Source: a bacterium (lineage in GTDB: Bacteria; Bacteroidota; Ignavibacteria; Kapaibacteriales; UBA2268). Taken from it: a stretch of DNA of 64,000 nucleotides. Location: the NCBI GenBank assembly GCA_043804925.1, contig JAZDIP010000104.1:63538-127537 (forward strand), written 5' to 3'. Shown one piece after another: positions 1 to 64,000 of the stretch (positions within the stretch are counted from its first letter, which is position 1; every line of letters begins with the position of its first letter). A program made the position numbers and the translations under genes. The notes below the pieces were generated by a model, which was not told where the DNA came from, did no database searches, and was given only the letters and a program-made list of their open reading frames with translations.

Positions 1-530
1 GAACCGCCTCGGATATATAGTCCGCTCGAAATTTGAGAAGACGTCAATACTCCCGGAAGATACTGCAAAGACCTGAAAACATCTGCTTCCCCTCCTATCC
101 TGATTTCCTTAAGTTGTTGAACGGGTATATTGACTTTGCTAATGGATATTTCTCGTTTTTCATTTTCTCTTTCAACTTCTACAACAACTTCGTCTGTCAT
201 AACCAATGAGGATGTTAACTGAAAATCCTGACGGACAGAATGACCTTTAGGAAATTCTATTGTATCCTTTTTTTTGTCATAACCTATCGAAGAAATTTCA
301 ACAATATATTTGCCGGGTTTTATATTCATAATCGAGAAGAAACCCAATTTGTTTGTATATGCACCTTTCCTGACATCTTTGACATAGACTGACACACCAA
401 TTAATGTTTCTTTTGTTTTGGAATCCACTACATAACCGCTCAGTCCCGAAAGATTGGCATCTACAGGATTTGACTTACCTATGTAAAAAACAAAATATAA
501 CAGTAAATATATATAAAATATTTTTTTCAA
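1..530 (-). CDS. TonB-dependent receptor, N-terminal part (signal peptide, carboxypeptidase-regulatory-like domain and the start of the plug). Partial: continues beyond the left edge of the window.
   Basis: Minus-strand translation from the TTG at 530 reads MKKIFYIYLLLYFVFY...GYVVDSKTKETLIGVSVYVKD...GYDKKKDTIEF...IRIGGEADVFRSLQYLPGV...GLYIRGG. This is the typical N-terminus of a CarbopepD_reg-type TonB-dependent receptor. It is absent from the ORF track because it is open at the window edge. Confidence 0.7.
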   Translation of the reverse strand, partial: MKKIFYIYLLLYFVFYIGKSNPVDANLSGLSGYVVDSKTKETLIGVSVYVKDVRKGAYTNKLGFFSIMNIKPGKYIVEISSIGYDKKKDTIEFPKGHSVRQDFQLTSSLVMTDEVVVEVERENEKREISISKVNIPVQQLKEIRIGGEADVFRSLQYLPGVLTSSQISSGLYIRGG

Positions 531-672
531 ACAATTTTCTTAGATTAATTTTCAATAAATTGAATTGACAAGATTTATATACGGTAAAAATGATAAAATG
601 TTTTAATAAGTATAAAAATGCAGTTTATTTTTTTTAATCAGTACTCCAAGAAAATATAAGTAATGTAACATT

Positions 673-699
673 TGTCATTCCGAACGTAGTGAGGAATCC
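673..699. repeat. Copy of the dispersed short hairpin repeat family TGTCATTCC-N13-GGAATCC (REP-like).
   Basis: The sequence is tgtcattccgaacgtagtgaggaatcc, with inverted arms ATTCC/GGAAT. Related copies lie at 11237, 16800, 25009 and 48039, with a partial copy at 44795. Confidence 0.6.
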
Positions 700-789
700 A
701 GTATTCATACGGTTCCTGTTATTCTTTACTTTTCTTCCTTTCGCTCCGAGTGTCATTTCTATAGTTTCAATAAGTTTAAAAAATCCAGT

Positions 790-830
790 TACACAGAGTT
801 CCACGGAGGATTCACGGAGTTCCACAGAGA
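790..830. repeat. CACAGAG-type tandem word repeat (tacacagagttccacggaggattcacggagttccacagagaag).
   Basis: Repeated CACAGAG/CACGGAG words. The same repeat class flanks the GxxExxY gene at 28299-28843 and occurs in the 44861-45220 repeat island. Confidence 0.6.
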
Positions 831-865
831 AGAATTTGAAGGGAAGAATAATGTATTATTCCAAT

Positions 866-1078
866 TTATACCTTATCTTTCTTTTGCATTTCGGAAAAAA
901 TCTCGATTACCTTTTCCTTGAATTCAATCTCCATATCCATTCGGTTAAGCATTTTTTCCAATTCTTTAATTCGTTTAAGAAGTTCTTCTTCGGTAGAATC
1001 ATTATTCAATTCCATTTCATCAACCATCATATTTATATTTGTATTTTCTCTCATCATTCTACATTTTTCACTATTCAT
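866..1078 (-). CDS. Hypothetical small acidic coiled-coil protein (70 aa); may be spurious.
   Basis: ORF in an otherwise repeat-filled intergenic stretch with a charged, heptad-like sequence (EELLKRIKELEKMLNRMDMEIEFKEKVIEIF). No recognisable family. Confidence 0.2.
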   Translation of the reverse strand: MNSEKCRMMRENTNINMMVDEMELNNDSTEEELLKRIKELEKMLNRMDMEIEFKEKVIEIFSEMQKKDKV

Positions 1079-1251
1079 TTTTCATTATTCACTAAACCTC
1101 CCGCTTGTGCTTGCGTTGCGAACAGCAGAAGGGCTATGAATAAGAACGTTAATTTTGTTACTGTGTTCATTGTTGACTCCTTGTTTATTTTGAAATATTT
1201 TTGTTTTCATATTAATAATTTATAATGGTTATCAATTTTTCTAATTAAATT

Positions 1252-2310
1252 TTACCAGAAACCATATTCAAACATTACTAATTTCTTAGAAATATTATCT
1301 CCCATTTTAGTATCTTCTTCAATTATGTATAGTGGTAATTTTCCATTATACAATATTTGAATGTTTTCCCAATACCTTGCTTTATCATCGTTTTGTAATA
1401 TAATCTCAACATCTTCATAAAATTCACATGTTGTCCAATTTATTTGAACCAATCTATTATCTTGATCATATATGAATTTTCTAATTTCGTATCGTTGACC
1501 GAGATAATCATCTTCATTGTTAAACAATATTCTGTAAATCTTTCGCCCAGAAGAATCATAATGATTATATGCTATTCTTTCACCTTTCGGATGAAAAAGA
1601 AAATCAAAAATATTATTTTCGTGGAAATAAACAGAAACAATATCCATATTCTGATTTAATTCATAAGTATATGTGTAATCATCAGAAATTTCTCTGATTA
1701 AGTAAAATTTCGAATTATTTGAATAAAATTCATTTGTTTCAGAACTTGCATTCCAATAAAAGGAAGAATCATTTGAAGTTGAAAATTCAGAGTCATAGTA
1801 ATTAAAATTTCTTGTTTTGATAATTATTGGATCTCCAACTTTAGAATCTATACGTTTAATAATTATATAATGTTTAAAATTATCATCATATTTTTCCCAA
1901 ATTTCATCAATTGAGTCTAAAATTTTAATATCAATACGTTTTGTAATTCTATTATCTTTAAAATCATAATCAAATCTTTTCCAAAATTCATTATCGGATT
2001 CGCCACCAATTTTTGATAAACATCCCTCCGAATTGAAATATAATATTGATGATGGATATTTAATAGTATCTTCTATGGTTGGATATACTGAAACACGAGT
2101 ATATTTAATCCATTTAATTTTTAATTCATTCATTTCATTAAAAATTGAAAAAGGAACAAGTCCATAACTATCTAATAAATAGTAAATATCTGAATTATAA
2201 TAATAACATAATTTATAATTATTTTGATTTCCTTCTGACGCGATAATTTTGTCTGTATTGAGAATAAATACAAACAAAATTAATACAGATATTGTAAAAT
2301 ATAATTTCAT
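1252..2310 (-). CDS. Secreted hypothetical protein with YD-repeat-like beta-rich repeats. Sits 10 bp downstream of the RHS core/CT gene, where an immunity or partner gene would be expected.
   Basis: N-terminal signal peptide MKLYFTISVLILFVFILNTDKIIASEG. Repeats of the form Y.YD..G..I (YNHYDSSGRKIYRILF, FIYDQDNRLVQINW). Paralogous in style to 25141..25908 and 54265..55632. Confidence 0.6.
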   Translation of the reverse strand: MKLYFTISVLILFVFILNTDKIIASEGNQNNYKLCYYYNSDIYYLLDSYGLVPFSIFNEMNELKIKWIKYTRVSVYPTIEDTIKYPSSILYFNSEGCLSKIGGESDNEFWKRFDYDFKDNRITKRIDIKILDSIDEIWEKYDDNFKHYIIIKRIDSKVGDPIIIKTRNFNYYDSEFSTSNDSSFYWNASSETNEFYSNNSKFYLIREISDDYTYTYELNQNMDIVSVYFHENNIFDFLFHPKGERIAYNHYDSSGRKIYRILFNNEDDYLGQRYEIRKFIYDQDNRLVQINWTTCEFYEDVEIILQNDDKARYWENIQILYNGKLPLYIIEEDTKMGDNISKKLVMFEYGFW

Positions 2311-2319
2311 CGTTAATAA

Positions 2320-3843
2320 CTATTCGTTTGGTGGTATAATTGGCTGATAAATTGTTCCATTTTTATAATTTTGATTTTGTCTAACTCCTCTTATATAATC
2401 AATAGTCTTATCAGATACACCTGGACTTGAATTTGTAGGATTATTATTTTCAATTGCTGTTTCAAAAATATTATTATTAGTTTCGAAAGCATTATGATGT
2501 TCATCTGCCGAATTAATTTTTTTCGGATCAATTATATACCCTGAATATGGAATTTTGGATTGTATTGGTCCATAGCTATGGTAATGAAATTCATGAATAA
2601 CATTTGCAGCATTTCTACGAACATCACTGATTGAACTCAATTCATTAGCTGGATCATATATTTGGTCAAAGAAAAAATCACCTATAAAAGTTTGTGCTCC
2701 AGTGCCAGTACTAAAAATTACTACATCGTGTGTCTTTCCAGGTGCCAAAGCGACAGGTTGAGTATAACTTATTGTTGATGGCACTCTTTCGTATTGAGAA
2801 CTATTATACTTTGTAAGATCAAAAGTATTTGTATTTGGATCGTAAACTCGATAACCAGGTAATTTAACATTAGTCATGGTTCCTCCTGCAATTCCTGGAC
2901 CTAAATCTGCGGTAAAAACATATAAATGATTGTCGGGATTATTAATATAATAAGATATTGGATTTGCTGTTTGTATTTGAATATCAATATAATTTGCAAC
3001 ATCTAATGCCATATAAACATTTTGATTATTATTATACATAAATATATACTCTCCATTTTTATCTACAGCCCATATTGGTGAATTTCCAGCAAATTGATAT
3101 GGAGATAGCATAGGATAACTCTTAGTAAGAGGGTCAATACTCAAAAACCTCCCTACACGTGAATCATACATTCTTGCACCGAAGTCGAGCGAGTTTCCTT
3201 CTCCCTTTAATTTGTCGTCTTTTTCCATACCGTTGAATCCGAATCGGTAGCTTTCGCCGCTGTAAAACAATCCGGGTTGCAACATTCCGAAAGGATAATA
3301 ATTGCTGATTGCTACAAGGTCTGCATCGAATGGCTTCTTTGTTGCTCTTGGAGTGTCGTTGTCGTTGAATAGGTAATAATCCGAGAGCGGGTCAAATACA
3401 TTCGACAGCTTTAAGTCGGTGAACACTACCCTGACATTGCCCAAATGGTCTTTTAGCTCGTAATTTTTGAATCTCAATCTTCTTTCCTCAATATCGCTGT
3501 AAAGCTGGATTTGAGGATTCAAGTAATATACGGTATTCTGCGATTTACGTATGCAAAAACGTCCATGGCTTCCCGAACCGTAAATATGCCACTCACTCAA
3601 AGAAGGCATCCTTGCAGCACCTCCACCGTTAAGCCAATCCATCAGGTCGTCCAAATCATCGCCTTCGGGTAAAGTCCAAGTCATATATGGTCCCGTTTCG
3701 GAACTGGAATGAGTAGAAAAAATATTGTCTATTGAAGCAACAGCCGTATTAATATTATCATCAGGAACGGGTTTATCCGGTTGATTCCACTGGTACCATC
3801 CGTCATCCAAAATATTTTCCCTATACAATTCATAAATCGCCAT
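2320..3843 (-). CDS. RHS repeat-associated core domain protein with a ~270-aa C-terminal domain of unknown family (putative polymorphic-toxin CT). An orphan module lacking the long YD-repeat shell.
   Basis: One terminal YD repeat, then the Rhs core block ELKDHLGNVRVVF..YYPFGM..YRFGFNGMEKDDKLKGEGNSLDFGARMYDSRVGRFLSIDPL..YQFAGNSPIWAVDKNGE, then a C-terminal region with no known motif. The gene upstream is a dCMP deaminase, not an rhs body. Confidence 0.7.
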   Translation of the reverse strand: MAIYELYRENILDDGWYQWNQPDKPVPDDNINTAVASIDNIFSTHSSSETGPYMTWTLPEGDDLDDLMDWLNGGGAARMPSLSEWHIYGSGSHGRFCIRKSQNTVYYLNPQIQLYSDIEERRLRFKNYELKDHLGNVRVVFTDLKLSNVFDPLSDYYLFNDNDTPRATKKPFDADLVAISNYYPFGMLQPGLFYSGESYRFGFNGMEKDDKLKGEGNSLDFGARMYDSRVGRFLSIDPLTKSYPMLSPYQFAGNSPIWAVDKNGEYIFMYNNNQNVYMALDVANYIDIQIQTANPISYYINNPDNHLYVFTADLGPGIAGGTMTNVKLPGYRVYDPNTNTFDLTKYNSSQYERVPSTISYTQPVALAPGKTHDVVIFSTGTGAQTFIGDFFFDQIYDPANELSSISDVRRNAANVIHEFHYHSYGPIQSKIPYSGYIIDPKKINSADEHHNAFETNNNIFETAIENNNPTNSSPGVSDKTIDYIRGVRQNQNYKNGTIYQPIIPPNE

Positions 3844-3880
3844 AATTTTCCCGTTAGCATCTCTTGAATAATAAGTAATT

Positions 3881-3943
3881 TTACATTCTACATTTTACAT
3901 TATTTCCAAAACCCTATACCCAATACCCTAAACCCTATTCAAA
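3881..3943. repeat. Heptamer word-repeat spacer: the reverse complement of (AATGTAR)n followed by CCCTAWA-like words.
   Basis: The sequence is ttacattctacattttacattatttcc aaaaccctatacccaatacccta aaccctatt. It belongs to the same word family as 14198-14326 and 45121-45163. Confidence 0.6.
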
Positions 3944-4482
3944 GAAACCGCTCCTGCTTCATGTATAATCCCATTCATATAAATTTCGGGAATGACAATC
4001 TCACAGGTAATGAAATTAAGTGTAATACCTGCTTCAACAAACATTTCCTTTGTCCGGTTGTAAGATTCAAGCCATTTACCATTTGTATGCTTGTCGTAAA
4101 AATCCTGTCCGTCTTGATGGATTACCACTTCCGAAATTCCGCATTGGATAATAGCCCTGGCACAATCGGTGCAGGGCATCCATGGTACATATAGTTTGCA
4201 TTCTTTGAGCATGATTCCACGTCTTGCAGCATTGTATATGGCATTTCTTTCGGCATGTTCCATCCAAAAGTATTTTTCTCCACCTTCACGCGAAAGCCGC
4301 TTTTGCTCGTCATCAATTTCAATTCCTCTCGGCAAAGAATTATATCCAGTCGAAACGAGTATATTATCGTGGTCAACAATAACGGAGCCTACATGTGTGT
4401 GTCCGTCCTTGCTTCTCATTCCAACGAGGTAGCACATAGTAATATATAGTTGGTCCCAGTCCGGTCTTTTTATTTCGTTCAT
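3928..4482 (-). CDS. dCMP (deoxycytidylate) deaminase, zinc-dependent cytidine/deoxycytidylate deaminase family.
   Basis: HAERNAI and PCTDCARAI zinc-binding motifs (H-A-E ... P-C-x2-C), length 184 aa. Confidence 0.8.
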   Translation of the reverse strand: MNEIKRPDWDQLYITMCYLVGMRSKDGHTHVGSVIVDHDNILVSTGYNSLPRGIEIDDEQKRLSREGGEKYFWMEHAERNAIYNAARRGIMLKECKLYVPWMPCTDCARAIIQCGISEVVIHQDGQDFYDKHTNGKWLESYNRTKEMFVEAGITLNFITCEIVIPEIYMNGIIHEAGAVSLNRV

Positions 4483-4554
4483 ATTAAAAAATTAATAATT
4501 GAAACATACGTCAAAATCAAAAATAACTATTATTTAAATATATGGATTGTAAAT

Positions 4555-5430
4555 ATGAAAAAAATTATCCTGATTTTATCTTTTGCAATTTCTGCATTGC
4601 TTATTTCATGCGTGTCAGCAGGAAAATATGATGAAATGGTTTACAGCCGTGATTCCTTGCAGATTCTTTACGATTCTGCCGAAAAAGTCATTGAACAAAA
4701 TAATATCCGTATTGACCAGCAAGAAAAATTGATTGCCGACCTTGAAAAACGATTACGTGATATGGAAGTGGATTTATTTAACACAAAAGATAATTATGCC
4801 AAATTAAAAGAAAATAGCTCAACAAATACCCGCGATATGATGGATAACATCGAAAAACTTCAAAGAACCATTGCCGACAAGCAAAGAGAAATGCTGGAGT
4901 TTCAGGACAAGTATAACCAAATCCAAAGCAAACTCAAAGCCCGTGAAGAAGCAATGGATAAGCTACGCAATAAGCTTCAAAAAGCATTACTTGGCTTCGC
5001 AGACAAAGGTATGACAGTATCTATTCAAAATGGGAAAGTTTATGTCTCGCTGTCTAATCAGTTGCTTTTTAGCACCGGCTCAACGGATATTGACCAAAAA
5101 GGCAAGGAAGCACTTCTCGAACTTGCAAAAGTGCTGAATGAACAACCGGATATTAATATTTTAGTCGAAGGGCATACTGATAACCAGCAGATTCGTCCCG
5201 GAGGCAGATTTAAAGACAATTGGGATTTAAGCGTTATGCGTTCTACGGAAGTCATTCGCTATCTTACTCAAGAAGGACAGGTTGACCCATTGAGAATAAC
5301 ATCTTCAGGCAAAGGCGAATACTATCCAATCGAAAAAGGTGATACTCCTGAAATTCGTGCTGTTAACAGAAGAACTGAAATAATATTAAGTCCTAAACTT
5401 GAAGAATTGCTTGATATAATTAATGAATAA
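4555..5430 (+). CDS. OmpA-family lipoprotein with a central coiled-coil region and a C-terminal OmpA/MotB peptidoglycan-binding domain.
   Basis: Lipoprotein signal MKKIILILSFAISALLISC. Long coiled coil, then C-terminal NILVEGHTDNQ...NWDLSVMRSTEVIRYL...NRRTEIIL. The ATG at 4555 is preferred over the ORF-track alternative start at 4450. Confidence 0.8.
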   Translation: MKKIILILSFAISALLISCVSAGKYDEMVYSRDSLQILYDSAEKVIEQNNIRIDQQEKLIADLEKRLRDMEVDLFNTKDNYAKLKENSSTNTRDMMDNIEKLQRTIADKQREMLEFQDKYNQIQSKLKAREEAMDKLRNKLQKALLGFADKGMTVSIQNGKVYVSLSNQLLFSTGSTDIDQKGKEALLELAKVLNEQPDINILVEGHTDNQQIRPGGRFKDNWDLSVMRSTEVIRYLTQEGQVDPLRITSSGKGEYYPIEKGDTPEIRAVNRRTEIILSPKLEELLDIINE

Positions 5431-5691
5431 AAAACCAAGAACTTACTTCGATGTGATAACCAAAATTGCCGCTAGTTTTTTTGAGCTCAATTAATAATAA
5501 TGTTATTAATAAAAGATTCTCCCGGGAAAAAACACAATTTATACAATTCTTTAAAGATTATTGTTGATTGTCTTAAATTTATTTTAATTAATTGCTTTTT
5601 TGTTTTAAAATATGTAATTTGATTTTATGAACAATTGCAATTTGTGTATGAATTAAATAGGTTTTATTCAATTATATTTTCGAGGTAATAT

Positions 5692-6102
5692 ATGATACTT
5701 TCTAATCGTATAGGTTTTTTTTCAAAATTATTTGCAATTATTATATCTTTATTGATTTTTATTCAACCGTTAGCGGCACAAGAGCCGGATACCGATAAAG
5801 ATAAAAAAGTGGACTATTCCCAGGTTTGCGACCAAGCTAAAAAAGATGCCGCAGATGACGAAGGTTCGGCTTTGGGCTATGGAGCCGGTGGTTTTCTTTG
5901 TGGTATTTTTGGTTGGTTGTTTGCTGAATTAAGTAGCCCCAGAGCTCCCAGTGCAAAATTTATCGGGAAAGATGCAACTTATGCCAAGGCATATAGTTCT
6001 TGTTACGAGAAAAAAGCTAAAAGCATAAGACGTACTTCTGCTTGTGTCGGATGGGCAATAGGTTCAACTCTGTCACTTGTTCTCATCTATGGAGGTCAAT
6101 AG
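5692..6102 (+). CDS. Small secreted/membrane protein with a glycine-zipper transmembrane segment and conserved cysteines. First gene of the 5-gene envelope operon.
   Basis: Signal peptide; GYGAGGFLCGIFGWLF GxxxG-rich helix; an RBS-like gaggtaatat precedes the ATG. Confidence 0.5.
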   Translation: MILSNRIGFFSKLFAIIISLLIFIQPLAAQEPDTDKDKKVDYSQVCDQAKKDAADDEGSALGYGAGGFLCGIFGWLFAELSSPRAPSAKFIGKDATYAKAYSSCYEKKAKSIRRTSACVGWAIGSTLSLVLIYGGQ

Positions 6103-6142
6103 TTAGTTGCTTAATTCAAAAACAATTAACTTTAATATTATA

Positions 6143-6883
6143 ATGGCACTGAAAGTTAAAACACTAAAGATAATAACAATTCTATTGTTTTTTAGTGTTT
6201 TAACTTTTAAAGTTTTTTCCGAAAGCAATCAATTTGTTCCTTTTCAAACCTTTTCAGCGGATTTCCAACGGGAGACTATTGAAAATGGCGAATTACTTTT
6301 TACAACAGGAAAAATTTTTTTTTACAAGCCGTACAATGTCTTTATAGATGTGAGTGAACCGCTTAATCAAAAGATGCTCATTGATAGTAACCTTATGCTG
6401 ATTTACTACCCTGATGAAAATAAGGGTTTAAAAATCTCCTCCCAGGAGCCGCTTGCATTACCTATACTTTCTCCTTTTTTTTCGTCAACAAAAAGTGATT
6501 TCGGATTATCAATAATTGGATATTCTATTAAAGATTATTCTATGAATTCAGATACATTATCAACTAAGTGGTCAATTCCTGATCAAATTGATGATAATTC
6601 TTACTTCTTTGAAATAAAAACCGTAAATAATAGGATTATTGAAGTTCTTGTCTCAAAAGCAAAAAAAAACCTTTTAATTAAAAGGATGATTTTTAGTACT
6701 TATGTAGAATTGAGTAAAGAACTTTGGATTCCACAGGAACTGGTGATTTATGATAATGAAAATGCTGGGCAGATTGTTGAAAGCATAGCTTTAAAAAATA
6801 TTATGCTCGATATTGAATTGCCTGATTCGATATTGAAATTCATTATTCCTGAAAATGCCGAAACCGAGGAAATTCAATGGTAA
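6143..6883 (+). CDS. LolA-like (outer-membrane lipoprotein carrier/sorting fold) secreted protein.
   Basis: Signal peptide MALKVKTLKIITILLFFSVLTF. FQTFSADFQRETIENGELLFTTGKIFFYKPYNVFIDV..LMLIYYPDENKGL resembles the LolA/LppX-like half-barrel signature. The ORF-track start at 6107 is a TTG; the ATG at 6143 is more likely. Confidence 0.5.
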   Translation: MALKVKTLKIITILLFFSVLTFKVFSESNQFVPFQTFSADFQRETIENGELLFTTGKIFFYKPYNVFIDVSEPLNQKMLIDSNLMLIYYPDENKGLKISSQEPLALPILSPFFSSTKSDFGLSIIGYSIKDYSMNSDTLSTKWSIPDQIDDNSYFFEIKTVNNRIIEVLVSKAKKNLLIKRMIFSTYVELSKELWIPQELVIYDNENAGQIVESIALKNIMLDIELPDSILKFIIPENAETEEIQW

Positions 6884-7332
6884 CGAAAATATTATATTAC
6901 CCAAAATTTTATGCCGGCTATTTATCAATATTTATCACCATTTTGATACTTTTATTTTTTTCTTCTCATCTTAAAGCAGATGACAATTTAGATTTTTTAT
7001 TAAGATGCTATGATAGTAGTGCTGTTAATTTGTCAATAAATGATACATCACAAAAATTGTATGCATACAATCCTCTTAGCTTTTTAGGATTGGGATTAAT
7101 ACGATTCTACCAGAATTTTTTGTCAACTCAGGATGAGCCGGTTTGTAATTTTACTCTTAGTTGTTCTGCTTTTGGAGTAGAAGCTATTAAAAATAGGGGA
7201 TTCTTCTACGGTATTCTATTAACTGCCGACAGATTAACTCGTTGTAATAGTTTGACTAAATACGAATATCATATTGATAGGTACAGCGATAGAGCCATTG
7301 ATAATGTTCCAATATACTATTTTAACAAATGA
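6877..7332 (+). CDS. YidD-like (PF01809 haemolytic domain / membrane protein insertion efficiency factor family) paralog with an extra ~60-aa N-terminal signal/TM extension.
   Basis: GLGLIRFYQNFLSTQDEPVCNFTLSCSAFGVEAIKNRGFFYGILLTADRLTRCN matches the YidD core LIRFYQ.FIS...C.F.P.CS.Y..EAI...G...G..L...R..RC. It overlaps the upstream gene by 7 bp and has a GAGGA RBS. Confidence 0.65.
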   Translation: MVTKILYYPKFYAGYLSIFITILILLFFSSHLKADDNLDFLLRCYDSSAVNLSINDTSQKLYAYNPLSFLGLGLIRFYQNFLSTQDEPVCNFTLSCSAFGVEAIKNRGFFYGILLTADRLTRCNSLTKYEYHIDRYSDRAIDNVPIYYFNK

Positions 7333-8216
7333 ATCATCTGCAAAATATTGTCATCTGGTTTTTCGTGCTTGTTTTAGGATATAATTTAACAGCTCAGGAA
7401 AAAGATATTGATTTTAACTCTGATGAAAATATATTAAAGTTTGCAAACTTTTTATTTGATTCCGGAGAGTTCTACCGTGCAGCAAATGAATACGAAAGGT
7501 TTCTTTTTATAAAGGATAATAGGATTGACAGTATCGAGTACCGAATCGGTCTTTGTAATTTTTTCGATGACAAATTGGAAAAATCAATATCCAATTTTAA
7601 AAATACTATTGATAAGTCAGACGATTTTTCGATTAAAGTTCTTGCATTATTTCATAGTGTTTATGCATTAAACAAATTAAATCTGATTGATCAATCGGTT
7701 CTTTTTTATAATAACAACAGGGCAACAATATTTAAAGAAAGAAAACCGGACACAAGATTTGATATTTTGCTTGCATCAAATAATTTACTATTAAAAAACT
7801 GGGACCTAAGCAGAATTTTGATAAATAACTTTCCCGATAAAGGTGATTACTCAAAAGAAAAAGTTATCCTAAATAAGTTACTTGAAAAGGGTATTGATTT
7901 AAAGGAAAAAAATCCTTATCTGGCTGCAGGGCTGTCAACTATTATACCCGGATTAGGAAAAGTATATACAGGAAAAACTATTGACGGACTTTTTACTTTT
8001 CTGCTTCTCGGTTTCACGACCTGGCAGGCGTATGACGGATTTGCCGATGACGGAACAGCTTCAATTAAAGGGTGGCTTTTTTCAGGGATTGGTACTGTAT
8101 TTTATTTAGGAAATATTTATGGTTCATATATTGCGGTAAAAATAAAGAATAAAGAAATGTTTGATGAGTATAATACACAAATACATATTGAGCTTCGTAA
8201 GATTTTCGGCTATTAG
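7329..8216 (+). CDS. Secreted TPR-like protein with a C-terminal membrane segment carrying a PGLGKVYTG motif (DUF5683-like by recollection).
   Basis: Signal peptide; TPR-like helical repeats; C-terminal LSTIIPGLGKVYTGKTIDGLFTFLLLGF. 4-bp overlap with the upstream gene. Confidence 0.6.
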   Translation: MNHLQNIVIWFFVLVLGYNLTAQEKDIDFNSDENILKFANFLFDSGEFYRAANEYERFLFIKDNRIDSIEYRIGLCNFFDDKLEKSISNFKNTIDKSDDFSIKVLALFHSVYALNKLNLIDQSVLFYNNNRATIFKERKPDTRFDILLASNNLLLKNWDLSRILINNFPDKGDYSKEKVILNKLLEKGIDLKEKNPYLAAGLSTIIPGLGKVYTGKTIDGLFTFLLLGFTTWQAYDGFADDGTASIKGWLFSGIGTVFYLGNIYGSYIAVKIKNKEMFDEYNTQIHIELRKIFGY

Positions 8217-9075
8217 TCTAATTTTCACAATTCCGCTAATTTCCCAGAATGAGACAAAAAACAATCTCGATAAGATTTGGAGCTTTACCAAATCACTTGA
8301 AGAAAAATCTGATTTTGACCATGCAATTACCGAATACTTAAAGATTATTTGCTTTGCGGACAAAAAAGAAACTAGGGCTGAAGCATATTTTAGAATAGGA
8401 ATATGTTCAAGAGAATTGGGTTTGTGGAATAAAACTCATGAAGCATTCCAAAAAACACTTTTACTTTCTGAGTCGGATAGTTTAAAAATATTATGTAAAT
8501 TAACTGATGCGACAATTTTGATAGCTGAAGGACAATACGACAAGGCACAAATAAATATTCTTATGATGATGTATTTAATACCAGCTGCCTTCAAAGAACA
8601 GGCAGTAATGATACTTATAACATCGTCCATCGTTCAGTATGACTTCAAAAAAACTAAAAAGTTTCTTGACGATTTCGGTTCTTCCATTGATAATAAAGTA
8701 TTATTAAAAAAGATGGATTCAATACTGATAATAATTAATCAGCATGAGACCAAGTCAGCATCGACTGCAAAATGGTTTTCCACTTTCTTGCCCGGTTTAG
8801 GTCAATTTTATGCGGGGGATTACCGAAATTCCGCTAATGCTTTTCTTTTGAATGCCATGAACTTTTCTGCAACTTGTCTTTATATTTATTATGGTGAATA
8901 TGGTAATGCACTGCTATACTTCGCATTTTTAACCGAAAGGTATTACTCAGGGAACCGCTTTCAGGCAGAACAATCGGTGATTAAATTTGAAAATTCATTT
9001 GCTAAAGAGAATGCAAAAAAGTTGTTGGAAATTATTAGAATTGAAAATACTAAGGTACAACCTTTGAATTTCTAA
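8161..9075 (+). CDS. Paralog of 7329..8216: TPR-like protein with C-terminal WFSTFLPGLGQFYAGDYRNSANAFLLNA membrane motif.
   Basis: Same architecture as the preceding gene. The ATG at 8161 overlaps the upstream gene by 56 bp; an in-frame TTG at 8191 giving MSFVRFSAISLIFTIPLISQ is an alternative start. Confidence 0.6.
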   Translation: MMSIIHKYILSFVRFSAISLIFTIPLISQNETKNNLDKIWSFTKSLEEKSDFDHAITEYLKIICFADKKETRAEAYFRIGICSRELGLWNKTHEAFQKTLLLSESDSLKILCKLTDATILIAEGQYDKAQINILMMMYLIPAAFKEQAVMILITSSIVQYDFKKTKKFLDDFGSSIDNKVLLKKMDSILIIINQHETKSASTAKWFSTFLPGLGQFYAGDYRNSANAFLLNAMNFSATCLYIYYGEYGNALLYFAFLTERYYSGNRFQAEQSVIKFENSFAKENAKKLLEIIRIENTKVQPLNF

Positions 9076-9192
9076 ATAAAAAATAATTTGAATAAATCCT
9101 AATAAAAACTTAACTTAATAACTTTCATATTTACTAATTGGAAATAATTTATTGTATAATTTTTTAAGCTAAAATAAAACAAGGAGTGTTAC

Positions 9193-11232
9193 ATGGCAGA
9201 TGAGAAAAAGTTTATGCCTTTCGTTCCGGCAGAATCGAATATGGCAGAGTTTACGATTAAGGCGCTTCTGATAGGGCTAATATTGGCAGTTATACTTGGT
9301 GCCGCTAATGCATATCTTGGTCTTAAAGCGGGTATGACTATCGCCGCTACATATCCGGCGGCAGTCATCGGTATGGCTTTACTCAAGATTTTCAAAGGCT
9401 CGATATTAGAAGAGAACATGACAAGAACAGTTGGTTCCATCGGTGAATCTGTCGCCGCAGGAGCCATTTTTACAATCCCGGCATTTTACATTGCAGGACT
9501 TTGGGACCCATTCCTGACTTCCGAAACTTATATAACTGCAACATTGATACTCGTTTTCGGTGGTATTTTGGGTATCATGTTTGTTGCATTATTGCGAAGA
9601 GTTATGGTTGAAGATACCGACCTTCCATTTCCTGAATCTGTTGCTGCAGCAGAAATACACAAGACAGGACGTTCCGGCGGGAGCAGGTCAAAATTCCTTT
9701 TTGGTGCAATGATTGGCGGTGGAGTCGTCAAAGTTTTAACCCAATTACATATTGTCCCTCAGATATGGGAAAAATTCGTTATTTTTTCAAAACAGGTGGT
9801 TACAGGAACACCAATAGCAGGACAGGGCGGAATGCTTTTAAGTTCTCCCGGTATTAGCCCTGCATACATGGGTGTTGGGTATATAATCGGTCCACAACTT
9901 GCATCACTTAACTTTTCCGGTGGAATGTTGGCTTGGGGTTTATTGGCTCCAATAATTTTATATTTCCTTGCACCAAATCTCGATTTCGTCGAATGGGCAA
10001 ATATGCTTGTACTAAACAAAGGATTTTCGGAAGCCGAAGCTTGGGCTAAAGTTAACGACCCGCAATTTCAGATTATAGAAGTCTGGAAATATATCGTTCG
10101 TCCTATTGCAATAGGTGGTATGTTGGTTGGTGCTTCATTTACATTATTCAGAATGAGAAAAAGCTTAATTGCAGGTATTGTCCGCTCAGTCAACGATGTC
10201 AAAAAAGCCGCATCAGGAACGAGTGTTACTACAGATAGAACGGAAAAAGATATGCCTTTTACATGGATTATGTTCGGTATTCTGATTGTAGCTATTGCAA
10301 CATTTTTAATTACTTTTATGATTTTCAACACCACATTCCTGATTGCATTTGTTGCTTCAACTGTGATGATTATATTGGCATTTTTCTTTGCGGCAGTTTC
10401 AGGTTATTTAGTTGGTATAATGGGCTCGAGCAATAATCCAATCAGCGGATTGACCTTAACTGCACTTGTAGTAACGGCATTAATTTTGGTTATTTTGGGT
10501 GTAACTGCGGATTCCGGAGGTGTTGCGGCTGTATTGGGAGTTGCTGCTATTGTTTGTGTTTCTGCCGCAGTAGCAGGTGAAATGCTCCAGGATTTGAAAG
10601 CAGGACATATATTGGGTGGTACACCATGGAAAATGCAGATGGGCGATATCATCGGTGTCGTTCTTTCCGGTGTAGTTATGTTTGGAGTTTTGGCTTTTCT
10701 TAACGATGGCGATATTGCTATGGGACAAAAATTCGGTTATGACGGTGGTTTCGGCAGCAGGACACTTTCCGCTCCGCAAGCAGGATTAATGGCAATCCTA
10801 TCCAATGGAATTGTTGGCGGTCAAATGGCTTGGCCCCTAATTATTGTCGGTATGCTTATGGGAATCGGATTTATATTAATGCAGGTTAAAAGTCCTATGT
10901 TGGTTTCTGTCGGCATGTACTTGCCTTTGGAAACAACATTTGCAATTTTTGTAGGCGGCTTAATTAAAGGCATAGTTGACATGATGACTAAGAATAAGGG
11001 TTTTGCACCAAATCAACTTGCTAATATCGAAAACGTGGGAGTGCTGCTTGCCTCGGGCTTCATAGCCGGTGAAGCACTAATGGGATTAATCTTTGCCGGA
11101 CTTGCAGTCGGTGATATTATTCCTGATGCTGTCTGGCCCGGCTCACCGTTCTACCTTAGTTTGGTTGTTCTTGTAATAATCGGATATGTTTTAGTTCGGT
11201 TACCATTAAAGAATGCCGGAGCAAAAGAATAG
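9193..11232 (+). CDS. OPT-family oligopeptide transporter (about 16 predicted TM helices).
   Basis: 679 aa polytopic protein. The N-terminus FTIKALLIGLILAVILGAANAYLGLKAGMTIAATYPAAVIGMALLK is typical of bacterial OPT transporters. Confidence 0.75.
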   Translation: MADEKKFMPFVPAESNMAEFTIKALLIGLILAVILGAANAYLGLKAGMTIAATYPAAVIGMALLKIFKGSILEENMTRTVGSIGESVAAGAIFTIPAFYIAGLWDPFLTSETYITATLILVFGGILGIMFVALLRRVMVEDTDLPFPESVAAAEIHKTGRSGGSRSKFLFGAMIGGGVVKVLTQLHIVPQIWEKFVIFSKQVVTGTPIAGQGGMLLSSPGISPAYMGVGYIIGPQLASLNFSGGMLAWGLLAPIILYFLAPNLDFVEWANMLVLNKGFSEAEAWAKVNDPQFQIIEVWKYIVRPIAIGGMLVGASFTLFRMRKSLIAGIVRSVNDVKKAASGTSVTTDRTEKDMPFTWIMFGILIVAIATFLITFMIFNTTFLIAFVASTVMIILAFFFAAVSGYLVGIMGSSNNPISGLTLTALVVTALILVILGVTADSGGVAAVLGVAAIVCVSAAVAGEMLQDLKAGHILGGTPWKMQMGDIIGVVLSGVVMFGVLAFLNDGDIAMGQKFGYDGGFGSRTLSAPQAGLMAILSNGIVGGQMAWPLIIVGMLMGIGFILMQVKSPMLVSVGMYLPLETTFAIFVGGLIKGIVDMMTKNKGFAPNQLANIENVGVLLASGFIAGEALMGLIFAGLAVGDIIPDAVWPGSPFYLSLVVLVIIGYVLVRLPLKNAGAKE

Positions 11233-11236
11233 AAAA

Positions 11237-11262
11237 GTCATCCTGAGCTTGTCGAAGGATGC
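11237..11262. repeat. Hairpin repeat family copy (agtcatcctgagcttgtcgaaggatgc).
   Basis: CATCC/GGATG inverted arms. Same family as 673, 16800, 25009 and 48039 (reverse orientation). Confidence 0.6.
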
Positions 11263-11265
11263 ATT

Positions 11266-11345
11266 AAAATTCGGAAAAAGGAGAACGGAAAAAGGAAAAG
11301 GGAGAATGCAGAAGGACGGCAGACGGAAAGACTATAGAACAATAG
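11266..11345. repeat. Purine-rich word-repeat spacer (GGAAAAG / GACGGCA / AACAATAG words).
   Basis: aaaaggagaacggaaaaaggaaaagggagaatgcagaaggacggcagacggaaagactatagaacaatagaacaatagaac. Confidence 0.55.
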
Positions 11346-11370
11346 AACAATAGAACTAAAATACTAAAAA

Positions 11371-11410
11371 GAAGTGAAGAAACTCAAAAGGTTCTTCACT
11401 TCTTTTTTGT
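11371..11410. terminator. Bidirectional rho-independent terminator between the convergent OPT transporter and Rrf2 genes.
   Basis: gaagtgaagaa-actcaaaagg-ttcttcacttc forms an 11-bp stem. TTTTTT follows on the plus strand and AAAAA precedes it (a T-run for the minus strand). Confidence 0.7.
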
Positions 11411-11513
11411 CAATGTAATTACTGACTACTATTAAACTAATTTGTTTTTCACTTCTTACAATTTTTTAATGCTTTCCTTTTTCAAGCTAAACGGGTTCAA
11501 GATGACAAGAAAA

Positions 11514-11957
11514 TCATATCTTGGTGTTTAGATTTTTTATTTTTTTTATGGTTACCTCGCGGATTTCTTCGAGATTGGATTCGCTGAGCATCCGGTATGT
11601 TTCGTCCCGGAGCTTACCCCATTTCTCGTGAACAGGGCAAGGATTGTCAGGAGAACATCCCGGAAATCCTAAGACACAATTGTGGAATATTTCGAGTCCG
11701 TCAATTGCCAAAACGATTTCGATTAATTTAATCTGGTTTGCAGGTTTGCCAAGGAAGAAACCGCCGTTCTTGCCTTTGCGTGAAGCAACAATACCATTGA
11801 GCGTAAGTGTTTGAAGCACTTTGGAAACAAACTCTTTCGGAACGTTGATTTCTTCCGAAATTTCTTTAGCACTCTTCATTGTGTTTTTATCCAGCGAGGA
11901 CAAAAACAGCACTGATTGAAGAGCAAGCTCGCATTTTTTTGAAAATATTACTGTCAT
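11514..11957 (-). CDS. Rrf2-family transcriptional regulator (IscR/NsrR-like, Fe-S cluster-binding type).
   Basis: N-terminal wHTH (ELALQSVLFLS...KEISEEINVPKEFVSKVLQTL). Three clustered Cys in CVLGFPGCSPDNPCPVH, typical of cluster-ligating Rrf2 proteins. Confidence 0.75.
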   Translation of the reverse strand: MTVIFSKKCELALQSVLFLSSLDKNTMKSAKEISEEINVPKEFVSKVLQTLTLNGIVASRKGKNGGFFLGKPANQIKLIEIVLAIDGLEIFHNCVLGFPGCSPDNPCPVHEKWGKLRDETYRMLSESNLEEIREVTIKKIKNLNTKI

Positions 11958-12008
11958 TTTTTTTCCTTTCTTTAGGTGTTGAAGCTATTAGGCATTTGGG
12001 TTTTTTTG

Positions 12009-12263
12009 TTAATGTTTTTTTAAGGAGCGGAAAAGGTCAGTGAGGATTTTTTTTATTTCCTCAAGTTTTATTTCACAGTCTTTCAAATCACCTTCCTTTA
12101 TGTATCCTAAGCTATCGGCTAATAAAATCTGATAATGCAATTCTTTGAGAGAAGCATAAATTATATCAAGGAATCGGAGATATTCTGATGAACTTTCTCT
12201 TACACAACCCTCAACTATATTTGAAGGAACCGAAACAGCAGACTTCTTCATTTGCGATGTCAA
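12009..12263 (-). pseudogene. N-terminally truncated four-helix-bundle protein (23S rRNA intervening-sequence protein family, PF05635-like). About 35 N-terminal residues are missing and the start is a TTG.
   Basis: KKSAVSVPSNIVEGCVRESSSEYLRFLDIIYASLKELHYQILLADSLGYI matches the family core (...SIPSNIAEG..R.S..EF..FL.IA.GS..EL.TQL.LA..LGY). An in-frame TGA lies immediately upstream of the TTG. Confidence 0.5.
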
Positions 12264-12538
12264 TCAATATATTTCATTTTTTGGAAAATTCCTTGTTATT
12301 TTTTATATAATAAGAGTTAAATCATCGGCTAGTTCAAATGCCCTCAGTTTTGTATTGTCTCTCATAAATACCCTAAATTTCTTTCTTCCTAATAGTCTAA
12401 ATTCCTAAACTCTTAATCTCCTAAGAACAAAATTAAAAAAAATTTTGGAAATAAGATAAAAAAGTCTTAATTTTGAAACGGACTTTAAAGTCTGATTATA
12501 AAATATGTGTTAAAATATACAATTTAGGAGATACAGAA

Positions 12539-12853
12539 ATGGCTGAAAAAATGAATTTTAAAAAAGATTTGGGTTATACTGACGGTTCAATAATCAGTAA
12601 GATGATAATTAAAAAAGAAGCCGGCAACGTTACTTTGTTTTCTTTTGATAAGGGACAATCATTGAGCGAGCATACGGCTCCATTTGATGCTTTAGTCCAA
12701 ATTGTTGATGGAAAAGCCGAAATACATATTGATAAAGTACCTTATGTATTAAATGAGGGAGAGTCAATTGTAATGCCTGCTGACCATCCTCATGCGGTAG
12801 TTGCCCTTGAGAAATTTAAGATGTTGTTGACAATGATTAAGAGTAAGGTTTAA
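12539..12853 (+). CDS. Cupin-domain protein (small single-domain cupin).
   Basis: GxxxxH...E...G core in FSFDKGQSLSEHTAPFDALVQIVDGKAEIHIDK...MPADHPHAV. AGGAG RBS before the ATG at 12539; the ORF-track TTG at 12473 is less likely. Confidence 0.6.
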   Translation: MAEKMNFKKDLGYTDGSIISKMIIKKEAGNVTLFSFDKGQSLSEHTAPFDALVQIVDGKAEIHIDKVPYVLNEGESIVMPADHPHAVVALEKFKMLLTMIKSKV

Positions 12854-12915
12854 TCAATTGTCAATTGTTAATTGTTAATTGTTAATGAAGACAGAAGACA
12901 GAAGACAGAAGGGAG
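12852..12915. repeat. Word-repeat spacer: (CAATTGTTAATTGTTAA)n followed by (GAAGACA)3.
   Basis: tcaattgtcaattgttaattgttaattgttaatgaagacagaagacagaagacagaagggag. Confidence 0.7.
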
Positions 12916-12952
12916 AAATAAATAATATTAAAAATGTAGAAAAGGTGAGAAA

Positions 12953-14197
12953 ATGAGTGAACTAATAAATAATTCGGAAAACAGAAAAAAGTTATTAAAG
13001 CATTTGATTTTGCAATTGCATGAAGGAACTGCTCCGGAGCAGGTTAGAAAACAACTAATGGATTTGATGCAAAAAATTCCTTATGGAGAAATTGTAGAAG
13101 TCGAACAGGAACTGATTAATGAAGGTTTACCTGAAGCAGAAGTAATCAAATTATGCGATATTCACGGAAAAGTTCTTGAAGGCAATATTGACCATACTGC
13201 GGCAAAGGAAGTTCCTGAAGGTCATCCGGTTGATACATTCAAAAAAGAGAATATTGAACTATCCAAAGTTGTTGATTCATTAAATAATTTCCTTAACGAG
13301 ATAACAGCAGATGGTAAACAGATAACGGCAGATAGTTTAGTTTCATCATTGAATAAAATCAAAGGAATGTTCAATGCTTTGATGGATGTTGACAAGCACT
13401 ATCAAAGAAAGGAAAATTTGTTATTCCCGTTTTTAGAAAAAAAGAATATCACAGGACCTCCCAAAGTTATGTGGGCAAAGCACGACGAAACAAGAGAGAA
13501 ACTGAAAGCCGCTATTGAGGCATGCAATCCCGAAGCTATTGCCGATAATGATGATTTCCAATCCGCTGTTGAGTTCTTATTCAAGCCGGCGGCTGAAGCG
13601 GTTACTGATATGATAATGAAGGAAGATGAAATTTTGTTTCCGATGGCGATGGATTTATTGACTGATTTGGAATGGTATGAAATTTATCAACAGACATTAG
13701 AGATAGGATTTTGCCTTTACGATCCGCAAGTTGAATGGCATCCCATTGGTGTTGAAGATGAACTGGTACATTCTAAAAGCGATGAAAATTTGATTCAATT
13801 ACCTTCAGGTAGCTTCACACCTCATGAATTGAATGCTCTTTTGAATACACTACCATTCGATTTGACTTTTGTTGATAAAGATGATAAGGTTAGATATTTT
13901 ACTCAGGGAGAGGAAAGGATTTTTGCAAGAAACAGAGCAATTTTAAAACGTGATGTTCGGTTGTGTCATCCACCTTCAAGTGTGCATATTGTTGACCAAA
14001 TAATCAATGACTTCAAGACAGGCAAGCAAGACAGGGCTCCTTTTTGGATTAATATGCACGAACAATTTATTCACATAGAATATTTTGCAGTCAGGGATGA
14101 AAATGGTGAGTATCTTGGTACATTGGAAGTGAGCCAGAATGCTACCGGATTGAGGAATCTTGAAGGTGAGCAAAGACTTCTGTCTTATAGTAAGTGA
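12953..14197 (+). CDS. DUF438-type protein with a hemerythrin-like cation-binding region and a C-terminal PAS-like domain.
   Basis: 414 aa. N-terminal helical DUF438-like region; H/E-rich hemerythrin-like motifs (KHYQRKENLLFP..WAKHDETRE). Architecture recognised from memory of DUF438 family proteins. Confidence 0.5.
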   Translation: MSELINNSENRKKLLKHLILQLHEGTAPEQVRKQLMDLMQKIPYGEIVEVEQELINEGLPEAEVIKLCDIHGKVLEGNIDHTAAKEVPEGHPVDTFKKENIELSKVVDSLNNFLNEITADGKQITADSLVSSLNKIKGMFNALMDVDKHYQRKENLLFPFLEKKNITGPPKVMWAKHDETREKLKAAIEACNPEAIADNDDFQSAVEFLFKPAAEAVTDMIMKEDEILFPMAMDLLTDLEWYEIYQQTLEIGFCLYDPQVEWHPIGVEDELVHSKSDENLIQLPSGSFTPHELNALLNTLPFDLTFVDKDDKVRYFTQGEERIFARNRAILKRDVRLCHPPSSVHIVDQIINDFKTGKQDRAPFWINMHEQFIHIEYFAVRDENGEYLGTLEVSQNATGLRNLEGEQRLLSYSK

Positions 14198-14326
14198 GGG
14201 AAAAGGGAAAAGGGAAAAGGGAGAAGGGAAAAAGGAGAAATAGAAATTAGAATGTAGAATGTAGAATGTAGAATGTAAAATGTAAAATGTAGAATGTAGA
14301 ATGTAAAATGAAAATCGAACTAAGAT
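14198..14326. repeat. Word-repeat spacer: (GGGAAAA)4-5 followed by (AATGTAGA/AATGTAAA)~10.
   Basis: gggaaaagggaaaagggaaaagggagaagggaaaaaggag...agaatgtagaatgtagaatgtagaatgtaaaatgtaaaatgtagaatgtagaatgtaaaatg. Confidence 0.8.
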
Positions 14327-14866
14327 ATGGAAAATAAATTGATTATAACACCTGAAACAAAGGTGTATGAATTGCTGAAGGAATATCCTCAACTCGAGGA
14401 TGTTTTAATAGAAATAACACCGGTTTTCAAGAAATTGAAGAATCCGGTTCTGAGAAAAACAATTGCAAGAGTTACCAATTTGAAGCAGGCGGCGGCTGTT
14501 GGTAATATTTCTTTAGGTGAAATAATAAACAAATTAAGAGAGGAAGTTGGTCAGGACACTATGGAAAATATTAAAGAAGAAAAGCGATACAAAGACTCAC
14601 CGGCATGGTTTGACAGTTCAAAAGTTACGGATAGTCTCGATGCAATGCCGATTATCAATTCCGGTGGTCACCCATTGGACACAGTAATAAAAGCAGTTAA
14701 AAGTTTAGAGAATGGGAATATCTTTGAGCTGATTACACCATTTTTACCAATGCCGTTGATTGATAAAGTAGAAGAATTGGGCTTTGAATCATGGTCAACT
14801 CAAATTGATGCTAATGTTTTCAAAACGTATTTTATTAGTCGACAGTCTACAGTCGACAGTCATTAG
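14327..14866 (+). CDS. DUF1858-domain protein (N-terminal DUF1858-like redox-associated domain plus a C-terminal extension).
   Basis: ITPETKVYELLKEYPQLEDVLIEITPVFKKLKNPVLRKTIARVTNLKQAA resembles DUF1858, a domain often found with hybrid-cluster/ferredoxin proteins. Confidence 0.45.
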   Translation: MENKLIITPETKVYELLKEYPQLEDVLIEITPVFKKLKNPVLRKTIARVTNLKQAAAVGNISLGEIINKLREEVGQDTMENIKEEKRYKDSPAWFDSSKVTDSLDAMPIINSGGHPLDTVIKAVKSLENGNIFELITPFLPMPLIDKVEELGFESWSTQIDANVFKTYFISRQSTVDSH

Positions 14867-14896
14867 TCGTTAGTTGATATAATTACTAATTACTAA
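14861..14896. repeat. Word-repeat spacer (AGTCGAC/AGTCTAC words, then ATTACTA words).
   Basis: tagtcgacagtctacagtcgacagtcattagtcgttagttgatataattactaattactaatt. Confidence 0.6.
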
Positions 14897-14961
14897 TTTA
14901 AATTGATAAATGATATTGAAAAACGGGAAATTTATTAAATTGATTAAAATATGGAAAGAAT

Positions 14962-15807
14962 ATGTTAAGACAAATAATTGAAATATATGAAGAAAAATGT
15001 GATGGATGCGGACTTTGTGTTCCCGAATGTCACGAGGGTGCATTGCAAATTATTGAGGGCAAGGCAAGATTGATAAGCGACTTATTCTGTGACGGACTTG
15101 GTGCTTGTATAGGTCATTGTCCTTTGGATGCGATAAATATTATTGAGCGTGAAGCTGAACCTTATGATGAAATAAAAGTATTGAAACAGATACTGAATCA
15201 ACCTCGTTCGGTTTTAAAAGCTCACATGAAGCATTTGCTTGACCACCAGGCATTTGAGCATCTTGATACCGCGGTAAATTATTTGAAAGCGGATGGCATC
15301 AATAATCCACTTGATGAAATTGAAAATGAAAAACCGGATAAAAGTGTCCTTGGGTGTCCGGGCTCTATGATGAAGCAATTTGAATCACCTGAAACAGACC
15401 TTGATTCAGACAGTCCGGATATTCCTTCAGAGTTAAGGCAGTGGCCTGTTCAGCTGCATCTTGTAAATCCAAATGCACCATATTTTAAAGACAGTGAGCT
15501 TGTAGTAATGGCTACCTGTGGGCCCATTGCCAGTGCAAATGTTCACAGAGATTACATTAAGGGAAAATCAATAGTAGTTGCATGCCCCAAGCTTGACTAT
15601 ACCGCCCCTTATACTGAAAAGCTGGCGGAGATATTTAATTTTGGAAATATAAAAAAAGTAAATGTAGTGATAATGCAGGTTCCCTGCTGCAGTGGACTTT
15701 TGAAAATCGCTACAGATGCTAAAAAGCTATCAGGAAGGGAAGACATGACAATTGTTGAGAATGTTCTTGATTTACGTGGGAATATAATTAAGGTAGTAAA
15801 AGCATAG
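14962..15807 (+). CDS. 4Fe-4S dicluster ferredoxin-domain protein with a ~200-aa C-terminal region of unknown function.
   Basis: CDGCGLCVPECHEG and CDGLGACIGHCPLDA (two CxxCxxCxxxCP-type cluster motifs). Confidence 0.65.
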   Translation: MLRQIIEIYEEKCDGCGLCVPECHEGALQIIEGKARLISDLFCDGLGACIGHCPLDAINIIEREAEPYDEIKVLKQILNQPRSVLKAHMKHLLDHQAFEHLDTAVNYLKADGINNPLDEIENEKPDKSVLGCPGSMMKQFESPETDLDSDSPDIPSELRQWPVQLHLVNPNAPYFKDSELVVMATCGPIASANVHRDYIKGKSIVVACPKLDYTAPYTEKLAEIFNFGNIKKVNVVIMQVPCCSGLLKIATDAKKLSGREDMTIVENVLDLRGNIIKVVKA

Positions 15808-15903
15808 TTTTTTTTAAAATAATATTTTATTATTAGCTTTTATTTTCTTGAAACAGCGAAACAGTATACTTTGCTTCAGTATAGGAAAACAGAGACAATT
15901 ACT

Positions 15904-16674
15904 TTAAAAAGAGCTTATATATTCAAGGCAAATTGCTCTGTTGAATTCTTTATTATTCGTTAAATTCCCAAGTAAATCTCTTGCTTGAAGTTCGAGAGTT
16001 ACACCTTTGGCTAATGACCATCTTAAAGATGTGTTTAAAAGACTTTTTGCTGTCATGTACTCTTTGTTCCCATCATTTAAAGTAGGATTAAATTCAATAT
16101 TTAGAGCAACAGAATTGCCTATTGAATGTTCTGCTCCAATATAAAAATTAGGCGAGTTATCTTTTGAAGGCGGTTCGAATGAATAATTAATCCCACCATG
16201 GATTGCGACAGTACCAAGTGCCCATTTATAATTTTTACTTAATGCGAGAAAAACTCCCGGTGAATAAGTTTCGAATCTTTTATCTGTTTTGTCAAAGTCA
16301 CCTCTGCCTTGTGTATTTACACCGAACAAAAAAGCAGGTAATGATAAAGTTTCATCAATAAAACGATAGCGAAGATGTACCCCCGGAATTTTCTGCCAGT
16401 TGACTTCTCCTGAACCGATAATATTTGTTCCGCTGTAACTTAATCCCATTACAAAATCGGAGAATGGAGATACGTCGAGTTGAAGCATTATGCCACCCCT
16501 ACTAAAAGCATTGGAATATACAGTATATGCACCTTTTTCGAGTACTCCGGCAGTGGGCATATCCACAATATATCTTGATTCATACATTGCTTTTTCACCG
16601 GCAGTTCCTTGTGCCGACAAAGAATTTAAGCATAAAAATAGAAAAATACTCGCCAATAAATAAATTTTATACAT
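15904..16674 (-). CDS. Outer-membrane beta-barrel protein (hypothetical).
   Basis: Signal peptide; alternating-hydrophobic beta-strand pattern; C-terminal ...ICLEYISSF ending in Phe. Confidence 0.55.
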   Translation of the reverse strand: MYKIYLLASIFLFLCLNSLSAQGTAGEKAMYESRYIVDMPTAGVLEKGAYTVYSNAFSRGGIMLQLDVSPFSDFVMGLSYSGTNIIGSGEVNWQKIPGVHLRYRFIDETLSLPAFLFGVNTQGRGDFDKTDKRFETYSPGVFLALSKNYKWALGTVAIHGGINYSFEPPSKDNSPNFYIGAEHSIGNSVALNIEFNPTLNDGNKEYMTAKSLLNTSLRWSLAKGVTLELQARDLLGNLTNNKEFNRAICLEYISSF

Positions 16675-16799
16675 TTCTTTTACCCCCCTAAATATTTATA
16701 GATACCAAGTTAGCTAAAATTATTTAATTTAACAAAATTTGTTGAAGTACAAAGTTCATGTTCTTTGTCAAAAGTCGAATATTGTGTATCAACGATAAT

Positions 16800-16824
16800 T
16801 GTCATTACAGCGAAAGCAGAATTC
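16800..16824. repeat. Hairpin repeat family copy (tgtcattacagcgaaagcagaattc), degenerate.
   Basis: Same TGTCATT..GAATTC frame as 673 and 25009. Confidence 0.45.
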
Positions 16825-16876
16825 TAAAATTCCAAGGTTTGAGTTTATAATGTTTTTTCGATGTAACTTATTTTTA

Positions 16877-17323
16877 TTAATCAAAAACCGGATTTTGTCC
16901 TCCATGAATTCTGACATTTTCTCTCCACTTTGGTATATTCAAAACAGGTTTTTCTAAATACACTTTATTGTTTTCTTCAAAGATTTCGTATCTGCTTAGT
17001 TTCTTGATTCCCTGATGGGCTTTTTTATTTTCTCCTGTTAAGAGTGAAAATGTCCAACCATGTAGGGGACAAGTAACGGTCAGGCCTTTTAGAATACCTT
17101 CAAAAATCTTAGTAGCATGGCGATGGGGACATATATTGGAAACACAATATAACCTATTTTGAATTCTAAAAACAGCAAATTGCAAATCTATATCCTCCTC
17201 AAAAGCAATTCTCTTTCCTTTGCCTTCTTTTAGCTCTTCCGAACTACAAATAAGGATAAAAGTTTTACCATCTTTTATAATCTCAGAGAAAATTCCTTCT
17301 GATGATTCTGTCTTTTTTGACAT
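16877..17323 (-). CDS. Rieske [2Fe-2S] domain protein.
   Basis: CPHRHATKIFEG...CPLHGWTF (CxH...CxxH Rieske motifs). Confidence 0.75.
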   Translation of the reverse strand: MSKKTESSEGIFSEIIKDGKTFILICSSEELKEGKGKRIAFEEDIDLQFAVFRIQNRLYCVSNICPHRHATKIFEGILKGLTVTCPLHGWTFSLLTGENKKAHQGIKKLSRYEIFEENNKVYLEKPVLNIPKWRENVRIHGGQNPVFD

Positions 17324-17330
17324 TATGATT

Positions 17331-18188
17331 TCAAATATTTTTAGTAATAATTACATCTTCACCGGCAGAAAAAGTATTGTCTTTATTGAGTATTTTGGAA
17401 GCCTGCCTAAAGACATCATGTTCGTAAACAAGTATTGTTTCTTCTTCGTAAGCCCTAGGCAAAATCACCTTTTTTTCTTCGATAGTCTTCAAAGGTTCAT
17501 TATCGTATCCCATAACGAAGGGTAAGGGTATATGAGCGGCAGTTGGACACAAATCAGCACAAAACAGAATGCTTTTTCCTTCATCATGTAACTTTGTTAA
17601 TTGCATGGATTTTGTGTGACCGCTAACTTTAATCACAGAAATTCCCGGGAAAATTTCTCCATCACCATCTATCAGTTCAAGCATCCCCATATCTTTTAAA
17701 GGAACATAGTTTTCGGGGAAAAAGGAAGCCCTGTCTTTTTCCGTAGGATTTATTCCCCATTTGTATTGTTCTTTTTGAACATAGTATTTGGCATTTGGGA
17801 ATGTCGGGATAATCTTGCCATTCTCAACCATGGTTGCACCACCTGAATGGTCAAAGTGTAAATGGGTAAGAATTACATCTGTAACATGTTCCGGTTTAAT
17901 ATTAAATTGTCTTAAATGTAATTCAACAGCAGATTTGGTTAAATCAATACCATATCGAGCAGCTATTTTTGGATTAAGTTTCGTTCCGTTACCGGTGTCA
18001 ACCAAAACAATTTTTTCTTCCCACCTGATAAGCAGAAGCCGTGCTTCGAGAGGAATTCGGTTTAATTCATCACCACTGTGATAAGATTTACTCCAGAGAG
18101 CTTTTGGAATAACACCGAACATAGCGCCACCATCAAGATGAAAAATACCGGTTTCTATAACATCTATTTGAAATTTGCCTATTTGCAT
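17331..18188 (-). CDS. MBL-fold metallo-hydrolase.
   Basis: THLHFDHSGG (HxHxDH) motif; 7 bp upstream of the Rieske gene, so probably co-transcribed. Confidence 0.75.
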   Translation of the reverse strand: MQIGKFQIDVIETGIFHLDGGAMFGVIPKALWSKSYHSGDELNRIPLEARLLLIRWEEKIVLVDTGNGTKLNPKIAARYGIDLTKSAVELHLRQFNIKPEHVTDVILTHLHFDHSGGATMVENGKIIPTFPNAKYYVQKEQYKWGINPTEKDRASFFPENYVPLKDMGMLELIDGDGEIFPGISVIKVSGHTKSMQLTKLHDEGKSILFCADLCPTAAHIPLPFVMGYDNEPLKTIEEKKVILPRAYEEETILVYEHDVFRQASKILNKDNTFSAGEDVIITKNI

Positions 18189-18368
18189 TTTAGTTCCTGA
18201 AAAATAAATAAGGATATAAACGTTTTAACGTGTTGAAAAATTAAATATTTTGTAATAATTCAAATAAGAGTTAAAAAGAATTGGAATTTTGCTTAAAGAG
18301 TAATATTTTTGTAATTCTGTAATTTAATAAGATAGAAACAATTAAAAATATTGGGAGTCTAAGAACTA

Positions 18369-20546
18369 ATGGGAACAATGGAGAGAATTAGGAAAACTTC
18401 GCCTTATGCATTGGCGTTGTTTGCTGTAATATTCATCGGATTTATGGTTATTTCGGATGCAGATTTTAGCAGTATGATGAGTAAAGGTAAAAACATGCAG
18501 ACTGCAGTGATAGTCACCATCAATGGGGATGATATACTTTATAAAGACTTCAATGCTTTAGTACAAGAGAGAATTGAACAGATGCGTACTAATTCTCAAG
18601 ATGAGGAACAACAAATTGATGAAAAACAAATCAGGACCGATATCTGGAACGAAATGATTGATAAAACGCTGTTAAACCAGGAAGCCGAAAGAGCAGGCAT
18701 CTATGTATCTAACGCTGAAATTTTGGATATAATGATTGATAATCCACCGGATTTTTTACGCCGGACTTTTCCGGACTCTGCCGGTAATTTCAACCGAACG
18801 GCATATTTGGATATTATCACCAATCCCAACAACCTTGCTAATTATTTGCCATCTTCTTATTCTCCTGAGCAAATACAGGAGCAAATATTCAAGTTCAAAA
18901 AAGACATTGTTAACGTAGAGACATATTTAAAGGAGCAAAAATTATCGGAATCAATGACATTCTTGGTTAGTACAAGCGAATCTATTTTATCTCCTGATTT
19001 TGTTAATGAAAGATATACTGCTGAGAACTCTACTGTTTCGGCTGATTTTATATTTTTTGATGTTAACAGCATTAAAAATGAGGATATTAAAGTTACCGAT
19101 AAGGAACTGATGGATTATTATAATGATAATAAGAAATATTACGAACAAAAACCGATGAGGCGTGTAAAATATGTCCGTTTTCCTATTCAACCCTCTTATG
19201 ACGATACTGTTAGAGCAATTAAACGAATAACAAAAATTGAAGAAGATTTACAATTGGCGACAACCACCGAACAGAGAGATAGTGTTTTTGATGTGAAGTT
19301 GAGTGAATTTGGCGGAAATACCAGTGACTATATTATGTCAGCCGACCTTGAGCCGGCAAAAGCACCATATTTGGATTCAATGAAAGCTATGCAGGTTATC
19401 GGTCCCATATCTATGGGACCTGATGGAGCATATTTCTTTCGTTTGGACGATAGACGTTCGGGTGAAAATGAAATGGTTAAAGCTAGTCATATACTCGTGA
19501 AATTTAATGATAACAAGGATAGTGCCAAAGCAGAAGCCGTTAAAATTTTGAATCGTGCTAAAAAAGGTGAAGACTTTGCAAAAATGGCAATCGAACTTTC
19601 CGAGGATAAAGGCAGTGCCGAAAAAGGCGGTGATTTGGGTTTTTTTGGAAAAGGCAGGATGATAAAGGAATTTGAAGAAGCTGCATTTGCCGCTAAAGCC
19701 GGCGAAGTTGTTGGTCCTGTCGAAACCCAGTTCGGGTATCATATTATAAAAGTTATTGACAAAAAATCTGAGGAAATTAAATATAGCGAGATAAATATAA
19801 AACCTACTATTTCCACATCAACAACAAATAAATTATTCAGAGAAGCATTCTCGATTCAAAGGCAGGTCGAAGAGGGTACTTCCTTTGATAATTTGATTAA
19901 AAAATTAAATTTGGTTGCTTCAATGTCGAACTTTGTTACAAGCCAGCAACCTATTTTGGGCTCAAATTATTTGACATATCTTGCTTTTGAGAACTCTGTA
20001 GGTACTGTTTTTGAACCAATGGAACTTGACCAGTATGGAATAGTAGTCGTTCAGGTTACTGATGCTAAGCAAGGAGGAGTAAAAGAATTTGAAGAAGTGA
20101 AAGCTCAATTGCAGAGTGAGCTTGTGCATAAAAAGAAGCTCGATGCTTTGGAAAAAATTGCAAATGCACAGTATTCGAAAATTAAAGACGCTCAACATTT
20201 AAGGCAAGCGGCAAGTTTTGACCCATCAATACAAATCAGAACTGTTGAAGCTTTTAAGATTGATGAGAACATTCCCGGAATTGGAATTGATTATGGTTTT
20301 GCTGCCGAAGTTTTTAGGCAATCTGTTGGAAAAATCTCCAAGCCGATTCGTGGGGGAAGAGGTTATTATATTATCGAACCTTATAACAGGACCTTAGCTA
20401 ATACTAAAAACATGGCTGAGATATATTCATATAAGACCCAATTACAAAGGGATTTGAGAAAGAGAGCTTTTTATACTTGGTTTGGTAAGCTGAAAGAAGA
20501 TGCAATTATAGAAGATTTTAGGCATGAATTTTATAGAGATTATTAA
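18369..20546 (+). CDS. PpiD/SurA-like periplasmic chaperone with an N-terminal membrane anchor and a parvulin-type PPIase domain.
   Basis: N-terminal TM helix (ALALFAVIFIGFMVI). Parvulin motif ASHILVKF...GGDLGFF...FGYHIIKV. Long SurA_N-like region. Confidence 0.75.
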   Translation: MGTMERIRKTSPYALALFAVIFIGFMVISDADFSSMMSKGKNMQTAVIVTINGDDILYKDFNALVQERIEQMRTNSQDEEQQIDEKQIRTDIWNEMIDKTLLNQEAERAGIYVSNAEILDIMIDNPPDFLRRTFPDSAGNFNRTAYLDIITNPNNLANYLPSSYSPEQIQEQIFKFKKDIVNVETYLKEQKLSESMTFLVSTSESILSPDFVNERYTAENSTVSADFIFFDVNSIKNEDIKVTDKELMDYYNDNKKYYEQKPMRRVKYVRFPIQPSYDDTVRAIKRITKIEEDLQLATTTEQRDSVFDVKLSEFGGNTSDYIMSADLEPAKAPYLDSMKAMQVIGPISMGPDGAYFFRLDDRRSGENEMVKASHILVKFNDNKDSAKAEAVKILNRAKKGEDFAKMAIELSEDKGSAEKGGDLGFFGKGRMIKEFEEAAFAAKAGEVVGPVETQFGYHIIKVIDKKSEEIKYSEINIKPTISTSTTNKLFREAFSIQRQVEEGTSFDNLIKKLNLVASMSNFVTSQQPILGSNYLTYLAFENSVGTVFEPMELDQYGIVVVQVTDAKQGGVKEFEEVKAQLQSELVHKKKLDALEKIANAQYSKIKDAQHLRQAASFDPSIQIRTVEAFKIDENIPGIGIDYGFAAEVFRQSVGKISKPIRGGRGYYIIEPYNRTLANTKNMAEIYSYKTQLQRDLRKRAFYTWFGKLKEDAIIEDFRHEFYRDY

Positions 20547-20625
20547 TATAATCAGATAAATATCTTAAGGGGCTTTATTGATTTTTTTGCTCGATAAAGC
20601 CCTTAATTATATATAGAACAAAATC

Positions 20626-21564
20626 ATGAAATTGATAAAACCGGATGAACTTGCAGATTTAACTACTTTATCAGGAGGAAGGTTTTCCGTTGATTCAATC
20701 GAATCGGCATTTTCCTTTTGTAAGAGTCTTACCACAAGTCATTATGAGAATTTTCCTGTTGGTTCTATTTTGATTCCAAAAAAATTCAGGAAACATTTTT
20801 ATAGTGTATATTCATTTGCCCGAATAGCCGATGATATTGCCGATGAATCTGATGAAAATTCTGAAAAAAGGATTCAATATCTGGATAATCTTCAAAAACT
20901 AATTTTGAACATCGATTTAAATAAGAATAATAATCCTATGAATTCAAAAAATGAAGTTCCATCTAATCCGGTTATTTTAGCTCTGGCTCAAACCATGAAA
21001 GAAAGAAATATTCCTTCTGAACCTTTTTTGAAACTTCTGATTGCTTTCAAACGTGATATTTACTTCAAACAACCTGAAAATTTTGACGAACTGGAAGATT
21101 ACTGTCATTATTCAGCTAATCCAATCGGTGAACTAGTTCTTAGAATTTTCGGATTATACAATGATACCACAAAACCTTATTCTGATGCTGTTTGTACGGG
21201 TTTACAGTTAGTTAACTTTTGGCAGGATTTATCAATTGATTTAGCAAAAGGACGCTGTTATATACCACACAGTTTGCTACAAAAATATGGTCTAACAAAT
21301 GAAAATTTGCATCTCTCGGAAAATAAACTTATATTAACTCAATGTTTAAATGAAATATATGAATATACTAATTCGTTCTTCATAAAAGGCAGGAAGTTAT
21401 TTAAATACTTAAAATTTTATAGATTAAAAATTGAAATAATAGTTACGGTTAAAGGAGGAGAAAAATTACTTGGCAGGATTAGGAAAATGAATGCACAAAT
21501 TTTTGTGAAAAGACCTGAACTTACTAAATTTGATTTTTTCAAAATTTTAATTAGTTCATTTTAA
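20626..21564 (+). CDS. hpnC: Squalene/phytoene synthase family enzyme, HpnC-like (hydroxysqualene synthase).
   Basis: HYENFPVGSILIPKKFRKHFYSVYSFARIADDIADE and YCHYSANPIGELVLRIFG match isoprenoid-synthase aspartate-rich regions. The N-terminal pattern resembles HpnC. Confidence 0.6.
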   Translation: MKLIKPDELADLTTLSGGRFSVDSIESAFSFCKSLTTSHYENFPVGSILIPKKFRKHFYSVYSFARIADDIADESDENSEKRIQYLDNLQKLILNIDLNKNNNPMNSKNEVPSNPVILALAQTMKERNIPSEPFLKLLIAFKRDIYFKQPENFDELEDYCHYSANPIGELVLRIFGLYNDTTKPYSDAVCTGLQLVNFWQDLSIDLAKGRCYIPHSLLQKYGLTNENLHLSENKLILTQCLNEIYEYTNSFFIKGRKLFKYLKFYRLKIEIIVTVKGGEKLLGRIRKMNAQIFVKRPELTKFDFFKILISSF

Positions 21565-21567
21565 TAT

Positions 21568-22479
21568 TTGTTGATGGAAACTTTAAGCCATATTGAATTA
21601 GCAAACTACGAGAAAGTTGAACTTCCCGAAACGGAAAGGTCGAATTTTACTTATTCATTTTCTTTTTTACCAAAAGATGAAAGACATGCAATTAGTTCGA
21701 TTTATACTTTTTGCAGTTATATAGATAATATCGTAGATAGCACTCCAAACAATGATGATAAAATCAAACAGATAAAACTAAACAGATTGCAATGGTGGGA
21801 AAACGTAATTGAAGAGATATACAGCGGTAGAAATAAAAATCCACTTTTAATGACCTTAATACTTGTTATAAATAGATTTTCCATTCCTAAACAATATTTT
21901 CTTACACTGATCGACGGTTGTCGTCGGGACCTTGTTAAGACAAGATACGAAACTTTCGAGGAACTGAAGGAATATTGCTATGGAGTTGCAGGGATTGTCG
22001 GACTGATTAGCATCGAAATATTCGGGCATAAATATGAAGAGACAAAAAAATATGCTATTAATCTTGGATATGCTCTTCAACTTACAAATATTTTAAGGGA
22101 TATAAAAACCGACAAGGATAGAGGATACATTTATCTCCCACATGAAGATTTGGAAAAGTTCGGGTATAGCGAAGAAGAATTAATGAACGACACTTACAAT
22201 GACAAGTTTGTAGCACTCATGCAGTTTGAGGCAGCCCGTGCCCGTGAATTCTTTCATAAAGCGAGGACTTGTCTTCGCCCTGATGAACGTATTACTATAT
22301 TTGCCGCAGAGATAATGGATGCCATTTATTTCAGGTTATTGGAAAAAATTGAACTTAATCATTATAACATCTTTGAAAAGAAAATAAAAGTATCGAACAT
22401 TCATAAAATAATGATTGCTTTGAAGCACCGGCTTTCAATAAGGGTGTTTATATCGAGACTGAAAAAAACAGACGGATAG
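21568..22479 (+). CDS. hpnD: Squalene/phytoene synthase family enzyme, HpnD-like (presqualene diphosphate synthase).
   Basis: SNFTYSFSFLPKDERHAISSIYTFCSYIDNIVD ... YCYGVAGIVGLISIEIFG. Tandem with hpnC, 3 bp apart. Confidence 0.6.
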   Translation: MLMETLSHIELANYEKVELPETERSNFTYSFSFLPKDERHAISSIYTFCSYIDNIVDSTPNNDDKIKQIKLNRLQWWENVIEEIYSGRNKNPLLMTLILVINRFSIPKQYFLTLIDGCRRDLVKTRYETFEELKEYCYGVAGIVGLISIEIFGHKYEETKKYAINLGYALQLTNILRDIKTDKDRGYIYLPHEDLEKFGYSEEELMNDTYNDKFVALMQFEAARAREFFHKARTCLRPDERITIFAAEIMDAIYFRLLEKIELNHYNIFEKKIKVSNIHKIMIALKHRLSIRVFISRLKKTDG

Positions 22480-22697
22480 ATATTTTTTTTCCCTATTTTT
22501 ATGCCAATTTGATTTATAATAAAATTAAAAAATATTTTGTTAGGATAAAACCTAATTTTATTATAAATTAGCTGTACAGCATATTATTAAAAATCAGATA
22601 TTTTGTTAAATCAAGAGAAATTCTATTGAATTAACCGGAATTTTCTCTGCGTATTTTATTTGATTGAAAATATATTTCTAATTTTTTGGGGGAACAA

Positions 22698-23126
22698 ATG
22701 GAAATAAAAGAAATCTATACTATCGAACCGGCAACCGGTGTTAAGATACCAATCTATTCAATGTCTGTTTCCGCAGGAATTCCTGTAGTAGTTGAAAGTA
22801 GGGTAGAGGATATGATAGACATTAATGAATACCTGATTGAACATCCTGCAACTTCTTTTTTTGCGAGGGTTCAGGGTGAATCATTTTCTCAGATAGGTAT
22901 TATGGATAATGATATTATTGTGTTCGATACTTCTCTTAATCCGAAGGATGGTATGGTTATTATTGCCCTTGGTAATGATGGTATGACTATTAAAATATAC
23001 CGTAATCTCGATGGTACAATTTATTTGCAATCATCTAATCACCAGTTTCTCCCTCTGGAAATTCCGCCATATCTGGAGTTTAAAATTTTGGGTGTCGTTA
23101 CAAAAGTAATTCATTCATTTGATTAA
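22698..23126 (+). CDS. UmuD-like S24 (LexA-type) self-cleaving peptidase, copy 1.
   Basis: IDINEYLIEHPATSFFARVQGESFSQIGIMDNDIIVFD...GMVIIALGNDGMTIKIY aligns with the E. coli UmuD catalytic domain (Ser in GESF, Lys in TIK). Putative Ala-Gly cleavage site at SVSAGIPV. Confidence 0.65.
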   Translation: MEIKEIYTIEPATGVKIPIYSMSVSAGIPVVVESRVEDMIDINEYLIEHPATSFFARVQGESFSQIGIMDNDIIVFDTSLNPKDGMVIIALGNDGMTIKIYRNLDGTIYLQSSNHQFLPLEIPPYLEFKILGVVTKVIHSFD

Positions 23127-23141
23127 TCTAAATCTATTTAT

Positions 23142-23564
23142 TTGAAAGTCGAGAAAAAATATAGCTTGAAGTCAAACTACAGCTTCGAAGCACCGCTTTA
23201 CAAAGTTGCTTCTTCTCTTGGGCTTGCTGAAAAAAAGAATATTGAATTAGATTCATTTAACCTCAGCAAATTTTTAATAAGCAATCCCCAAAGCACATAC
23301 CTGGTTCGAGTTGTCGGAGACAGCATGATAGATGAAAATATTTACGAGGGAGATATTCTTGTTGTAAATAAAGACGAAAAACCAACTGACGGTAAAGTCG
23401 TAATTGCCGCCCTCAATGGTGAAATGACTGTCAAAACATTAAGAGTAATTGAAAGTAAAGTTTACCTTTTTTCAGCTAACAAACGTTTTCTGCCTATGGA
23501 AATTCTCCCTTTCTGGGAATTTGAAATACAGGGTGTTGTCAAGCATGTTATCAAAAGCTTGTAA
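23142..23564 (+). CDS. UmuD-like S24 peptidase, copy 2. Starts at a TTG and lacks an obvious Ala/Cys-Gly cleavage site.
   Basis: IELDSFNLSKFLISNPQSTYLVRVVGDSMIDENIYEGDILVVNKDEKPTDGKVVIAALNGEMTVKTLRV is almost co-linear with E. coli UmuD (GDSM Ser, TVK Lys). Confidence 0.65.
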   Translation: MKVEKKYSLKSNYSFEAPLYKVASSLGLAEKKNIELDSFNLSKFLISNPQSTYLVRVVGDSMIDENIYEGDILVVNKDEKPTDGKVVIAALNGEMTVKTLRVIESKVYLFSANKRFLPMEILPFWEFEIQGVVKHVIKSL

Positions 23565-24857
23565 TTAAATTAATTTCCCCAACATATTCTTCCCATTAAA
23601 TCCCTCTATCTTTACTTTCTTCGGCTCTTCCGAATGTGATTTAACCTGATATTTCACTCTCACATAATTATCCGTAAAACCTTCTTCATAAAGAATCCCA
23701 TTGTTCTCATATTCCTTTTCCGGTATGACTGTCTGAATTTTTCCTGATTGTGAATTATAAAATTCTTTCCGTTTACTTTCCGATAGCTCTCTCAGGATTT
23801 TTGTTCTTTCTTTTCTGATAGCAACCGGTACTTTATTCTCATATTTTGAGGCAGGAGTTATATCTCTTTCAGAGTATGTAAAGACATGGAGATAGGAGAC
23901 AGGCAAACTTTCAATAAGTTTATAGGTCTCTTGAAAATGCTCTTCAGTTTCACCCGGGAAACCTACTATTACATCAACTCCAATGCAAAAATCCTCATTT
24001 GCAGATTTTATCTTATAAACAAGATTCTCAAAATCAGAAACTTTATATCTTCTTTTCATAAGTTTTAAAATTTTCTGTGAACCGCTTTGCAAAGGAATAT
24101 GAAAGTGCTTGCAAAGTTTTTCGGAACTGTTAACCAAACTTATTATTTCATCGCTAACAAGATTTGGCTCAACCGAAGAAATCCTTGCCCTGAATTTATA
24201 ATCCGAATTTGCTATTAACTTCACAACATCAGCAAATCGTTCTCCATTTTGGGATTTATATTCTCCGAGGTTTATACCTGATAGCACAACTTCGTAAAAA
24301 TCCTTTTTATTAAGTTCAGAAAACTTATTTTTAAGCTCGCTGAAATCCATAGACCTGCTTTTTCCCCTTGCATAAGGAACAGCACAATACGTACAGACAT
24401 AATCACATCCATCCTGAATTTTGATAACTATCCTTGTTCTGCTTTCATTATCAACCGATGATGCAAAGTGGAAAGGAACTTCTTCCAGATTCGGAATGAA
24501 GATATCAGTTTTATTCTTTTTTTCAAATTTCCCGATTAATTCCTTAATATCGAATTTATTATTCGTTCCGAAAACCGCATCAACACCTTCGATATTTATT
24601 ACTTCATCCGGCTTCAATTGCGAGTAACAACCCATAACACCAATATAAGCACCCGGATTATTTCTTATCGCTTTTCGTATATATTTTCGGCTGTCAGCAT
24701 CTGCATTGTTGGTTACTGTACATGTATTAATTAAAACCACATCAGCTTTATCTTTGAATTCAACTACCTCAAAGCCGGCTTCATCAAATTGCTTTTGAAT
24801 TTCCGACATTTCCGCAAAATTCAACTTGCAACCAATATTTAAAAAAGATATTTTCAT
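23565..24857 (-). CDS. MiaB/RimO-family radical-SAM methylthiotransferase (MtaB-like) with a C-terminal TRAM domain.
   Basis: N-terminal MTTase domain (NIGCKLNFAEMS...VLINTCTVT), radical-SAM CDYVCTYC motif, 430 aa. Confidence 0.75.
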   Translation of the reverse strand: MKISFLNIGCKLNFAEMSEIQKQFDEAGFEVVEFKDKADVVLINTCTVTNNADADSRKYIRKAIRNNPGAYIGVMGCYSQLKPDEVINIEGVDAVFGTNNKFDIKELIGKFEKKNKTDIFIPNLEEVPFHFASSVDNESRTRIVIKIQDGCDYVCTYCAVPYARGKSRSMDFSELKNKFSELNKKDFYEVVLSGINLGEYKSQNGERFADVVKLIANSDYKFRARISSVEPNLVSDEIISLVNSSEKLCKHFHIPLQSGSQKILKLMKRRYKVSDFENLVYKIKSANEDFCIGVDVIVGFPGETEEHFQETYKLIESLPVSYLHVFTYSERDITPASKYENKVPVAIRKERTKILRELSESKRKEFYNSQSGKIQTVIPEKEYENNGILYEEGFTDNYVRVKYQVKSHSEEPKKVKIEGFNGKNMLGKLI

Positions 24858-25008
24858 TTACAAAATTGTTCATCATTAATATTCAAAAGACGAATAGGTC
24901 GGATTTTGTTATTCAAATATGAAAATTACTTTTTTTTATAGATATGACTTTAAAATAAATTATGAAATTAATATATAATTTAATTGAAACATCTGAAAAA
25001 TTAAATTT

Positions 25009-25035
25009 AATTGTCATTCCAGCGAAAGCTGGAAT
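25009..25035. repeat. Hairpin repeat family copy (ttgtcattccagcgaaagctggaatcc); near-perfect 9-bp stem.
   Basis: ATTCCAGC/GCTGGAAT inverted arms around a gaaa loop. Confidence 0.6.
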
Positions 25036-25140
25036 CCATCAAACCTCTACAGTATTGAATTCTGACTTTCGTCAGAATAAATAAAGAAAGTATTTTTGGC
25101 ATTTTTCAGAAGTTTCTAATTATTACTTTATACTTCATTG

Positions 25141-25908
25141 TTAATAAATATATTCATAAACAAATTTACCGGTAATCTCTCCATCTTGATAATGAATTTT
25201 TTCTATTAGTAAGCCCGATGAGTTATAAGAGTTAACTTCTTTTACAACATCACCCATATTTGTTTTTAATATAAATTCAATAAGTTGGTTTTTACTGTTG
25301 TATATGAATTCATTAATTTCAAATGGTTCCTCTCCGGCATCCCAAAACTCCTTTTTAATTAAATTTCCAGATGTATCATAAAAATATATTATAGAATCTT
25401 CTTTCATGATACCCCAATAAGCGGTATAAAGTTCAGTAATAATTTTATTTTGTTCATTATAAATATATTCGGATTCTTCCCATTTTTTATTTTTATCGTT
25501 GAAACGTGTTTTATAGATTAATCTACTACCTTCATAAGTATATGTAATATAATAATCATCATAAAGATTATCTTCATAAACAACAGATATTTTTGTGAGA
25601 TAATTATCATCATCATACTCGTAAGTTTCGGCACCAACTATATCACCAAACATATTGTACAAATCACATTGTACGATTAAGTTATTTGAATAATGTTCAA
25701 CCTTGGCAAGTATTTTATTTCCATAAGAGCCATTTTCATAGAAATAACCCCACCATTTCACCATCCTATAATTTTTACCTGTATTATCAGGTGTTGTTGA
25801 TTCGTTACAGCCAATTAAAGTAATTAAGCTGATTAGAAATAAAATTGTCTTTTTCATAATTTCACCATTTAAAATTTTGTAAAATATATAATATATTATT
25901 TTGTTCAT
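25141..25908 (-). CDS. YD-repeat lipoprotein (small, 255 aa).
   Basis: Lipobox LITLIGC. YD repeats YEYDDDNYLTKI, FYDTSGNLIKKEF, NSYNSSGLLIEKIHY, FVYEY. Confidence 0.65.
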   Translation of the reverse strand: MNKIIYYIFYKILNGEIMKKTILFLISLITLIGCNESTTPDNTGKNYRMVKWWGYFYENGSYGNKILAKVEHYSNNLIVQCDLYNMFGDIVGAETYEYDDDNYLTKISVVYEDNLYDDYYITYTYEGSRLIYKTRFNDKNKKWEESEYIYNEQNKIITELYTAYWGIMKEDSIIYFYDTSGNLIKKEFWDAGEEPFEINEFIYNSKNQLIEFILKTNMGDVVKEVNSYNSSGLLIEKIHYQDGEITGKFVYEYIY

Positions 25909-25928
25909 AAATATTAAACATCTTGTTA

Positions 25929-26525
25929 TTAATACCTTAAAGAAACCATTAGTAATGTTGACTTATCAGGATGAGCTTGTGTTGGACCAGCTATGTTCAT
26001 ACCAAAATCTGAACGATAAATATAAGCCAAAGATATCTGCAAATAAAACATTTCTGACATTTTGTAATCTAATCCTAAACCTACAATATTATCTAGTGGT
26101 AGCAAGTTAATGAACCCAAGAAATATTTTTGGACGAATCCTGCTCCCATATGGTTGAGAGTAATAATTCAATATTGAAGTAAATAACAAAGCACCTTCAT
26201 CAAATAAAAAATTTGTAGGAAAATGATGGCTAATCAACTCCTTTTCACTATGCTTCCAAAGCAAAATGCCAAATTCGGCACCGAGTCTGCCATTGTTCCA
26301 TATTGGAAATTCTGTTGACAGATATCCAGTGATATTTCTTCCCTGAAAAGTTTCTTTCAAATTGATAACTCCAAGTCCCTGAATACCAAGACCAAGTGAG
26401 TAAATAACAGTTGGTGTATGAATTTGAACAGCAGAATCTTTTTTGAAATTTTCGATTGTGTCCTGTTCATTTGCTAAACAGGAAAATGTGTAAATGAAGA
26501 AGAAGAACAGAATAAGTTTTTTCAT
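25929..26525 (-). CDS. Outer-membrane beta-barrel protein (hypothetical), directly upstream of the YD-repeat lipoprotein on the same strand.
   Basis: Signal peptide MKKLILFFFFIYTFSCLA (ATG at 26525 preferred over the ORF-track TTG at 26546). Beta-strand pattern ending in an aromatic residue (SLRY). Confidence 0.5.
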   Translation of the reverse strand: MKKLILFFFFIYTFSCLANEQDTIENFKKDSAVQIHTPTVIYSLGLGIQGLGVINLKETFQGRNITGYLSTEFPIWNNGRLGAEFGILLWKHSEKELISHHFPTNFLFDEGALLFTSILNYYSQPYGSRIRPKIFLGFINLLPLDNIVGLGLDYKMSEMFYLQISLAYIYRSDFGMNIAGPTQAHPDKSTLLMVSLRY

Positions 26526-26667
26526 AACAATTAATAAAAATTGCAAATAATTACTTCTTACATTAAATCAATTGTCTAACTTACAAAAAAAAACTTATGC
26601 AAATATTTTATTTTTTCTAACTATATTGCTTTTCAGTAATATAGTTTAAGCATATTATTAAACTCTA

Positions 26668-26823
26668 TCAGATTTCATTAGGATTAACTTCTTCGATTTT
26701 ACCATTTCGTGAAATAATCATTTTTTCATTTTTTTGAATTTTCTCTTTTATCAGCTTTTTAATTGCCCTTCTGAATCCCCTCAACACCTTATTGCGGATT
26801 TCATTATGTTCATACTTATCCAT
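26668..26823 (-). CDS. Small basic protein (about 51 aa) translationally coupled to the upstream zeta-like kinase gene; candidate cognate antitoxin or partner.
   Basis: The ATG at 26823 overlaps the kinase stop in tataATGGATAAgt. Sequence MDKYEHNEIRNKVLRGFRRAIKKLIKEKIQKNEKMIISRNGKIEEV. The longer ORF-track version (start 26889) would lie inside the kinase gene. Confidence 0.35.
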   Translation of the reverse strand: MDKYEHNEIRNKVLRGFRRAIKKLIKEKIQKNEKMIISRNGKIEEVNPNEI

Positions 26824-27391
26824 TATACATCTCCATAATTTGTTTGTATTTTTTTGAGTTATTATATTTGGTATGTAGGTTTTTACCACCTTCAGCTAAA
26901 AGAATTGGTGAATTTGTGGAATTATCAATAAATAACCATGAATCAACTATCTCTTTGTAGATTAAGAAAAAATTTTTCAATCCTCTTTCATAGCGTCTTA
27001 TTAATACTTCCTTATCAATTCCATGACCGCCATTTTTAACTCTTTCCATTACACGTTTATAAGCTAAATTGTGGGAGTCAAGATACAGAAAAATCAATGT
27101 ACTTATATAGCCAGCAGAATTTATTTGTTTAATAAAATTAATAAGGTAATGTGATGATAATGTTGTTTCAACAGCAAAATCAATTTTTTTAGAAGAAAGC
27201 TCCTTTATCCTGTTTAGCATAATTTTACCTGCACTAATAGCAACTGACTCAGGTTGAAAAGGTGACAGACCCTTGGCTATTTCATCAGCATTTACAAATT
27301 CCTTACAATTTAAGTTATCCGGTAAAAAAGTATTTGAGGCAGTTGTTTTACCTGCCCCATTACATCCTGCTATTATGTACAAATTTGGCAT
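26816..27391 (-). CDS. Zeta-toxin-like / AAA-type P-loop kinase (191 aa).
   Basis: Walker A LYIIAGCNGAGKTT; FVNADEIAKGL resembles the zeta/PezT-family substrate-binding region. Confidence 0.5.
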   Translation of the reverse strand: MPNLYIIAGCNGAGKTTASNTFLPDNLNCKEFVNADEIAKGLSPFQPESVAISAGKIMLNRIKELSSKKIDFAVETTLSSHYLINFIKQINSAGYISTLIFLYLDSHNLAYKRVMERVKNGGHGIDKEVLIRRYERGLKNFFLIYKEIVDSWLFIDNSTNSPILLAEGGKNLHTKYNNSKKYKQIMEMYNG

Positions 27392-27488
27392 ATAATCCTT
27401 AATTAATTTTTCACAAAGTTAATAATGTTTATTTGATTAACAAAATACAATTAAACTATTACTGCTTTTTAACATTTGTTATAGTTAA

Positions 27489-28250
27489 TTAATCATCAAG
27501 ACTCATATCTTCAGGATAATATATCTTCTCCAAAACAAGCCCCTGCGGAGGAGCTATCGGTGATATTAATTCACGGTTCTCTTGCTCTAATGATTCCCGA
27601 ATGTCTTTAATGCTTCTTTTCCCACGTGCAACATCGAGCATTGCTCCAACCAACGAACGAACCATGCCGTAAACAAACCTGTCCGCTTTAATGTGAAGGA
27701 TATATTGATTGTCTGAAATCCGTTCCCATTCACACTTCTCCACAGTGCAAATATAGTTTTTAGTATCCGAATTCAATTTTGAAAATGTCGTGAAGTTGTG
27801 TTTCCCAAGAAATACTTTAGCAGATGCGAATAATTTTTCAATATCAAGTTTATATCTTATATAAGTTGAATAGCGGTTCAAAAAAGGAGTTTCTTTCAAA
27901 TGTATCGAATACGAATACTCCCTTGAAATAGCATCAAACCTTGCATTGAATTTTTTGTCGGTAAGAACGGCATCAGTGATTCTGATATCAAGCGGCAAAT
28001 TTCCATTAATTGCTTTTACAATTTTCTTCTGTGGTATTTTTAACTCATTTTCCAAAACAGCGTGAGCGACCATACCTCTGGCATGCACACCTGCATCAGT
28101 TCTGCCGGCACCAACCAAATTGATTTGTTCACCTGTTAGTGAAAAATATGCTTTCTGAATTTCTTCCTGAACAGTAGGGGCATTTGGCTGGATTTGCCAT
28201 CCGCCGTAGTTAGTTCCATCATACTCTATTTTCAGGATTAGTGTCTGCAA
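27489..28250 (-). CDS. truA: tRNA pseudouridine(38-40) synthase TruA.
   Basis: GAGRTDAGVHARGMVAH catalytic-Asp motif, 253 aa. Confidence 0.8.
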   Translation of the reverse strand: MQTLILKIEYDGTNYGGWQIQPNAPTVQEEIQKAYFSLTGEQINLVGAGRTDAGVHARGMVAHAVLENELKIPQKKIVKAINGNLPLDIRITDAVLTDKKFNARFDAISREYSYSIHLKETPFLNRYSTYIRYKLDIEKLFASAKVFLGKHNFTTFSKLNSDTKNYICTVEKCEWERISDNQYILHIKADRFVYGMVRSLVGAMLDVARGKRSIKDIRESLEQENRELISPIAPPQGLVLEKIYYPEDMSLDD

Positions 28251-28298
28251 TTGATATAAATGAAATATTATATTTAAATCAACATTAATTATGCCAAA

Positions 28299-28320
28299 TT
28301 ACACAGAGTTTCACAGAGAA
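28299..28320. repeat. CACAGAG word repeat (left flank of the GxxExxY gene).
   Basis: ttacacagagtttcacagagaa. The inverted counterpart lies at 28703-28738, with a second tandem copy at 28801-28843. Confidence 0.6.
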
Positions 28321-28692
28321 TTATAGAATAAATCTCCTGATACCATTTTTTAACATTGTAACATTAAAATTGATTAAAAGTCCGATCTTTTTATTTGAAA
28401 ATTTCAAATATGTAAGAATTTGAGCTTCATGCACCGGATTAAATTCATCAACAGTTTTTAGTTCAACAACAACCAGGTCTTCAATCAATAAATCAATTCG
28501 ATAACCACATTCTAATTTCTTATCTTTATATACTACAGGAACAGGTTTTTGCCTTTCGTATGATAGCCCTGCTTTCTGTAACTCATACGACAAACATTCC
28601 TCATATGCGGATTCTAATAATCCGGGACCTAAATTCCTGTGAACTTCTATTGCACGGCCAATTATTAGCTCAGTTATTTTATTTAAATCCAT
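28321..28692 (-). CDS. GxxExxY-family protein (PD-(D/E)XK nuclease-like small protein).
   Basis: ELIIGRAIEVHRNLGPGLLESAYEECL...RIDLLIEDLVVVELKTV... contains the GxxExxY motif (GLLESAY) and D...E.K nuclease-like residues. The ATG at 28692 is preferred; the ORF-track TTG at 28713 lies inside the CACAGAG repeat. Confidence 0.75.
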   Translation of the reverse strand: MDLNKITELIIGRAIEVHRNLGPGLLESAYEECLSYELQKAGLSYERQKPVPVVYKDKKLECGYRIDLLIEDLVVVELKTVDEFNPVHEAQILTYLKFSNKKIGLLINFNVTMLKNGIRRFIL

Positions 28693-28702
28693 AAAAATTC
28701 TT

Positions 28703-28843
28703 CCTCTGTGCAACTCTGTGAATTCTCAGTGCAACTACAATACTAAATTTATTAAATACTATTATAAAAAATTACAAAGCAATAGTTCTACAAATTCTTT
28801 CTCTGTGGAACTCTGTGAATTCTCAGTGCAACTCTGTGTAACT
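28703..28843. repeat. Two tandem copies (28703-28738 and 28801-28843) of CTCTGTG-word repeats, the reverse complement of the CACAGAG repeat on the other side of the GxxExxY gene.
   Basis: cctctgtgcaactctgtgaattctcagtgcaactac / ctctgtggaactctgtgaattctcagtgcaactctgtgtaact. Confidence 0.65.
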
Positions 28844-28869
28844 ATATTTTTTAAAATTTATAAAAAAAA

Positions 28870-30270
<1,401 letters not shown>

Positions 30271-30509
30271 TTATATTTATAAAAATCAAATTTTCTATAA
30301 TTTAACATATATGACTGCAAAATGCAGTCTGCATACTAGGAAATCTCAAATTTAGCTAATCTGTTAATATTAACAAAATTGCTCAACCATATTTTACTAA
30401 CATAGTGTTGTCTATAGAGATGTAGAATATTTCAAATCGAATTTCCAATCCCTTTTGAGATTGTAGAGTGGCTATTCTCAAAAATCCAAACTTAAAAATT
30501 AGCAATAAA

Positions 30510-31400
30510 TTATTTTTTATTCATAATATCGCAATTTGCTTTCCAGATTAAATTATCTCCATTTGTATTGATTTTAACAGCAGAGAAATTAATATTATGA
30601 GGGATATAATCGAATTCTCCGGTTTTCTTTTTTTTCGACGGAATCGGCAAATCAATTACAGTTGCCAAACTTATTGGAACAGGTATCGGACTTAAAATAT
30701 CCGTAAATTCAAGTTCTATTTCTTCTCTCCAAGGGATATTCCATTTCAAAAAGGCAATCGAGAATTTTGTTTTTAGCTTTAATTTTTTTGGAACCGGCTT
30801 TAATAAAATATCTCCATTTCCTGCATTCTCGATTTTAAATTCTACATTATCCTTGAGATATAAATTAACTCCGCTTGTTACAGATGCCGAAATTCCTGTG
30901 TTTTTTCCCGACAAAGATATTTCACCATCACCTTCGATTTCAATCAATGATTCAATTCTGTTATTATTCAGCTTCAAAAATTTTAATGATTTCAAATCCA
31001 CTTTAACAGTACCTTTGTCTATATCAACATAGTTGGTATATTGAATACCCAAAACATTTTTATCGTCTTTAATCAGATTTTTTGTTTTTGGAAAATCTAT
31101 AGTTATATCTTGATTTCTGTTATTTGCAACTACAGCAAGAACTCTGTTTATCATTGCCTTTTGAATTGTCAAATCTAAATTATAACCCGAAGGCAGATTG
31201 CCGGTTTTTGAATTTATATAGTTATTTACAACATCAAGCTTGATTCTGGAATCCTCAATTTTCTTATTTGACTCCTCAATTGTTGGCAGTTCAATAGTCG
31301 AACATGAAATTATTATAAAAGCAAAAATAAAAAATAGATATTTTATATATTTCAAATTATTAGTAATTAGTAATTGGCAATTAGTAATTAATGAACTCAT
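30510..31400 (-). CDS. Hypothetical lipoprotein (296 aa). Its N-terminus is encoded by a TTAGTAA word repeat.
   Basis: Lipobox IISCST. ATGA overlap with the upstream gene. The first codons (MSSLITNCQLLITNN) are read from (attacta)n. An alternative TTG start (MKYIKYLFF..) lies at about 31355. Confidence 0.5.
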   Translation of the reverse strand: MSSLITNCQLLITNNLKYIKYLFFIFAFIIISCSTIELPTIEESNKKIEDSRIKLDVVNNYINSKTGNLPSGYNLDLTIQKAMINRVLAVVANNRNQDITIDFPKTKNLIKDDKNVLGIQYTNYVDIDKGTVKVDLKSLKFLKLNNNRIESLIEIEGDGEISLSGKNTGISASVTSGVNLYLKDNVEFKIENAGNGDILLKPVPKKLKLKTKFSIAFLKWNIPWREEIELEFTDILSPIPVPISLATVIDLPIPSKKKKTGEFDYIPHNINFSAVKINTNGDNLIWKANCDIMNKK

Positions 31401-32152
31401 GATTTCACCTCAATTTTATCAAGATTCAAACCAATTAGAATTTTCTCATTAAAAAACAATATGTCATTAATTTTCAATATAAATTTCACATTTCTATCTG
31501 GATTGATTATCGTAAGATTAATATTAGATTTAACATCTGTTTTACTCCCCGCTATTTGAATTTCATTTTCAATATTTAGAGGAATTTTTAAAGGAGGTAA
31601 GCTCTTGTTCAAATTTGCCAGATTTAATTTTATAAGTTTTTTGATTAATTCTTCTGCCGATGAATAAATCCCTCTCGTTGTAAGTATCGGGGAAATATTA
31701 AAAGGTTCTACTTTTAACAGCAAATCCTTTCCTTTAGTTTCAATCATTATTAAACAGTCAAGCAATAGGTTAACATCTATATTATGAGTTTCATTATGTG
31801 CCAAAAGTTCAAATGAAGCAATTGCCGAGCCATTGACAAGTTTTGCTTCAACGCCTTTAATCACATAATCCGTGGCATCGTCAAGCATTCCCGTAGCAGA
31901 TTCATAATTATCAAGAAGATTATTCATAAACTTCTCATCAAGAACGACTGTTAAGTCATAGTCGCTTATCCCTGAACCTGCTTCAAGTCTTTTTTCTAAT
32001 GCCTGTGCCGATTTCAACTGTAATTCCAATATCTTTGCTTGCCGAGCTTTTTCAAATTGTCCATTATCAAAACCAACACCTGCTATATGCTCGACGATTC
32101 CGCAAGCAGACAACAATGTAACTGATAATAACAAAATTAATAATTTTCTCAT
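31397..32152 (-). CDS. Hypothetical lipoprotein (251 aa).
   Basis: Lipobox LLSACG. 4-bp overlaps with both neighbouring genes. Confidence 0.55.
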   Translation of the reverse strand: MRKLLILLLSVTLLSACGIVEHIAGVGFDNGQFEKARQAKILELQLKSAQALEKRLEAGSGISDYDLTVVLDEKFMNNLLDNYESATGMLDDATDYVIKGVEAKLVNGSAIASFELLAHNETHNIDVNLLLDCLIMIETKGKDLLLKVEPFNISPILTTRGIYSSAEELIKKLIKLNLANLNKSLPPLKIPLNIENEIQIAGSKTDVKSNINLTIINPDRNVKFILKINDILFFNEKILIGLNLDKIEVKS

Positions 32153-32784
32153 TTCAATATCTCACCTGTTTCATAACTCCAAAATAATAAATCCAATTCA
32201 TCTATTGGTATTCCTGTCGATTTAGCAAATTCCTGAAATTTCTTTTCAACTTCAAAGTATTGTTTTGCAGAACTCACTTTCGGAATTTCTTTATAAACCT
32301 TGCAAATTACAAGATGCTTCAAAATGTGCCTGTCCAAAATTGCTAAATCTCTGTATCCGATATTCCTCAAAAAATGAGATGCTTCTTTATAACCGAAACC
32401 ATCCACCGTATCTTTAATTTTATTCCGTTTATCGAATGCCTGTAAATCCGAATTTATTGTCTCAATAACTTTTGGATAATTTTCAACTAATTTAACAAGT
32501 CTAATTGCTTTTTGATTATGAAATCTGACATAATGCTCCTTATCTTCTAATATCTTAACCGGATTAAACGGCTTATTAAAAAAATCAGCTTTCTTCAACT
32601 TTTCAATAACCTGAAAAGCATTCTTTGCTCTCGATTGAGGAGTGCATATACAAAACGCTAACTCATAGAAATACTCGGATTCCGAAACCAAAGAAAATTC
32701 CCTCAGTCTTTTCCTAATCGGTTTTTCCAATTCTTTGTATTTTTCTGATATATACTTCGGTAACTTATTCTTTATATTAATCAA
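32149..32784 (-). CDS. Ogg2-type N-glycosylase/DNA lyase (8-oxoguanine DNA glycosylase, archaeal/Thermotoga type).
   Basis: ELAFCICTPQSRA...GFGYKEASHFLRNIGYRDLAILDRHI...LDLLFW matches the Ogg2 HhH-GPD signature, including the catalytic Lys (YKEAS) and Asp (ILDRH). Confidence 0.7.
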   Translation of the reverse strand: MINIKNKLPKYISEKYKELEKPIRKRLREFSLVSESEYFYELAFCICTPQSRAKNAFQVIEKLKKADFFNKPFNPVKILEDKEHYVRFHNQKAIRLVKLVENYPKVIETINSDLQAFDKRNKIKDTVDGFGYKEASHFLRNIGYRDLAILDRHILKHLVICKVYKEIPKVSSAKQYFEVEKKFQEFAKSTGIPIDELDLLFWSYETGEILK

Positions 32785-32818
32785 AGTAATCTTGAAATCC
32801 GTATTTAGTAATCAGTAA

Positions 32819-34021
32819 TTATTTGCAACACCCAACTTCTTTCATGCACTTTTTGATTCTTTCCAAAGTTCTTTCAATATCATCATCCAATCCCATCGAA
32901 AAACGAATCAATCCGGGAGTCATTCCCATTTCCTTTTGCTCTTCTTCGGGTATTTCAGACGAAGTGCTTCTCCCCGGTGAACTGAACAATGTTTTGTAGT
33001 AACCCAAGCTGACAGCAAAGTATCCTACTTTTTCTTCCTGCATTTTAACTAAAAGATTATTTGCATTTTCAGTAGTCTCTGCATCAATTGTAATCATACC
33101 GCTGTAACCAAAATTCTGATTAAATAATTTTGATGCAAACTCGTATTGTGGATGGCTCGCCAATCCCGGATATATTACCTTTATTCCCATCTTCTCAAGA
33201 TTAGTTGCAATAAACAAAGCATTTTTACTATGCTGTCTCATCCTGATATGTAATGTCCTTAAATTCTTCAAAATACTCGAAGACCTAATGCTGTCAAGGA
33301 CCGGACCAATCAACATTGCAGCCCCGTCATTCACGCTTTTCATTGAACTTATAAATTCATGAGGTCCGCAAACACATCCTCCCAATGCATCACTTGCTCC
33401 GTTGATAAACTTTGTTAAGCTATGAACGACTATATGAGCACCTAATTTATATGGATTGATACAATAAGGTGTAAATGTATTATCAACAATCAATTTTAAG
33501 TTATATTTATCTGCTAATTTCCTCAACTCTGCCAAATCAGGCAGTTCAAGCATCGGATTACTCAAAGATTCACAATATATTACCTTTGTTTTCTTATTGA
33601 TTTTTTCCTCGACTGCATTCAAATCCAGTATATTCACAAAATGAGTATTAATACCTATGCGTGGAAAGAAATTCTTTAAAAGAGCATAAGTCCCTCCGTA
33701 AGTTACGCGGTGAGATATTATTTCATCACCCATTTTACATAATTGCAATAGTGTCGTACTTATCGCTCCCATTCCCGAACCTGTTACCAAAGCATCTTCA
33801 GTACCTTCCAACAAAGCCAGAGCTTTTGAAAGATTTTCATTTGCCGGGTTCAGGTGCCGTGAATAAAGAAAACATCCCTGCATCTCCTCCTGAAACAGTT
33901 TTTCCATTGTTGCCGGGTGCATAAATGTAAAAGTTGATGAATCAGTTATTGATGGATTAATACCTCCATATTCACCAAAAACCTGAAAATCCTGAAAAGC
34001 ATTTGCATAATCACTTGACAT
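32819..34021 (-). CDS. Cys/Met-metabolism PLP-dependent enzyme (methionine gamma-lyase / O-acetylhomoserine sulfhydrylase family).
   Basis: SLTKFINGASD PLP-lysine motif; NPANENL...GSGMGAI family pattern. The ATG at 34021 with a GAGGA RBS is preferred over the ORF-track TTG at 34069. Confidence 0.7.
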   Translation of the reverse strand: MSSDYANAFQDFQVFGEYGGINPSITDSSTFTFMHPATMEKLFQEEMQGCFLYSRHLNPANENLSKALALLEGTEDALVTGSGMGAISTTLLQLCKMGDEIISHRVTYGGTYALLKNFFPRIGINTHFVNILDLNAVEEKINKKTKVIYCESLSNPMLELPDLAELRKLADKYNLKLIVDNTFTPYCINPYKLGAHIVVHSLTKFINGASDALGGCVCGPHEFISSMKSVNDGAAMLIGPVLDSIRSSSILKNLRTLHIRMRQHSKNALFIATNLEKMGIKVIYPGLASHPQYEFASKLFNQNFGYSGMITIDAETTENANNLLVKMQEEKVGYFAVSLGYYKTLFSSPGRSTSSEIPEEEQKEMGMTPGLIRFSMGLDDDIERTLERIKKCMKEVGCCK

Positions 34022-34230
34022 TTTATTTTCCTCAATAATAAATTTAAAATTACAAGAACAAATATGCAAAAAAATGCTAAGTCAAACAAGAAGGTTTTTA
34101 ATTATTACAAAATAAATAATAAATTTAATAAATATGCCCGTTTTTATTTACTTCAATTTTAGTAAATTAGTAAATATTCTCTTTTGATTAATTTAAATTT
34201 AATGATAAGGTGCTGAAAGAAAGTATTCAA

Positions 34231-36873
34231 ATGAAAAATATTATTTTAATTCTTATACAATTTATTTTCTCTTATGTTTCCTTGACATCAGAGGAAAATA
34301 TCAGTACGGATAATTCTGAAAAAAGTATTCAGAATATTATGCTCCAACTTATTACTTTAGATAATAAAGCCGACAGTTTAAAGCAGTATATTGATAAGTT
34401 TTTCATTCCGATGGATTCTTTAATATACAATCCTATTCCTAAAGCACAAAGGAAAGTAATAAAAGACCTTTGGGCACAGTTCAATGACTTATATTTTTCA
34501 GTCGAAAACATAAACAATAACTGCCAAATTAAACTAAAATCAAAACAGTATAAGAAAATCAGGGAAATCCTGATATTTTATTCTTATGCCATCAGCTATG
34601 ATATTGGACTTTTCATTATCGAAAGAACCCTGAACAAACCACACTATGAGATATTGCTCGATGAATCACAACCGGAATACTCTATTCCCTCAGGTCGTTA
34701 TGCAGACTTGAAATTTCAGGTTCTCCATTCAAATTATTTAATCGGATTTACAAAAAATTGCACTAAAACTATCAAAGACATTGACAAATTAAAAAGTAAC
34801 GACTCTTTATTTCAAAAAATTAAAGCCAGTCTCGAAAGAAAATTTCCTTATATAAGTAAAATGAGACATTCTCTCGGGAAAATATATTTTCTTAGGAATT
34901 TTGCAGATTTCATGACCGATTTTCAGCAAAGATTATTAATGCCATTGCAAAAAGTTGTCCTCGACTTCTTCGGTGACACACGATTAACATCAAGGCACAC
35001 AGGAATAATCAACAATAGTCAGTGCGACACATTAAAGACCATACTGCAGCCCGGTGATTTATTATTCGAAAGAAAGGAATGGTATCTTTCCAATATTGGC
35101 ATCCCTGGTTTTTGGCCCCATTCAGCTTTATATATTGGCAATTATTTACAATTGGAAAAATGGTCTGATGACCCGGGTATTGAGGAATACTACAGGACAT
35201 TCAATCCGGAATTCAGTGATTTTCCGTTTTATTTAAAAAATAAATATCCAGCTGTTTGGGAGAAATATATTGAACCTGATAGCACCGGAGAGTTAAATTG
35301 TATCATGGAAGCAATTGGAGAAGGAGTTGTTTTACACAACATATATGAATCTATCGGTGCTTCTGATTATATTGCAGCATTAAGACCTAAACTTAGCAAA
35401 AAAGACATCGCACAGGCAATTGAGCAGGCATTTCAGTATCACGGAAGAGATTATGATTTTAATTTTGATTTTTTTTCAGACAATGAACTTGTTTGCTCCG
35501 AACTTGTCTTCAAAGCTTACGAGAAAGATAAAAATAAAGACGGTCTGGATTTTGACCTCGCTTATGTCATGGGAAAACTTACTCTTGCTCCAAATTCAAT
35601 GATAGCTCAGTATTGCAAAGATACATCTTCTTCAAAACTGTCATTTGTTACATTCTATGATGCTGATGAAGAAAAAGGTATTGCTTTCCCAAGTAATTTT
35701 GATGAATTTAAATACTCATATTTTAGACCCAGATGGGGATATGCCCCTGTAACTTTTAAAGAAGATATTGAAGAAGGCGATATTGAACTGACTTATAATC
35801 AAGACAGAAAAACAAAATACTATTATATGCCTGTCAATGTTTCACTGACTTTAAGCAATAGTTTAGGAATTATGTTCAGTGATGGTAAGGAAATAATCAA
35901 TTATCTATCACTTAATATTTTTTCCGGCAAAGCCGCTAAGCTCAGAGGATTTGAGTTAGGGACAATATGGAACTACAATTCTGAATATATGAATGGAGTT
36001 CAGATTTGCGGAATAATGAATACAGTCATTGAAGATTCTTACGGTGTCCAGATTGCCGGTTTGCTGAATGTAAATGCTTCGGAATTTTATGGTTTTCAGT
36101 TATCCGGTCTGGCTAACTTCACAGGAAGTATTGTCGGTGTACAGGCATCATTACTTACTAACTCCTGCGAAAAATTATATGGTTTCCAAATAGCTCCTCT
36201 GCTGAATACAGCCCTCGATAAATCGAATGGAGTACAATTAGGATTAATGAACATATCAAAAAATATGAGAAATTCTCAATTCGGTTTTATCAATACTGCT
36301 GGAGAAATGCAGGGAGTTCAAATTGGATTTGCAAATGGTTCTTTAAATGTCAAGCAGGGAGTTCAGCTTGGTCTATTCAATATAACAAAAGAAAACCATG
36401 CTGTCCCAATTGCTTTGTTCTCATATGTTGATGATGTTCCCGTCCAATACCGGCTTTGGTTTGATGAAATTCCTTCTGTGAATATCGGAGTTGTCTCAGG
36501 AAACAAGTTAATTACTAACAGATTATTTTTCAGTGAATTCATGAATTCTTCCGAAAGTCATGCCATCGGTTGGGGAGCCGGATTGGTTGCTGGGGACTGG
36601 GAATTTGGGACTGTTGACTTGGGATTTAACATAAGACATCTTTTCAGGTCGGGTGATAAATTTTTACAATTAAATGATATTTTCCAGTTAAGTGTTACAA
36701 CAAAAATTAATCTTTGGAACAAATTTGCTTTGTTGATAGGACCAACATTTAATTATTATTATTCCGAAAAATATGATTTCGTAGATGTCAAATATTTTGA
36801 GTTGAACACAGGAAGACATAGTGACAACATTTTTAAATCCTGGATTGGTCTAAATTTGGGCTTTAGTTACTAA
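34231..36873 (+). CDS. Large secreted protein: N-terminal helical region, a YiiX/YaeF-like permuted-papain (DUF830-type) amidase domain, and a C-terminal array of ~20-aa GVQ[IL]GxxN repeats.
   Basis: Signal peptide MKNIILILIQFIFS. GDLLFERKEWYLSNIGIPGFWPHSALYIGN ... YDFNFDFFSDNELVCSELVFKAY (the permuted papain Cys in CSELV). Nine or more repeats such as GVQICGIMN, GVQIAGLLN, GFQLSGLAN, GVQLGLMN, GVQIGFAN, GVQLGLFN. Confidence 0.6.
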   Translation: MKNIILILIQFIFSYVSLTSEENISTDNSEKSIQNIMLQLITLDNKADSLKQYIDKFFIPMDSLIYNPIPKAQRKVIKDLWAQFNDLYFSVENINNNCQIKLKSKQYKKIREILIFYSYAISYDIGLFIIERTLNKPHYEILLDESQPEYSIPSGRYADLKFQVLHSNYLIGFTKNCTKTIKDIDKLKSNDSLFQKIKASLERKFPYISKMRHSLGKIYFLRNFADFMTDFQQRLLMPLQKVVLDFFGDTRLTSRHTGIINNSQCDTLKTILQPGDLLFERKEWYLSNIGIPGFWPHSALYIGNYLQLEKWSDDPGIEEYYRTFNPEFSDFPFYLKNKYPAVWEKYIEPDSTGELNCIMEAIGEGVVLHNIYESIGASDYIAALRPKLSKKDIAQAIEQAFQYHGRDYDFNFDFFSDNELVCSELVFKAYEKDKNKDGLDFDLAYVMGKLTLAPNSMIAQYCKDTSSSKLSFVTFYDADEEKGIAFPSNFDEFKYSYFRPRWGYAPVTFKEDIEEGDIELTYNQDRKTKYYYMPVNVSLTLSNSLGIMFSDGKEIINYLSLNIFSGKAAKLRGFELGTIWNYNSEYMNGVQICGIMNTVIEDSYGVQIAGLLNVNASEFYGFQLSGLANFTGSIVGVQASLLTNSCEKLYGFQIAPLLNTALDKSNGVQLGLMNISKNMRNSQFGFINTAGEMQGVQIGFANGSLNVKQGVQLGLFNITKENHAVPIALFSYVDDVPVQYRLWFDEIPSVNIGVVSGNKLITNRLFFSEFMNSSESHAIGWGAGLVAGDWEFGTVDLGFNIRHLFRSGDKFLQLNDIFQLSVTTKINLWNKFALLIGPTFNYYYSEKYDFVDVKYFELNTGRHSDNIFKSWIGLNLGFSY

Positions 36874-36877
36874 TGTA

Positions 36878-36960
36878 GAGACAGGTTACAAACCTGTCTC
36901 GAAAATATTAATAGTTTACGTTACAAACGTAAAATAGTTTACGCTATAAACGTAAAGTTT
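36878..36960. repeat. Three consecutive hairpins: a perfect 10-bp palindrome, then two tttacg-loop-cgtaaa hairpins.
   Basis: gagacaggtt-aca-aacctgtctc, agtttacgttacaaacgtaaa and agtttacgctataaacgtaaag. No T-run follows. Confidence 0.55.
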
Positions 36961-36998
36961 GTTATATTTGTATATTATTAAAATTCAAATGTATAGAA

Positions 36999-38195
36999 AT
37001 GGTATTAAAATCTGAAATAGAATTAGCTTACACGTTGCAACAAAAAATGCAACCTAATAAATCTTTTATTAAAAGATTGTATCTCGATAATATAAGATAC
37101 AAAGACCCTCATATTGAAGTTATATCCGGTATTCGCCGATGTGGTAAAAGCACTCTGTTAAACCAGATAATGAAGAAGTTCGAAAAAACTGCATTTTTTA
37201 ATTTTGAAGACCCGCGAATTTTTGGTTTTGATTTGGGTGACTTCCAAAAGCTTGATGAAATAATGGGTGATAATATAGATGCTTATTTTTTCGATGAAGT
37301 GCAAAGTGTCGATAAATGGGAAATCTTTGTCAGGCAAATTCATAACAAAAACAAAAAAGTTTTTATTACAGGTTCAAATGCAACCATGCTTAGCAAAGAT
37401 TTAGGAACAAGACTGACAGGAAGACATATTCGACATGAATTGTTTCCTTTTTCCTATAAAGAATATTTGAAATATAAAAAATTACCGGATAACTCCAAAT
37501 CTTATGAGTTGTACATAAAAGAAGGAGGTATGCCGGAATTTTTAAGGGATGCAAATCCCGAGATATTACAAACGCTTTTACGTGATATTGTCTTTAGGGA
37601 TATTTCAGTTAGATATAATATCAAAAATACAAAAACTTTAATGGATTTGACATTGTATTTGTTATCCAACATCGGTAAGGAGTTTTCTTTTAACAGCTTG
37701 AAAAAACAATTTTCGGTCGGTTCGGCATCAACAATTTCCGATTATTTGTCATGGCTCGAAGATGCATACTTGTTCTTTTATCTGCCTCGTTTTAGCTGGT
37801 CTTCAAAAAATATGTCAGTAAACCCGCGTAAAGTTTACGCTATAGATACCGGCTTGGTTCAATCCAATTCCCTGAGCTTTACTGAAGACAAAGGAAGATT
37901 GCTCGAAAATGCCATTTTCTTATATCTAAAGCAAAAGTCATATAAGATTTTTTACTTCAGGGAAAAAGTTGAATGTGATTTTGTTATTTTTGATAATGAC
38001 AAATTAAAAATGCTTGTTCAGGTTTGCAATGAATTGCATCCCGATAATAAAGACAGAGAAATAAATGGATTATTAAATGCAATGAATTTCTTTGATTCCA
38101 AGGAAGGATATATCATAACATTGAAGACAAAAGATAAATTGAAATTTGATAATAAAATAATACATATTCTCCCTGCAAATGAATTTTGTAAATAA
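36999..38195 (+). CDS. AAA+ ATPase of the AAA_14/DUF4143 family (stand-alone predicted ATPase).
   Basis: Walker A GIRRCGKST; Walker B FFDEVQ; C-terminal DUF4143-like region (YFREKVECDFVIFDNDKL...). Confidence 0.7.
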   Translation: MVLKSEIELAYTLQQKMQPNKSFIKRLYLDNIRYKDPHIEVISGIRRCGKSTLLNQIMKKFEKTAFFNFEDPRIFGFDLGDFQKLDEIMGDNIDAYFFDEVQSVDKWEIFVRQIHNKNKKVFITGSNATMLSKDLGTRLTGRHIRHELFPFSYKEYLKYKKLPDNSKSYELYIKEGGMPEFLRDANPEILQTLLRDIVFRDISVRYNIKNTKTLMDLTLYLLSNIGKEFSFNSLKKQFSVGSASTISDYLSWLEDAYLFFYLPRFSWSSKNMSVNPRKVYAIDTGLVQSNSLSFTEDKGRLLENAIFLYLKQKSYKIFYFREKVECDFVIFDNDKLKMLVQVCNELHPDNKDREINGLLNAMNFFDSKEGYIITLKTKDKLKFDNKIIHILPANEFCK

Positions 38196-38211
38196 ATAAT
38201 TGGTGTTCGTT

Positions 38212-39489
38212 ATGAAAGCTAAAATATTAATATTATTCGTAATACTTGTAGGGACACATTGCAATGTGTCCCTACAGGCACAGGAACCGCTTCCTGATAC
38301 AGTTTGGACAAAGACCTTTCAAAATCCAATAACTATTAACTGTGTAAAATTCAGTCCTGATGGGCAGTATATATTTGCAGGAACAAATAATATTATTTTG
38401 CAAATAGAAACTTCTACCGGTAACATTTTCAGAACTTTGCAGTGGCACGATTGGAAGGTTTTCAATATCGATTTTTCTCCAACAGGTGATACCATATTAA
38501 GCTCCGGTGCTGATTATACTATTCGCCTATGGGATTATATAAGTGGTGATACAATACATTCTTTGAAATATGAACGACCGGATTCTTTAGATATTCAATT
38601 AGGTGAAATAGCTTATATTACACCTGATGGAAAGAGAATTATATCTTTGACAAATTGTTATGGAGATAATTATGACAATGTATATGTTTTTGATATTTCG
38701 TCAAAAGAATTAATTGGAAGAGCTGGAAATTATTACGGTGCAAATAAATTAAATATTTCACTAATTGGAAAATATTTTGCGATTGTGGGGTATCCTACAA
38801 TGGTAGCGTTATACGATTTAAACACATATCAATTAATAAAAGTACTTGGTTCGCATGAATCTCAAGTCAATGACATAGCATTTTCACCGGATGGTAAAAT
38901 GGTTGCAAGCTGTGGTGAAGATTGGAGAATATATGTATGGGATACTGAAACAAGAGAGTTAATACATGAATTTGGTATGGATGGTGCAGTTGTCTCTGTT
39001 AAGTTCTCAAATGATAATAAATTTTTAATTACAGGAGGTGGTGGATTTGAAAATTTGCACACAAGTGTATTTAATTTAACTATAGATGAAATACATTATA
39101 ATTATCCTATTCCATATGGAAGGCAAAGTATGGATATTTCCAGTGCAAATAATTTTCTCGTGGTTGGAGGTGGATATGATTTATTTTTACTAAATCCAAA
39201 ATGGGATATAACAGGTTTACAAGAAACTAATAAGTATGAAACAATAATATACCCGAATCCTGTTGATATGAAAGTTAATATTGATTTTAATGTTATTAAT
39301 CCCGGACTATTTAATATTGAATTATTAAATATAACAGGAAATTTTATTGAAAATATATTTTCAGGTTTTCTTGAACCCGGCAATCAAACGATTCAATTTA
39401 ATTGTAAAAATATTGCAAATGGAACTTACTTTATAAGGATAACAAGTCCCTCATTTACTAAAACAATCAAGCTGGTAAAGGAGAGCTGA
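38212..39489 (+). CDS. WD40/beta-propeller repeat protein with a T9SS C-terminal sorting domain.
   Basis: Signal peptide. Repeated ..FSPDG....G..D..I.LWD.. blades. C-terminal NGTYFIRITSPSFTKTIKLVKES is a Por-secretion-tail-like beta-sandwich. Confidence 0.65.
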   Translation: MKAKILILFVILVGTHCNVSLQAQEPLPDTVWTKTFQNPITINCVKFSPDGQYIFAGTNNIILQIETSTGNIFRTLQWHDWKVFNIDFSPTGDTILSSGADYTIRLWDYISGDTIHSLKYERPDSLDIQLGEIAYITPDGKRIISLTNCYGDNYDNVYVFDISSKELIGRAGNYYGANKLNISLIGKYFAIVGYPTMVALYDLNTYQLIKVLGSHESQVNDIAFSPDGKMVASCGEDWRIYVWDTETRELIHEFGMDGAVVSVKFSNDNKFLITGGGGFENLHTSVFNLTIDEIHYNYPIPYGRQSMDISSANNFLVVGGGYDLFLLNPKWDITGLQETNKYETIIYPNPVDMKVNIDFNVINPGLFNIELLNITGNFIENIFSGFLEPGNQTIQFNCKNIANGTYFIRITSPSFTKTIKLVKES

Positions 39490-39530
39490 AAGATGAAAAA
39501 ACCTATTTTATTATATTACCTAAAGCAATT

Positions 39531-40319
39531 ATGCAAATAAATCTTAACAACAAAACAGCCCTTGTTTGCGGTAGCAGTCAGGGAATAGGAAAAGCAATTG
39601 CAATCCAATTTGCAAATTCTGGTGCAAATGTAGTAATGATGGCGAGAAGTGAAGAACTCTTAAAAGATAATTTGAAAGAACTTGCGAATAATGGCTCACA
39701 AAAGCATTCATACATTTGCGCTGATTTTTCGGAACCTGAAAAAGCTGTCAGCAAAATCGGGGAATTCCTTGTAATGAATGGGAGTATTGATATTCTTGTC
39801 AACAATAGCGGAGGACCTGCCCCCGGGAAAATCAGCGATGCCGGTCAGGAAAGCTTACTTGACGCATTTAATCAACATGTTATCGCCTCTCAGTTGATAA
39901 CAAAAAAATTAATTCCGGGTATGATTGCCAATAATTTCGGTAGGATTATAAATATTATCTCAGTTGGGCTTAAGCAACCCATTGAAAACTTAGGTGTATC
40001 GAATGTTATAAGGGGTGCAATGGCAAGCTGGGCAAAAACTTTGTCAAGAGAATTGGCTCCACACGGAATAACAGTAAATAATATATTACCCGGATATACA
40101 TTAACATCCAGGTTAACGTCATTATTTGAAAACAGAGCCAAACAACAAGGTAAAACTTTTCAGGAAATATCAGACGGAATAAAAGCGAATGTCCCATCAG
40201 GCAGATTCGCAGAACCTGAAGAGCTGGCTTACGCGGCTTGTTTTTTAGCATCAGATTTTGCTTCCTATATCACTGGTATTAACTTACCTGTTGATGGGGG
40301 ATTCTTAAGCTGTCTTTAA
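39531..40319 (+). CDS. SDR-family NAD(P)-dependent oxidoreductase.
   Basis: TALVCGSSQGIGKAIA (TGxxxGxG) and NNSG motifs; 262 aa; C-terminal catalytic region. Confidence 0.75.
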   Translation: MQINLNNKTALVCGSSQGIGKAIAIQFANSGANVVMMARSEELLKDNLKELANNGSQKHSYICADFSEPEKAVSKIGEFLVMNGSIDILVNNSGGPAPGKISDAGQESLLDAFNQHVIASQLITKKLIPGMIANNFGRIINIISVGLKQPIENLGVSNVIRGAMASWAKTLSRELAPHGITVNNILPGYTLTSRLTSLFENRAKQQGKTFQEISDGIKANVPSGRFAEPEELAYAACFLASDFASYITGINLPVDGGFLSCL

Positions 40320-40696
40320 TAAGAAATTTGATTTCAGATTATTTTTTATTAATTTTTCCTTGTTTTAATTAAATTTTTCAACTATATTGCATTCAGATAA
40401 TTACTGATTTTTGAAAATAATTGAAAAAAAATTTTGTAATTAGCTAAAAGTTTTGCATTTTTGGATTTAGACGATTCTCCTCAGCAGCATGATGGGAATT
40501 ATGGACATGAGAAAAATTCATTTAAAAGTGAATTTTACAAACAATTATTAAATAAAAAGATAGCTATGCGGCCTGTATGGTTGTGTATAGTTGTATTTAT
40601 TTGTGTATAAGCCGAGCAGTGTGAATAAAGCAGCAAATTCGCACAATAAGCCATTTTTTATTAGTTTATTAAATTTAAAAAATTTAAAATTATTTA

Positions 40697-41494
40697 ATGC
40701 AGAAAAGAATTTTAAATAGAATTTTAAGAAAAATCTTCAAAAAGGAAAACCGCCTGTTTTTATATTTATCATTAGTTATTATATCAATACTTTTTCTTTC
40801 TGCGTATGCGAATAAATGGTCGTCGGGACAAACAATCGAAAGTTTTGTTATTACCGGAAATAAATTCATTCCTACCGATGAGTTACTTGGTAATGTTGAT
40901 TCATCTTTAATTGAATGTCTCAGGAACGATGTCGAACTCCTTGAACTCAAGGATGAAATTGTCAAACATCCATATATTTTAACTTCTTACGTGATGCAAA
41001 AAAATTCATCGGTTATCGAAATTGAAGTTACCGAAAGGATTCCTATTGCCTTGTTAGTCAAAAACGACGGAAATCTTTGTTATTGTGATGCAATGGGATA
41101 TATCCTGCCTTACAGATTATCACTACAATTTCATGAACTTCCGATATTGAGAAATTTATTTATATATGATAAGGTTGATACGAATGCTTTATTGGATGCT
41201 GTAAGTATTTTAAAGCGATTAGATAAACCTGAATTTTCAAGATTCGAGAGGATTGTTTCCGAGTTGGAATATGACAGAAAACGTAAATCTTTTATAATAA
41301 CAACAGGGGACAATGCTTATAAGGTTATTTTCGGTAATGCAAAAGATATTAATAAAAAGCTTGATTTAATTTGTGATTTTTTTGAAAATTCTTTACAGGA
41401 AATAAAAACATCCGACATCAAGTATATTGATACCCGTTGGGATGAGCGGATAATTGTACAAATGAACGATATTAATGAGCAGCCCAGTATGTAA
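40697..41494 (+). CDS. ftsQ: Cell division protein FtsQ/DivIB.
   Basis: N-terminal TM helix, POTRA-like region, position immediately before ftsA-ftsZ. Confidence 0.65.
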   Translation: MQKRILNRILRKIFKKENRLFLYLSLVIISILFLSAYANKWSSGQTIESFVITGNKFIPTDELLGNVDSSLIECLRNDVELLELKDEIVKHPYILTSYVMQKNSSVIEIEVTERIPIALLVKNDGNLCYCDAMGYILPYRLSLQFHELPILRNLFIYDKVDTNALLDAVSILKRLDKPEFSRFERIVSELEYDRKRKSFIITTGDNAYKVIFGNAKDINKKLDLICDFFENSLQEIKTSDIKYIDTRWDERIIVQMNDINEQPSM

Positions 41495-41653
41495 CAATTA
41501 ACGGATAGAATCAGAGAAATACCGTATTATTAGGAAAACGGTGAAAGTAGAGCAAGGAATGATGGGTGGCATGTTTTGAAATTTGGAACATATAATAAAT
41601 AGTGATTATAAGTGGAATAATAAATTTAAAAAAATAAATGGAAGATAGTAATT

Positions 41654-42943
41654 ATGAGTAAAAAACCAACTCCGAAAAATGGGACTCCGGTCAAACAGCA
41701 AATATCTGTTGGTTTGGACATTGGTACATCGAAAGTATGTGCTTTGGTGGCTTCACCCGGAGACAGACTAAATACTCTAAATATTCTGGGTATCGGTATA
41801 ACAGACAGTGATGGCTTAAACAGGGGCGTTGTTGTTAATATAGATAGAACCGTAAGGACTATTAAAACAGTAGTCGACCAGGCAGAACAACAATCCGGAT
41901 GTGAAATAAGGGAAGTAATTGTTGGGATTGCCGGAGACCACATTGAATCATTTCAATCGAGGGGTATTATTGGGATTTCTAATCCGACGAAAGAAATTCG
42001 TAAAAGCGATGTTGATAGAATAATAGAAGAATGCAGGAATATCAAGATTCCATCAGAACGTCAGATTTTACATGTCATACCTCAAGAATTTATTATTGAC
42101 GGACAAGACGGAATAATTGACCCTGTTGGAATAAACGGAGTTCGGTTAGAAGCGAATGTGCATGTCGTTACAGGATTGCAAACAGCCATTCAGAATTTAT
42201 ACAAGTGTGTCGAAAGAAACAATATTTCCGTCAAAGCTGTTGTTCTGGAACCCTTGGCGAGCAGCTATGCAGTTCTGGATTCAGAGGAGAAAGAAGTTGG
42301 TGTCGCTTTGATAGATATTGGTGGAGGCACTACCGATATAGCAATATTTGAAGAAAACATCATCAGATTTACTTCGGTTTTCGGGATTGCAGGTAAGCAG
42401 GTAACTGATGATATAAGAAAAGGACTTGGGATTATTGCTCATCAAGCAGAAAAACTGAAAAGAGATTATGGGCATTCTTTTATGGATTCAATTCATAAAG
42501 ATGATGTTTTCATGATACCGGGTATTGGTGGCAGAAAACCAACTGAAATTACAAAAAGCCAGTTCGCTAGAATAATTCAACCAAGAATGGAGGAAATATT
42601 TGAATTTGCCCTTGCTGAAATCAGAAGGAGCGGTTATGCAGGAAGCTTGGGAGCAGGAGTAGTGATTACCGGTGGTACTTCGCTGTTAAGAGGTACTGAA
42701 GGATTGGCTCATGAAATTTTTGGAATGCCTGTGAAAATTGGGAAACCATCCGGTATAACATATTCTGGTTTGGGGCCTGAAGTCGAAAATCCAATTTATT
42801 CAACAGCAGTTGGATTAGCTCTTTATGGTTTAAAAGACAGAAAGACTCAAACAGTAATCGAGCAAACAAAAAAAGATAAAGAGGAGCAAAAAGGCAGAAA
42901 AACCATATTTCAAAAAGTACATGAATTTTTAGAAGAACTGTAA
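41654..42943 (+). CDS. ftsA: Cell division protein FtsA.
   Basis: Actin-fold motifs VGLDIGTSKVCALV ... DIGGGTTDIAIF ... VITGGTSLL. Confidence 0.85.
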   Translation: MSKKPTPKNGTPVKQQISVGLDIGTSKVCALVASPGDRLNTLNILGIGITDSDGLNRGVVVNIDRTVRTIKTVVDQAEQQSGCEIREVIVGIAGDHIESFQSRGIIGISNPTKEIRKSDVDRIIEECRNIKIPSERQILHVIPQEFIIDGQDGIIDPVGINGVRLEANVHVVTGLQTAIQNLYKCVERNNISVKAVVLEPLASSYAVLDSEEKEVGVALIDIGGGTTDIAIFEENIIRFTSVFGIAGKQVTDDIRKGLGIIAHQAEKLKRDYGHSFMDSIHKDDVFMIPGIGGRKPTEITKSQFARIIQPRMEEIFEFALAEIRRSGYAGSLGAGVVITGGTSLLRGTEGLAHEIFGMPVKIGKPSGITYSGLGPEVENPIYSTAVGLALYGLKDRKTQTVIEQTKKDKEEQKGRKTIFQKVHEFLEEL

Positions 42944-43022
42944 TTAACGATTAATAGATAACGATGAAAAAGAATCTTTTGGGAATAAATGAATTGTTAA
43001 TATTTTTTTGGGGGGAAGCATA

Positions 43023-44342
43023 ATGATAGGACTGGACAACCAGGTATTAAACAGTGCAAAGATACGTGTTATCGGAGTTGGTGGCTGCGGGGGAAATGCC
43101 ATCAACAACATGATTGAAAAAAACCTAACCGGCGTAAGTTTTATTTCAGCAAACACGGACAAACAGGTGCTGGATACTAATTTGGCACAAATGAAACTTC
43201 AGATAGGGAAGGAAACCACACGTGGTCTGGGTGCAGGAGGCGATCCTGAAGTCGGCAGAATTTCTGCTGAAGAGAATATCGAGGAAATAAAGGAATCTTT
43301 GCTAAACAGCGATATGGTTTTTGTTACTGCAGGGATGGGCGGCGGAACTGGAACCGGAGCCGCTCCAATTATTGCTAAGGCAGCAAGAGATATGGATGCA
43401 TTAGTAGTGGCAGTTGTTACCAAACCTTTTTCGTGGGAAGGCAAAAGAGCTAAAATCGCCGAAGATGGAATTAATGAATTGAAGCAATTTGTTGATGCTT
43501 TGATAACAATCCCAAATCAAAAGCTTTTGGAAATAACAGATAAAAAGGTAACTTTTAAACAATCATATATGATTGTTGATGATGTTTTGTATAATGCTAC
43601 GAGAGGTATTTCCGACATAATCACCAAGCCGGGTCTGGTTAATGTGGATTTTGCCGATGTACGCAGTGTGATGAAAGGACAGGGCGATGCTTTGATGGGT
43701 ATTGGTATTGCTTCGGGAGAAAACCGGGCGATTGAAGCAACTAAAAATGCTTTGAATTCTCCGCTTTTGGAGAACGTATCAATAGCCGGAGCCCAGGGAG
43801 TTCTTGTCAATATTACGGGTAACGAAGAAATAACAGGTTTACACGAGATTGCCCAGGCAATAGCAATGATTGAAGAATGTGCCGGTCCTGAGGTTAATTT
43901 AATCCATGGTGTTGTTCTTGTTAGCGAACCGATGGAAGAACTGATGGTTACCGTTGTAGCTACCGGGTTTAATAATAAAGCCGAGAGGCCAAAAATGCAA
44001 AGACCCGCATTGAATCTTGGTTTTAAGGAAAAAGACATGTTCAACTTAAAACCAAAACAAGTTAGCGATATTTCTTTTGACAGAAAAGTTGAAACGATAC
44101 CCGAAAAGGTTGCAATACCGATGGGACGGCAGGTCAGCCCAAGAGGCGAAGATGAATTAAAAAAGCTCGATGTTCCGACTTTTATTCGAAGACTTGGAAA
44201 TCCTGAAGAACAAAATTCCTTAAATACTGACCAAGCTGTGCAGAACAGCGCTGAAAAAGTTCCTGCAGGATTGGGATTTGACAAAGCCGCTTCCTTAAAA
44301 AACTATGACCAGCCGGCGTTTTTAAGGAAGATTATGGACTAA
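43023..44342 (+). CDS. ftsZ: Cell division protein FtsZ.
   Basis: Tubulin signature GVGGCGGNAINNMI and GGGTGTGAAPIIA. The ATG at 43023 is preferred over the ORF-track TTG at 43008. Confidence 0.85.
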   Translation: MIGLDNQVLNSAKIRVIGVGGCGGNAINNMIEKNLTGVSFISANTDKQVLDTNLAQMKLQIGKETTRGLGAGGDPEVGRISAEENIEEIKESLLNSDMVFVTAGMGGGTGTGAAPIIAKAARDMDALVVAVVTKPFSWEGKRAKIAEDGINELKQFVDALITIPNQKLLEITDKKVTFKQSYMIVDDVLYNATRGISDIITKPGLVNVDFADVRSVMKGQGDALMGIGIASGENRAIEATKNALNSPLLENVSIAGAQGVLVNITGNEEITGLHEIAQAIAMIEECAGPEVNLIHGVVLVSEPMEELMVTVVATGFNNKAERPKMQRPALNLGFKEKDMFNLKPKQVSDISFDRKVETIPEKVAIPMGRQVSPRGEDELKKLDVPTFIRRLGNPEEQNSLNTDQAVQNSAEKVPAGLGFDKAASLKNYDQPAFLRKIMD

Positions 44343-44435
44343 TGAAATTGTTATATCAGCGTAATTATTTCTGTTGGTTGAAATTACTGACAGATTTAAA
44401 TATTGTATTTTGATTTCTCCCAAGGAATGAAAATT

Positions 44436-44467
44436 AACCGTCTTGGCTTGCTGAGACGGTTTTTTTA
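44436..44467 (+). terminator. Rho-independent terminator downstream of ftsZ.
   Basis: aaccgtct-tggcttgctg-agacggtt followed by TTTTTTT. Confidence 0.7.
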
Positions 44468-44860
44468 AATGAAATAAAATTTTTTTAGTTGTTTGTCAAA
44501 GAACGATGCAATAGTTAAAGTTGCGGTGCAATTCATGGGCTTTGTATCTCTTTTATTTCCTTGGCATTAGGAGCATCAGCGGAAAAAGTTGCATCAATTT
44601 CACCGATTTTTTCAGTTTTATTATCTGTTATCTGTAATCCATTTTTCGTTATTTTATAAAACCGAAATCAATTTACAAAGAACATGCTGGACAAATTTAG
44701 TTGTTAGGTATTAAACGTAATGGAAATTATTTTAAAAGGACTATTATTTTGTTCTCGGTTGTCAGTTATCGGTATCGGTTGAAAACGAAACAGTATCCTT
44801 CGACAAGCTCTGGAAGACCGCAGACAGCAGACAGCAGGCGGGAGGAAGAGAATACAGTTA

Positions 44861-45516
44861 CAGACAGATTCACTGAGGAGGCATGGAGGGACACAGAGAA
44901 GAAGTCTGAACCGTTGATTGTAGCTGATTGAACTGATTTTGGTGATTATTAACAGCGTAGCTGTGGTATCTATTATGTCGCCACTACGTGGCTTTGAGCG
45001 TTGTTGGTTGTCGTGTGCTACAAAGGTGATACCACTACGTGGTTAAGAATTTCTGTCGGAACTGGGATTTTTAGGATTTATGGGATGGACAGGAAAATTG
45101 CTGTCAGATGTAACAAAGACAGAACGAAATTAAAATGTAAAATGTAGAATGTAGAATGTAGAATTGAAGGCAGTTACACGGAGCTACACAGAGGAGGCAC
45201 AGAGGGACACAGAGAAAATGTCTGAACCGTTGATTGTAGCTGATTGAAATGATTTCGCTGATTTTTTTAACAGCGTAGCTGTGGTATCTTGGTAGAAAAA
45301 GTGAACCAATAGCGGTTTGAACAGCGTAGCTGTGGCATTTTTATATAATCGTAATTAGTAATCGTTAATTCGTAATTGAATCAATGCCGCCACTACGTGG
45401 CTTTGGTCGTTGTTGGTTGTCGTGTGCTACAAAGGTGATACCACTACGTGGTTAAGAATTTTTGTCGGAACTGGGATTTTTAGGATTTTTGGGATGGACA
45501 GGAAAATTGCTGTCAG
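44861..45516. repeat. Two tandem copies (about 44861-45107 and 45174-45516) of a composite repeat unit.
   Basis: The unit contains CACAGAG words, tctgaaccgttgattgtagctgattgaa, aacagcgtagctgtggtatct (x3), ccactacgtggc hairpins, gtcggaactgggatttttaggattt and a ctgtcag hairpin. AATGTAR heptamers (45121-45163) lie between the two copies. Confidence 0.7.
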
Positions 45517-45748
45517 TTGTAAAAAGTGACAGGACGGGAAAGCCACAGAGCCACACACCCCCTACCCCCCTCTTGATAGGGGGGACAAGAGACCCCACCC
45601 CTGCTCTCCCCGAATCAGGGAGGGAGAAGAAAGATGTAATCTTTAGGCGATATTTTTTTCCTCATCGCTTTTTGCTGTCAGGTGTAGGAACTGACAGAAC
45701 GGAATATTACCTCAATTTATTGATTCGAATGAGTAATTATATATACTA

Positions 45749-46327
45749 CTAAGGAGCTTCTTTTATTTTTAATATATTTTTTAATTCATCAATTACTTTT
45801 TTTAAATCATCAATTTCTTTTCTAAGTTCAATTTCCTTTAATCCTTTAACTAGTTTATCAGTTAATACAGCCAGGAGACTAGAAAAAGCATTAGTTATTG
45901 AATGTAAAGTTTGCGGTAAAAAACCACTTAATCCTAAGAAAGCAAAAACAAATAAAAACAAATCCGACCAATCTAGAACTATTTGGTTACCACATTCCAC
46001 AATGTTCAAATTTTTTCTTGCAAAAATATACAAGCAAATCCACCCAAAAAATCCACCCATGAAATTAAAAACGAATTGTAAACCACCATGAACAATATGA
46101 TGATATAAAAAAACACTATTAAATGATTTCCAAGGTTTTTCAAAATTCTTTTTTAATTCAATTTGATTTTTTGTATCATTTTCATATTTTTCATGATTAA
46201 ATATATAATTTGCCTTGTTTGATCTAGTGTCATGCCAATAGTATCGAAGACCAAAATATAAACCAAAAATTGTTGCAAAATAAATCCAAGAATCAGCTAT
46301 AAATTCAAGAAATTTTTCGAGATTCAT
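45749..46327 (-). CDS. Hypothetical membrane protein (192 aa; about 3 TM helices plus a C-terminal coiled coil). Second gene of an unknown two-gene cassette.
   Basis: TM segments WIYFATIFGLYFGL, VFLYHHIVHGGLQFVFNFMGGFFGWICLYIF, LFLFVFAFLGLSGFL. C-terminal KEIELRKEIDDLKKVIDELKNILKIK. No recognisable family. Confidence 0.5.
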   Translation of the reverse strand: MNLEKFLEFIADSWIYFATIFGLYFGLRYYWHDTRSNKANYIFNHEKYENDTKNQIELKKNFEKPWKSFNSVFLYHHIVHGGLQFVFNFMGGFFGWICLYIFARKNLNIVECGNQIVLDWSDLFLFVFAFLGLSGFLPQTLHSITNAFSSLLAVLTDKLVKGLKEIELRKEIDDLKKVIDELKNILKIKEAP

Positions 46328-46354
46328 ATTATCTCCTTTCTGTAAATTATTTAA

Positions 46355-46993
46355 TTAATACAACGACAATGATCTTTGTCTAAAAATATAAAAGTAATTC
46401 AAAGTTGGATTTTTGGTAAGTTCATCACCATTAGCGAGTGAATACTCAAAATCCACATCAAATTTTAAAATTTCATCATCTCCATAATTATTTTTTTTAT
46501 TGTAGTAAATGTCTTTATAACTTTCACCTGCTAATTTTAAATATCTATCGATATCAATCCATCCATTAAAGATCCCAAATGGTTGAATTGTACGGTATTC
46601 TTTACCTCCATAAAAATCATTTGTTTCATACAGTTTACCAAAAACTACAGATTTTATAATACATCTACATTTTAAAGGATATTTTGTGAAATTTTGCATA
46701 ATAACCCTAAACTCATGATTTTCATGTACTGTACCTAGAGGTTCATATTTCTTTTGATCTTCCGCTGAAATTAACTTTACACTTGCACTTAAAATTAAAT
46801 CCTGTCGATAAATTTTGTAGTTATAATAAGTATAATAAATCAAAGCTATAAAGGTAATGAATAAAATGAAATCATTGTTACTTAGATTCATATGAAAACA
46901 AAATCTTAGTAATAAATAAAAAATGAACCATAACAAAATAATTAGGAAAATTGATTTAAATTTTTGAAAAAATTTTATACTTTTATTTTTCAT
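46355..46993 (-). CDS. Hypothetical membrane protein (about 212 aa; 2 N-terminal TM helices plus a ~150-aa soluble C-terminal domain). First gene of the unknown two-gene cassette.
   Basis: The ATG at 46993 with an AAGAGGTG RBS is preferred over the ORF-track start at 47020. TM helices IFLIILLWFIFYLLL and FILFITFIALIYYTYY. The C-terminal domain has no known motif. Confidence 0.5.
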   Translation of the reverse strand: MKNKSIKFFQKFKSIFLIILLWFIFYLLLRFCFHMNLSNNDFILFITFIALIYYTYYNYKIYRQDLILSASVKLISAEDQKKYEPLGTVHENHEFRVIMQNFTKYPLKCRCIIKSVVFGKLYETNDFYGGKEYRTIQPFGIFNGWIDIDRYLKLAGESYKDIYYNKKNNYGDDEILKFDVDFEYSLANGDELTKNPTLNYFYIFRQRSLSLY

Positions 46994-47013
46994 ATAACAC
47001 CTCTTAATTATTT

Positions 47014-47110
47014 TATTCATAAAACATATTTATTTCTTCTTCAGGTGTATCTATTCTTTTCACACTCTTTGTCGGAACTGTGATTTTTGTGATTTGTGTG
47101 ATTTTTATGA
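47014..47110. repeat. Left direct repeat of a ~55-bp pair flanking the GxxExxY gene, plus a GTCGGAACTGTGATTTTTGTGATT word repeat.
   Basis: attattttattcataaaacatatttatttcttcttcaggtgtatctattctttt closely matches 47644-47700. gtcggaactgtgatttttgtgatttgtgtgattttt is related to 45055, 45465, 47558 and 47611. Confidence 0.65.
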
Positions 47111-47153
47111 TAAAACAAAATCATGTTTTCATATTAATCATATAAATCATAGT

Positions 47154-47552
47154 TCAGACAATTTGTTTGTATTTCTTATTTTCAAATCTTTTGAACTCAA
47201 GACTTTGAGCTCCAAAATTAATCAACAATCCGATTTCCAGATTGTATGCTTCCAAATAATTGATTGCCTGTGCTAAATGAACTTTCTCCAATTCAATCAA
47301 TGCTTTCAACTCAACTGAAATTTTATCTTCAACAAGAAAATCAACTCGTCTTTCACCAACTTCAACGTGTTTGTAATGAACTTTTATTGGTTGTTCTCTT
47401 ATGAATTTTATCTTTCTTAGCCGGAATTCTTCTGCTAATGCTCTTTGATAAATCAACTCCTGAAAACCATTGCCTAATGCTTTGTGTACTTCTAAAGCAG
47501 CACCAATAATTTTTGATGTCAATTCCGAATATTTATATTTTTCATTTATCAT
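47154..47552 (-). CDS. GxxExxY-family protein (PD-(D/E)XK nuclease-like), second copy.
   Basis: SKIIGAALEVHKALGNGFQELIYQRAL (GxxExxY) ... RVDFLVEDKISVELKAL. 132 aa. Flanked on both sides by direct repeats. Confidence 0.75.
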   Translation of the reverse strand: MINEKYKYSELTSKIIGAALEVHKALGNGFQELIYQRALAEEFRLRKIKFIREQPIKVHYKHVEVGERRVDFLVEDKISVELKALIELEKVHLAQAINYLEAYNLEIGLLINFGAQSLEFKRFENKKYKQIV

Positions 47553-47557
47553 AATTT

Positions 47558-47700
47558 TTTGTCTGAACTATGATTTTTGTGATTAATATGATTGCTGAGA
47601 TTATATTTGTCAGAACTGTGATTCATATGATTTTTATGATTGCCATGATTATTTATTATTCAAACATATTTATTTCTTCTTCTGGGGCATCTATTCTTTT
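47558..47700. repeat. Right-hand repeats flanking the GxxExxY gene: two GTCTGAACTATGATTTTTGTGATT-type words and the right copy of the ~55-bp direct repeat.
   Basis: tgtctgaactatgatttttgtgatt..tgtcagaactgtgattcatatgatttttatgatt..gattatttattattcaaacatatttatttcttcttctggggcatctattctttt. Confidence 0.65.
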
Positions 47701-47810
47701 GCTTGATTTCTTAAACGTTGTTTGCAATCCTTTGCCGGGGATTTGGACGGATTTGTGCATCTCCTTAAGCACATCGAGGCAGTTGCCGTAGTAGAGTTCG
47801 TTCATTACCT
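47664..47810 (-). pseudogene. Remnant of a DNA methyltransferase N-terminus (49-codon ORF); its 3' end forms the right direct repeat.
   Basis: The minus-strand ORF reads MNELYYGNCLDVLKEMHKSVQIPGKGLQTTFKKSSKRIDAPEEEINMFE. MNELYYGNCLDVLKEM is the classic N-terminus of N6/N4 DNA methylases (MNKLYYGDCLEVLK...), but the sequence diverges after ~16 aa and stops. A decayed copy of the same tail (KRIDTPEEEINMFYE*) sits at 47020-47068. Confidence 0.4.
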
Positions 47811-47820
47811 TAGTTCATAA

Positions 47821-47940
47821 AGTTTATAAAGTATAAAGTTTAAAAGTTTAAAAGTCCCAAAAGGAAAATTACGAAAGATTTGAGAGAAAAGCAAGAAGTC
47901 TGAAGACAGAAGTCAGAAGTCTGAATTCTCGTGAACCGAA
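47821..47940. repeat. Word-repeat spacer: (AAAGTTTAWAAG)n, then (GAAGTCWGAAGAC)n.
   Basis: ttagttcataaagtttataaagtataaagtttaaaagtttaaaag ... aagcaagaagtctgaagacagaagtcagaagtctgaa. Confidence 0.6.
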
Positions 47941-48038
47941 AACCGAAAAAATCACTTATGAAAAGGACATCTTATTATTCGTTGTGTTACCATAGTACAA
48001 TCCCTATCGGGATAGGCAATTGTTAATTGTTAATGATA

Positions 48039-48062
48039 TCCTTCGACAAGCTCAGGATGATA
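48039..48062. repeat. Hairpin repeat family copy in reverse orientation (atccttcgacaagctcaggatgat), preceded by (TTGTTAA) words.
   Basis: Reverse complement of the 11237 copy (atcatcctgagcttgtcgaaggat). Confidence 0.6.
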
Positions 48063-48390
48063 GGAGAAGGGGAGACGGCAGACGGCAGTCAAAAAGACAG
48101 AAAAATAAAAGATTTACAGGCAGGTGAAAGCCCAATTGTTTACATACTTTGCCCTGACAGGTTTTGTACTTCCGGCTTTGCCGTTGAACAATTCTCTTGA
48201 AATTGATGCGAGGTATTTAAAACTGTTGTTGGATTTAGAAAATTCCCCCTTTTCGTTTTCTCTATCATTTTTTAAATTTGAGAAAGCGAAAGAATAGTTG
48301 TATAATTCTATACCGTATCTGAATTCTGAGTGTATTCCCATTGTATTACCCAATCTATTTTATATATTAATTTAAAAAATTTGTGCGGAG

Positions 48391-48437
48391 CTATTAAGTA
48401 ACTATCTATAAATTGATAGCCCCGCACGCATTTATGA
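48391..48437. other. Strong isolated hairpin (12-bp stem with one mismatch, 21-nt loop) in non-coding DNA.
   Basis: gtgcggagctat-taagtaactatctataaattg-atagccccgcac. Confidence 0.5.
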
Positions 48438-49001
48438 AAACAAAATTCCCTTAAGCCGTCCAAATGTTCAGACATCTGTGCCAAATCCTTAATGCCCGAA
48501 GTTATGTGGGATTACTTGAGGTTCAACTATGATAAAAATCTTTTAATATCAATCAAACTTCCGACATTAATTTACTAATCCAAAAACCCTATCTATATTT
48601 ACCGAAAATGGCTGATTGCTCAAGAGAAAATAATATTTAAAAAATTATTTGGTCAATAAGCTAATCAAAAATTCTCCATCATATTGAAAAAATCTGTCCG
48701 GGAATTTTAAAACGGTTTCTATGAGGTTCAACTATGAATTACAAACTGGGCTTGCAAATCCCGGACAAATAATTTTTCTATAAGGAAATATTCTGTTTTC
48801 AAATAACAATCATAAAAGTACAAATAACTACATACAAAAAAACGAAATAGTATAAGCTTTAAATATAACTGTTTATATGATTTTATTGTAGAATAACAAA
48901 ACAATTATATGTAGTAAAAATTACTACATTTATTTTAAATTATTTTGTTATTATTTCGATAATCGTCTTAAGAAAGTCGTCCCAGAGTAATTACCGGGAA
49001 T

Positions 49002-49043
49002 ATGAAACCTGAGTTTATTATGTGTTTCAGGTTTCATTTTTTG
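49002..49043 (+). terminator. Strong plus-strand rho-independent terminator with no upstream plus-strand CDS; implies an unannotated plus-strand transcript (candidate sRNA).
   Basis: atgaaacctga-gtttattatgtgt-tcaggtttcat (11-bp perfect stem) followed by TTTTTT. There is no U-run in the minus orientation, so it does not serve the convergent minus-strand gene. Confidence 0.65.
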
Positions 49044-49086
49044 AGATTTTTAGTTTACGGTGATATAATTATCTTGGAACTTTTCA

Positions 49087-49869
49087 TTATTTGCTTTTAA
49101 TGCAGGGGCAAATTTTTTCTTTAATGGAATTATCAATGGTAATGTCTTCAAAGGGTACAAAATTCTTCACTAATTTCTTAACATTTTCGTAACCTTTGTT
49201 GACTCCGTCTGTGTTATCGAGCCAATATTGGTATGCTTGCCCGTTGGTCAATCTGCAGAATTGCATTAAAATAGCCGCAGAAATATAACCCGATTGATGC
49301 CAGCCGTTCCAGCAATGAAAATATATGGGACCTTTTTCGGGATTATTAATAACATCTTTAACCATCAGCATAATCCTTCTCAACTCTTTTTTGTTATTTC
49401 CGCCAATCTGAAAATAATTCAATGTATCGTTTGTACTCTCACTGATAGCAAATTTTTGTGCAATTGAAAAATTTGTCCCATAAAGATAAACAGCCGATGA
49501 AAATCCCTGATTAGATAAATTTTTCAAACCATCTTCCGGTAGGGGATTATGATTATCTCTTTTATGGTTTTTATGATAAAAGTTATTTGCACCGCCACGG
49601 TATGCTATTCCATGTAATATTGTCCTTAAATTACGTGTTCCATAAAGCGAGTCATAGCCATTTCCGAAATTATCGGTTATTTTTTCATTAGCACATTTAT
49701 TCCCAAATTTATTTTTGAAATATTCGACCTTATCAATAGCAAGTAATTTGATAGACGAACCTGTTACAAAAAAGCAACACAACAGGTAAGTAAAAAAAAA
49801 TGCCGTAATTATTTTTTTGTTTTTAACAATACCCTTCAAACTAATCATAAATCTTTTATTAAGTTTCAT
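49087..49869 (-). CDS. Secreted PTP/DSP-fold phosphatase-like protein with a degenerate P-loop.
   Basis: Signal/TM N-terminus. GPIYFHCWNGWHQSGYISAAILMQF resembles the HCxxGxxRS/T phosphatase P-loop, but has Gln in place of the usual Arg (CWNGWHQS). Confidence 0.4.
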   Translation of the reverse strand: MKLNKRFMISLKGIVKNKKIITAFFFTYLLCCFFVTGSSIKLLAIDKVEYFKNKFGNKCANEKITDNFGNGYDSLYGTRNLRTILHGIAYRGGANNFYHKNHKRDNHNPLPEDGLKNLSNQGFSSAVYLYGTNFSIAQKFAISESTNDTLNYFQIGGNNKKELRRIMLMVKDVINNPEKGPIYFHCWNGWHQSGYISAAILMQFCRLTNGQAYQYWLDNTDGVNKGYENVKKLVKNFVPFEDITIDNSIKEKICPCIKSK

Positions 49870-49905
49870 ATTAATTTTATCCTATTTAAGTCCAATACCC
49901 AAAGT

Positions 49906-51099
49906 TCAAATTACTCCCGAATCTTTTAATAATTGGATTTCCGTTTCTGAAAATCCCATTTCGGTCAATATCTCATTTGTATGTTCAGACAGTAACGGTG
50001 GGGGAGAATCCACAGTCCCGGGAGTTTTCTCAAATTTTGCTGTCATATTAAAAAGTTTTACAGTTCCAATTCCTTCGACATCAACAGAAGTAAAAGTATT
50101 TCTATGCTCGATTTGCGGAGATGTCAATGCATCAAATAAAGATAAAATCTCACCAGAAGGAACGCCTGCTTTATTTAATACTTCCGACCAATAAGAAGTT
50201 TCTTCCTCCACTAATTTTGCTTCTAATAAAGGTGTTAGCTTAAAGCGGTTTTTCTTTCGTGTATCTCTTTCCTTGAATCTCGTGTCTTCCTTTAATTCAG
50301 GAACCCCAAGCAAATCAGCAACGGCTTCCCATTGCTCCTGCTTGTTCGCCGCTATATTGATATAACCGTCTTTTGTTTTGAAAGTTCCCGAAGGTGCAGC
50401 AGTGAAATTATCATTTCCAAGTAGTTGCGGATGTTGACCACCAATTAATAAATTTGCCGCTACCCAACCCATCAAAGGCATTGTGGAATCAATCAAAGCA
50501 ACATCTATGAATTGACCTTCTCCGCTTTTTTCCCTGTGGTATAATGCTGACATAATAGCAAATGCTGCGTTTAATCCACCGACAGTATCGCAAAGCGGAA
50601 AACCTGCACGAAGCGGATTCAATCTCTCATCGCCATTGACAGCCATCACACCGCTCAAGCCCTGAATTATCTGGTCATAAGCCGGTTTCTTAGCATCAGG
50701 TCCGGTTTGCCCGAAGCCCGATATTGCACAGTAAATCAAATGGGGATTTATTTCAGATAATGCTTTGTAACCCAATCCCAATCGTTCCAAAACATCCGGT
50801 CTGAAGTTTTCGACTAAGACATCTGCAGTCGAAACAAGTTTTCTGAAAATCTCTTTAGCTTTATCTTCTTTCAGATTTAGAGTCATTGATTTTTTATTAG
50901 CATTTTGTGCAAGAAAGCTTGTACCCATCAGCTTTTTGTTATATTCAGGGACACAGCCGAGCTTACGTGCCAGGTCGCCTCCATCAGGATTTTCAACCTT
51001 AATAACTTCAGCACCCAACCAAGCCAAGTGCAATGTTGCAAATGGTCCCGACAAAACATTCGTCAAATCTAATACTCTAATTCCTTCAAGCAATTTCAT
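49906..51099 (-). CDS. CoA-transferase family III enzyme (CaiB/BaiF/formyl-CoA transferase-like).
   Basis: MKLLEGIRVLDLTNVLSGPFATLHLAWLGAEVIKVENPDGGDLAR is the hallmark N-terminus of family III CoA-transferases. 397 aa. Confidence 0.8.
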   Translation of the reverse strand: MKLLEGIRVLDLTNVLSGPFATLHLAWLGAEVIKVENPDGGDLARKLGCVPEYNKKLMGTSFLAQNANKKSMTLNLKEDKAKEIFRKLVSTADVLVENFRPDVLERLGLGYKALSEINPHLIYCAISGFGQTGPDAKKPAYDQIIQGLSGVMAVNGDERLNPLRAGFPLCDTVGGLNAAFAIMSALYHREKSGEGQFIDVALIDSTMPLMGWVAANLLIGGQHPQLLGNDNFTAAPSGTFKTKDGYINIAANKQEQWEAVADLLGVPELKEDTRFKERDTRKKNRFKLTPLLEAKLVEEETSYWSEVLNKAGVPSGEILSLFDALTSPQIEHRNTFTSVDVEGIGTVKLFNMTAKFEKTPGTVDSPPPLLSEHTNEILTEMGFSETEIQLLKDSGVI

Positions 51100-51204
51100 A
51101 TTTTCATCCGGTTTGTTAAATTAAAATTCAAAAATAATATAATTCCTTTATTTTCAATTTTCGACAAATTTAAAAAGAGCAATTTAAAAAACAAAATTTT
51201 AAAA

Positions 51205-51337
51205 CCATAATTCAATCCCTCCGGGATTGTGAAAACAAAAATAATTATCGTTTTCTACATATATTCAATCTCTCCGGGATTGTGAAATCCTTGGTTTACC
51301 ACTGCTACCATAGTTCAATCCCTCCGGGATTGTTCTT
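51205..51337. repeat. Mini-array of three palindromic direct repeats (a 24-30 bp core TTCAATCCCTCCGGGATTGTGAAA) separated by unrelated 20-29 bp spacers. CRISPR-like geometry, but no cas genes nearby; alternatively a REP/terminator hairpin cluster.
   Basis: Copies at 51211-51234, 51264-51287 and 51314-51334 (the last is degenerate at its distal end). The core forms the hairpin ttcaatccc-tcc-gggattg(t)gaa. Spacers are acaaaaataattatcgttttctacatata and tccttggtttaccactgctaccatag. Confidence 0.55.
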
Positions 51338-51388
51338 GCACCCTTCTCCCTTTTCCTTTCTCCTCCAATGGTTTCGCTTTTTCGTGTT

Positions 51389-51721
51389 TCAATAAGTTAA
51401 AACTTCATAAAGATTTTTCTTTATTTCATTTAACTGAAAATCTGTGATTTCTCCTATTTTATTGATTAATCTGTCCTTGCTGATAGTCCTGATTTGAAAT
51501 GTAATAATCTCGGAATCATTCTTTAAATTATTGTTGCTGTCAGCTTTTAACTGTACACATCCTGCATAACCTTTGAGTGCCGAACTTAATGGGCAAACGA
51601 TGCAGACATCAAGATTATCATTCATTGCATTACCGCTTATAATAACAACCGGTCTGATTCCCTGTTGTTCGGAACCTTTTGAAGGATTCAAATTAGCAAA
51701 AAATATTTCTTTTTGTTTCAT
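51389..51721 (-). CDS. MazF/PemK-family type II toxin (mRNA interferase).
   Basis: SKGSEQQGIRPVVIISGNAMN...VCIVCPLSS...ITFQIRTISKDRL matches the PemK/MazF fold signature. 4-bp overlap with the upstream antitoxin gene. Confidence 0.75.
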   Translation of the reverse strand: MKQKEIFFANLNPSKGSEQQGIRPVVIISGNAMNDNLDVCIVCPLSSALKGYAGCVQLKADSNNNLKNDSEIITFQIRTISKDRLINKIGEITDFQLNEIKKNLYEVLTY

Positions 51722-51960
51722 TTGTCCAATATCTCTAAAAAGTCCTCGATACCATCTTCTGTCAAGTTTTTAATCTCAATATCATTCTTGGCTTTTTGAA
51801 ATGATTTTGTGTATTCTTCCTTTTTCAGTTCATTAATGTAGTTTTTAACAGCTATACTAATTAATCTGCTTTTCGGAGTTTTCATTTTTTTAGAATAATC
51901 ATTAAGCAATGAAATTAATTCCGGTGATATTGTGCTCGTAAAAGTAACAGAGTTTCTCAT
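51718..51960 (-). CDS. Antitoxin partner of the MazF-like toxin (ribbon-helix-helix/CopG-like, 80 aa).
   Basis: VTFTSTISPELISLLNDYSKKMKTPKSRLISIAVKNYI is a typical RHH N-terminus. Position and overlap are typical of a type II TA pair. Confidence 0.6.
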   Translation of the reverse strand: MRNSVTFTSTISPELISLLNDYSKKMKTPKSRLISIAVKNYINELKKEEYTKSFQKAKNDIEIKNLTEDGIEDFLEILDK

Positions 51961-52205
51961 AAGATATTTACTATTTATATTTACAATAATATTTACATTT
52001 TACAAATATAACGAATATTTATATTTTATATTGTTAAATTACACTTTATTTCTCCTCTCTTCTCTCTTTTTCTTTCTTCCATTTTCCATTGTCGAACAAC
52101 GACTGACGACTACTTATCCATAAACTCATATACTCCATTCCATTCCTTGAGCAGTCCGACACATTTTCGCATCTGCAGATTCTTACAACGTTCTATGAAA
52201 AATGT

Positions 52206-52355
52206 CTACACCGGAACTTGTAGGTGCGAACGGCCGTTCCCCCCTACGTTTTCATATATTCGCTTTGCATTGTTGAAATCACCTTTTTGATACAAAGCAA
52301 ACGCTTCCTGCAATGTTTTTTCGTTTCTCTGTCTCGTTTCTTTCAAAAAACTCAA
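52206..52355 (-). pseudogene. N-terminal fragment (about 49 codons) of a TPR-repeat protein. The reading frame is broken at an inserted perfect palindrome GAACGGCCGTTC.
   Basis: The minus-strand frame reads (L)SFLKETRQRNEKTLQEAFALYQKGDFNNAKRIYENVGGNGRSHLQVPV*. LQEAFALYQKGDFNNAKRIYENV is a canonical TPR N-terminus. No continuation exists in any frame. The local GC is higher than the surroundings. Confidence 0.35.
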
Positions 52356-52370
52356 AGATAAAATAATATT

Positions 52371-53051
52371 TTACTTTACTTTATAAATTCCGTCTCGTTC
52401 GATATCTATTGAACCACCTTCGTAACCGCATTCTCCCATCCTCGGTGAATTAACTACAGGCATATTACCGTATTCTGCAAAATCAGCGCATGTCTCTTCA
52501 TGTTTTTTAGCACATTCTTCACAAAAAAACGAATAGTCATCATAATTGCATGTTGTACAAATAAACGCAGCCGGTTTTATTTTGCAAGTAACACACATCA
52601 GTTTCAAAGGTTGGTTACGTGATAAAAGGACAATATCATCTTTCAATCTTAACTGATAATTTTTTAGTCCCTTTAAATATGTTCTTGTTGTCGTACCAAA
52701 GTCATAATCATGATAAATTTTTATTCGGTCTACAAAAATGTCTTCAACAATATCTTTATTACTAATTTTGAAATTTTTATGTCCGAAACAACTCAAGTGT
52801 CCGCAGCAGTCAAGCCAAATATCTCTTAGAAAATTGTCAATTAATTTCATTTTTGCAGTTCCGTTTACGAGCAAATGTAAAAACATTTCACCCGCATCCA
52901 CAACAACATGGCAATAGTTTTTTGTACCATTACCACCATCATTTTTTTCCATTTCGGAAAGATGCATACCTAAGTGTTTACCCATCTCCCTCTGTGATAT
53001 CATCTTTTCACAAAAAAGACAGCTGCCTTCCGATTTTAATTCTTCTTCCAT
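52371..53051 (-). CDS. Cysteine-rich zinc-finger/zinc-ribbon protein of unknown function (226 aa).
   Basis: C2H2-like CLFCEKMISQREMGKHLGMH (C-x2-C-x12-H-x3-H); further CxxC pairs CVTC...CTTC and CEEC...C. Confidence 0.5.
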   Translation of the reverse strand: MEEELKSEGSCLFCEKMISQREMGKHLGMHLSEMEKNDGGNGTKNYCHVVVDAGEMFLHLLVNGTAKMKLIDNFLRDIWLDCCGHLSCFGHKNFKISNKDIVEDIFVDRIKIYHDYDFGTTTRTYLKGLKNYQLRLKDDIVLLSRNQPLKLMCVTCKIKPAAFICTTCNYDDYSFFCEECAKKHEETCADFAEYGNMPVVNSPRMGECGYEGGSIDIERDGIYKVK

Positions 53052-53137
53052 ATTACTTTTTCCCTTTTATCAATTAATAAGATATTTTCTTCATAAACCT
53101 TTATTCTTTTCCTTTCTCCCTTTTGCTTTCTCCTCTT

Positions 53138-54049
53138 TTAATGCTTAATCACATCCAATTTATACGAAAGTCCCGGCAGGTCTTTAATTAAAAATCCGGA
53201 AGCATATTTCGGAATTCCTTTTAATCTTTTTATATCAATATCCTTCCTGAATCCCATTTCCTGAAACATGGTAACAATATCTTCCGTAGCGACATTGCCA
53301 GCGGCTACTTTTGTAAATGGACAGCCACCTAAGCCACCAAATGCAGTTTCAAATATTTTCACACCAGTTTTATATGCGGCATAAACATTTGCCAATCCCA
53401 TTCCGAAAGTATTGTGGAAATGACATGCCGTAACAACGGAATTGTCCATTTCTTGAATAGTACTGAACATTCTTTCTACTTTTGCCGGATTTGCATATCC
53501 CGCAGTATCAGCCAAACTGATTGTAGTAATACCTGCATTTAGATATTCTTTGATAATTGAATAAACTTTTTCTTCGTCAATATCACCATCGAAACCGCAA
53601 CCGAAAGCTGATTGAACAGATGCCTGAACTTTTTTCCCTGCAGACATCGCCTCTTTTGCCATTTTGATGATTGTCTTTTGAGCTTCAGATGGCGTCATTC
53701 CCGTATTTTTCATGCTGTGGGTTTTGCTTGCGGAGACTCCCATACAGAACAGAGCAACACCACAAGCCATACCTCTTTCTAAACCTTTTTCATTCAAAAC
53801 CAATCCCGACAAAACCGCTTTTGCAGGTTTGTTTTCAGGTTGATTATAATACTCAAAAAGGTCATCTGTATCAGCCATTTGAAACACCTTTTTGGGATTC
53901 ACAAAAGAGCCGAGCTGTATAATATCAATGTTGGAGCCAATCATATCATCAGCCCATTGAATTTTTGTTATTGTCGGTACCGGTTCCGGCTCAATTTGAA
54001 GACCGTCACGCAATCCAACTTCGTGTATAAATATTTCCTGAATATCCAT
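53138..54049 (-). CDS. Hydroxymethylglutaryl-CoA lyase-like enzyme (DRE-TIM/pyruvate carboxyltransferase fold).
   Basis: HEVGLRDGLQIE..., ...HFHNTFGMGLANVYAAYKTGVKIFETAFGGLGGCPF... match HMG-CoA lyase signatures. Confidence 0.75.
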   Translation of the reverse strand: MDIQEIFIHEVGLRDGLQIEPEPVPTITKIQWADDMIGSNIDIIQLGSFVNPKKVFQMADTDDLFEYYNQPENKPAKAVLSGLVLNEKGLERGMACGVALFCMGVSASKTHSMKNTGMTPSEAQKTIIKMAKEAMSAGKKVQASVQSAFGCGFDGDIDEEKVYSIIKEYLNAGITTISLADTAGYANPAKVERMFSTIQEMDNSVVTACHFHNTFGMGLANVYAAYKTGVKIFETAFGGLGGCPFTKVAAGNVATEDIVTMFQEMGFRKDIDIKRLKGIPKYASGFLIKDLPGLSYKLDVIKH

Positions 54050-54264
54050 AATAGATTAAATATTGTAAAGAAACCAGTTGTTTTGTCAGTTGATACAACT
54101 GACATGAAAAAAAATACAATTTAAGAATTTGTCTGTATATAAAAAAAATGAAATTGTTGATATTCGATTTTGTAGGATAATATATTCTGAAGTGTATTGT
54201 TATACTGAATCCTGATTTATCGGGATTCAGTATAACAAAATAAACACATTTACATCTATCAAAT

Positions 54265-55632
54265 CTATTTAGTGATTACAAAGGAGTTAAAGTATTGTTC
54301 ACTACCTATATCTATGCGGTATAAATATATTCCGGATGGTAAATTACCGGAATTGAATCTGTATTGTTGTTCACCGGAAGAAAGCCCTGTTAATTTTTTA
54401 CTTGTTACAGGTTTTCCGTTAATATCATAAATAGTGATATTTACATTTCCAGCTTCTTCCAAGGCAAATTGAATTGTTGTTTCATCAGAAAAAGGATTTG
54501 GGTAATTGATAGTTTGGGTATTGCTACTTGTAAAATCATCAATCCCAACAGCTGCATGTTCATATGTGAACCTCACATTTCTTAACCAATCGTCAATTAC
54601 CCAGATGTAGTAAGCATATTCAGTTAGTTGATTGTATGTATCATATGTCAAATTACTGATTTCTTTATTTAACCAGGCATTATTTCTAAACTGCATTTTA
54701 TGTCTTTCAGTTACATTGCCTGCTTCGTCATAAGTAAATGTTGTTTTTGCAGGGTCCGCCCAATCTATAGCTTCCCAATTCTGATAAACTTCCTCAATAA
54801 TTCTATCATTTTCGTCATAGGTCCAAATATAGCGAAAATCATTATTATATTCACCATCATAAAACTTGTAATGAATTCTCGATGTTCTTTTACCAAATTC
54901 GTCATAAAACAAGGAATCCATAAAATCAGAATAAAGTTCTGTTCCGTACCAGAATTTATTTTCCTGAAATATTATATTTGAATTTTCATAGGCAAATACT
55001 GTAATATTTTGATTTTTCCACTCTCCATTTTGGAATTTTTGGTTAAGAAGCTCAATCAAATTTCCATCAACATCGTATGTATAAATTGATTTTGAAGTGT
55101 CTGCCATATATCCCTGATTTCTATAAACTATAATTTCAGAAACACGACCGGATTCATTATAAGAAGTGGATGTTTCTGAAGCATTCAGCCATTCTCCTTC
55201 ATCGTTTTTATAATAATTGGAATTTAAAATAATCCTTTGTTCGTCATCATAAACAAATTCGCTTCTTCCCGAATCTTGCCTACCATCTTCACCCCAAGAA
55301 AGAGTGTTTAAAGTTGTCAATAAATTACCGGTATAATCATAAGTCCACATCATTTCGTCCTGCCAATCAATTGAATCCCATTTCATTTGAAAAAAAAGTT
55401 CTATCTGATTTGATTCATTAAATACCCTTGTTCTTTTGTTTAAATTTATCCATGCGGAATCAGAACCGCCAAAAGATTCGGAATAGATGTATCTTTCTAT
55501 TTTTGGTTCAAGCCCAAGACTTCTCTCCGTTTGGTTAATTGGTTGTGCTATGATTTTGCCTGTTGGAACAACAGACAAAGTAAGATTAGCAAAAAGTATT
55601 ATTGCTAAATAGAATAAATATTTCATGTTCAT
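54265..55632 (-). CDS. YD-repeat protein with a T9SS C-terminal sorting domain (secreted).
   Basis: Signal peptide. YD repeats (WTYDYTGNLLTTL, YTYDVDGNLIELL, WTYDENDRIIEEV, FTYDEAGNVTERH). C-terminal ...SGIYLYRIDIGSEQYFNSFVITK Por-tail. Confidence 0.7.
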   Translation of the reverse strand: MNMKYLFYLAIILFANLTLSVVPTGKIIAQPINQTERSLGLEPKIERYIYSESFGGSDSAWINLNKRTRVFNESNQIELFFQMKWDSIDWQDEMMWTYDYTGNLLTTLNTLSWGEDGRQDSGRSEFVYDDEQRIILNSNYYKNDEGEWLNASETSTSYNESGRVSEIIVYRNQGYMADTSKSIYTYDVDGNLIELLNQKFQNGEWKNQNITVFAYENSNIIFQENKFWYGTELYSDFMDSLFYDEFGKRTSRIHYKFYDGEYNNDFRYIWTYDENDRIIEEVYQNWEAIDWADPAKTTFTYDEAGNVTERHKMQFRNNAWLNKEISNLTYDTYNQLTEYAYYIWVIDDWLRNVRFTYEHAAVGIDDFTSSNTQTINYPNPFSDETTIQFALEEAGNVNITIYDINGKPVTSKKLTGLSSGEQQYRFNSGNLPSGIYLYRIDIGSEQYFNSFVITK

Positions 55633-55868
55633 CTCCTTTTTTTTTAATTATTGACATATTATATCTATACGATATGCCGATAGAATTTGTTTCAAGTAAT
55701 TAATAAATTGTTTCCTTTGTAGTAAGATTTATAGCTCTGTTCCAAAAAGCAATATGGTTTTTGGTTCCTGTTTTGCATGAGTGGCAGAAGCTGGAACCGT
55801 TTTGAATTTTAATTATCAAATTAAAATAAATTACAAAGAAAATTATAAAGTTTAAAATTTTATATCGT

Positions 55869-56807
55869 CTAATTTCCCAATTTTCCTTCTTTAGCATCAT
55901 CCCAAAGAGTTGAGTTCCGAGGGTCAGTGTATTTTAAATTGTCAAAAACATTATTATCTTCGTGAGCATTGAAAATGGTTGCGATTTCCTGGGCTTTTGA
56001 ATCGAAGAAAAGGTCAAGCAGAACACTTGACTCAACTAACTTGTCTTTTTTGAATAATGCAAGTTTATAAATAATATCCTTTAAATTTGTCATTGCCTGG
56101 CTTTTTGAGGTCTCCATCATATCCAAACCATCAACATAATAAGCGAAAATCAATTTACGGAAATCGTAAAAACGCATATTCGTTAATTCTGATGTGATGT
56201 TATATTTTGTGAATTCACCCGGATTGGAATAAGTTGCAAAACCTTCGGCATTATATGATGCTCCAAGTTCTACTATTCTTCTTGCATCTCCAAATGCCGT
56301 ATTTCCGCCAAGTTCTTCCCAGGTGTCTAGTTCAAATCCGATAATCAATAGCATATAGTAATCAATAACACTTGTGAAAGCATCAAATCTCAAGGGATTG
56401 AATGATAAATTAGCCCCCAAAGCATAGTCGAATGCCCATTTGTCTTCATATAATTTTAAATTAACCGATTGCCTGTTGCCTGGTCCATCAATTATCCTTG
56501 TGGAAACGAGAAACATTTTAGCAGAATACCTGTTGTTGTGGCCACCTGAAAGATATATTGTCATCTGCACATTAATAGGGTCACCTTCCCAATCATCCTG
56601 TAAAAAACGTTGATTATTGATGTAATTTTCAATATCCCTTTTCATTGTTGCAACATTATTTCGTGCTTCAAATTCCAGTTGTTCAACATTAACCATGACT
56701 GCAGCTTTTATTTCTTGTGATTTAATCACAAAAGTATTTCCAATTGAAAGAAAAATACTAAGTATGACAAAAAAAGTTAAGCGATTCATAATTCCACCTT
56801 TTTTCAT
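55869..56807 (-). CDS. Secreted hypothetical protein (about 310 aa). Possibly DUF4835-like by recollection.
   Basis: Signal peptide MNRLTFFVILSIFLSIGNTFV. No catalytic motif recognised. Confidence 0.45.
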   Translation of the reverse strand: MKKGGIMNRLTFFVILSIFLSIGNTFVIKSQEIKAAVMVNVEQLEFEARNNVATMKRDIENYINNQRFLQDDWEGDPINVQMTIYLSGGHNNRYSAKMFLVSTRIIDGPGNRQSVNLKLYEDKWAFDYALGANLSFNPLRFDAFTSVIDYYMLLIIGFELDTWEELGGNTAFGDARRIVELGASYNAEGFATYSNPGEFTKYNITSELTNMRFYDFRKLIFAYYVDGLDMMETSKSQAMTNLKDIIYKLALFKKDKLVESSVLLDLFFDSKAQEIATIFNAHEDNNVFDNLKYTDPRNSTLWDDAKEGKLGN

Positions 56808-56955
56808 TAATTATTTGATAATAATCATACAAATTAAACATTTTTTTTTATAACGTAAAAAATTCCTTTAAATTGCTATTATATTTTTAGTTATTAAGCT
56901 AATAATCAAAGATTTTCGGATAGAGTAAGTAGGTTTTTTATTAAAATATGGAAAG

Positions 56956-58173
56956 ATGAAAAGAAGAAATTTTATAAAACTGGCTATTGTCGCTCCTTTG
57001 ATTTTAAAAATGGGATGCTCAAAGGAAGAAGAAAAAAAATTATTACTCGAGGATATTCCAAAATCATTCGATTTTTTGGAAGCAAAAGGTACTTATAGAG
57101 AAATAGGGCTTCAAATCGGCAGAAAAACTGCAGGTACTATTAAATTGATTTTGGAAGAAAGAAAAGAATGGTTCAACAATTTAATGCAGATAGCCGATTC
57201 ATCCGAAGGTGAAAAATATGCTAAGGACTTACTTGATAACACCCGGAATCTCTTTCCGCAATATGCACAAGAGGTTGAGGGAATGGCAATAGGTGCGGGA
57301 GTGGATTTTAAAATAATGTGGGCTTTAACAATTAAAAACGAACTTTCATCTTTTGCTAATCTGGAAGCCGGCTGTTCAACAATTTATTATAAAGAAGATG
57401 GTAAAACATGGCTGTTTCACAATGAGGATGGGGACAAAGCATATTTTAACCGCATGCTGATGCTGAAAGCAATTACTCCTTCAGGTGTGAATTTCTATTC
57501 CTTAGCTTATCCCGGAATTATAGCAGGGGTTGGTCCCTCAATCAACAGTCAGGGCATTTGCCAGACTACCAACTATATCAGTTGTATTAATCCTAAAGTT
57601 GGTATTCCGAGGTATATTATAGGCAGGGCTGTTTTGGAGTCAAAGAACATGGCTGAAGCCATTGAAACTATTACCGTCGAACCAAGAGCATATCCCTGGC
57701 ATCATAATATATTGTCATTAAATAATTCGACTTTTGCTTCTATCGAAACATTACCTAATGGGAAGATAGACGTAAACTATCCCGAAAGTGGTATCTTTGT
57801 TCATACAAATCACGCTATTGGCAGAAATACCGAAAACTATTATTATCAAAATAAAGATTACATTCAGATATCATCGAAACCGAGGTTACAATCGCTTCAG
57901 AAATTAATATCCAATGCAGATTTTCCGGCAAGCAATCCTGAAAAATTCATTAGATTTTTATCATCTCACCAAGGAGAACCTTATTCCCTTTGCAGGCATC
58001 CGGTGATATTTAATAAAAAAGAAACCGTTAATGGGAGTGAAGAAAAAAAAGAAGTCAGGGGGCAAACTCTTGCTACTGCGTTTTTCGATTGCGGTACAAA
58101 GAAAATGAGGATATACAAAGGTAATCCATGCAAAGCAACCATGAAAGAAAATTACAATGAATACTCGTTTTGA
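56956..58173 (+). CDS. Peptidase C45 family (acyl-CoA:6-APA acyltransferase-like Ntn hydrolase) lipoprotein with a Tat-like signal.
   Basis: MKRRNFIKLAIVAPLILKMGCS (RR motif plus lipobox). LEAGCSTIYY (Gly-Cys autoprocessing site) and WLFHNEDG are characteristic of C45/choloylglycine-hydrolase-like proteins. Confidence 0.65.
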   Translation: MKRRNFIKLAIVAPLILKMGCSKEEEKKLLLEDIPKSFDFLEAKGTYREIGLQIGRKTAGTIKLILEERKEWFNNLMQIADSSEGEKYAKDLLDNTRNLFPQYAQEVEGMAIGAGVDFKIMWALTIKNELSSFANLEAGCSTIYYKEDGKTWLFHNEDGDKAYFNRMLMLKAITPSGVNFYSLAYPGIIAGVGPSINSQGICQTTNYISCINPKVGIPRYIIGRAVLESKNMAEAIETITVEPRAYPWHHNILSLNNSTFASIETLPNGKIDVNYPESGIFVHTNHAIGRNTENYYYQNKDYIQISSKPRLQSLQKLISNADFPASNPEKFIRFLSSHQGEPYSLCRHPVIFNKKETVNGSEEKKEVRGQTLATAFFDCGTKKMRIYKGNPCKATMKENYNEYSF

Positions 58174-59873
58174 TTTTCGAGTTCATCTTCAAATACGAAA
58201 CCTCTAACTGTTGATGTAAGCTCATTCAGAATTTCATTCTCATCTTTATTTTCTAGATGTAAAATAGTACAGTTCCCATTCTGACGGTGTACCCAATTAG
58301 AGACAATCCTAATTTCATCAACATCCTCTTTTGTAAAAACAGATAAATTCGATTGTCCGTTATAATACAAAGTATGGATTAATGTTTTTACATGTGATAA
58401 ATCAGCTTTTCTCCCGACAGTACCATGATAATTCAACAAACCAGTCTTAACCATGAACATATCAATTGTCTTTTCCTGAACTGAAGCGGGCAACATAATA
58501 ATAAAATTACTTTTATTCAATGAAGTTGGACTTTTCTCATCCTTAGCAAAAATCTTTCTCAAACCAATAATATCCTGCTTTATTTTCTCTGCTTTTTCAA
58601 ACTCCAGATTTTCGGAATAATACTCCATCTGACTTTCAAGCTGTGCAAGAAGTCCATCAGGAACTCCTGATAGATAAATTCTTATTCTTTCAATCTCCTT
58701 CTTATATTCCTCGGAAGTTATTTGACCAGAACATGGGGACCAGCATTGCTCTAAATGATAATAAAAGCTTGGTTTCTTATCCGGTGACGGCTTTAATTTC
58801 CCGTCGCATTTTCGAATCTTAAATCTCTTATGAATATTATGAACTATTTCCTCAGCTAATGCAGTACTCCGAATCGGTCCATAATATTCCGAACCGTCAG
58901 CTTCTATTGAATTGCATGTTTGAATAGTCGGGAAATCATCAGCTAAAGACAGCTTAATAAAAGGATACGATTTGTATTTTTTATCAACCGTATTGTAATG
59001 CGGCTTATGCTTCTTGATTAATTTAGATTCGAGGAGTAAAGCTTCCAGTTCCGAATCAGTAGATTCCCATTGAATCTTATGTATTAGGCGAAACATTTGT
59101 GCAATTTTTTTTGAAGTAAAAGTATCTACATGAAAATATGACTTTACTCTTTCTTTCAGCGATTTTGCTTTCCCAATATATAGAATTTTATTTCGGCTGT
59201 CAAAGAACTCATATATTCCGGGTGAGTCGGGAAGTAATTCTAATTGGCTGCCAACTCTTTTTAATGTATCGGATGGGGCAACAAAATGCCGGATTGATTT
59301 ATTTTGGAACTTGAGTAAATCTTCGATATTTGCAATACCATGCTCTGCTTCGGCTATTTCGAGTAGCTGAATTAGAAATTTTGCCGTTGCAGAAGCATCA
59401 CCCATAGCCCTGTGCCTGTTATGTACAGGAATACCGAAATACTCAGCAAGAGAACCGACATTTTTCTTTTGTTTTGTTGGTATTAACCGTCTTGCAAGTT
59501 TCAAAGTACAAAGCAAGGGAGATTTTAGCTCATTTAATCCGACACGTTCAAGGGTGTTATTCACAAAACCAAAATCAAATCTTGCATTGTGCGCAGTAAA
59601 TACGGCATTGTTATCGGCGAATAAACCGGATATTTCTTTCAATACACTAAAATCTTCAGGTGCATTGATTACCATATCATAGGTGATACCTGTCATTTGT
59701 GCAATGAAAGGTGGAATGGATTGATGAGGGTTTACAAGTGATTCAAATTCCGATACGATTTCACCGCTTTTGACTGTAACACATGCAATATCGGTAATCC
59801 GGTTCTTTTTGGAATCCGAACCGGTTGTTTCCACGTCAACAACAATGAATGGTATTTCCCAGATTGAGTTCAT
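58152..59873 (-). CDS. Fusion of a DnaQ-like (DEDDh) 3'-5' exonuclease to a GIY-YIG (UvrC/Cho-like) nuclease domain, plus a C-terminal extension.
   Basis: Exo motifs VVDVETTG, HNARFDFGF, HRAMGDA. GIY-YIG domain GIYEFFDSRNKILYIGKAKSLKERVKSYF. Confidence 0.7.
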   Translation of the reverse strand: MNSIWEIPFIVVDVETTGSDSKKNRITDIACVTVKSGEIVSEFESLVNPHQSIPPFIAQMTGITYDMVINAPEDFSVLKEISGLFADNNAVFTAHNARFDFGFVNNTLERVGLNELKSPLLCTLKLARRLIPTKQKKNVGSLAEYFGIPVHNRHRAMGDASATAKFLIQLLEIAEAEHGIANIEDLLKFQNKSIRHFVAPSDTLKRVGSQLELLPDSPGIYEFFDSRNKILYIGKAKSLKERVKSYFHVDTFTSKKIAQMFRLIHKIQWESTDSELEALLLESKLIKKHKPHYNTVDKKYKSYPFIKLSLADDFPTIQTCNSIEADGSEYYGPIRSTALAEEIVHNIHKRFKIRKCDGKLKPSPDKKPSFYYHLEQCWSPCSGQITSEEYKKEIERIRIYLSGVPDGLLAQLESQMEYYSENLEFEKAEKIKQDIIGLRKIFAKDEKSPTSLNKSNFIIMLPASVQEKTIDMFMVKTGLLNYHGTVGRKADLSHVKTLIHTLYYNGQSNLSVFTKEDVDEIRIVSNWVHRQNGNCTILHLENKDENEILNELTSTVRGFVFEDELENQNEYSL

Positions 59874-60101
59874 TTACCTCTATGCTACTTTTAAATCTTT
59901 ACAAAATTAAGTTTTTTATTATTTGAGACGATTTTTAATTATAAACAATTTATGATAAGTTCTTAAGGAAATAAAATGGTTTATCAATAAGTATTAATTC
60001 AGAATAGTATAATAGCTTGTAAATAATAAACTTAGTTGTAACTAAGAGTTAATTCATCTTGCAACTATGTGGATAAATATATACTATTAAAAATTGTTTA
60101 T

Positions 60102-60302
60102 TTATACAACAGCTAATTGTTGATATGATAAATCATTAATGTTAGCATAATTTTTTGCATGCTCAAGAGTCATACTAACTATGTTGCCATTTTTGTCAAG
60201 CTCGACAAGCATATTCTCATTAATATCTTTTGTCTCTTGAATTTCATTATCATTGAAATTCACAAGTAGTGTATCCGTGTCTTGAAAATATTTAATTTGC
60301 AT
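60102..60302 (-). CDS. DUF2283-family protein (putative antitoxin partner of DUF4258).
   Basis: MQIKYFQDTDTLLVNFNDNE...MLVELDKNGNIVSMTLEHA matches the DUF2283 pattern (MKI.YD.E.D.LYI.L....V.LD.DGN.VGIEIL). Confidence 0.6.
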   Translation of the reverse strand: MQIKYFQDTDTLLVNFNDNEIQETKDINENMLVELDKNGNIVSMTLEHAKNYANINDLSYQQLAVV

Positions 60303-60544
60303 TACAATTTCTCCTTAAATGAACGATCAAAAAAAGCGTTATGGATGGTTTCCATATCATCAAGAACAATAACCCTCAAGTATCTCACATCAGCTTCATC
60401 AATTTTTACCCATCTGCGAATTCTACCATCATTTTGAATTTCTTCGTGAATAGGATTGAAGATTGCTTTAACAATCCATTCATCTTTAATATTAACTCTG
60501 TCAGGTCTCTGCCTTGTAAATTCAAAATATTTAGTAAATTTCAT
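60302..60544 (-). CDS. DUF4258-family protein (putative toxin of a DUF4258/DUF2283 pair).
   Basis: ...DGRIRRWVKIDEADVRYLRVIVLDDMETIHNAFF... matches the DUF4258 core. 1-bp overlap with the downstream DUF2283 gene. Confidence 0.55.
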   Translation of the reverse strand: MKFTKYFEFTRQRPDRVNIKDEWIVKAIFNPIHEEIQNDGRIRRWVKIDEADVRYLRVIVLDDMETIHNAFFDRSFKEKL

Positions 60545-60689
60545 TTTTTCCTTATATAAAATATAATTAATAAACGAGAAAAAGAAATTTATATTTTTAT
60601 ATGTTTTCTAATAAGATAAATTTTGAATGTAATCAAAAGGTTAGTCAATATTAAAACATCGTAGCTGTGAAATCTTTGGGTGAAAAAAT

Positions 60690-60732
60690 AATAATAAAAA
60701 ATCCCTAAAACCTGTCAAATTGTTTTAGGGAT
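60690..60732 (-). terminator. Rho-independent terminator of the OMP gene (minus strand).
   Basis: atccctaaaac-ctgtcaaatt-gttttagggat forms an 11-bp stem. In the minus orientation it is followed by a U-rich run (the complement of aaaaaataataataaaaa). Confidence 0.65.
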
Positions 60733-60752
60733 TAAAAATTCATGTTTTCAAA

Positions 60753-61289
60753 TTAGAAATAGAATATCGCTCCAACACCGGAACCTCCTAATGATATCGT
60801 AGTATAAGTAGGTTTAACTTCATTGGTCTCATCTGTTTCAGAATAATACCCTAAAGAGACATACCCATAAACGTGTAAATTTTTAGCTATAGCTGCTTGA
60901 CCGCCAAACATAGCTGCAAAACCCAATCCGCCTTTTCCTTTTTCCGCTCCAATTTGAGTAAGAGTATTATATTCAAGCATCCCACCAATAAAAGGAGAAA
61001 CATCTCTACCTTTAGATAAAAAATACTTAAACATCGCTGTAAAGTTAATGGAAGAGCCTGCATCGGGGGCATAGTCGCTTTCATCGTCATAGCTTGTTGT
61101 GGCATATCCCAATCCAACGCCAACTTCCATATTATCGTTAAGAGCGTAAAAGCAATTAGCAGTTGGTGAACCACTGACAAAACTGGCACCAATACCAATA
61201 GAACCTGCTTCCAACTGAGCATAAGAACTCATCGAAAGCCCAATAAACATTGCTATTGCAGCAATGAAAAATTTTGTCCCTTTTTTCAT
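60753..61289 (-). CDS. Small outer-membrane beta-barrel protein (OmpW/OmpA-like porin family).
   Basis: Signal peptide. Gly/aromatic-rich amphipathic strands. C-terminal ...GVGAIFYF ending in Phe. Confidence 0.65.
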   Translation of the reverse strand: MKKGTKFFIAAIAMFIGLSMSSYAQLEAGSIGIGASFVSGSPTANCFYALNDNMEVGVGLGYATTSYDDESDYAPDAGSSINFTAMFKYFLSKGRDVSPFIGGMLEYNTLTQIGAEKGKGGLGFAAMFGGQAAIAKNLHVYGYVSLGYYSETDETNEVKPTYTTISLGGSGVGAIFYF

Positions 61290-61412
61290 ATTAAAACCTC
61301 CTTATTGTGAAATAAAATATGTTAAAAAAGCAATATAAGAATTTTTATTAAAATAAAAAACAAATTTGGGTAATGAAATTTATCAAACAAACAATTTGAT
61401 AAAATTTAAGAC

Positions 61413-61448
61413 AAAAAAAACCACCCCCTTTTTTGGAGTGTGGTTTTT
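61413..61448. terminator. A-run/hairpin/T-run element (bidirectional terminator-like). A near-identical copy lies at 61856-61897 on the other side of the MNT gene.
   Basis: aaaaaaaaccaccccc-ttttttggagtg-tggtttttcc versus aaaaaaaaccacaccc-tttttcagaatg-tggctttttatttt. Confidence 0.5.
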
Positions 61449-61458
61449 CCTATACAAA

Positions 61459-61785
61459 CTAATTTATTTTAATATCAATTCCCGTTCTAAGGATATGGTT
61501 ATAAATACTTGCCGGCTCATTTGGGTCGTAATCCTCACTGAAAAAAATCTTAGGTTCAATTCTGATGTCAATTTTTGCAGCAATATTCCAAAGTTTTATT
61601 CCAATTTCAAGTATATTTCCATGATTTTTTGAAGACATTTGAACGGCAATATCAATGTCACTCAATTCTGTTGCTGTACCATTAGCATATGAGCCAAAGA
61701 GTACGATTTTGTCTATATCGAATGTTTTTTTAGCTTCTCTACTGAATCTGATAACAATATCTTTAATATCTTCCGGAATAACCAA
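61459..61785 (-). CDS. Minimal nucleotidyltransferase (MNT-type, PF01909) with no adjacent HEPN partner.
   Basis: GSYANGTATELSDIDIAV (GS...DxD nucleotidyltransferase motif). Confidence 0.65.
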   Translation of the reverse strand: MVIPEDIKDIVIRFSREAKKTFDIDKIVLFGSYANGTATELSDIDIAVQMSSKNHGNILEIGIKLWNIAAKIDIRIEPKIFFSEDYDPNEPASIYNHILRTGIDIKIN

Positions 61786-61964
61786 TTTTAAAATTCTTAT
61801 TATTTATGATAAATATAGTTGTCATACTTCATATCTTAAATTTAACAATTTATTTTAAAAAAAACCACACCCTTTTTCAGAATGTGGCTTTTTATTTTAT
61901 CTTGTATCAAATACATATCACCGATTTGTCTTTACATTAAGAATCTTATAATGATCATTAAACA

Positions 61965-63990
61965 TTACATTTTTACAAATCTCGATATTTTACTTCCTGA
62001 TTGAATGAAATATAAACCAACCGGAAAACTGCTAATGTCAATTTTTCCATTGTATAAAGATTCGTAAATTATATTTCCGGTTATGGTATAAACAATAACC
62101 TTCTTCCCATTAATTCCGGATATTGAAATATAATCCATTGCAGGATTGGGTATTATATTGAATTCTACTTCCGGTATTGGATTATCTTTTACTGATATTA
62201 TTTCTCTAACGTCAAATATTCCTAATGAACCATCTTTGGTGCAATATGCAAGGTAATCCTCATCAGATGACAAATTAAGAGATTTAAACGAAGAAAATTG
62301 TTTAAATTTAAAGTCATCTTTCATCCATAATTCATCACCGGTATTTACATCAAAAATCCTGAGTGATGGAGCAACCGCGTCAGCTACAAATAATATTTTA
62401 TTGTTTGACGGTAAAGCTGCCGAGGCAGTTGAATTTGATGACTTACCTGATTTGGCTCTATATGAATTTATTGGGTTATAACTAGCCCCATCATAAATAT
62501 ATGTTCTCCAATCGCTGGCACAAATGATAATGTACTTATCATCTTTCGAAAAACCGACATAACTTATTCCACTACTAGTACTACCCTGACTCGAGTCTGA
62601 ATTAATTGTCTTAATCCTAATATATTCATCTGTATTGCCATTATATTCCATGACTCCAAAAAACTTTTCTTTGGTGCCAAATATTAACTTAGTGCCATCG
62701 GAATTTATAGCCATTGTTTGAAAATCTATTCCATTTGTATCAAATTGCCTGACTTCATCAGATTCTAAATTAATATATTGAATACCTGAATTTCTACCGC
62801 AAGCTAAAATTCTTTTATTATCGTTTGATAAAATAACTGAGCTTAAACTCATTTTGGGAAGTGTATAAGTTTTCTCTATTATCATATTATTTGGATTCTC
62901 GATATCAATTAAATAAATATCTCCGTAATATCCGCAAGCAGCAATTTTCTTTCCGTCTTTTGAGAGATACATATTCATTATCGCTCCCGGGGATATGGAA
63001 TAAGTGTTTTCAAGATTACCCGATAATACATCATAAACTTTTATCTTGCCGCTGTTATAAGATTGTGGATTAATGCTCCCGCTTGCATATATCTTTTGAT
63101 TATCAGGAGAAAAAATGACATTTGAGCAAGAATAGAAATTTTCCCTATTAGCCGCATCTATGGTCAATACCGATTCAAGAGTATTTGTATTGTAAATATT
63201 CGTGATATGAGCATAATCACTTCCTGCCAAATAATTGTCTGAAGGTGAGTAAACCATATCAGGACCATAAATATCAATATCCGTATTTGTTATCTGATTT
63301 GTTTCGATATCCCAAATTTCCAGTTTCCCAATTGGAAAAGTTGAAGTAAAAACCTTTTTATTATCATTTGAAAAAATTGAATATGGATATCGGAAACTGC
63401 TCTTTCTTGAATTTATCAACCCCCCTGTTTCAATAGAATATAATTGGATTGCTTCATTGTGCTTTGTGGTATCATGATTAACAATCAGGAATTTGTTGTC
63501 TTTTGATATGGTAGTGCCGACAGCTGCAGTATTGTTAAACTTTCTTTTGAAAATTTCCGTTTGGGATTTTACATTCCAAACAGAAACCGTTGTATCCCAA
63601 TTTACTGAGCTAATGAATTGCCCGTCATCAGAAAAATTTATCCATTTTAAATTTCCAAAATCCAAATCACCTTCTTTTACAAATTTTTGAGTGTTAAATT
63701 TTTGCAATTTCACAAAAGAACCTTCATACACATAAATTGAACTATCATCTGCAGAAAAAGCAACAGCATTAATCCCCGGGAACATAAGATTGTTTGAAGA
63801 AACATTTGTTATCAATGTTGTATTAGAATCGTCTATATTCACAACTTCCACCGATAAATTATCTACTCTTTTTGCCCCGACAACTAATTTATTATCGTTA
63901 GAAATATCCATTTCATCAAAGATGATTTTACAGGGGATTTCCTTTACCAGACTTTTTTCTTTAACATCCCACATCTGTACGGATTTGCTT
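61965..63990 (-). CDS. Beta-propeller (WD40/PQQ-like) repeat protein with a T9SS C-terminal sorting domain. The N-terminus probably extends beyond the right edge of the window.
   Basis: Many repeated ..S.D...I.....D....I.D.. blades. C-terminal FNIIPNPAMDYISISGINGKKVIVYTITGNIIYESLY...GLYFIQSGSKISRFVKM Por-tail. The ORF is open at the window edge. Confidence 0.65.
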
Positions 63991-64000
63991 TCACCCGCTC

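Follow-up and report, generated by a model that had tools for sequence, protein, structure and literature searches.

Why does a gene of the YidD family lie, in the window analysed here (the whole 64-kb stretch of DNA), inside a run of five genes for envelope proteins, and what might the five products do together? In E. coli the gene context is rpmH-rnpA-yidD-yidC(-mnmE) (PMC10502375), and a genome look-up confirmed the order rpmH-rnpA-yidD-yidC (yidD is b4557). The block described here contains neither rnpA nor yidC, as the first-pass annotation had pointed out in calling its context non-canonical. The list of open reading frames and the sequence itself confirm five ORFs, all on the plus strand (Table 1). 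All five products begin with signal-peptide-like segments, as judged from hydropathy and charge only (hydrophobic segments were called by a Kyte-Doolittle threshold), which agrees with the earlier description of five same-strand genes for secreted or membrane proteins.

Table 1. Genes of the block and the RNA element at its first junction, in window coordinates
Feature	Position	Strand	Description
g1	5692-6102	+	136 aa, small envelope protein
RNA stem-loop	6150-6209	+	perfect 17-nt arms, 6152-6168 and 6191-6207
g2	6143 (ATG, likelier start) or 6107 (TTG) to 6883	+	246 aa; 258 aa from TTG
g3	6877-7332	+	151 aa, exported YidD-family protein (predicted)
g4	7329-8216	+	295 aa, TPR + C-terminal membrane-type domain
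g5	8164 (ATG) or 8161 (TTG) to 9075	+	303 aa; 304 aa from TTG

The junctions are tight and close to what had been described. The overlaps of 7 nt (g2/g3, ATGGTAA) and 4 nt (g3/g4) stand, and that of g4 and g5, earlier given as 26-56 bp, is 56 nt, or 53 nt if counted from the g5 ATG. The reported 5-bp gap is in fact a gap of 4 nt between g1 and the TTG start of g2, and it widens to 40 nt if g2 begins at its ATG. The two most closely related orthologous loci, L001 and L003, have exactly this 53-nt g4/g5 overlap. The ATGGTAA overlap, together with the 'MV' starts that are common across g3 orthologs, argues for translational coupling of g2 and g3.

Just 3' of g1 lies the stem-loop of Table 1, which overlaps the signal-peptide codons of g2 and is followed by a U-rich tract. 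Folding of positions 6100-6220 gave a minimum free energy of -30.3 kcal/mol (z = -5.3), and none of 200 shuffled sequences was equally stable. L001 and L003 have hairpins at the same g1-g2 position that are unrelated to that of the window. Across loci, z falls below -2 at 41% of g1-g2 junctions, compared with 2% for g2-g3 and 1% for g3-g4. This stem-loop could be an intra-operon attenuator or an mRNA-stabilising element.

The YidD-family protein g3 and its predicted side of the membrane

The domain of g3 belongs to the YidD family. It scores 63.5 bits against Pfam PF01809 (cut-off 27; residues 72-131, nt 7090-7269) and 65.1 bits against TIGR00278 (cut-off 40); aligned with E. coli YidD, it shows 39% identity across 62 residues (E = 4e-15). 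The core LIRFYQ..C.F..CS..EAI..G...G..L...R..RC, which had been read from the sequence before any profile search, is complete; the segment LIRFYQNFLSTQDEPVCNFTLSCSAFGVEAIKNRGFFYGILLTADRLTRC holds the amphipathic (L)IR.YQ helix, the C-x5-CS and R-C motifs and three conserved cysteines, with C90 and C96 invariant over 48 orthologs and C123 conserved in at least 90% of them. Passages in two papers (PMC3573977; PMC8082313), each with reference to Yu et al. 2011, have YidD assisting YidC/Sec insertion and YtjA of B. subtilis lysing cells. None of the three cysteines of canonical YidD is lost in g3, nor is the amphipathic LIR.YQ helix. A similar membrane-surface activity is probable.

The differences from canonical YidD (~70-100 aa, 85 aa for b4557, with no signal peptide and on the cytoplasmic face) are equally clear. 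The g3 protein is about twice as long. Its N-terminal extension of ~60 aa, first annotated as an unusual signal/TM extension, is real: residues 1-35 are signal-peptide-like by hydropathy and charge (...FFSSHLKA/DD), and residues ~36-50 form a conserved helix or segment, DLxF(I/L). A hydrophobic N-terminal segment is present in 66 of 77 g3 orthologs, and in the examples inspected basic residues precede it and acidic ones follow. A 48-sequence alignment gives the group a signature of its own, common to different phyla (ISSQD.P.CNF..SCS, LLTADRL.RCN and the upstream DLxFI). Against the Pfam YidD model, E. coli YidD reaches 108 bits and the g3 group 54-85 bits. In the loci seen, the g3-type gene is never accompanied by rpmH-rnpA-yidC; it adjoins, and is sometimes fused to, the gene of a TPR-membrane protein. 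The charge pattern at the N-terminus is that of an exported/N-in signal and thus would place the domain outside. Because of this signal-peptide-like N-terminus and the conserved extra segment, g3 is predicted to lie on the membrane face opposite to that of canonical YidD.

An alternative is that g3 is the organism's ordinary YidD, which has acquired an N-terminal anchor and still works with YidC on the cytoplasmic face, amid unrelated envelope genes. NCBI already names g3 YidD, in databases the YidD-like gene is entered as plain YidD, g3 and all 48 orthologs tested pass the 'equivalog' cut-off of TIGR00278, and the 64-kb window contains no second yidD. The charge pattern, the signature common to different phyla and a context unlike that of E. 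coli speak against this alternative, and the company that g3 keeps in other genomes does so further.

Recurrence of the block and natural fusions of g3 to g4

Species-level genomes that encode a g4-type protein number at least 580, and most come from uncultured members of the FCB group and allied diderm phyla. Synteny was counted over 80 loci from named genomes. In 72 of them a YidD-like gene immediately precedes g4, a LolA-like gene is found in 55 (adjoining g3 in 50), a second TPR-membrane paralog lies in the flank in about 52, and a g1-like gene occurs in 36, Poribacteria often having several tandem copies. All five genes are present in 20 loci, and g1-g2-g3-g4-g5 is the commonest architecture. 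In L001 and L003 the five genes are collinear and show the same overlaps at 32-60% identity amid unrelated flanks (for g1, 60% and 49%, respectively; for g5, 57% and 40%). The block likewise recurs across phyla amid differing flanking genes. Chance falls far short of explaining the five-gene arrangement. Families other than these five are each linked to the block in 16 of the 80 loci at most; YidC, rnpA, Sec, Bam or other known machinery, a LolCDE-type ABC transporter, and mobile-element, toxin-delivery or phage genes were not found linked to it in these neighbourhoods. Failure of the YidD profile and lack of conservation as a unit had both been looked for as signs against the first-pass annotation, and neither was seen. 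Our literature search found no published description of the module.

In several lineages g3 and g4 are a single gene. P0067, P0070, P0072, P0083, P0085, P0087 and L072 (the last from a Krumholzibacteriia MAG) are fusions of YidD with a g4-type protein, with a Pfam-confirmed layout of signal peptide, YidD, TPR and membrane domain. The fusions have one signal peptide ahead of both YidD and TPR parts and no hydrophobic helix between them; split g3 and g4 genes each have a signal peptide of their own. The genes g1 and g2 still adjoin the fusions, even where the gene order is shuffled. The AF2 model of P0070 is moderately confident for the YidD part and very confident for the TPR and C-terminal helical parts, with a disordered linker at residues 98-116 (pLDDT < 50). 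These fusions and the very wide distribution are the decisive evidence, and the first-pass annotation had neither. The adjacency in 72 of 80 loci across phyla, and fusions behind a single signal peptide, leave an ordinary YidD with a YidC partner as an improbable explanation for g3. It is highly probable that the block is a conserved module in which an exported YidD-family domain is tied to a TPR-membrane protein. Its invariant core is g3, predicted to be exported, with the TPR protein g4, and g5, g2 and g1 are frequent partners.

The same neighbourhoods bear on the earlier suggestion that the genes might serve type IX secretion or outer-membrane cargo. T9SS is common in the FCB group, from which many carriers of the block come, and in L001 a Por_Secre_tail protein is encoded a few kb from the block. 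However, the 80 loci show no T9SS family accompanying the block, and Pfam and NCBIfam match no product of the five genes to a T9SS family. The module is also present in MAGs of Poribacteria, Spirochaetes and Endomicrobia, groups that are not known to have T9SS. The suggested link found no support, and we give very little credence to a role as accessory to type IX secretion or gliding, or as sorter for T9SS or outer-membrane cargo.

TPR-membrane proteins, the LolA-like protein and g1

Following its signal-peptide-like N-terminus, g4 has a TPR domain (residues ~24-190) and a helical membrane-type domain at the C-terminus (residues ~197-271, nt 7917-8141) with the motif PGLGKVYTG, whose P207 is encoded at nt 7947-7949. 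Invariant in g4-type proteins are PGxGK.Y.G...DG and (F)YxGNIYGS. The layout of g5 is the same, with PGLGQFYAG (its P encoded by nt 8791-8793) and ERYYSGN as motifs of the C-terminal domain, and tandem helix-turn-helix repeats forming a solenoid are found in the TPR proteins of the block. The two are related: g5 matches the g4 HMM at E = 4e-20, and g4 is about 24-26% identical to the g5 orthologs of L001 and L003 (E = 2e-9 and 7e-6). One apparent g4+g5 fusion, P0060, was seen. They had been described as paralogous TPR proteins ending in a membrane helix. The PGLG[KQ].Y.G motifs are present as described, but the C-terminal segments of both are only moderately hydrophobic, falling just below the Kyte-Doolittle threshold used. 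The stretch directly before the first of these segments is net positive, and the charges leave the topology unfixed.

The further description of g4 and g5 as DUF5683-like is right as to the region of the motif and falls short at the profile, where g4 scores 12.7 and g5 16.9 bits (cut-off 26.7) and only positions 2-27 of 151 are matched. Four of 35 family members reach E <= 0.01, and with the fusion P0079, which scores exactly the cut-off of 26.7 bits, they span E <= 0.001-0.01. In DUF5683 (PF18935) and TM2, as here, a 'PGxGQ/K.Y.G' helix opens the membrane domain, and two homologs carry the JGI label 'TM2 domain-containing membrane protein YozV'; g4 and g5 remain sub-threshold over only ~25 profile positions and have no Pfam TM2 match. 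A literature search found no functional paper on DUF5683, a family without known function.

Among envelope proteins, the TPR arm is structurally most like YfgM (found with PpiD at SecYEG), CpoB/YbgF and BamD. The block could be a device for envelope integrity or coordination of that type, in which the TPR proteins are the functional centre and bind partners in peptidoglycan synthesis, Tol-Pal, Sec or Bam, the YidD-like domain and g1 are mainly membrane-binding accessories, and no cargo is handled. The likeness is generic, however, since Rap phosphatases and eukaryotic TPR proteins match the arm equally well, and g4 and g5 show no sequence-level membership of these families. The known scaffolds are anchored by an N-terminal helix or lipid, whereas g4 and g5 have for an anchor several helices in a conserved domain at the C-terminus (PGLGK.Y.G ... 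GNIYGS), and their partners are g1 and the YidD-like and LolA-like products. No partner system is linked to the module, and its conserved LolA-like partner would be left unexplained. We consider such a device unlikely.

The product of g2 has a signal peptide without further hydrophobic segment. Earlier annotation as LolA-like is upheld to the extent that all its weak matches converge on the LolA/LolB clan, and fails in that none exceeds a curated threshold: Pfam LolA gives 17.7 bits (cut-off 23.6), the NCBIfam LolA-like model NF000663 23.7 against 120 (E = 2.9e-5), and TIGR00547 21.2 against 112. A profile of 51 g2 orthologs finds LolA as its sole match in the PDB (8v1k, E = 0.045; 2w7q, E = 0.09). 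Individually, 11 of these orthologs match DUF4292 in Pfam, three LolA and two LolA_like, and P0089, a homolog with 64% identity, bears the JGI name 'outer membrane lipoprotein-sorting protein'. Like the periplasmic lipoprotein carriers LolA, LolB and DUF4292, g2 is predicted to be exported, has ~220 aa when mature and is beta-rich in secondary structure, although its AF2 model, built from a two-sequence alignment, has a pLDDT of 38.6, too low to confirm the fold. Only its N-terminal ~70 residues align with them, and no LolCDE genes accompany the block. These matches weakly suggest that g2 may be a remote relative of the clan.

The smallest protein, g1, has hydrophobic segments at residues 60-78 and 117-135, the first of them glycine-rich. 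It had been annotated as a glycine-zipper membrane protein; no match to a glycine-zipper family was obtained. It belongs to a conserved family for which Pfam and NCBIfam have no model, with the consensus A..DA..D..K.LW...G...P.PPA..L.GKS.EYV..YT.AYK.KA in a 32-sequence alignment, and it has no match in Pfam, NCBIfam or the PDB. Two of the 32 homologs weakly match a holin family. The old name 'haemolytic domain' derives, according to a passage in PMC3573977, from cell lysis by YtjA. On these two grounds one might see a membrane-damaging or lysis device, with the exported YidD domain as effector and g1 as a holin- or immunity-like protein. The holin matches are confined to those two sequences at E about 0.004; the module, present as one chromosomal copy, has a housekeeping-like spread over many phyla; its YidD-like domain is tethered to a TPR-membrane protein and not released; and no mobile-element, toxin-delivery or phage genes are linked to it in the 80 loci. 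A lysis device is a most improbable reading.

A proposed role at the periplasmic membrane face

Our best guess is an inner-membrane-anchored periplasmic complex that would handle hydrophobic cargo; we infer its location, anchoring, assembly and activity from the features described above. In this proposal, g4 and g5, probably forming a heteromer, would be embedded in the inner membrane and extend their TPR arms into the periplasm. The arms would keep the YidD-like domain, flexibly tethered, at the periplasmic membrane surface, where it may act as a membrane-active helper through its amphipathic helix and three-cysteine core, in parallel with the role supposed for canonical YidD on the cytoplasmic face. 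The putative LolA-fold protein g2 would take or deliver the cargo, which might be a lipoprotein, a lipid or a nascent membrane-protein segment. As no LolCDE-like, YidC, Sec or Bam machinery is linked to the block, the nature of the cargo is a guess. The biogenesis or sorting module first proposed for these genes is a reasonable but unproven reading. The explanation as a whole, that of an operon-like module of many phyla encoding an envelope complex that works by this mechanism, is tenable with somewhat less than even chances, and the specific mechanism of cargo handling is put forward tentatively, as the less likely outcome.

At its most far-reaching, and here we are in doubtful territory, the block would encode an envelope-biogenesis machine new to science and widespread in the FCB group and many candidate phyla, in which a YidD-type domain on the periplasmic side of the inner membrane cooperates with a LolA-fold carrier and a TPR-membrane scaffold in the release, chaperoning or insertion of lipoproteins or further hydrophobic components of the envelope. 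If true, this machine could supply part of lipoprotein trafficking in lineages without LolB, and the YidD fold would be a general membrane-interface tool, not a YidC-specific accessory.

Composition and spread of the module

The module formed by g1 to g5 is conserved and translationally coupled. Its five consecutive open reading frames lie exactly where the first-pass annotation had placed them, as seen in both the ORF calls and the sequence. The genes g1 and g2 are separated by a gap of 4 nt (40 nt with the ATG start of g2), g2 and g3 overlap by 7 nt in the sequence ATGGTAA, g3 and g4 overlap by 4 nt, and g4 and g5 by 56 or 53 nt. Hydropathy analysis gives a signal-peptide-like N-terminus to all five products, with a short basic N-region, a hydrophobic core and then acidic residues. 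Beyond the N-terminus, g1 presents two more hydrophobic segments and g2 and g3 present none; in g4 and g5 the C-terminal segments are rich in Gly, Ser and Tyr and of moderate hydrophobicity only. Promoter and terminator scans returned counts at the chance level (20 vs 19.3 and 2 vs 1.6, respectively), so operon boundaries cannot be assigned from that scan.

Features of the window in and around the module, in order of position
Feature	Position	Strand	Remarks
352-aa ORF	1252-2310	-	very AT-rich (24-28% GC stretch); next after the 507-aa RHS gene
507-aa protein, RHS repeat-associated core domain	2320-3843	-	TIGR03696, 47.2 bits vs 32.5
OmpA/MotB-like gene	4450-5430		module flank
g1, small membrane protein	5692-6102	+	136 aa
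g2, LolA-like	6107 (TTG) or 6143 (ATG) to 6883	+
RNA stem-loop	6150-6209	+	MFE -30.3 kcal/mol, z = -5.3
g3, YidD-like	6877-7332	+	151 aa
g4, TPR-membrane protein	7329-8216	+	295 aa
g5, TPR-membrane protein	8161 (TTG) or 8164 (ATG) to 9075	+
OPT transporter gene	9193-11232		module flank

The few close homologs of the block come from an Ignavibacteria MAG (locus L001) and from other metagenome contigs (L003 and L005). Conservation of the block as a unit holds: all five genes are found in unchanged order in L001 and L003, at 32-60% identity, with the same 7-nt g2/g3 and 53-nt g4/g5 overlaps as in the window and with g3/g4 overlaps of 4 and 8 nt. The flanking genes of these two loci differ entirely, with PFOR beside one block and a two-component system beside the other. 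The more distant, higher-GC contig L005 keeps only the YidD-like gene and the g4-type gene, which pointed to g3 and g4 as the core of the module.

The g4 type is widespread. A search with a 12-sequence g4 alignment, covering a single genome for each species, found it in at least 580 genomes, many of them from Poribacteria, WOR-3, Cloacimonadota, Zixibacteria, KSB1, Latescibacterota, Krumholzibacteriia, Gemmatimonadota, Aminicenantes, Ignavibacteria and Kapaibacteria, with further carriers among several Bacteroidota and Spirochaetes. An exhaustive profile search of clusters at 50% identity gave 4,618 g4-type representatives at E <= 1e-30; among the best 150 (all E <= 2e-67), more than 100 are full-length proteins of 254-330 aa. 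When HMMs of the five families were searched against 80 retrieved loci, g3 was present in 76 and stood immediately upstream of g4 in 72. The g2 type was found in 55 loci (adjoining g3 in 50), g1-type genes in 36, and a second TPR-membrane paralog within the flank in about 52. All five families occur together in 20 loci, and g1-g2-g3-g4-g5 is the commonest architecture (19 loci). As several loci lie at contig ends, these counts are lower bounds.

Clustering of all flanking ORFs revealed no other linked family in more than 16 of the 80 loci. The module therefore consists of just five families, and the OmpA/MotB-like and OPT transporter genes of the window, which are unlinked to the block in other loci, were rejected as members and are bystanders. 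An accessory role in the T9SS, whose cargo the first-pass annotation had mentioned, is very improbable. Further upstream, the RHS core of the 507-aa protein occupies residues 182-264 and is followed by an unassigned C-terminal part of about 240 aa; the long RHS repeat region is absent, and the neighboring 352-aa ORF has no family match. Taken together, the two genes resemble an orphan toxin cassette of the RHS-tip kind, in which one gene may confer immunity.

Gene number and arrangement vary among loci. In Poribacteria (L012, L025, L010, L027, L041 and L044), g1-type genes of about 100-115 aa stand in 2-5 tandem copies upstream of the g2-type gene, and the g5 type is often not adjacent or lies a few kb away (L018, L034 and L037). 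A Bacteroidota MAG contig (L077) bears two divergent copies, g2-g3-g4 at 82-2149 (-) and g3-g4-g4/5 at 3567-5603 (+), which indicates that the module can be duplicated within a genome.

The stem-loop at the g1-g2 junction lies directly 3' of g1 and overlaps the codons for the g2 signal peptide; a U-rich tract comes after it. The equivalent junction in L001 (7178-7205) and L003 (7187-7213) also has a hairpin, without sequence relationship, and z values below -2 were obtained at 41% of 37 g1-g2 junctions vs 1-2% where g2 meets g3 or g3 meets g4. This enrichment suggests that expression of g1 differs from that of g2-g5. The hairpin may be an attenuator or a 3'-stabilizer, giving g1 a different stoichiometry.

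A probable exported branch of the YidD family

YidD is, to our knowledge, among the most widespread small bacterial proteins, and we know of only one functional study and of no solved structure. The proposed YidD character of g3 is borne out by PF01809 (63.5 bits, cut-off 27; residues 72-131) and TIGR00278 (65.1 bits, cut-off 40), and the protein shares 39% identity with E. coli YidD across the 62-residue core. Judged by sequence, this is a bona fide YidD-family domain. An N-terminal hydrophobic segment is found in 66 of 77 orthologs. In their alignment, the stretches DLxFI..NP and ETSELKL are conserved between this segment and the YidD core, which reads GLIR.YQ.FISSQD.P.CNF.PSCS.FG..AI..YG...G.LLTADRL.RCN; C90 and C96 are invariant, and C123 is kept in at least 90% of the aligned orthologs. 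A start with MV is common among them, the counterpart of an overlap of the ATGGTAA type in which g2 ends in ...W*, which argues that the translational coupling of g2 and g3 is conserved as well. Run against PDB sequences, the profile of the g3 family gave no meaningful match.

While canonical YidD is a protein of 85 aa without a signal peptide, encoded in the context rpmH-rnpA-yidD-yidC (E. coli, PMC10502375), g3 is nearly twice as long, begins with a signal-peptide-like N-terminus and resides in a different context. Canonical YidD is reported to help YidC/Sec-dependent insertion (Yu et al. 2011, via PMC8082313 and PMC3573977). A family HMM search found no second yidD in the 64-kb window. The protein g3 departs from canonical YidD in two features, namely the lack of a signal peptide combined with a location at the cytoplasmic face, and the rnpA-yidC context; to treat it as a functional equivalog would be unwarranted. 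That g3 is nonetheless an ordinary YidD at the cytoplasmic face is improbable. The TIGR00278 "equivalog" model is matched by all 48 aligned members, so annotation pipelines will name such proteins YidD. For the exported g3-type proteins this naming is likely a systematic over-annotation. The older name "haemolytic domain" goes back to the lysis of cells by B. subtilis YtjA (PMC3573977); a reading of the module as a lysis or toxin device is highly unlikely.

YidD-TPR fusions and the partner families

Among 80 homologs retrieved with g4, seven of about 380-440 aa contain PF01809: P0067, P0070 (Endomicrobia MAG), P0072, P0083, P0085, P0087 and P0079. The YidD domains of P0070 and P0079 were verified by Pfam, and one more fused gene is found in a Krumholzibacteriia MAG (L072). 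Of the seven, all but P0079 are built from a signal peptide, YidD, a variable linker, TPR and a C-terminal domain that keeps the invariant g4-family motifs PGxGK.Y.G...DG and YxGNIYGS. In the AF2 model of P0070 (mean pLDDT 86.9), the YidD part is of moderate confidence, and a disordered linker (residues 98-116) joins it to a TPR solenoid of very high confidence; two short helices, where the PGLGK motif lies, and two long ones (310-332 and 336-384) follow. YidD and TPR are thus fused behind a single signal peptide, with a flexible linker between them. The fusion genes still neighbor g1- and g2-type genes, with g2 shifted downstream in one case. The domain fusion and the order-independent co-occurrence, taken jointly, argue strongly for a physical partnership of g3 and g4.

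Two homologs, each a single metagenomic sequence, were not used to fix the topology. P0079 (378 aa) consists of a membrane domain, YidD and a second membrane domain that matches DUF5683 exactly at the cut-off. P0060 (512 aa) appears to join a g4-type to a g5-type protein and retains an internal signal-peptide-like segment; it may represent either a genuine fusion or an artefact caused by an indel in the 53-nt overlap. In an Endomicrobia MAG (L089, GCA_026416935.1), g1, g2 and a g3-g4 fusion are bracketed by genes at 219-1121 and 3727-4524, whose products (300 and 265 aa) have signal peptides, no Pfam match and the C-termini ...GFKF and ...IIYRF. Aromatic C-termini are typical of outer-membrane beta-barrels, and these proteins may be lineage-specific outer-membrane partners.

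The remaining family names proposed in the first-pass annotation stand in part. For g2, the LolA match is sub-threshold only (17.7 bits with Pfam, where the cut-off is 23.6, and a score far short of the cut-off with NCBIfam, at E = 2.9e-5). In the PDB, a profile of 51 g2 orthologs matched LolA and nothing else (8v1k, E = 0.045; 2w7q, E = 0.09), and single members match DUF4292 (11), LolA (3) and LolA_like (2) in Pfam, three families that we take to form one clan. The sequence matches agree in pointing to this clan but are weak, and they do not justify assigning g2 to LolA; its AF2 model, from a two-sequence alignment, is unusable, with a pLDDT of 38.6. The DUF5683 likeness of g4 and g5 (12.7 and 16.9 bits vs a cut-off of 26.7) covers the first ~25 profile positions only, and these proteins cannot be filed as DUF5683. 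Charge statistics of the g4 C-terminal domain (positive-inside) are ambiguous between two and three membrane passes. JGI names some g4 homologs TM2-domain proteins; g4 and g5 of the window have no Pfam TM2 match. In L090, the gene at 3014-3316 encodes a protein of 100 aa whose TM2 domain (PF05154) is genuine; a YidD-TPR fusion gene lies about 1.5 kb upstream of it. The alignment identifies g1 as a genuine conserved family; it matched no family in Pfam or NCBIfam, and its profile found no relatives and no meaningful match among PDB sequences.

A model for the module and its meaning

It is highly probable that the block is a conserved envelope module in which an exported YidD-family domain and a TPR-membrane protein are coupled in function. 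The YidD-like and TPR domains would be periplasmic, and the inner-membrane anchor would be formed by g4 and g5; these probably make a heteromer, as they are adjacent paralogs with a 53-nt overlap and one apparent fusion of the two exists. At the periplasmic leaflet, the tethered YidD-like domain would act as a membrane-interface helper, and g2 may carry a hydrophobic ligand. We hold this cargo-handling mechanism tentatively; that the module is a genuinely new envelope-biogenesis machine is somewhat more doubtful still. A scaffold of the CpoB/YfgM/BamD type, which would handle no cargo, is a less likely account. The conserved LolA-like, YidD-like and TPR proteins form a concrete candidate for delivery of lipoproteins or hydrophobic components to the outer membrane outside Proteobacteria.

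A literature search found no description of DUF5683 function, of an exported or fused YidD, or of a YidD/TPR/LolA cluster. While the YidD family itself is known, we therefore take the exported, TPR-tethered YidD branch within this undescribed module to be new. Of the five families, three lack a curated model: those of g1, of the g2-type proteins and of the membrane domain in g4/g5. The analysis defines a five-gene envelope module across hundreds of species in poorly known phyla (Poribacteria, WOR-3, Cloacimonadota, Zixibacteria, KSB1, Ignavibacteriota, and some Bacteroidota and Spirochaetes), and its exported YidD branch, if distinct, would offer an independent handle on how the YidD fold acts at the membrane surface.

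Follow-up and report, generated by a model that had tools for sequence, protein, structure and literature searches.

All three internal spacers of an operon encoding a cupin, a DUF438-hemerythrin-PAS protein, a DUF1858 protein and a ferredoxin-domain protein carry tandem arrays with a period of 7 nt, as detected with Tandem Repeats Finder (TRF). We consider it reasonably probable that these arrays belong to the heptanucleotide LSSR/STRR/TAACTGA class, which is known but has no functional explanation, and that they represent a lineage-wide genome trait, arising in situ by slippage and tolerated at gene ends, rather than a device of this Rrf2-linked operon. The operon lies in a 64-kb stretch of DNA that was analysed as a whole and is referred to below as the window.

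The initial annotation held that heptamer repeats fill every spacer of the operon. Arrays are indeed present in all three, but the last 25-60 nt ahead of each start codon are non-repetitive and the third array begins within the DUF1858 ORF. In spacer 1 the arrays (12854-12911, plus strand; TRF and period scan) start 1 nt past the cupin stop codon and read (TCAATTG)2(TTAATTG)3 followed by (GAAGACA)3.6, which TRF reports as AATTGTT x4.4 (12856-12886) and GAAGACA x3.6 (12887-12911). In spacer 2 (14197-14310, plus strand) the first base of the arrays is the last base of the TGA stop; about six copies of GGGAAAA/GGGAGAA (TRF: AGGGAAA x5.7, 14197-14236) are followed by nine of AATGTAG/AATGTAA (TRF: TAGAATG x9.0, 14248-14310), and each of these AATGTAR units has the form A-ATG-TAR, a start codon followed at once by a stop. 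The arrays of spacer 3 (14837-14898, plus strand; TRF and spacer comparison) consist of the units AGTCGAC, AGTCTAC, AGTCGAC, AGTCATT, AGTCGTT and AGTTGAT and then (TAATTAC)2.7, with TRF hits for AGTCGAC x3.6 at 14837-14861 and TAATTAC x2.7 at 14880-14898. The stretch starting at 14837 encodes the last seven residues of the annotated DUF1858 protein, QSTVDSH, whereas in relatives the protein ends in ...YFISR, ...YFFSR or ...YFIKS. Compared with the ATT AGT CGT TAG/TAA gene end of the related loci L163 and L081, spacer 3 has apparently gained four 7-nt units (28 nt), converting the C-terminus from ...ISR to ...ISRQSTVDSH.

Such arrays are not confined to the operon. A period scan of the window found 16 period-7 arrays against 0.8 in Markov simulations and, at a stricter threshold, seven in non-coding DNA against 0.01 expected; periods 6, 9 and 10 showed no enrichment in the window and period 8 was weakly enriched. 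Nearly all of the arrays are non-coding, and they are spread over about ten intergenic regions, between which the words AATGTAR, GAAGACA, AATTGTT and AGACRGC recur. Upstream of the operon, a mosaic of (GGAAAAR)n, GACGGCAGACGG and (ATAGAACA)3 occupies the 3' UTR of a transporter gene (11266-11356, plus strand; TRF, repeat family D4), preceded by the stop codon (11232) and followed by a hairpin with a T-run (about 11368-11405). Arrays between two minus-strand genes (3878-3937, minus strand; TRF) read in the sense direction TAG|GGTATTGGGTATAGGGTTTTGG and then (AATGTAR)3, and are 96% complementary to 14279-14302. An (AATGTAR)5.6 array in a 1.4-kb repeat island downstream of ftsZ (45127-45164, plus strand; TRF) belongs to repeat family D1, which matches 14229-14281 at 83%. 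A cluster of AGAAGTC/GAAGACA, AACCGAA, AATTGTT and AGACGGC arrays adjoining a GxxExxY gene (47894-48088, plus strand; TRF, repeat family D8) has words in common with spacer 1. Downstream of a MazF-like gene, the sense strand of minus-strand genes carries a GGAGAAAGGAAAAGGGAGAAGGG array (51338-51363), 79% complementary to 14206-14239. Directly past a TAG stop lies a sense mosaic of (AGTCGTC AGTCGTT GTTCGAC)(AATGGAA)2(GAAAGAA...GGAGAAA) (52050-52115, minus strand), and directly past a TAA stop a sense GGAGAAAGGAAAAGA-type array (53105-53139, minus strand; TRF).

The same period dominated a tandem-repeat survey of 161 sequences totalling 1.48 Mb, a sample of about 1.5 Mb of loci mostly from Bacteroidota: 49 arrays (41 of them non-coding) had period 7 and 15 had period 8, while periods 5, 6 and 9 were each represented by at most eight. 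Per kb, there were 0.40 arrays in co-directional gaps, 0.37 in convergent gaps and 0.12 in divergent gaps, so that DNA downstream of genes has about three times the array density of divergent promoter regions. Six of the eight mosaics in the window start no more than 3 nt from a stop codon. The words AATGTAR, GGRARAA and AGTCGWY keep one orientation to local transcription in about 12 of 12 instances, drawn from both plus- and minus-strand blocks. The RNAs of spacers 1, 2 and 3 showed no significant structure (fold z = -0.24, +1.43 and -1.66, respectively), spacer 2 (129 nt) having a minimum free energy of 0 kcal/mol. No terminator-like sites were found against 2.8 expected, and an Rfam search of the spacers returned no family match.

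Related loci carry the operon with and without arrays. L001/L161 have the same five genes and the palindrome described below, with 81% concatenated protein identity; their operon spacers are 56-67 nt long and no arrays were detected in 21 kb. The initial impression that the arrays are a peculiarity of this operon is therefore not borne out, since they occur across the window and are missing from the operon of L001/L161. L001 is phylogenetically nested within array-bearing lineages, and arrays are found in this operon in three of four related species. L081 and L163 have other words and copy numbers in the equivalent spacers, for example (GGAYAAC)14. This pattern points to arrays that are dispensable and evolve fast. 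In L163, each of the four operon spacers contains the same composite, about 115 nt long and with its parts in one order (nhmmer E=1e-21 to 2e-24). A fifth copy, weakly matched (E about 0.04), follows the Rrf2 gene on the opposite DNA strand but in the same sense orientation. The nearest named relative of the host is 'Bacteroidetes/Chlorobi group bacterium ChocPot_Mid'.

Among known repeat systems, the cyanobacterial STRR heptamers form a class that we take to be like the arrays described here. As in LSSR/STRR repeats, the unit is 7 nt, arranged head-to-tail in about 3-14 copies, intergenic, with several words at many loci per genome, sporadic in its distribution among lineages and with slippage as its proposed origin. 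The differences are that the present arrays come from an uncultured FCB-group MAG, that the words are AATGTAR, GGGAAAA, GAAGACA, AATTGTT, AGTCGAC and TAATTAC, and that the stop-codon-proximal, sense-oriented and promoter-poor bias is documented here only, on a small sample. REP and BIME sequences are enterobacterial intergenic mosaic elements whose units are palindromic hairpins. They likewise form mosaics of short motifs in co-transcribed inter-cistronic and 3' UTR positions, and the L163 composite is similarly dispersed, but the arrays here are unstructured direct repeats. Mixed heptamer arrays have been described in Bacteroidetes intergenic regions, with close relatives having shorter, repeat-free spacers, as have 7-nt-step indels between Cyanothece strains (MacGregor 2015, PMC4679880). 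According to the summary in PMC4679880, heptanucleotides are the commonest class of LSSR, with slippage proposed as the cause (Mrazek 2007). The TAACTGA repeats of Beggiatoaceae, Cyanobacteria and some Bacteroidetes (PMC4679880) resemble the present arrays in filling intergenic regions with mixed heptamers, in being replaced by shorter repeat-free spacers in the same gene neighbourhood of close relatives, and in their 'forward' orientation to the downstream ORF, with no mechanism known. TAACTGA is not among the words found here, and in the BOGUAY genome (orange Guaymas 'Maribeggiatoa') the repeats lie a few nt upstream of start codons (PMC4679880), whereas the arrays here abut the upstream stop codon and the region before the start is unique.

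The most likely origin of the arrays is expansion in situ. Short local seeds would grow and shrink in place by 7-nt steps, via replication slippage or unequal exchange, and multi-word blocks would occasionally be copied from one intergenic region to another. Arrays would persist mainly in transcribed DNA past stop codons (3' UTRs and gaps between cistrons). Their lack of structure, and the fact that the 25-60 nt ahead of the next start codon stay untouched, may make them tolerable, and nearly neutral, there. Three observations run counter to this proposal. Word sharing between unlinked arrays, which also speaks for their spread across the window, is above chance, an exact necklace being common to six array pairs against 1.5 expected (P about 0.017), and the fixed orientation of words on both strands is not predicted by simple symmetric slippage, so that selection at the RNA level or a transcription-linked process is possible. 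The third is that three of the four related species have arrays in this operon, as could be expected if 'some array' were maintained there.

The sense arrays could instead be functional RNA modules: unstructured, multivalent landing pads, located in 3' UTRs and between cistrons, through which re-initiation on the downstream cistron, or its decay, would be tuned; we regard this as possible but rather unlikely. The ligand could be a protein that covers about 7 nt of RNA (of the cold-shock-domain, S1 or CsrA-like kind, after MacGregor) or ribosomes recruited through the SD-like GGGAAAA/GGAGAAA and the AUG-UAR start-stop units. Consistent with this are the constant orientation of recurring words to transcription, the depletion of arrays from divergent promoter gaps, which convergent gaps do not share, and the array starts at stop codons. 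Spacer 2 combines complete lack of structure with SD-like purine units and nine A-AUG-UAR units; the AAGGA motif that relatives have at the DUF1858 start is missing from the one that follows this spacer. Arrays are also kept in the operon of three of four related species despite word turnover, and a Nostoc preprint reports that reporter expression changed about two-fold on deletion of heptamer repeats. However, words and copy numbers are unconserved at orthologous positions, the L001/L161 operon is array-free, and the many different words are hard to fit to one binding protein. Sense-strand purine richness was not significant across the 161 sequences (26 vs 23), and purifying selection alone could give the orientation and position.

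It is less probable still that the arrays derive from small mobile or cassette-like elements, non-autonomous and inserting in a fixed orientation immediately past stop codons, of which they would be the ends, the scars or internal modules; the four-helix-bundle and GxxExxY mini-genes littering the genome are candidate elements. The L163 composite, all of whose copies are in the sense orientation just past a stop, would fit such insertion, as would the short tandem arrays or inverted repeats that flank a four-helix-bundle pseudogene and two GxxExxY genes in the window; words and junctions are also common to unlinked loci, for example AATTGTTAATTGTTAATGA at 12863 and 48018. Yet neither the window nor any other species yielded a significant nhmmer match to the composite (E>0.5), and none of the three window spacers is a copy of another. 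Neither terminal inverted repeats nor target-site duplications were seen around the arrays, and homologues of the four-helix-bundle and GxxExxY genes were not found near arrays in the other 160 loci.

That the arrays are phase-variable contingency tracts, as initially suggested, in which slippage alters spacer length and toggles single cistrons on and off, appears very unlikely. Short tandem repeats are intrinsically slippage-prone, the length of the array over the DUF1858 3' end fixes the frame of the last residues, and contingency loci such as Moraxella uspA2, with AGAT repeats in its 5' UTR (cited in PMC4679880), similarly have short tandem repeats in transcribed non-coding DNA beside genes. 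The tracts here, though, come after a stop codon and ahead of the next ribosome-binding region rather than in a promoter spacer or 5' coding region, the products are cytoplasmic redox and sensor proteins rather than surface or restriction-modification proteins, and the units are imperfect, with mixed G/A variants that lower slippage rates. The suggested check for repeat-length polymorphism, run in a relative, was also negative: the independent assemblies L082 and L163 (99.9% identical) differ by two mismatches and no gaps over 2297 nt that include two repeat-filled spacers; L009, L090 and L091 were identical in the array-length comparison. The other initial suggestion, that the spacers are structure-based processing or attenuation sites (RNase III/RNase E targets or terminators) for differential expression within the operon, is barely credible, its support being inter-cistronic position and a modest local hairpin in the non-repeat 3' part of spacer 3, against which stand folds no more stable than shuffled sequence, the lack of terminator-like sites and Rfam matches, and the array-free operon of L001/L161.

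Regulation of the operon has a better candidate upstream of the cupin gene. The divergent gene encodes a 147-aa Rrf2-family transcriptional regulator (11514-11957, minus strand; Pfam Rrf2, E=1.1e-26) whose translation contains the cysteine cluster C94-x6-C101-x5-C107, in agreement with the initial annotation. Its NsrR/IscR-like label was not upheld. The protein scored 102 bits against NCBIfam rrf2_super (cut-off 73.3) and fell far under the NsrR, IscR, SufR, RirA and CymR equivalog cut-offs; because of the NsrR (52.8 vs 182 bits) and IscR (49.4 vs 207.6) scores, the assignment stops at 'Rrf2 family', which alone is justified. The predicted gene content of the operon was recovered by Pfam on the plus strand: a 104-aa Cupin_2 protein (12539-12853; PF07883, E=4.4e-9), a 414-aa DUF438, hemerythrin and PAS_10 protein (12953-14197), a 179-aa DUF1858 and DUF2249 protein (14327-14866) and a 281-aa Fer4-dicluster-domain protein (14962-15807; Fer4_10, E=7.6e-7), the L161 orthologue of which has an additional AF_0155 domain (PF27217 listed). 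The DUF438 protein is 100% identical to a database entry from a MAG (P0001), matches PDB 3cax (E=3.3e-60), and has a hemerythrin domain weakly similar to the YtfE/RIC di-iron repair protein. The Rrf2 fold, three-Cys cluster, divergent target operon and candidate palindromic operator over the promoter are shared with NsrR/IscR Fe-S regulators. Unlike those systems, the palindrome has a clade-specific TTWTRAAWCRGACT half-site, and unlike both them and YtfE/RIC, the closest solved structures, 3cax and 2fi0, belong to uncharacterised proteins. A nitrosative-stress role for the operon is conjectural.

The Rrf2-cupin gap, 581 nt in the window vs 126-186 nt in relatives, is not empty. It contains a pseudogene of the 23S_rRNA_IVP type (four-helix-bundle, bAvd-like), interrupted in frame by two stops, TAA and TGA (12009-12368, minus strand; PF05635, E=1.8e-29). 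The pseudogene separates the conserved Rrf2 promoter region from the start of Rrf2 and was not found by intergenic comparison in L001, L081 or L163. Directly upstream of it, an 8-nt word (TTTAGGAR on the minus strand) is repeated in tandem (12386-12424; TRF, period 8/16). A candidate cupin-operon promoter and Rrf2 operator follow at 12444-12505 (plus strand), recognised from inverted repeats and block conservation. TTTG (12444-12447) is separated by 20 nt from TAATTTTG (12468-12475), an arrangement that we take to be the Bacteroidetes-type -33/-7 consensus, and the palindromes, which overlap, are built from three AGTCT/GACT half-sites: AAAAGTCTTA (12460-12469), GGACTTT (12480-12486) and AGTCTGATTATAAAA (12489-12503). 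The inverted repeats are present in the window, L001, L081 and L163, and the promoter/operator block is conserved across the window, L001 and L081. The palindrome anticipated upstream of 12539 does exist, conserved in three or four related species, and on sequence evidence its position over a promoter-like -7 box makes it a plausible Rrf2 operator.

Together these data suggest that the arrays probably do not act as a switch of this operon, because they are genome-wide, of a known class, and a close relative runs the operon without them. Regulation is better assigned to an Rrf2-family repressor that would act on the palindrome overlapping the -7 box, and the absence of terminator-like signals indicates that co-transcription across the spacers is probably uninterrupted. 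What the arrays have done here is to enlarge the three operon spacers from about 56-67 nt to 95-129 nt and to rewrite the C-terminal tail of the DUF1858 protein.

Pfam recovered the gene content proposed by the initial annotation, namely an Rrf2 regulator (11514-11957, minus strand; E=1e-26) divergent from a plus-strand operon encoding proteins with Cupin_2 (12539-12853), DUF438, Hemerythrin and PAS_10 (12953-14197), DUF1858 and DUF2249 (14327-14866), and Fer4 dicluster (14962-15807) domains. Period-7 arrays, evident both by inspection and in Tandem Repeats Finder, are present in all three internal spacers of this operon. The cupin/DUF438 gap (spacer 1) carries AATTGTT x4.4 (12856-12886) and GAAGACA x3.6 (12887-12911), the DUF438/DUF1858 gap (spacer 2) AGGGAAA x5.7 (14197-14236) and TAGAATG x9 (14248-14310), and the DUF1858/Fer4 gap (spacer 3) AGTCGAC x3.6 (14837-14861) and TAATTAC x2.7 (14880-14898). 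Read as transcript, spacer 2 presents first SD-like GGGAAAA units and then A-AUG-UAR, nine times over. The spacers had been described as filled with repeats; the arrays are there, but the last 25-60 nt ahead of each start codon are non-repetitive. The arrays sit between the stop codon and the following ribosome-binding region. Neither are they wholly confined to the spacers, as the third begins within the annotated DUF1858 ORF, an overlap limited to its last codons. Towards its 3' end, outside the repeats, spacer 3 includes a local hairpin; a 70%-complementary copy of this segment (14887-14946) is found at 34117-34176 and precedes a minus-strand gene (32819-34069) by some 50-110 nt. Both copies have the same orientation relative to their respective genes and may represent a shared 5'-leader element.

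We evaluated the wider occurrence of such repeats using a self-match scan with first-order Markov simulations. The window contains 16 period-7 arrays against 0.8 expected and, at a stricter threshold, seven in non-coding DNA against 0.01 expected, with no enrichment of periods 6, 9 or 10. These arrays are non-coding nearly throughout, are spread over about ten intergenic regions, and comprise several words that often abut to form mosaics. One mosaic (11266-11356) follows the upstream transporter gene, in the part of its 3' UTR that separates the stop codon from a hairpin with a trailing T-run, and mosaics of the same kind lie at 3878-3937, 45127-45164, 47894-48088, 51338-51363, 52050-52115 and 53105-53139. 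The AATGTAR word recurs at four or five unlinked loci and GGRARAA at five, and each of GAAGACA, AATTGTT, AGACRGC and AGTCGWY is present at two or three; in six array pairs the two members have exactly the same necklace, where 1.5 such pairs would be expected (P about 0.017). Sharing between unlinked sites extends to words and short junctions only. Six of eight mosaics start no more than 3 nt from a stop codon, and in gene blocks of either strand the words that recur are uniformly oriented with respect to local transcription. Given that mosaics of this kind occur elsewhere in the window, the arrays are not a feature of the Rrf2 operon in particular.

Several other small repeat families and mini-genes were observed in the window. 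A 1.4-kb island without genes (44343-45748), downstream of ftsZ, holds direct duplications of 142 nt x2 (95% identity) and 106 nt x2 (83%) together with several word arrays. A ~22-nt hairpin element, ATCCTTCGACAAGCTCAGGAT, is found three times (11237-11262, in reverse orientation; 44793-44815; 48040-48062), each copy adjoined by AGACRGC heptamers. A 27-nt hairpin-containing repeat, ACCATAGTTCAATCCCTCCGGGATTGT, occurs three times at 50-53-nt distances (51204-51333), downstream of the minus-strand gene for a MazF-like toxin (51389-51721), in a layout that is REP/BIME-like or resembles a very short CRISPR. Two minus-strand segments (47640-47810 and 52116-52340) are probable gene remnants, one resembling a DNA-methyltransferase N-terminus and the other the C-terminal part of a cyclase, broken by the palindrome GTAGGGGGGAACGGCCGTTCGCACCTAC. 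Of two GxxExxY (PDDEXK_3) mini-genes (47129-47591 and 28299-28865), one lies between 33-nt inverted repeats (94% complementary) and the other has CACAGAG-type arrays of ~10 nt on both sides; arrays of the latter type appear further at 765-834, 44851-44903 and 45167-45219.

The regulator belongs to the Rrf2 superfamily (102 bits against TIGR00738, NCBIfam cut-off 73.3; 94 bits against PF02082, cut-off 30) and has the three cysteines ascribed to it, C94-x6-C101-x5-C107 in the translation HNCVLGFPGCSPDNPCP, which are putative Fe-S ligands. Its earlier description as NsrR/IscR-like is not supported by score: values fall far below the equivalog cut-offs for NsrR (52.8 bits, cut-off 182) and IscR (49.4 bits, cut-off 207.55; 41.6 bits, cut-off 275). 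Likewise, the DUF438 protein scores 22.5 (cut-off 254) and 20.8 bits (cut-off 204.7) against the YtfE/RIC equivalogs, with which the hemerythrin domain is the sole common feature. The literature yielded no functional report on DUF438 or DUF1858, and one apparent match in fact concerned DUF4388. Since the nearest solved structures (3cax, 2qkp and 2fi0) are uncharacterised structural-genomics proteins, a role of the operon in nitrosative or redox stress is something we can still only infer.

The initial annotation had suggested searching upstream of the cupin gene for a palindrome, and one is found at 12460-12505. It forms part of a block (12444-12505) in which TTTG-N20-TAATTTTG is combined with AGTCT/GACT half-sites in overlapping palindromes, making this a candidate Rrf2 operator with putative binding sites. 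The block is conserved, at equivalent positions, in two comparison loci, L001 ('Bacteroidetes/Chlorobi group bacterium ChocPot_Mid') and L081, and has a variant form in a third, L163; among 161 loci, the simple AGTCY-N9-15-RGACT pattern is restricted to the small clade of the window. If the Bacteroidetes-type -33/-7 consensus applies, as we assume, the palindrome overlaps the -7 box. A palindrome over the -7 box is the classical repressor arrangement. The sequence of the palindrome is unlike known NsrR and IscR consensus sequences.

Unmentioned in the initial annotation, the 581-nt Rrf2-cupin gap is occupied by a four-helix-bundle (23S_rRNA_IVP, bAvd-like) pseudogene with in-frame TAA and TGA codons, which together with its array spans 12009-12430 on the minus strand; a period-8 TTTAGGAR array precedes it on its sense strand. 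Because the pseudogene separates the Rrf2 start from the conserved promoter region of that gene, the Rrf2 leader exceeds that of L001 and L081 by ~455 nt. Recoding of TGA as glycine was rejected, given that the standard code leaves long ORFs uninterrupted throughout and that TAA is also in-frame. The pseudogene is absent from the operon of the three ChocPot_Mid loci (L001, L161 and L162). We also considered the four-helix-bundle and GxxExxY mini-genes as a general explanation of the arrays and rejected it, as tblastn finds these genes in the window only and none near arrays in 160 other loci.

Comparison with relatives was made between species: a homology search with the DUF438 protein returned one 100%-identical database entry and then identities of 83% or less, exact-protein look-ups for all five proteins gave no second contig, and genome and metagenome scans found no same-species locus. 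The ChocPot_Mid loci, from a hot-spring lineage, have the same five genes and the palindrome, with spacers of 56, 57 and 67 nt that lack repeats; L001 and L161 contain no period-7 and no period-8 arrays in 21 kb. L081 has different arrays in spacers 1 and 3, among them (GGAYAAC)14, and L163, like L082 (a second assembly of the same relative), has long spacers that are repeat-filled throughout the operon. Words and copy numbers in L081 and L163 differ from those of the window. By concatenated protein identity, L163 falls outside (window, (L081, L001)), so that the array-free L001 lineage is nested among array-bearing ones. Either this lineage lost its arrays or the other lineages gained them repeatedly; either way, the operon functions in their absence. 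The gene end at spacer 3, ATT/TTT AGT CGT TAG/TAA, is common to the window, L081 and L163. Compared with these other species, the window apparently has four additional 7-nt units (28 nt), turning the DUF1858 C-terminus from ...ISR* into ...ISRQSTVDSH*, which looks like expansion in situ.

In L163 (an 81%-identical relative), one ordered composite of ~115 nt was detected in all four operon spacers (nhmmer E=1e-21 to 2e-24; L163 2744-5915, also in L082), in sense orientation and directly after stop codons. Its order is (AGTCGWC)n, AAGTGYT-type units, TTTAAATTC units and (CTGATAAY/CGGACAA)n. A fifth copy, weakly matched (E about 0.04), follows Rrf2; it lies on the other DNA strand but is again sense-oriented. 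Block copying can therefore occur in addition. A composite common to several species was rejected, since the L163 model has no significant match in the window (E>0.5) or elsewhere; the apparent shared grammar of arrays across species is at the level of words.

To place these arrays more broadly, we surveyed 161 sequences (1.48 Mb, mostly Bacteroidota), which contain 49 period-7 arrays (41 non-coding), 15 of period 8, and eight or fewer of periods 5, 6 and 9. Densities per kb were 0.40 in co-directional and 0.37 in convergent gaps, compared with 0.12 in divergent gaps, so the arrays are associated with the 3' ends of genes and not with promoters. A purine-rich sense strand was not significant as a general orientation rule across the 161 sequences (26 versus 23). 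TAGTCGWY was not enriched as a general gene-end motif (6 observed, 3.3 expected). The conserved core among the 161 loci is the DUF438-DUF1858 pair, with Rrf2, cupin and Fer4 joined to it in some loci and not in others.

Mixed heptamer arrays have been described in several Bacteroidetes and cyanobacteria, where orthologous spacers of close relatives are repeat-free, 7-nt indels separate strains and function was a matter of guesswork (MacGregor 2015, PMC4679880). Heptanucleotide repeats are the most abundant LSSR class, with slippage as the proposed origin, according to Mrazek 2007 as cited there (PMC4679880). The window arrays consist of a 7-nt unit repeated head-to-tail in at least three copies, far beyond chance; they are mostly intergenic, at many loci, in several words and lineage-specific, and so share unit length, placement, word variety and lineage specificity with the LSSR/STRR/TAACTGA-type repeats. 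REP/BIME/MITE-like elements differ in having a palindromic unit or terminal inverted repeats, whereas the window arrays are direct repeats with non-significant folds; the multi-motif copies at unlinked sites typical of such elements are seen in L163, and in the window sharing stops at words and short junctions. The reading with most support takes the arrays as heptanucleotide simple-sequence repeats of the known LSSR/STRR/TAACTGA kind. Slippage in 7-nt steps would generate them, together with an occasional copying of blocks, and they would persist in transcribed gene-end DNA, where they cause little harm. MutS is escaped by loops of more than ~4 nt, which could partly explain the accumulation of 7-8-nt units.

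The main rival is that the arrays act at the RNA level, as a landing pad for a protein or the ribosome. Their orientation and position biases, the SD-like and A-AUG-UAR units of spacer 2 and the modest reporter effects reported in a Nostoc preprint are consistent with this, but orthologous arrays are not conserved and the L001 operon is array-free. In its most elaborate form, sense arrays directly after stop codons would constitute a genome-wide post-transcriptional layer, with unstructured multivalent RNA platforms (SD-like GGGAAAA, AUG-UAR start-stop units and 7-nt-footprint words) retaining ribosomes, or a protein of the cold-shock, S1 or KH type, in the gaps between cistrons and thereby setting re-initiation or decay, while words turn over and 'array-ness' is kept; we regard this as rather improbable. 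Phase variation, raised in the initial annotation, is unlikely: the arrays lie neither in a promoter spacer nor in 5' coding regions. Two near-identical sets of array-bearing relatives showed no length polymorphism. The independent assemblies L163 and L082 align without gaps over 2297 nt (99.9% identity), a stretch that includes two repeat-filled spacers, and the arrays of the comparison loci L009, L090 and L091 do not differ from one another; this counts weakly against hypermutable tracts. For the processing or attenuation sites also proposed there, a basis in RNA structure is unlikely and found no support, as none of the three spacers folds significantly more stably than shuffled sequence (MFE -7.7, 0 and -22.5 kcal/mol; z = -0.24, +1.43 and -1.66 for spacers 1, 2 and 3), the terminator scan found no terminator-like sites against 2.8 expected, and Rfam gave no match in the operon region at a permissive threshold or in the whole window at the gathering threshold.

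An operon-specific regulatory role of the arrays is not supported, and annotating such spacers as riboswitches, attenuators or phase-variable switches in an operon for nitrosative stress should be avoided. Gene ends adjoining arrays, such as the DUF1858 tail, can themselves be repeat-derived. The five-gene operon and its candidate operator, with arrays in the window, L081 and L163 and without them in L001/L161, offer a clean natural comparison. Together with the hints of stop-codon adjacency, sense orientation and depletion from promoter-only gaps, this comparison makes an RNA-level or transcription-linked explanation of the arrays testable.

Follow-up and report, generated by a model that had tools for sequence, protein, structure and literature searches.

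Why do the spacers of this locus carry arrays of tandem 7-nt words, and does their vocabulary amount to a “spacer code”, as the first-pass annotation had proposed, or simply to spacers? The DNA analyzed (a window of 64,000 nt, 29-40% G+C, with AT-rich spacers) belongs to an uncultured Bacteroidota/FCB lineage: the closest proteins come from MAGs of Bacteroidota or of the “Bacteroidetes/Chlorobi group”, the FtsZ encoded in the window shares 53-56% identity with Kapaibacterium proteins and 52-56% with Ignavibacteriae ones, and a Por_Secre_tail domain (type IX secretion sorting) is encoded as well. The arrays are most probably spacers rather than a code, and they belong to the heptanucleotide simple-sequence repeats, a class already described, in which both the words and the host lineage are new. 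Neither the 7-nt preference nor the function of bacterial heptamer repeats is settled, and the window is a clear case of them in such a lineage.

Heptamer arrays within and beyond the cupin-DUF438-DUF1858-Fer4 cluster

The longest array, nine copies of TAGAATG/TAAAATG (i.e., AATGTAG/AATGTAA; 14248-14310, plus strand, TRF score 105), ends 16 nt ahead of the ATG of the DUF1858/DUF2249 gene, and each ATG within it is directly followed by TAG or TAA, the stop being kept in both AATGTAR variants. It shares the 129-nt DUF438-DUF1858 spacer, for which an RNA minimum free energy (MFE) of 0 kcal/mol is predicted, with 5.7 copies of AGGGAAA/GGGAAAA (14197-14236, plus strand, TRF score 66, also evident in the sequence, by G-quadruplex regex and in a unit-by-unit display), which begin on the final base of the DUF438-hemerythrin-PAS stop codon. 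When displayed in 7-nt units, whole spacers stay in one register by way of transitional units (GGGAAAA ... AGGAGAA, ATAGAAA, TTAGAAT, GTAGAAT). Between the cupin and DUF438 genes, 4.4 copies of AATTGTT (12856-12886, plus strand, TRF score 55) begin 2 nt past the cupin gene stop and are contiguous with 3.6 copies of GAAGACA (12887-12911, plus strand, TRF score 50, 100% matches), the start of the DUF438 gene lying 41 nt further on. The DUF1858 gene has, among its last codons, 3.6 copies of AGTCGAC/AGTCTAC (14837-14861, plus strand; TRF, alignment), which the alignment resolves as an insertion of exactly 28 nt (4 × 7) between TTAGTCG and TTAG, a site uninterrupted in two relatives, L081 and L082 (L-numbers denote related loci). 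The insertion, flanked by duplicated ATTAGTCG, adds seven C-terminal residues (QSTVDSH) to the DUF1858 protein, the frame ending at a TAG inside the repeat; the spacer between DUF1858 and the 4Fe-4S gene holds 2.7 copies of TAATTAC (14880-14898, plus strand, TRF score 38, 100% matches).

Arrays of a similar kind are scattered over the rest of the window. On the minus strand, AGTGAAT/AATGAAA/AATGTAG units (1044-1095, TRF periods 7, 14 and 21) lead into the ATG start of a small ORF on that strand, and the plus-strand ORF 689-1225 that overlaps them, and has no Pfam match, is probably spurious. In the sense of the flanking minus-strand genes, 3.4 copies of AATGTAA/AATGTAG (3878-3901, minus strand; TRF) lie 34 nt ahead of the point where ORF 2320-3843 starts, and 4.1 copies of TAGGGTT (3906-3937, minus strand, CCCTAAA on the plus strand; TRF, G-quadruplex regex) overlap the last codons of a deaminase ORF. 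Three copies of TAAAGAA (8137-8156, plus strand; TRF) mark a gene junction, and at 11273-11356 (plus strand; TRF, sequence) 4.4 copies of GGAAAAA are followed by two of GACGGCA and then 2.9 of ATAGAACA (period 8), all in the 3' region of an OPT transporter gene and upstream of what reads by eye as a hairpin and then a T-run. Further on, 5.6 copies of AAATGTA/GAATGTA (45127-45164, plus strand; TRF, repeat family D1) sit in a 3.5-kb insertion downstream of ftsZ; 4.1 imperfect copies of TCGTAAT/TAGTAAT follow at 45349-45377 (plus strand; TRF, 75% matches), and 47812-47949 (plus strand; TRF) comprises five copies of AGTTTATAA (period 8-9), 4.6 of AGAAGTC/AGAAGAC and 2.3 of AACCGAA. The array of 4.6 TAATTAC copies at 31359-31390 (minus strand, TRF score 50), which had been read as the first codons of a lipoprotein gene (31357-31392), lies between an overlapping ATGA junction and the putative TTG start of that gene (MKYIKYLFFIFAFIIISC, with a lipobox); judged from these sequence features, TTG is probably the true start, so the array would be upstream of it.

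Out of the 15 sites that had been listed as 7-mer arrays, three are not such arrays: 12373-12420 has a period of 8/16 (a CTAAACTC-type array by TRF at 12386-12424, upstream of a truncated four-helix-bundle ORF), 32791-32822 amounts to two loose units that TRF does not report, and 52060-52100, a run of pyrimidines, gets a weak call at period 10. Two of the polypyrimidine sites, 51341-51370 and 53060-53140, qualify imperfectly, with a period of 7/14: the former, on the minus strand, consists of imperfect AGGGAGA/AGGAAAA-type heptamers that are purine-rich on the sense strand, and within the latter a period-14 array, likewise purine-rich on the sense strand (53105-53139, minus strand; TRF, blastn), lies just downstream of an HMGL-like gene. 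The stop codons ascribed to the words are indeed contained in AATGTAR, AATTGTT and TAATTAC, whereas GGGAAAA, GAAGACA and AGTCGAC have none.

Enrichment, placement and composition

With TRF at a score of at least 30, 24 period-7 arrays are found in the 64-kb window, as opposed to a mean of 3.6 and a maximum of 8 in 30 piecewise dinucleotide shuffles, in which each gene and each gap was shuffled separately, and a second, stricter detector returns 10 arrays where 0.25 are expected. The 24 arrays have 2.1-9 copies and 75-100% matches; eight further arrays of period 14 and three of period 21 mostly re-describe them. In the window no other period is as prominent as 7, and peaks at periods 7, 14 and 21 are also seen across 161 related loci (2.2 Mb); periods 8-10 are about 2-fold enriched in the window too, so the vocabulary is not purely one of 7-mers. 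Non-coding DNA makes up 17% of the window, yet 19 of the 24 arrays lie mostly within it, and the remaining five “coding” ones are all at ORF ends or within a doubtful ORF. The tandem words are present where they had been reported, non-random, recurring and, for 64 kb, denser than chance allows; that the words are enriched in intergenic DNA is due mainly to their own tandem copies. The shared vocabulary, said to be “far beyond chance”, turned out to be marginal: an identical unit (any rotation, either strand) occurs in three array pairs versus 0.5-1.1 expected (p 0.017-0.09), and among the arrays of the window the pairs within one mismatch (15 versus 13-14 expected) show no significant excess.

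AT-rich spacers, and the weakness of sites such as 32791-32822 and 52060-52100, might suggest that the arrays are a chance product of low-complexity intergenic DNA or an artefact of assembly, but the probability left to such an origin is negligible, refuted as it is by the shuffles, the strict detector and a related contig. The excess concerns specifically period 7 with its multiples, sequencing reads are longer than the arrays (15-63 nt), and L081, a metagenome contig assembled independently, shows the same kind of excess (8 arrays versus 0.9 expected).

Most arrays occupy stop-to-next-start spacers within an operon, or 3' regions, and in many cases a start codon follows 4-66 nt downstream, the genes being co-directional and the array on their sense strand. 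Among short spacers with arrays, C accounts for 2-5% of bases, the purine fraction is 0.62-0.81 and the MFE per nt is between 0 and -0.1, compared with a purine fraction of 0.44-0.55 and an MFE per nt of -0.1 to -0.25 for other spacers; the strand composition of the arrays equals the general skew of the genome. A reading of the spacers as structured RNA was rejected, since they fold like their shuffles (z -1.0 to +1.4), and the window as a whole yielded no Rfam 15 match at the gathering threshold, those with E of at most 1 around the arrays being at chance level. A scan of the spacers for intrinsic terminators and for promoters of the sigma-70 type, as distinct from the Bacteroidota type, gave candidates at background level. 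Canonical G-quadruplex motifs (regex; at least four tracts of three or more G, loops of 1-7 nt, which is a criterion of motif only) occur in the 64 kb solely at 14198-14228 (plus strand) and 3912-3935 (minus strand), both on the sense strand.

Known heptamer repeats and related loci

An excess of heptanucleotide repeats in scattered bacterial lineages has been known for decades, which is at odds with the remark that the arrays are not recognizable as a described element class. A survey of long simple-sequence repeats (LSSR; Mrazek 2007, as summarized in PMC4679880 and PMC4692102) is reported there to have found heptanucleotide tandem repeats over-represented in bacterial intergenic DNA, 7 nt being the commonest unit and units of a length not divisible by 3 being confined to non-coding DNA, and to have proposed slippage as their origin. 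The arrays of the window resemble LSSR, as these summaries describe them, in their head-to-tail units of 5-11 nt, beyond-chance length and scattered phylogeny, and differ in that the present lineage was not part of the survey and the words are new. Uninterrupted head-to-tail units of 1-11 nt are found (the 24 TRF arrays), as are the excess over base composition by both detectors, the concentration of non-multiple-of-three units in non-coding DNA and an instability of copy number over short distances, the latter between species (L001, L081, L082, L083, L161).

Heptanucleotide repeats have likewise been described in the cyanobacterium Calothrix. The short tandemly repeated repetitive sequences (STRR) of Calothrix, Nostoc and Anabaena share with the present arrays several tandem intergenic heptamer words per genome and an occurrence within operon spacers too (e.g., pecE-pecF), and differ from them in their host, which here is no cyanobacterium, and in length, the arrays here being shorter (2-9 units). 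STRR are defined by the sequences CCCCAGT (STRR1), TTGGTCA (STRR2) and CAACAGT (STRR3); no tandem STRR1-3, TAACTGA, GGGAATC, GGGGAYT or TTTTGAA is present in the window. Some STRR words and the GGGGAYT of Nostoc (PMC4692102) are G-quadruplex-capable, as GGGAAAA and TAGGGTT are predicted to be here. MacGregor (2015, PMC4679880) describes TAACTGA repeats from marine Beggiatoaceae, from some Cyanobacteria and from five Bacteroidetes, in short and mostly intergenic sets of 2-6 units, patchy among close relatives, with a “forward” orientation just upstream of start codons lacking a Shine-Dalgarno sequence, and the TAACTGA spacers of Gramella and Aequorivita also carry other heptamer repeats (PMC4679880). 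The window, in contrast, has 15 single and no tandem copies of TAACTGA, many words instead of one dominant one, and arrays that usually end 16-66 nt before a start, without overlapping the ribosome-binding region. The GGGAATC repeats of Xanthomonas (PMC4692102) are intergenic heptamers, too, typically of about four units, in spacers that vary widely in length and sequence among close species, but theirs is one dominant G-rich word, with inverted pairs, in a GC-rich genome, as opposed to many AT-rich words in a genome of ~33% G+C. For this literature as a whole, polymerase slippage is what has been proposed, and function is unsettled. A CRISPR array (23-50 nt repeats with unique spacers) is ruled out by units that are 7 nt long and contiguous.

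The closest sequences reach at best 83% (genome scan) and 86% (metagenome scan) protein identity, none being of the same species, and in orthologous operons at 75-88% protein identity the spacers are 8-170 nt long and either without arrays, or with other words, or with arrays in other spacers. For the conserved cluster compared (Rrf2 | cupin-DUF438-DUF1858-Fer4), L083 (75% identity) has spacers of ~8-12 nt and L001 (83%) array-free ones of ~60 nt, the L001 spacer orthologous to that under study holding a single TAGAATTG; L082 (81%) has other, degenerate words, and L081 (86%), whose primary spacer is array-free, has AATGTAA × 3.4 one spacer upstream and AACGGAC × 13.4 one spacer downstream. The words AATGTAA, TAGGGTT and CAGAAGT recur in L081 at other positions. 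Array density exceeds expectation in L082 (3 versus 0.13), as it does in L081, and is at background in L001, L161 and L083. The only position-conserved array is that at 53105-53139, which corresponds to CCCTTCT × 4.4 at 8051-8081 of L161 (88% protein identity; blastn). A “code” implies a conserved function, and spacers of relatives that lack arrays or use other words do not support one; that the cluster runs with short array-free spacers in relatives shows that the arrays are dispensable for the operon, and the range of spacers in the same five genes (8-12, ~60 and 95-170 nt, the latter filled with differing words), which makes this cluster a natural comparison, directly shows that arrays turn over faster than ~15% protein divergence.

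Origin of the arrays

The arrays are probably in-place slippage repeats, fast-evolving and mostly neutral, bounded by what a polycistronic mRNA tolerates. A short local sequence would be duplicated during replication, by slipped-strand mispairing or unequal exchange, 7-nt units being those that may slip most readily in many bacteria (7 nt has been suggested in print to be the polymerase footprint). Units would then mutate and variant units be amplified again, which would account for the two to three adjoining “words” per spacer in a single heptamer register. Arrays would grow and collapse quickly and persist only where harmless, i.e., in 3' untranslated regions or between a stop codon and a point ~16-40 nt ahead of the following start; on the mRNA strand, those surviving in the window tend to be rich in A/G, poor in C and without structure, as is other transcribed DNA. 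Any effect on expression would be a by-product, either through uncoupled translation of neighboring cistrons or through an unstructured A-rich leader in a lineage apparently devoid of Shine-Dalgarno sites. The enrichment, intergenic location, fast turnover, one exact 4 × 7-nt in-place expansion and lack of predicted RNA structure are observed, and from them it may be inferred that slippage is the generator and that the arrays are nearly neutral. The position-conserved array shared with L161 speaks against neutral turnover, the purine-rich, C-poor make-up of array-bearing spacers could reflect selection for function, and identical words at unlinked sites and in relatives are not what random local seeding predicts.

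In a second explanation the arrays would be functional cis-elements of the mRNA, serving as leaders or, between cistrons, as “landing pads” that are free of structure, rich in A/G and poor in C. Ribosomal protein S1, an OB-fold protein of the cold-shock type (one per roughly 6-7 nt) or the ribosome itself would be recruited there, and ATG-TAR units would act as start-stop traps; this is the translational-regulation model that MacGregor put forward for TAACTGA. The location of many arrays shortly ahead of co-directional genes and on their sense strand, the composition and low predicted folding of their spacers relative to others and the stop directly after ATG in both AATGTAR variants agree with it, as do the published model for Beggiatoaceae heptamers and the altered recO promoter activity upon deletion of the repeats in Nostoc (reporter assay). 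It is nevertheless rather unlikely: the orthologous genes of L083, L001 and L081 work without arrays, arrays are also found in 3' regions (11273-11356) and in long insertions that are probably not transcribed, the strand composition follows the general genome skew, and the sense-strand bias is weak (G>C on the sense strand in 15 arrays versus 8, p=0.21, or 14 versus 4, p=0.03, only after post-hoc exclusion; purine-rich sense arrays in the wider clade 24 versus 13, p=0.10). Somewhat less probable still is that a subset of the arrays are dispersed REP-/MITE-like composites, built around a 21-nt hairpin motif, CCTTCGACAAGCTCAGGATGA, or travelling with PDDEXK_3 and four-helix-bundle cassettes and spread by insertion. 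The motif has three matches in the window versus 0.00 expected, i.e., an exact copy at 11238-11258 (minus strand) adjoining the arrays at 11273-11356, a copy with two mismatches directly followed by AGACAGC × 3.3 (44797-44837, plus strand; motif scan, TRF) and an exact copy (48040-48060) between AATTGTT × 2.4 and GGAGAAGGGGAGACGGCAGACGGCAG (48018-48088, plus strand; TRF, motif scan, alignment). All three adjoin CAGACGG or CAGACAG words, and the last, with its AATTGTT copies and purine-rich words, is a single ~68-nt indel in the alignment with L161; L081 has a diverged copy next to a TAGGGTT array, and in L001 the motif itself forms a 3 × 24-bp tandem. Arrays of 7-10-nt words also flank both PDDEXK_3 (“GxxExxY”) genes and the four-helix-bundle remnant, which lies, together with its array, inside an insertion of ~400 nt absent from L001 and L081. 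Three arrays adjoining the motif and one composite behaving as a discrete indel thus point to copy-and-paste for a subset, but the best arrays (12856-12911, 14197-14310, 14837-14898 and 3878-3937) have neither motif nor cassette nearby, neither terminal inverted repeats nor target-site duplications came to light, the words adjoining the inverted motif at 11238 keep their orientation, and an indel relative to a single relative may be an insertion or a deletion alike; no homologues of the cassettes were found in the 161 related loci.

Contingency loci, in which copy number would shift promoter spacing or frame as a phase-variation switch, are very improbable here. Phase variation classically works on tandem repeats, heptamer tracts are known to behave so in some pathogens, and the array at 14837-14861 does enter a coding region and alter a C-terminus. 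Most arrays, however, lie inside operons from stop to start rather than in promoter spacers or 5' coding regions, the neighboring genes are housekeeping or redox ones and not surface antigens, and the 28-nt insertion, which is not a multiple of three, results in a 7-residue extension and no on/off switch. Slippage in place with near-neutral turnover remains the preferred reading. That the arrays were co-propagated with the 21-nt motif and the cassettes, or selected as Shine-Dalgarno-independent landing pads, is improbable, and, if true, the limited set of words that relatives have too, at non-orthologous sites (AATGTAR, TAGGGTT, CAGAAGW and GGGAAAA), would be the sign of a real sequence-specific system.

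Whatever their origin, such arrays can mislead gene callers, as the probably spurious ORF 689-1225, the extended C-terminus of the DUF1858 protein and the doubtful start codon at 31400 illustrate. The start-codon contexts that were read have an A-rich look, with little sign of Shine-Dalgarno pairing.

Heptamer arrays and their vocabulary

The entire 129-nt spacer (14198-14326) between the DUF438-hemerythrin-PAS gene (12953-14197) and the DUF1858/DUF2249 gene (14327-14866) consists of GGGAAAA x5.7 followed by AATGTAG/AATGTAA x9. Over the whole window, Tandem Repeats Finder (TRF, score of at least 30) reports 24 period-7 arrays, against a mean of 3.6 and a maximum of 8 in 30 shuffles in which every gene and every gap was shuffled apart with its dinucleotide content kept, and 19 of the 24 are mostly non-coding (non-coding DNA being 17% of the window), so that the heptamer arrays noticed in the first-pass annotation are real and strongly non-random. 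The remaining five lie at ORF ends or in one doubtful ORF. A stricter custom detector finds 10 arrays versus 0.25 expected, the 8 period-14 and 3 period-21 arrays also reported by TRF mostly re-describe the same arrays, and periods 8, 9 and 10 are enriched about two-fold; in total, 617 nt (~6% of intergenic DNA) are in period-7 arrays. Chance or artefact as their source is excluded, no shuffle having exceeded 8 arrays. Most of the 15 sites originally listed were upheld when checked one by one, the exceptions being 12373-12420 (period 8/16, not 7), 32791-32822 (two loose units) and 52060-52100 (a polypyrimidine run).

The shared vocabulary, initially described as “far beyond chance”, holds up only partly. 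With any rotation on either strand counted as identical, three array pairs share a unit (AATGTAA at 3878 and 45127, AATTGTT at 12856 and 48018, TAATTAC at 14880 and 31359), whereas 1.06 pairs are expected from random intergenic 7-mers (p 0.09) and 0.54 with letters permuted within units (p 0.017); pairs within one mismatch number 15 versus 13-14 expected. The intergenic enrichment of the listed words is mainly due to tandem copies, singletons being only mildly above shuffles.

The arrays, at first not recognised as a described element class, do belong to one, since heptanucleotide repeats are already known in Calothrix and Nostoc (several tandem heptamers), Xanthomonas, Beggiatoaceae and Bacteroidetes. 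As summarised in PMC4679880 and PMC4692102, Mrazek 2007 found heptanucleotides to be the most abundant long simple sequence repeat class in most prokaryotic genomes surveyed, with polymerase slippage as the proposed cause of the excess. GGGAATC in Xanthomonas and GGGGAYT in Nostoc are intergenic, also inside operons, and variable between close relatives (PMC4692102), just as the window arrays are; TAACTGA repeats precede start codons in Beggiatoaceae, Cyanobacteria and five Bacteroidetes, and in Gramella and Aequorivita their spacers also contain other heptamer repeats (PMC4679880). A Nostoc preprint reports, from a reporter assay, that the recO promoter altered its activity once the repeats were deleted, their role being left by the authors as speculation. 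The window words differ from these published families, none of whose words occurs in tandem within the window, and the arrays are a new instance of a known repeat class whose functions are so far only proposed, what is new being the words and the lineage.

Turnover among relatives and probable expansion in place

The cluster of a minus-strand Rrf2 gene and the divergent cupin-DUF438-DUF1858-Fer4 genes is kept in the related loci L001 (83% protein identity), L081 (86%), L082 (81%) and L083 (75%), across which its spacers show no conservation. The cupin-DUF438 spacer is 99 nt in the window (AATTGTT x4.4 and GAAGACA x3.6), ~95 nt in L081 (AATGTAA x3.4 and AAACTTTAA x3.6), ~56 nt without an array in L001 and ~12 nt in L083 (L082 being outside coverage); the DUF438-DUF1858 spacer is 129 nt with two arrays in the window, ~62 and ~58 nt without arrays in L081 and L001, ~145 nt of degenerate words in L082 and ~8 nt in L083; and the DUF1858-Fer4 spacer is 95 nt in the window, ~170 nt in L081 (AACGGAC x13.4), ~50 nt in L001 and ~125 nt in L082 (TAAATTC and AAACTTTAT words; L083 outside coverage). 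Hence there are versions of the operon with next to no spacers, and about 15% of protein divergence has sufficed for arrays to be gained, lost or replaced. An intergenic “code”, as proposed in the first-pass annotation, is thus unsupported, orthologous spacers in relatives either lacking arrays or carrying other words, and L083 having hardly any spacers at all. Period-7 arrays number 8 in L081 (0.9 expected) and 3 in L082 (0.13 expected), and are at background in L001, L083 and L161 (FtsZ 88% identical to that of the window). One array is conserved in position: 53105-53139 (its L161 counterpart being CCCTTCT x4.4 at 8051-8081), purine-rich on the sense strand and directly downstream of the HMGL-like gene.

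Across all 161 related loci (2.2 Mb, mostly Bacteroidales and Bacteroidota MAGs), array counts at a score of at least 40 have their maxima at periods 7, 14 and 21 (36, 47 and 23), and several arrays start exactly at the upstream gene's stop codon, e.g., TAAAGGA (L010) and TAGGGGT (L024).

The probable mechanism, and the most likely one, is slippage, which would expand local sequence in place, with arrays turning over fast and their placement being limited by tolerance. Where the DUF1858 gene ends in ...TTAGTCGTTAA or ...TTAGTCGTTAG in L081 and L082, the window has TTAGTCG-ACAGTCTACAGTCGACAGTCATTAGTCG-TTAG: local sequence has grown by exactly 28 nt (4x7), which shifts the stop codon and gives the protein an array-made C-terminal extension of seven residues. 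Entire spacers, when split into 7-nt units, keep a single register with transitional units (GGGAAAA x3, GGGAGAA, GGGAAAA, AGGAGAA, ATAGAAA, TTAGAAT, GTAGAAT...; TAGGGTT TAGGGTA TTGGGTA TAGGGTT TTGGAAA TAATGTA AAATGTA GAATGTA; AGTCGAC AGTCTAC AGTCGAC AGTCATT AGTCGTT AGTTGAT ATAATTA CTAATTA), the residue that repeated slippage with point mutation would leave. The single TAGAATTG copy in the orthologous L001 spacer is only suggestive of an in-place origin. Many arrays start at the upstream stop codon or no more than a few nt away, and leave 16-66 nt free ahead of the following start codon, which is expected if only coding sequence and the initiation region limit expansion.

RNA properties, a hairpin motif and rival explanations

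A translational role of the arrays seems unlikely. Pooled and read on their presumed sense strand, the arrays have a composition of 43% A, 8% C, 22% G and 27% T; in short array-bearing spacers C accounts for 2-5% and the purine fraction is 0.62-0.81, versus 0.44-0.55 in spacers without arrays. Predicted RNA folds of the spacers are no different from those of shuffles (z -1.0 to +1.4), the 14198-14326 spacer being predicted fully unpaired (MFE 0), and canonical G-quadruplex motifs occur at just two loci of the window, both of them sense-strand heptamer arrays (GGGAAAA, TAGGGTT). The orientation rule is weak: sense-strand G exceeds C in 15 arrays versus 8 (p 0.21), in 14 versus 4 (p 0.03) only with the 47.8-48.1 kb block excluded post hoc, and in 24 versus 13 (p 0.10) in the wider clade. 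This bias may be inherited from the background, because the whole genome is skewed between the strands in the same way.

A tie between a subset of arrays and dispersed composite elements, considered somewhat more doubtful still, draws on CCTTCGACAAGCTCAGGATGA, a 21-nt imperfect palindrome (stem ATCCT/AGGAT) that has the look of a small, dispersed, REP-like element, matches no Rfam family and occurs three times in the window (0.00 expected), at 11238-11258 (-), 44797-44817 (+) and 48040-48060 (+), every copy adjoining CAGACGG or CAGACAG words. AATTGTT x2.4, the motif and GGAGAAGGGGAGACGGCAGACGGCAG form one ~68-nt indel relative to L161, and 7-10-nt word arrays flank two PDDEXK_3 genes and a presumed truncated four-helix-bundle ORF. 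In L081 a diverged copy (16884-16904) comes after a TAGGGTT array, and L001, the closest genome relative, holds the motif as a 3x24-bp tandem (1-71). A contingency-locus role is less likely than either of these readings, and highly improbable. A second small hairpin motif of the same architecture, GTCATTCCGAACGTAGTGAGGAATC (676-700; stem ATTCC/GGAAT), adjoins a CACAGAG/CACGGAG word block.

Insertions, ORF calls and host lineage

The two small PDDEXK_3 (PF13366) genes, at 28321-28713 (-) and 47154-47552 (-), each lie between arrays of 9-10-nt words (28299-28322 and 28692-28843; 47059-47151 and 47558-47660), in which CACAGAG on one flank faces its complement CTCTGTG on the opposite one, and which also include TGTGATTTT/TATGATT; genes and arrays may together be small mobile cassettes. 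Word blocks of a similar kind are also present at 782-834, 44851-44903, 45167-45219 and L001 11533-11919. The divergent Rrf2-cupin promoter region (11958-12472) exceeds its counterparts in L001 and L081 by ~400 nt, the additional sequence holding a period-8 array and a truncated ORF (12009-12263, -) which we take, judging by its sequence, to be four-helix-bundle-like; L001 conserves the TAATTTTG promoter-like box and the inverted repeat beside the cupin gene.

Relative to L161, a 3.5-kb insertion (44426-47970) downstream of ftsZ is partly duplicated within itself (44845-45116 and 45161-45525, 83-95% identical) and contains three ORFs that match nothing in Pfam, one of the PDDEXK_3 genes with a 49-nt duplication on both sides of its cassette (47012-47060 and 47652-47700), and a methyltransferase-like N-terminal ORF of 49 aa (47659-47805, minus strand). 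Also relative to L161, ~2 kb are inserted at 51100-53137, between the HMGL-like gene and the CoA-transferase gene; this segment has a MazF/PemK toxin gene (51389-51721), three copies of a 27-nt repeat (51204-51333) and an ORF (52371-53051) that matches no Pfam family, and purine-rich heptamers lie near either end of the insertion. Between 48341 and 49086 (L161 about 2120-2820), ~750 nt without a long ORF or an Rfam match, conserved roughly as the neighbouring genes are (76% over 1.6 kb), contain a hairpin (GTGCGGAGC...GCCCCGCAC) and two TGAGGTTCAACTATGA copies, and could represent a regulatory region or a non-coding RNA not yet described.

Arrays distort ORF calls at 689-1225 (+), 30510-31400 (-) and 14327-14866 (+). 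The first, without a Pfam match, is probably spurious, because it crosses an array and a small minus-strand ORF in antisense orientation, and the lipoprotein gene probably does not begin at the ATG at 31400, a TTG at ~31353 being the better fit.

Window G+C is 29-40%, and GC and AT skews flip sign with transcription direction throughout (about +0.1 to +0.25 across blocks of plus-strand genes, -0.1 to -0.27 across those of minus-strand genes), the sense strand being strongly purine-loaded. The encoded proteins point to the Bacteroidota/FCB group, among them a SurA_N_2/PpiD-like protein and a Por_Secre_tail domain; the DUF438 protein best matches the “Bacteroidetes/Chlorobi group bacterium ChocPot_Mid” MAG (83%), and FtsZ is 100% identical to one NCBI MAG record and shares 52-56% identity with named proteins of Kapaibacterium and Ignavibacteriae.
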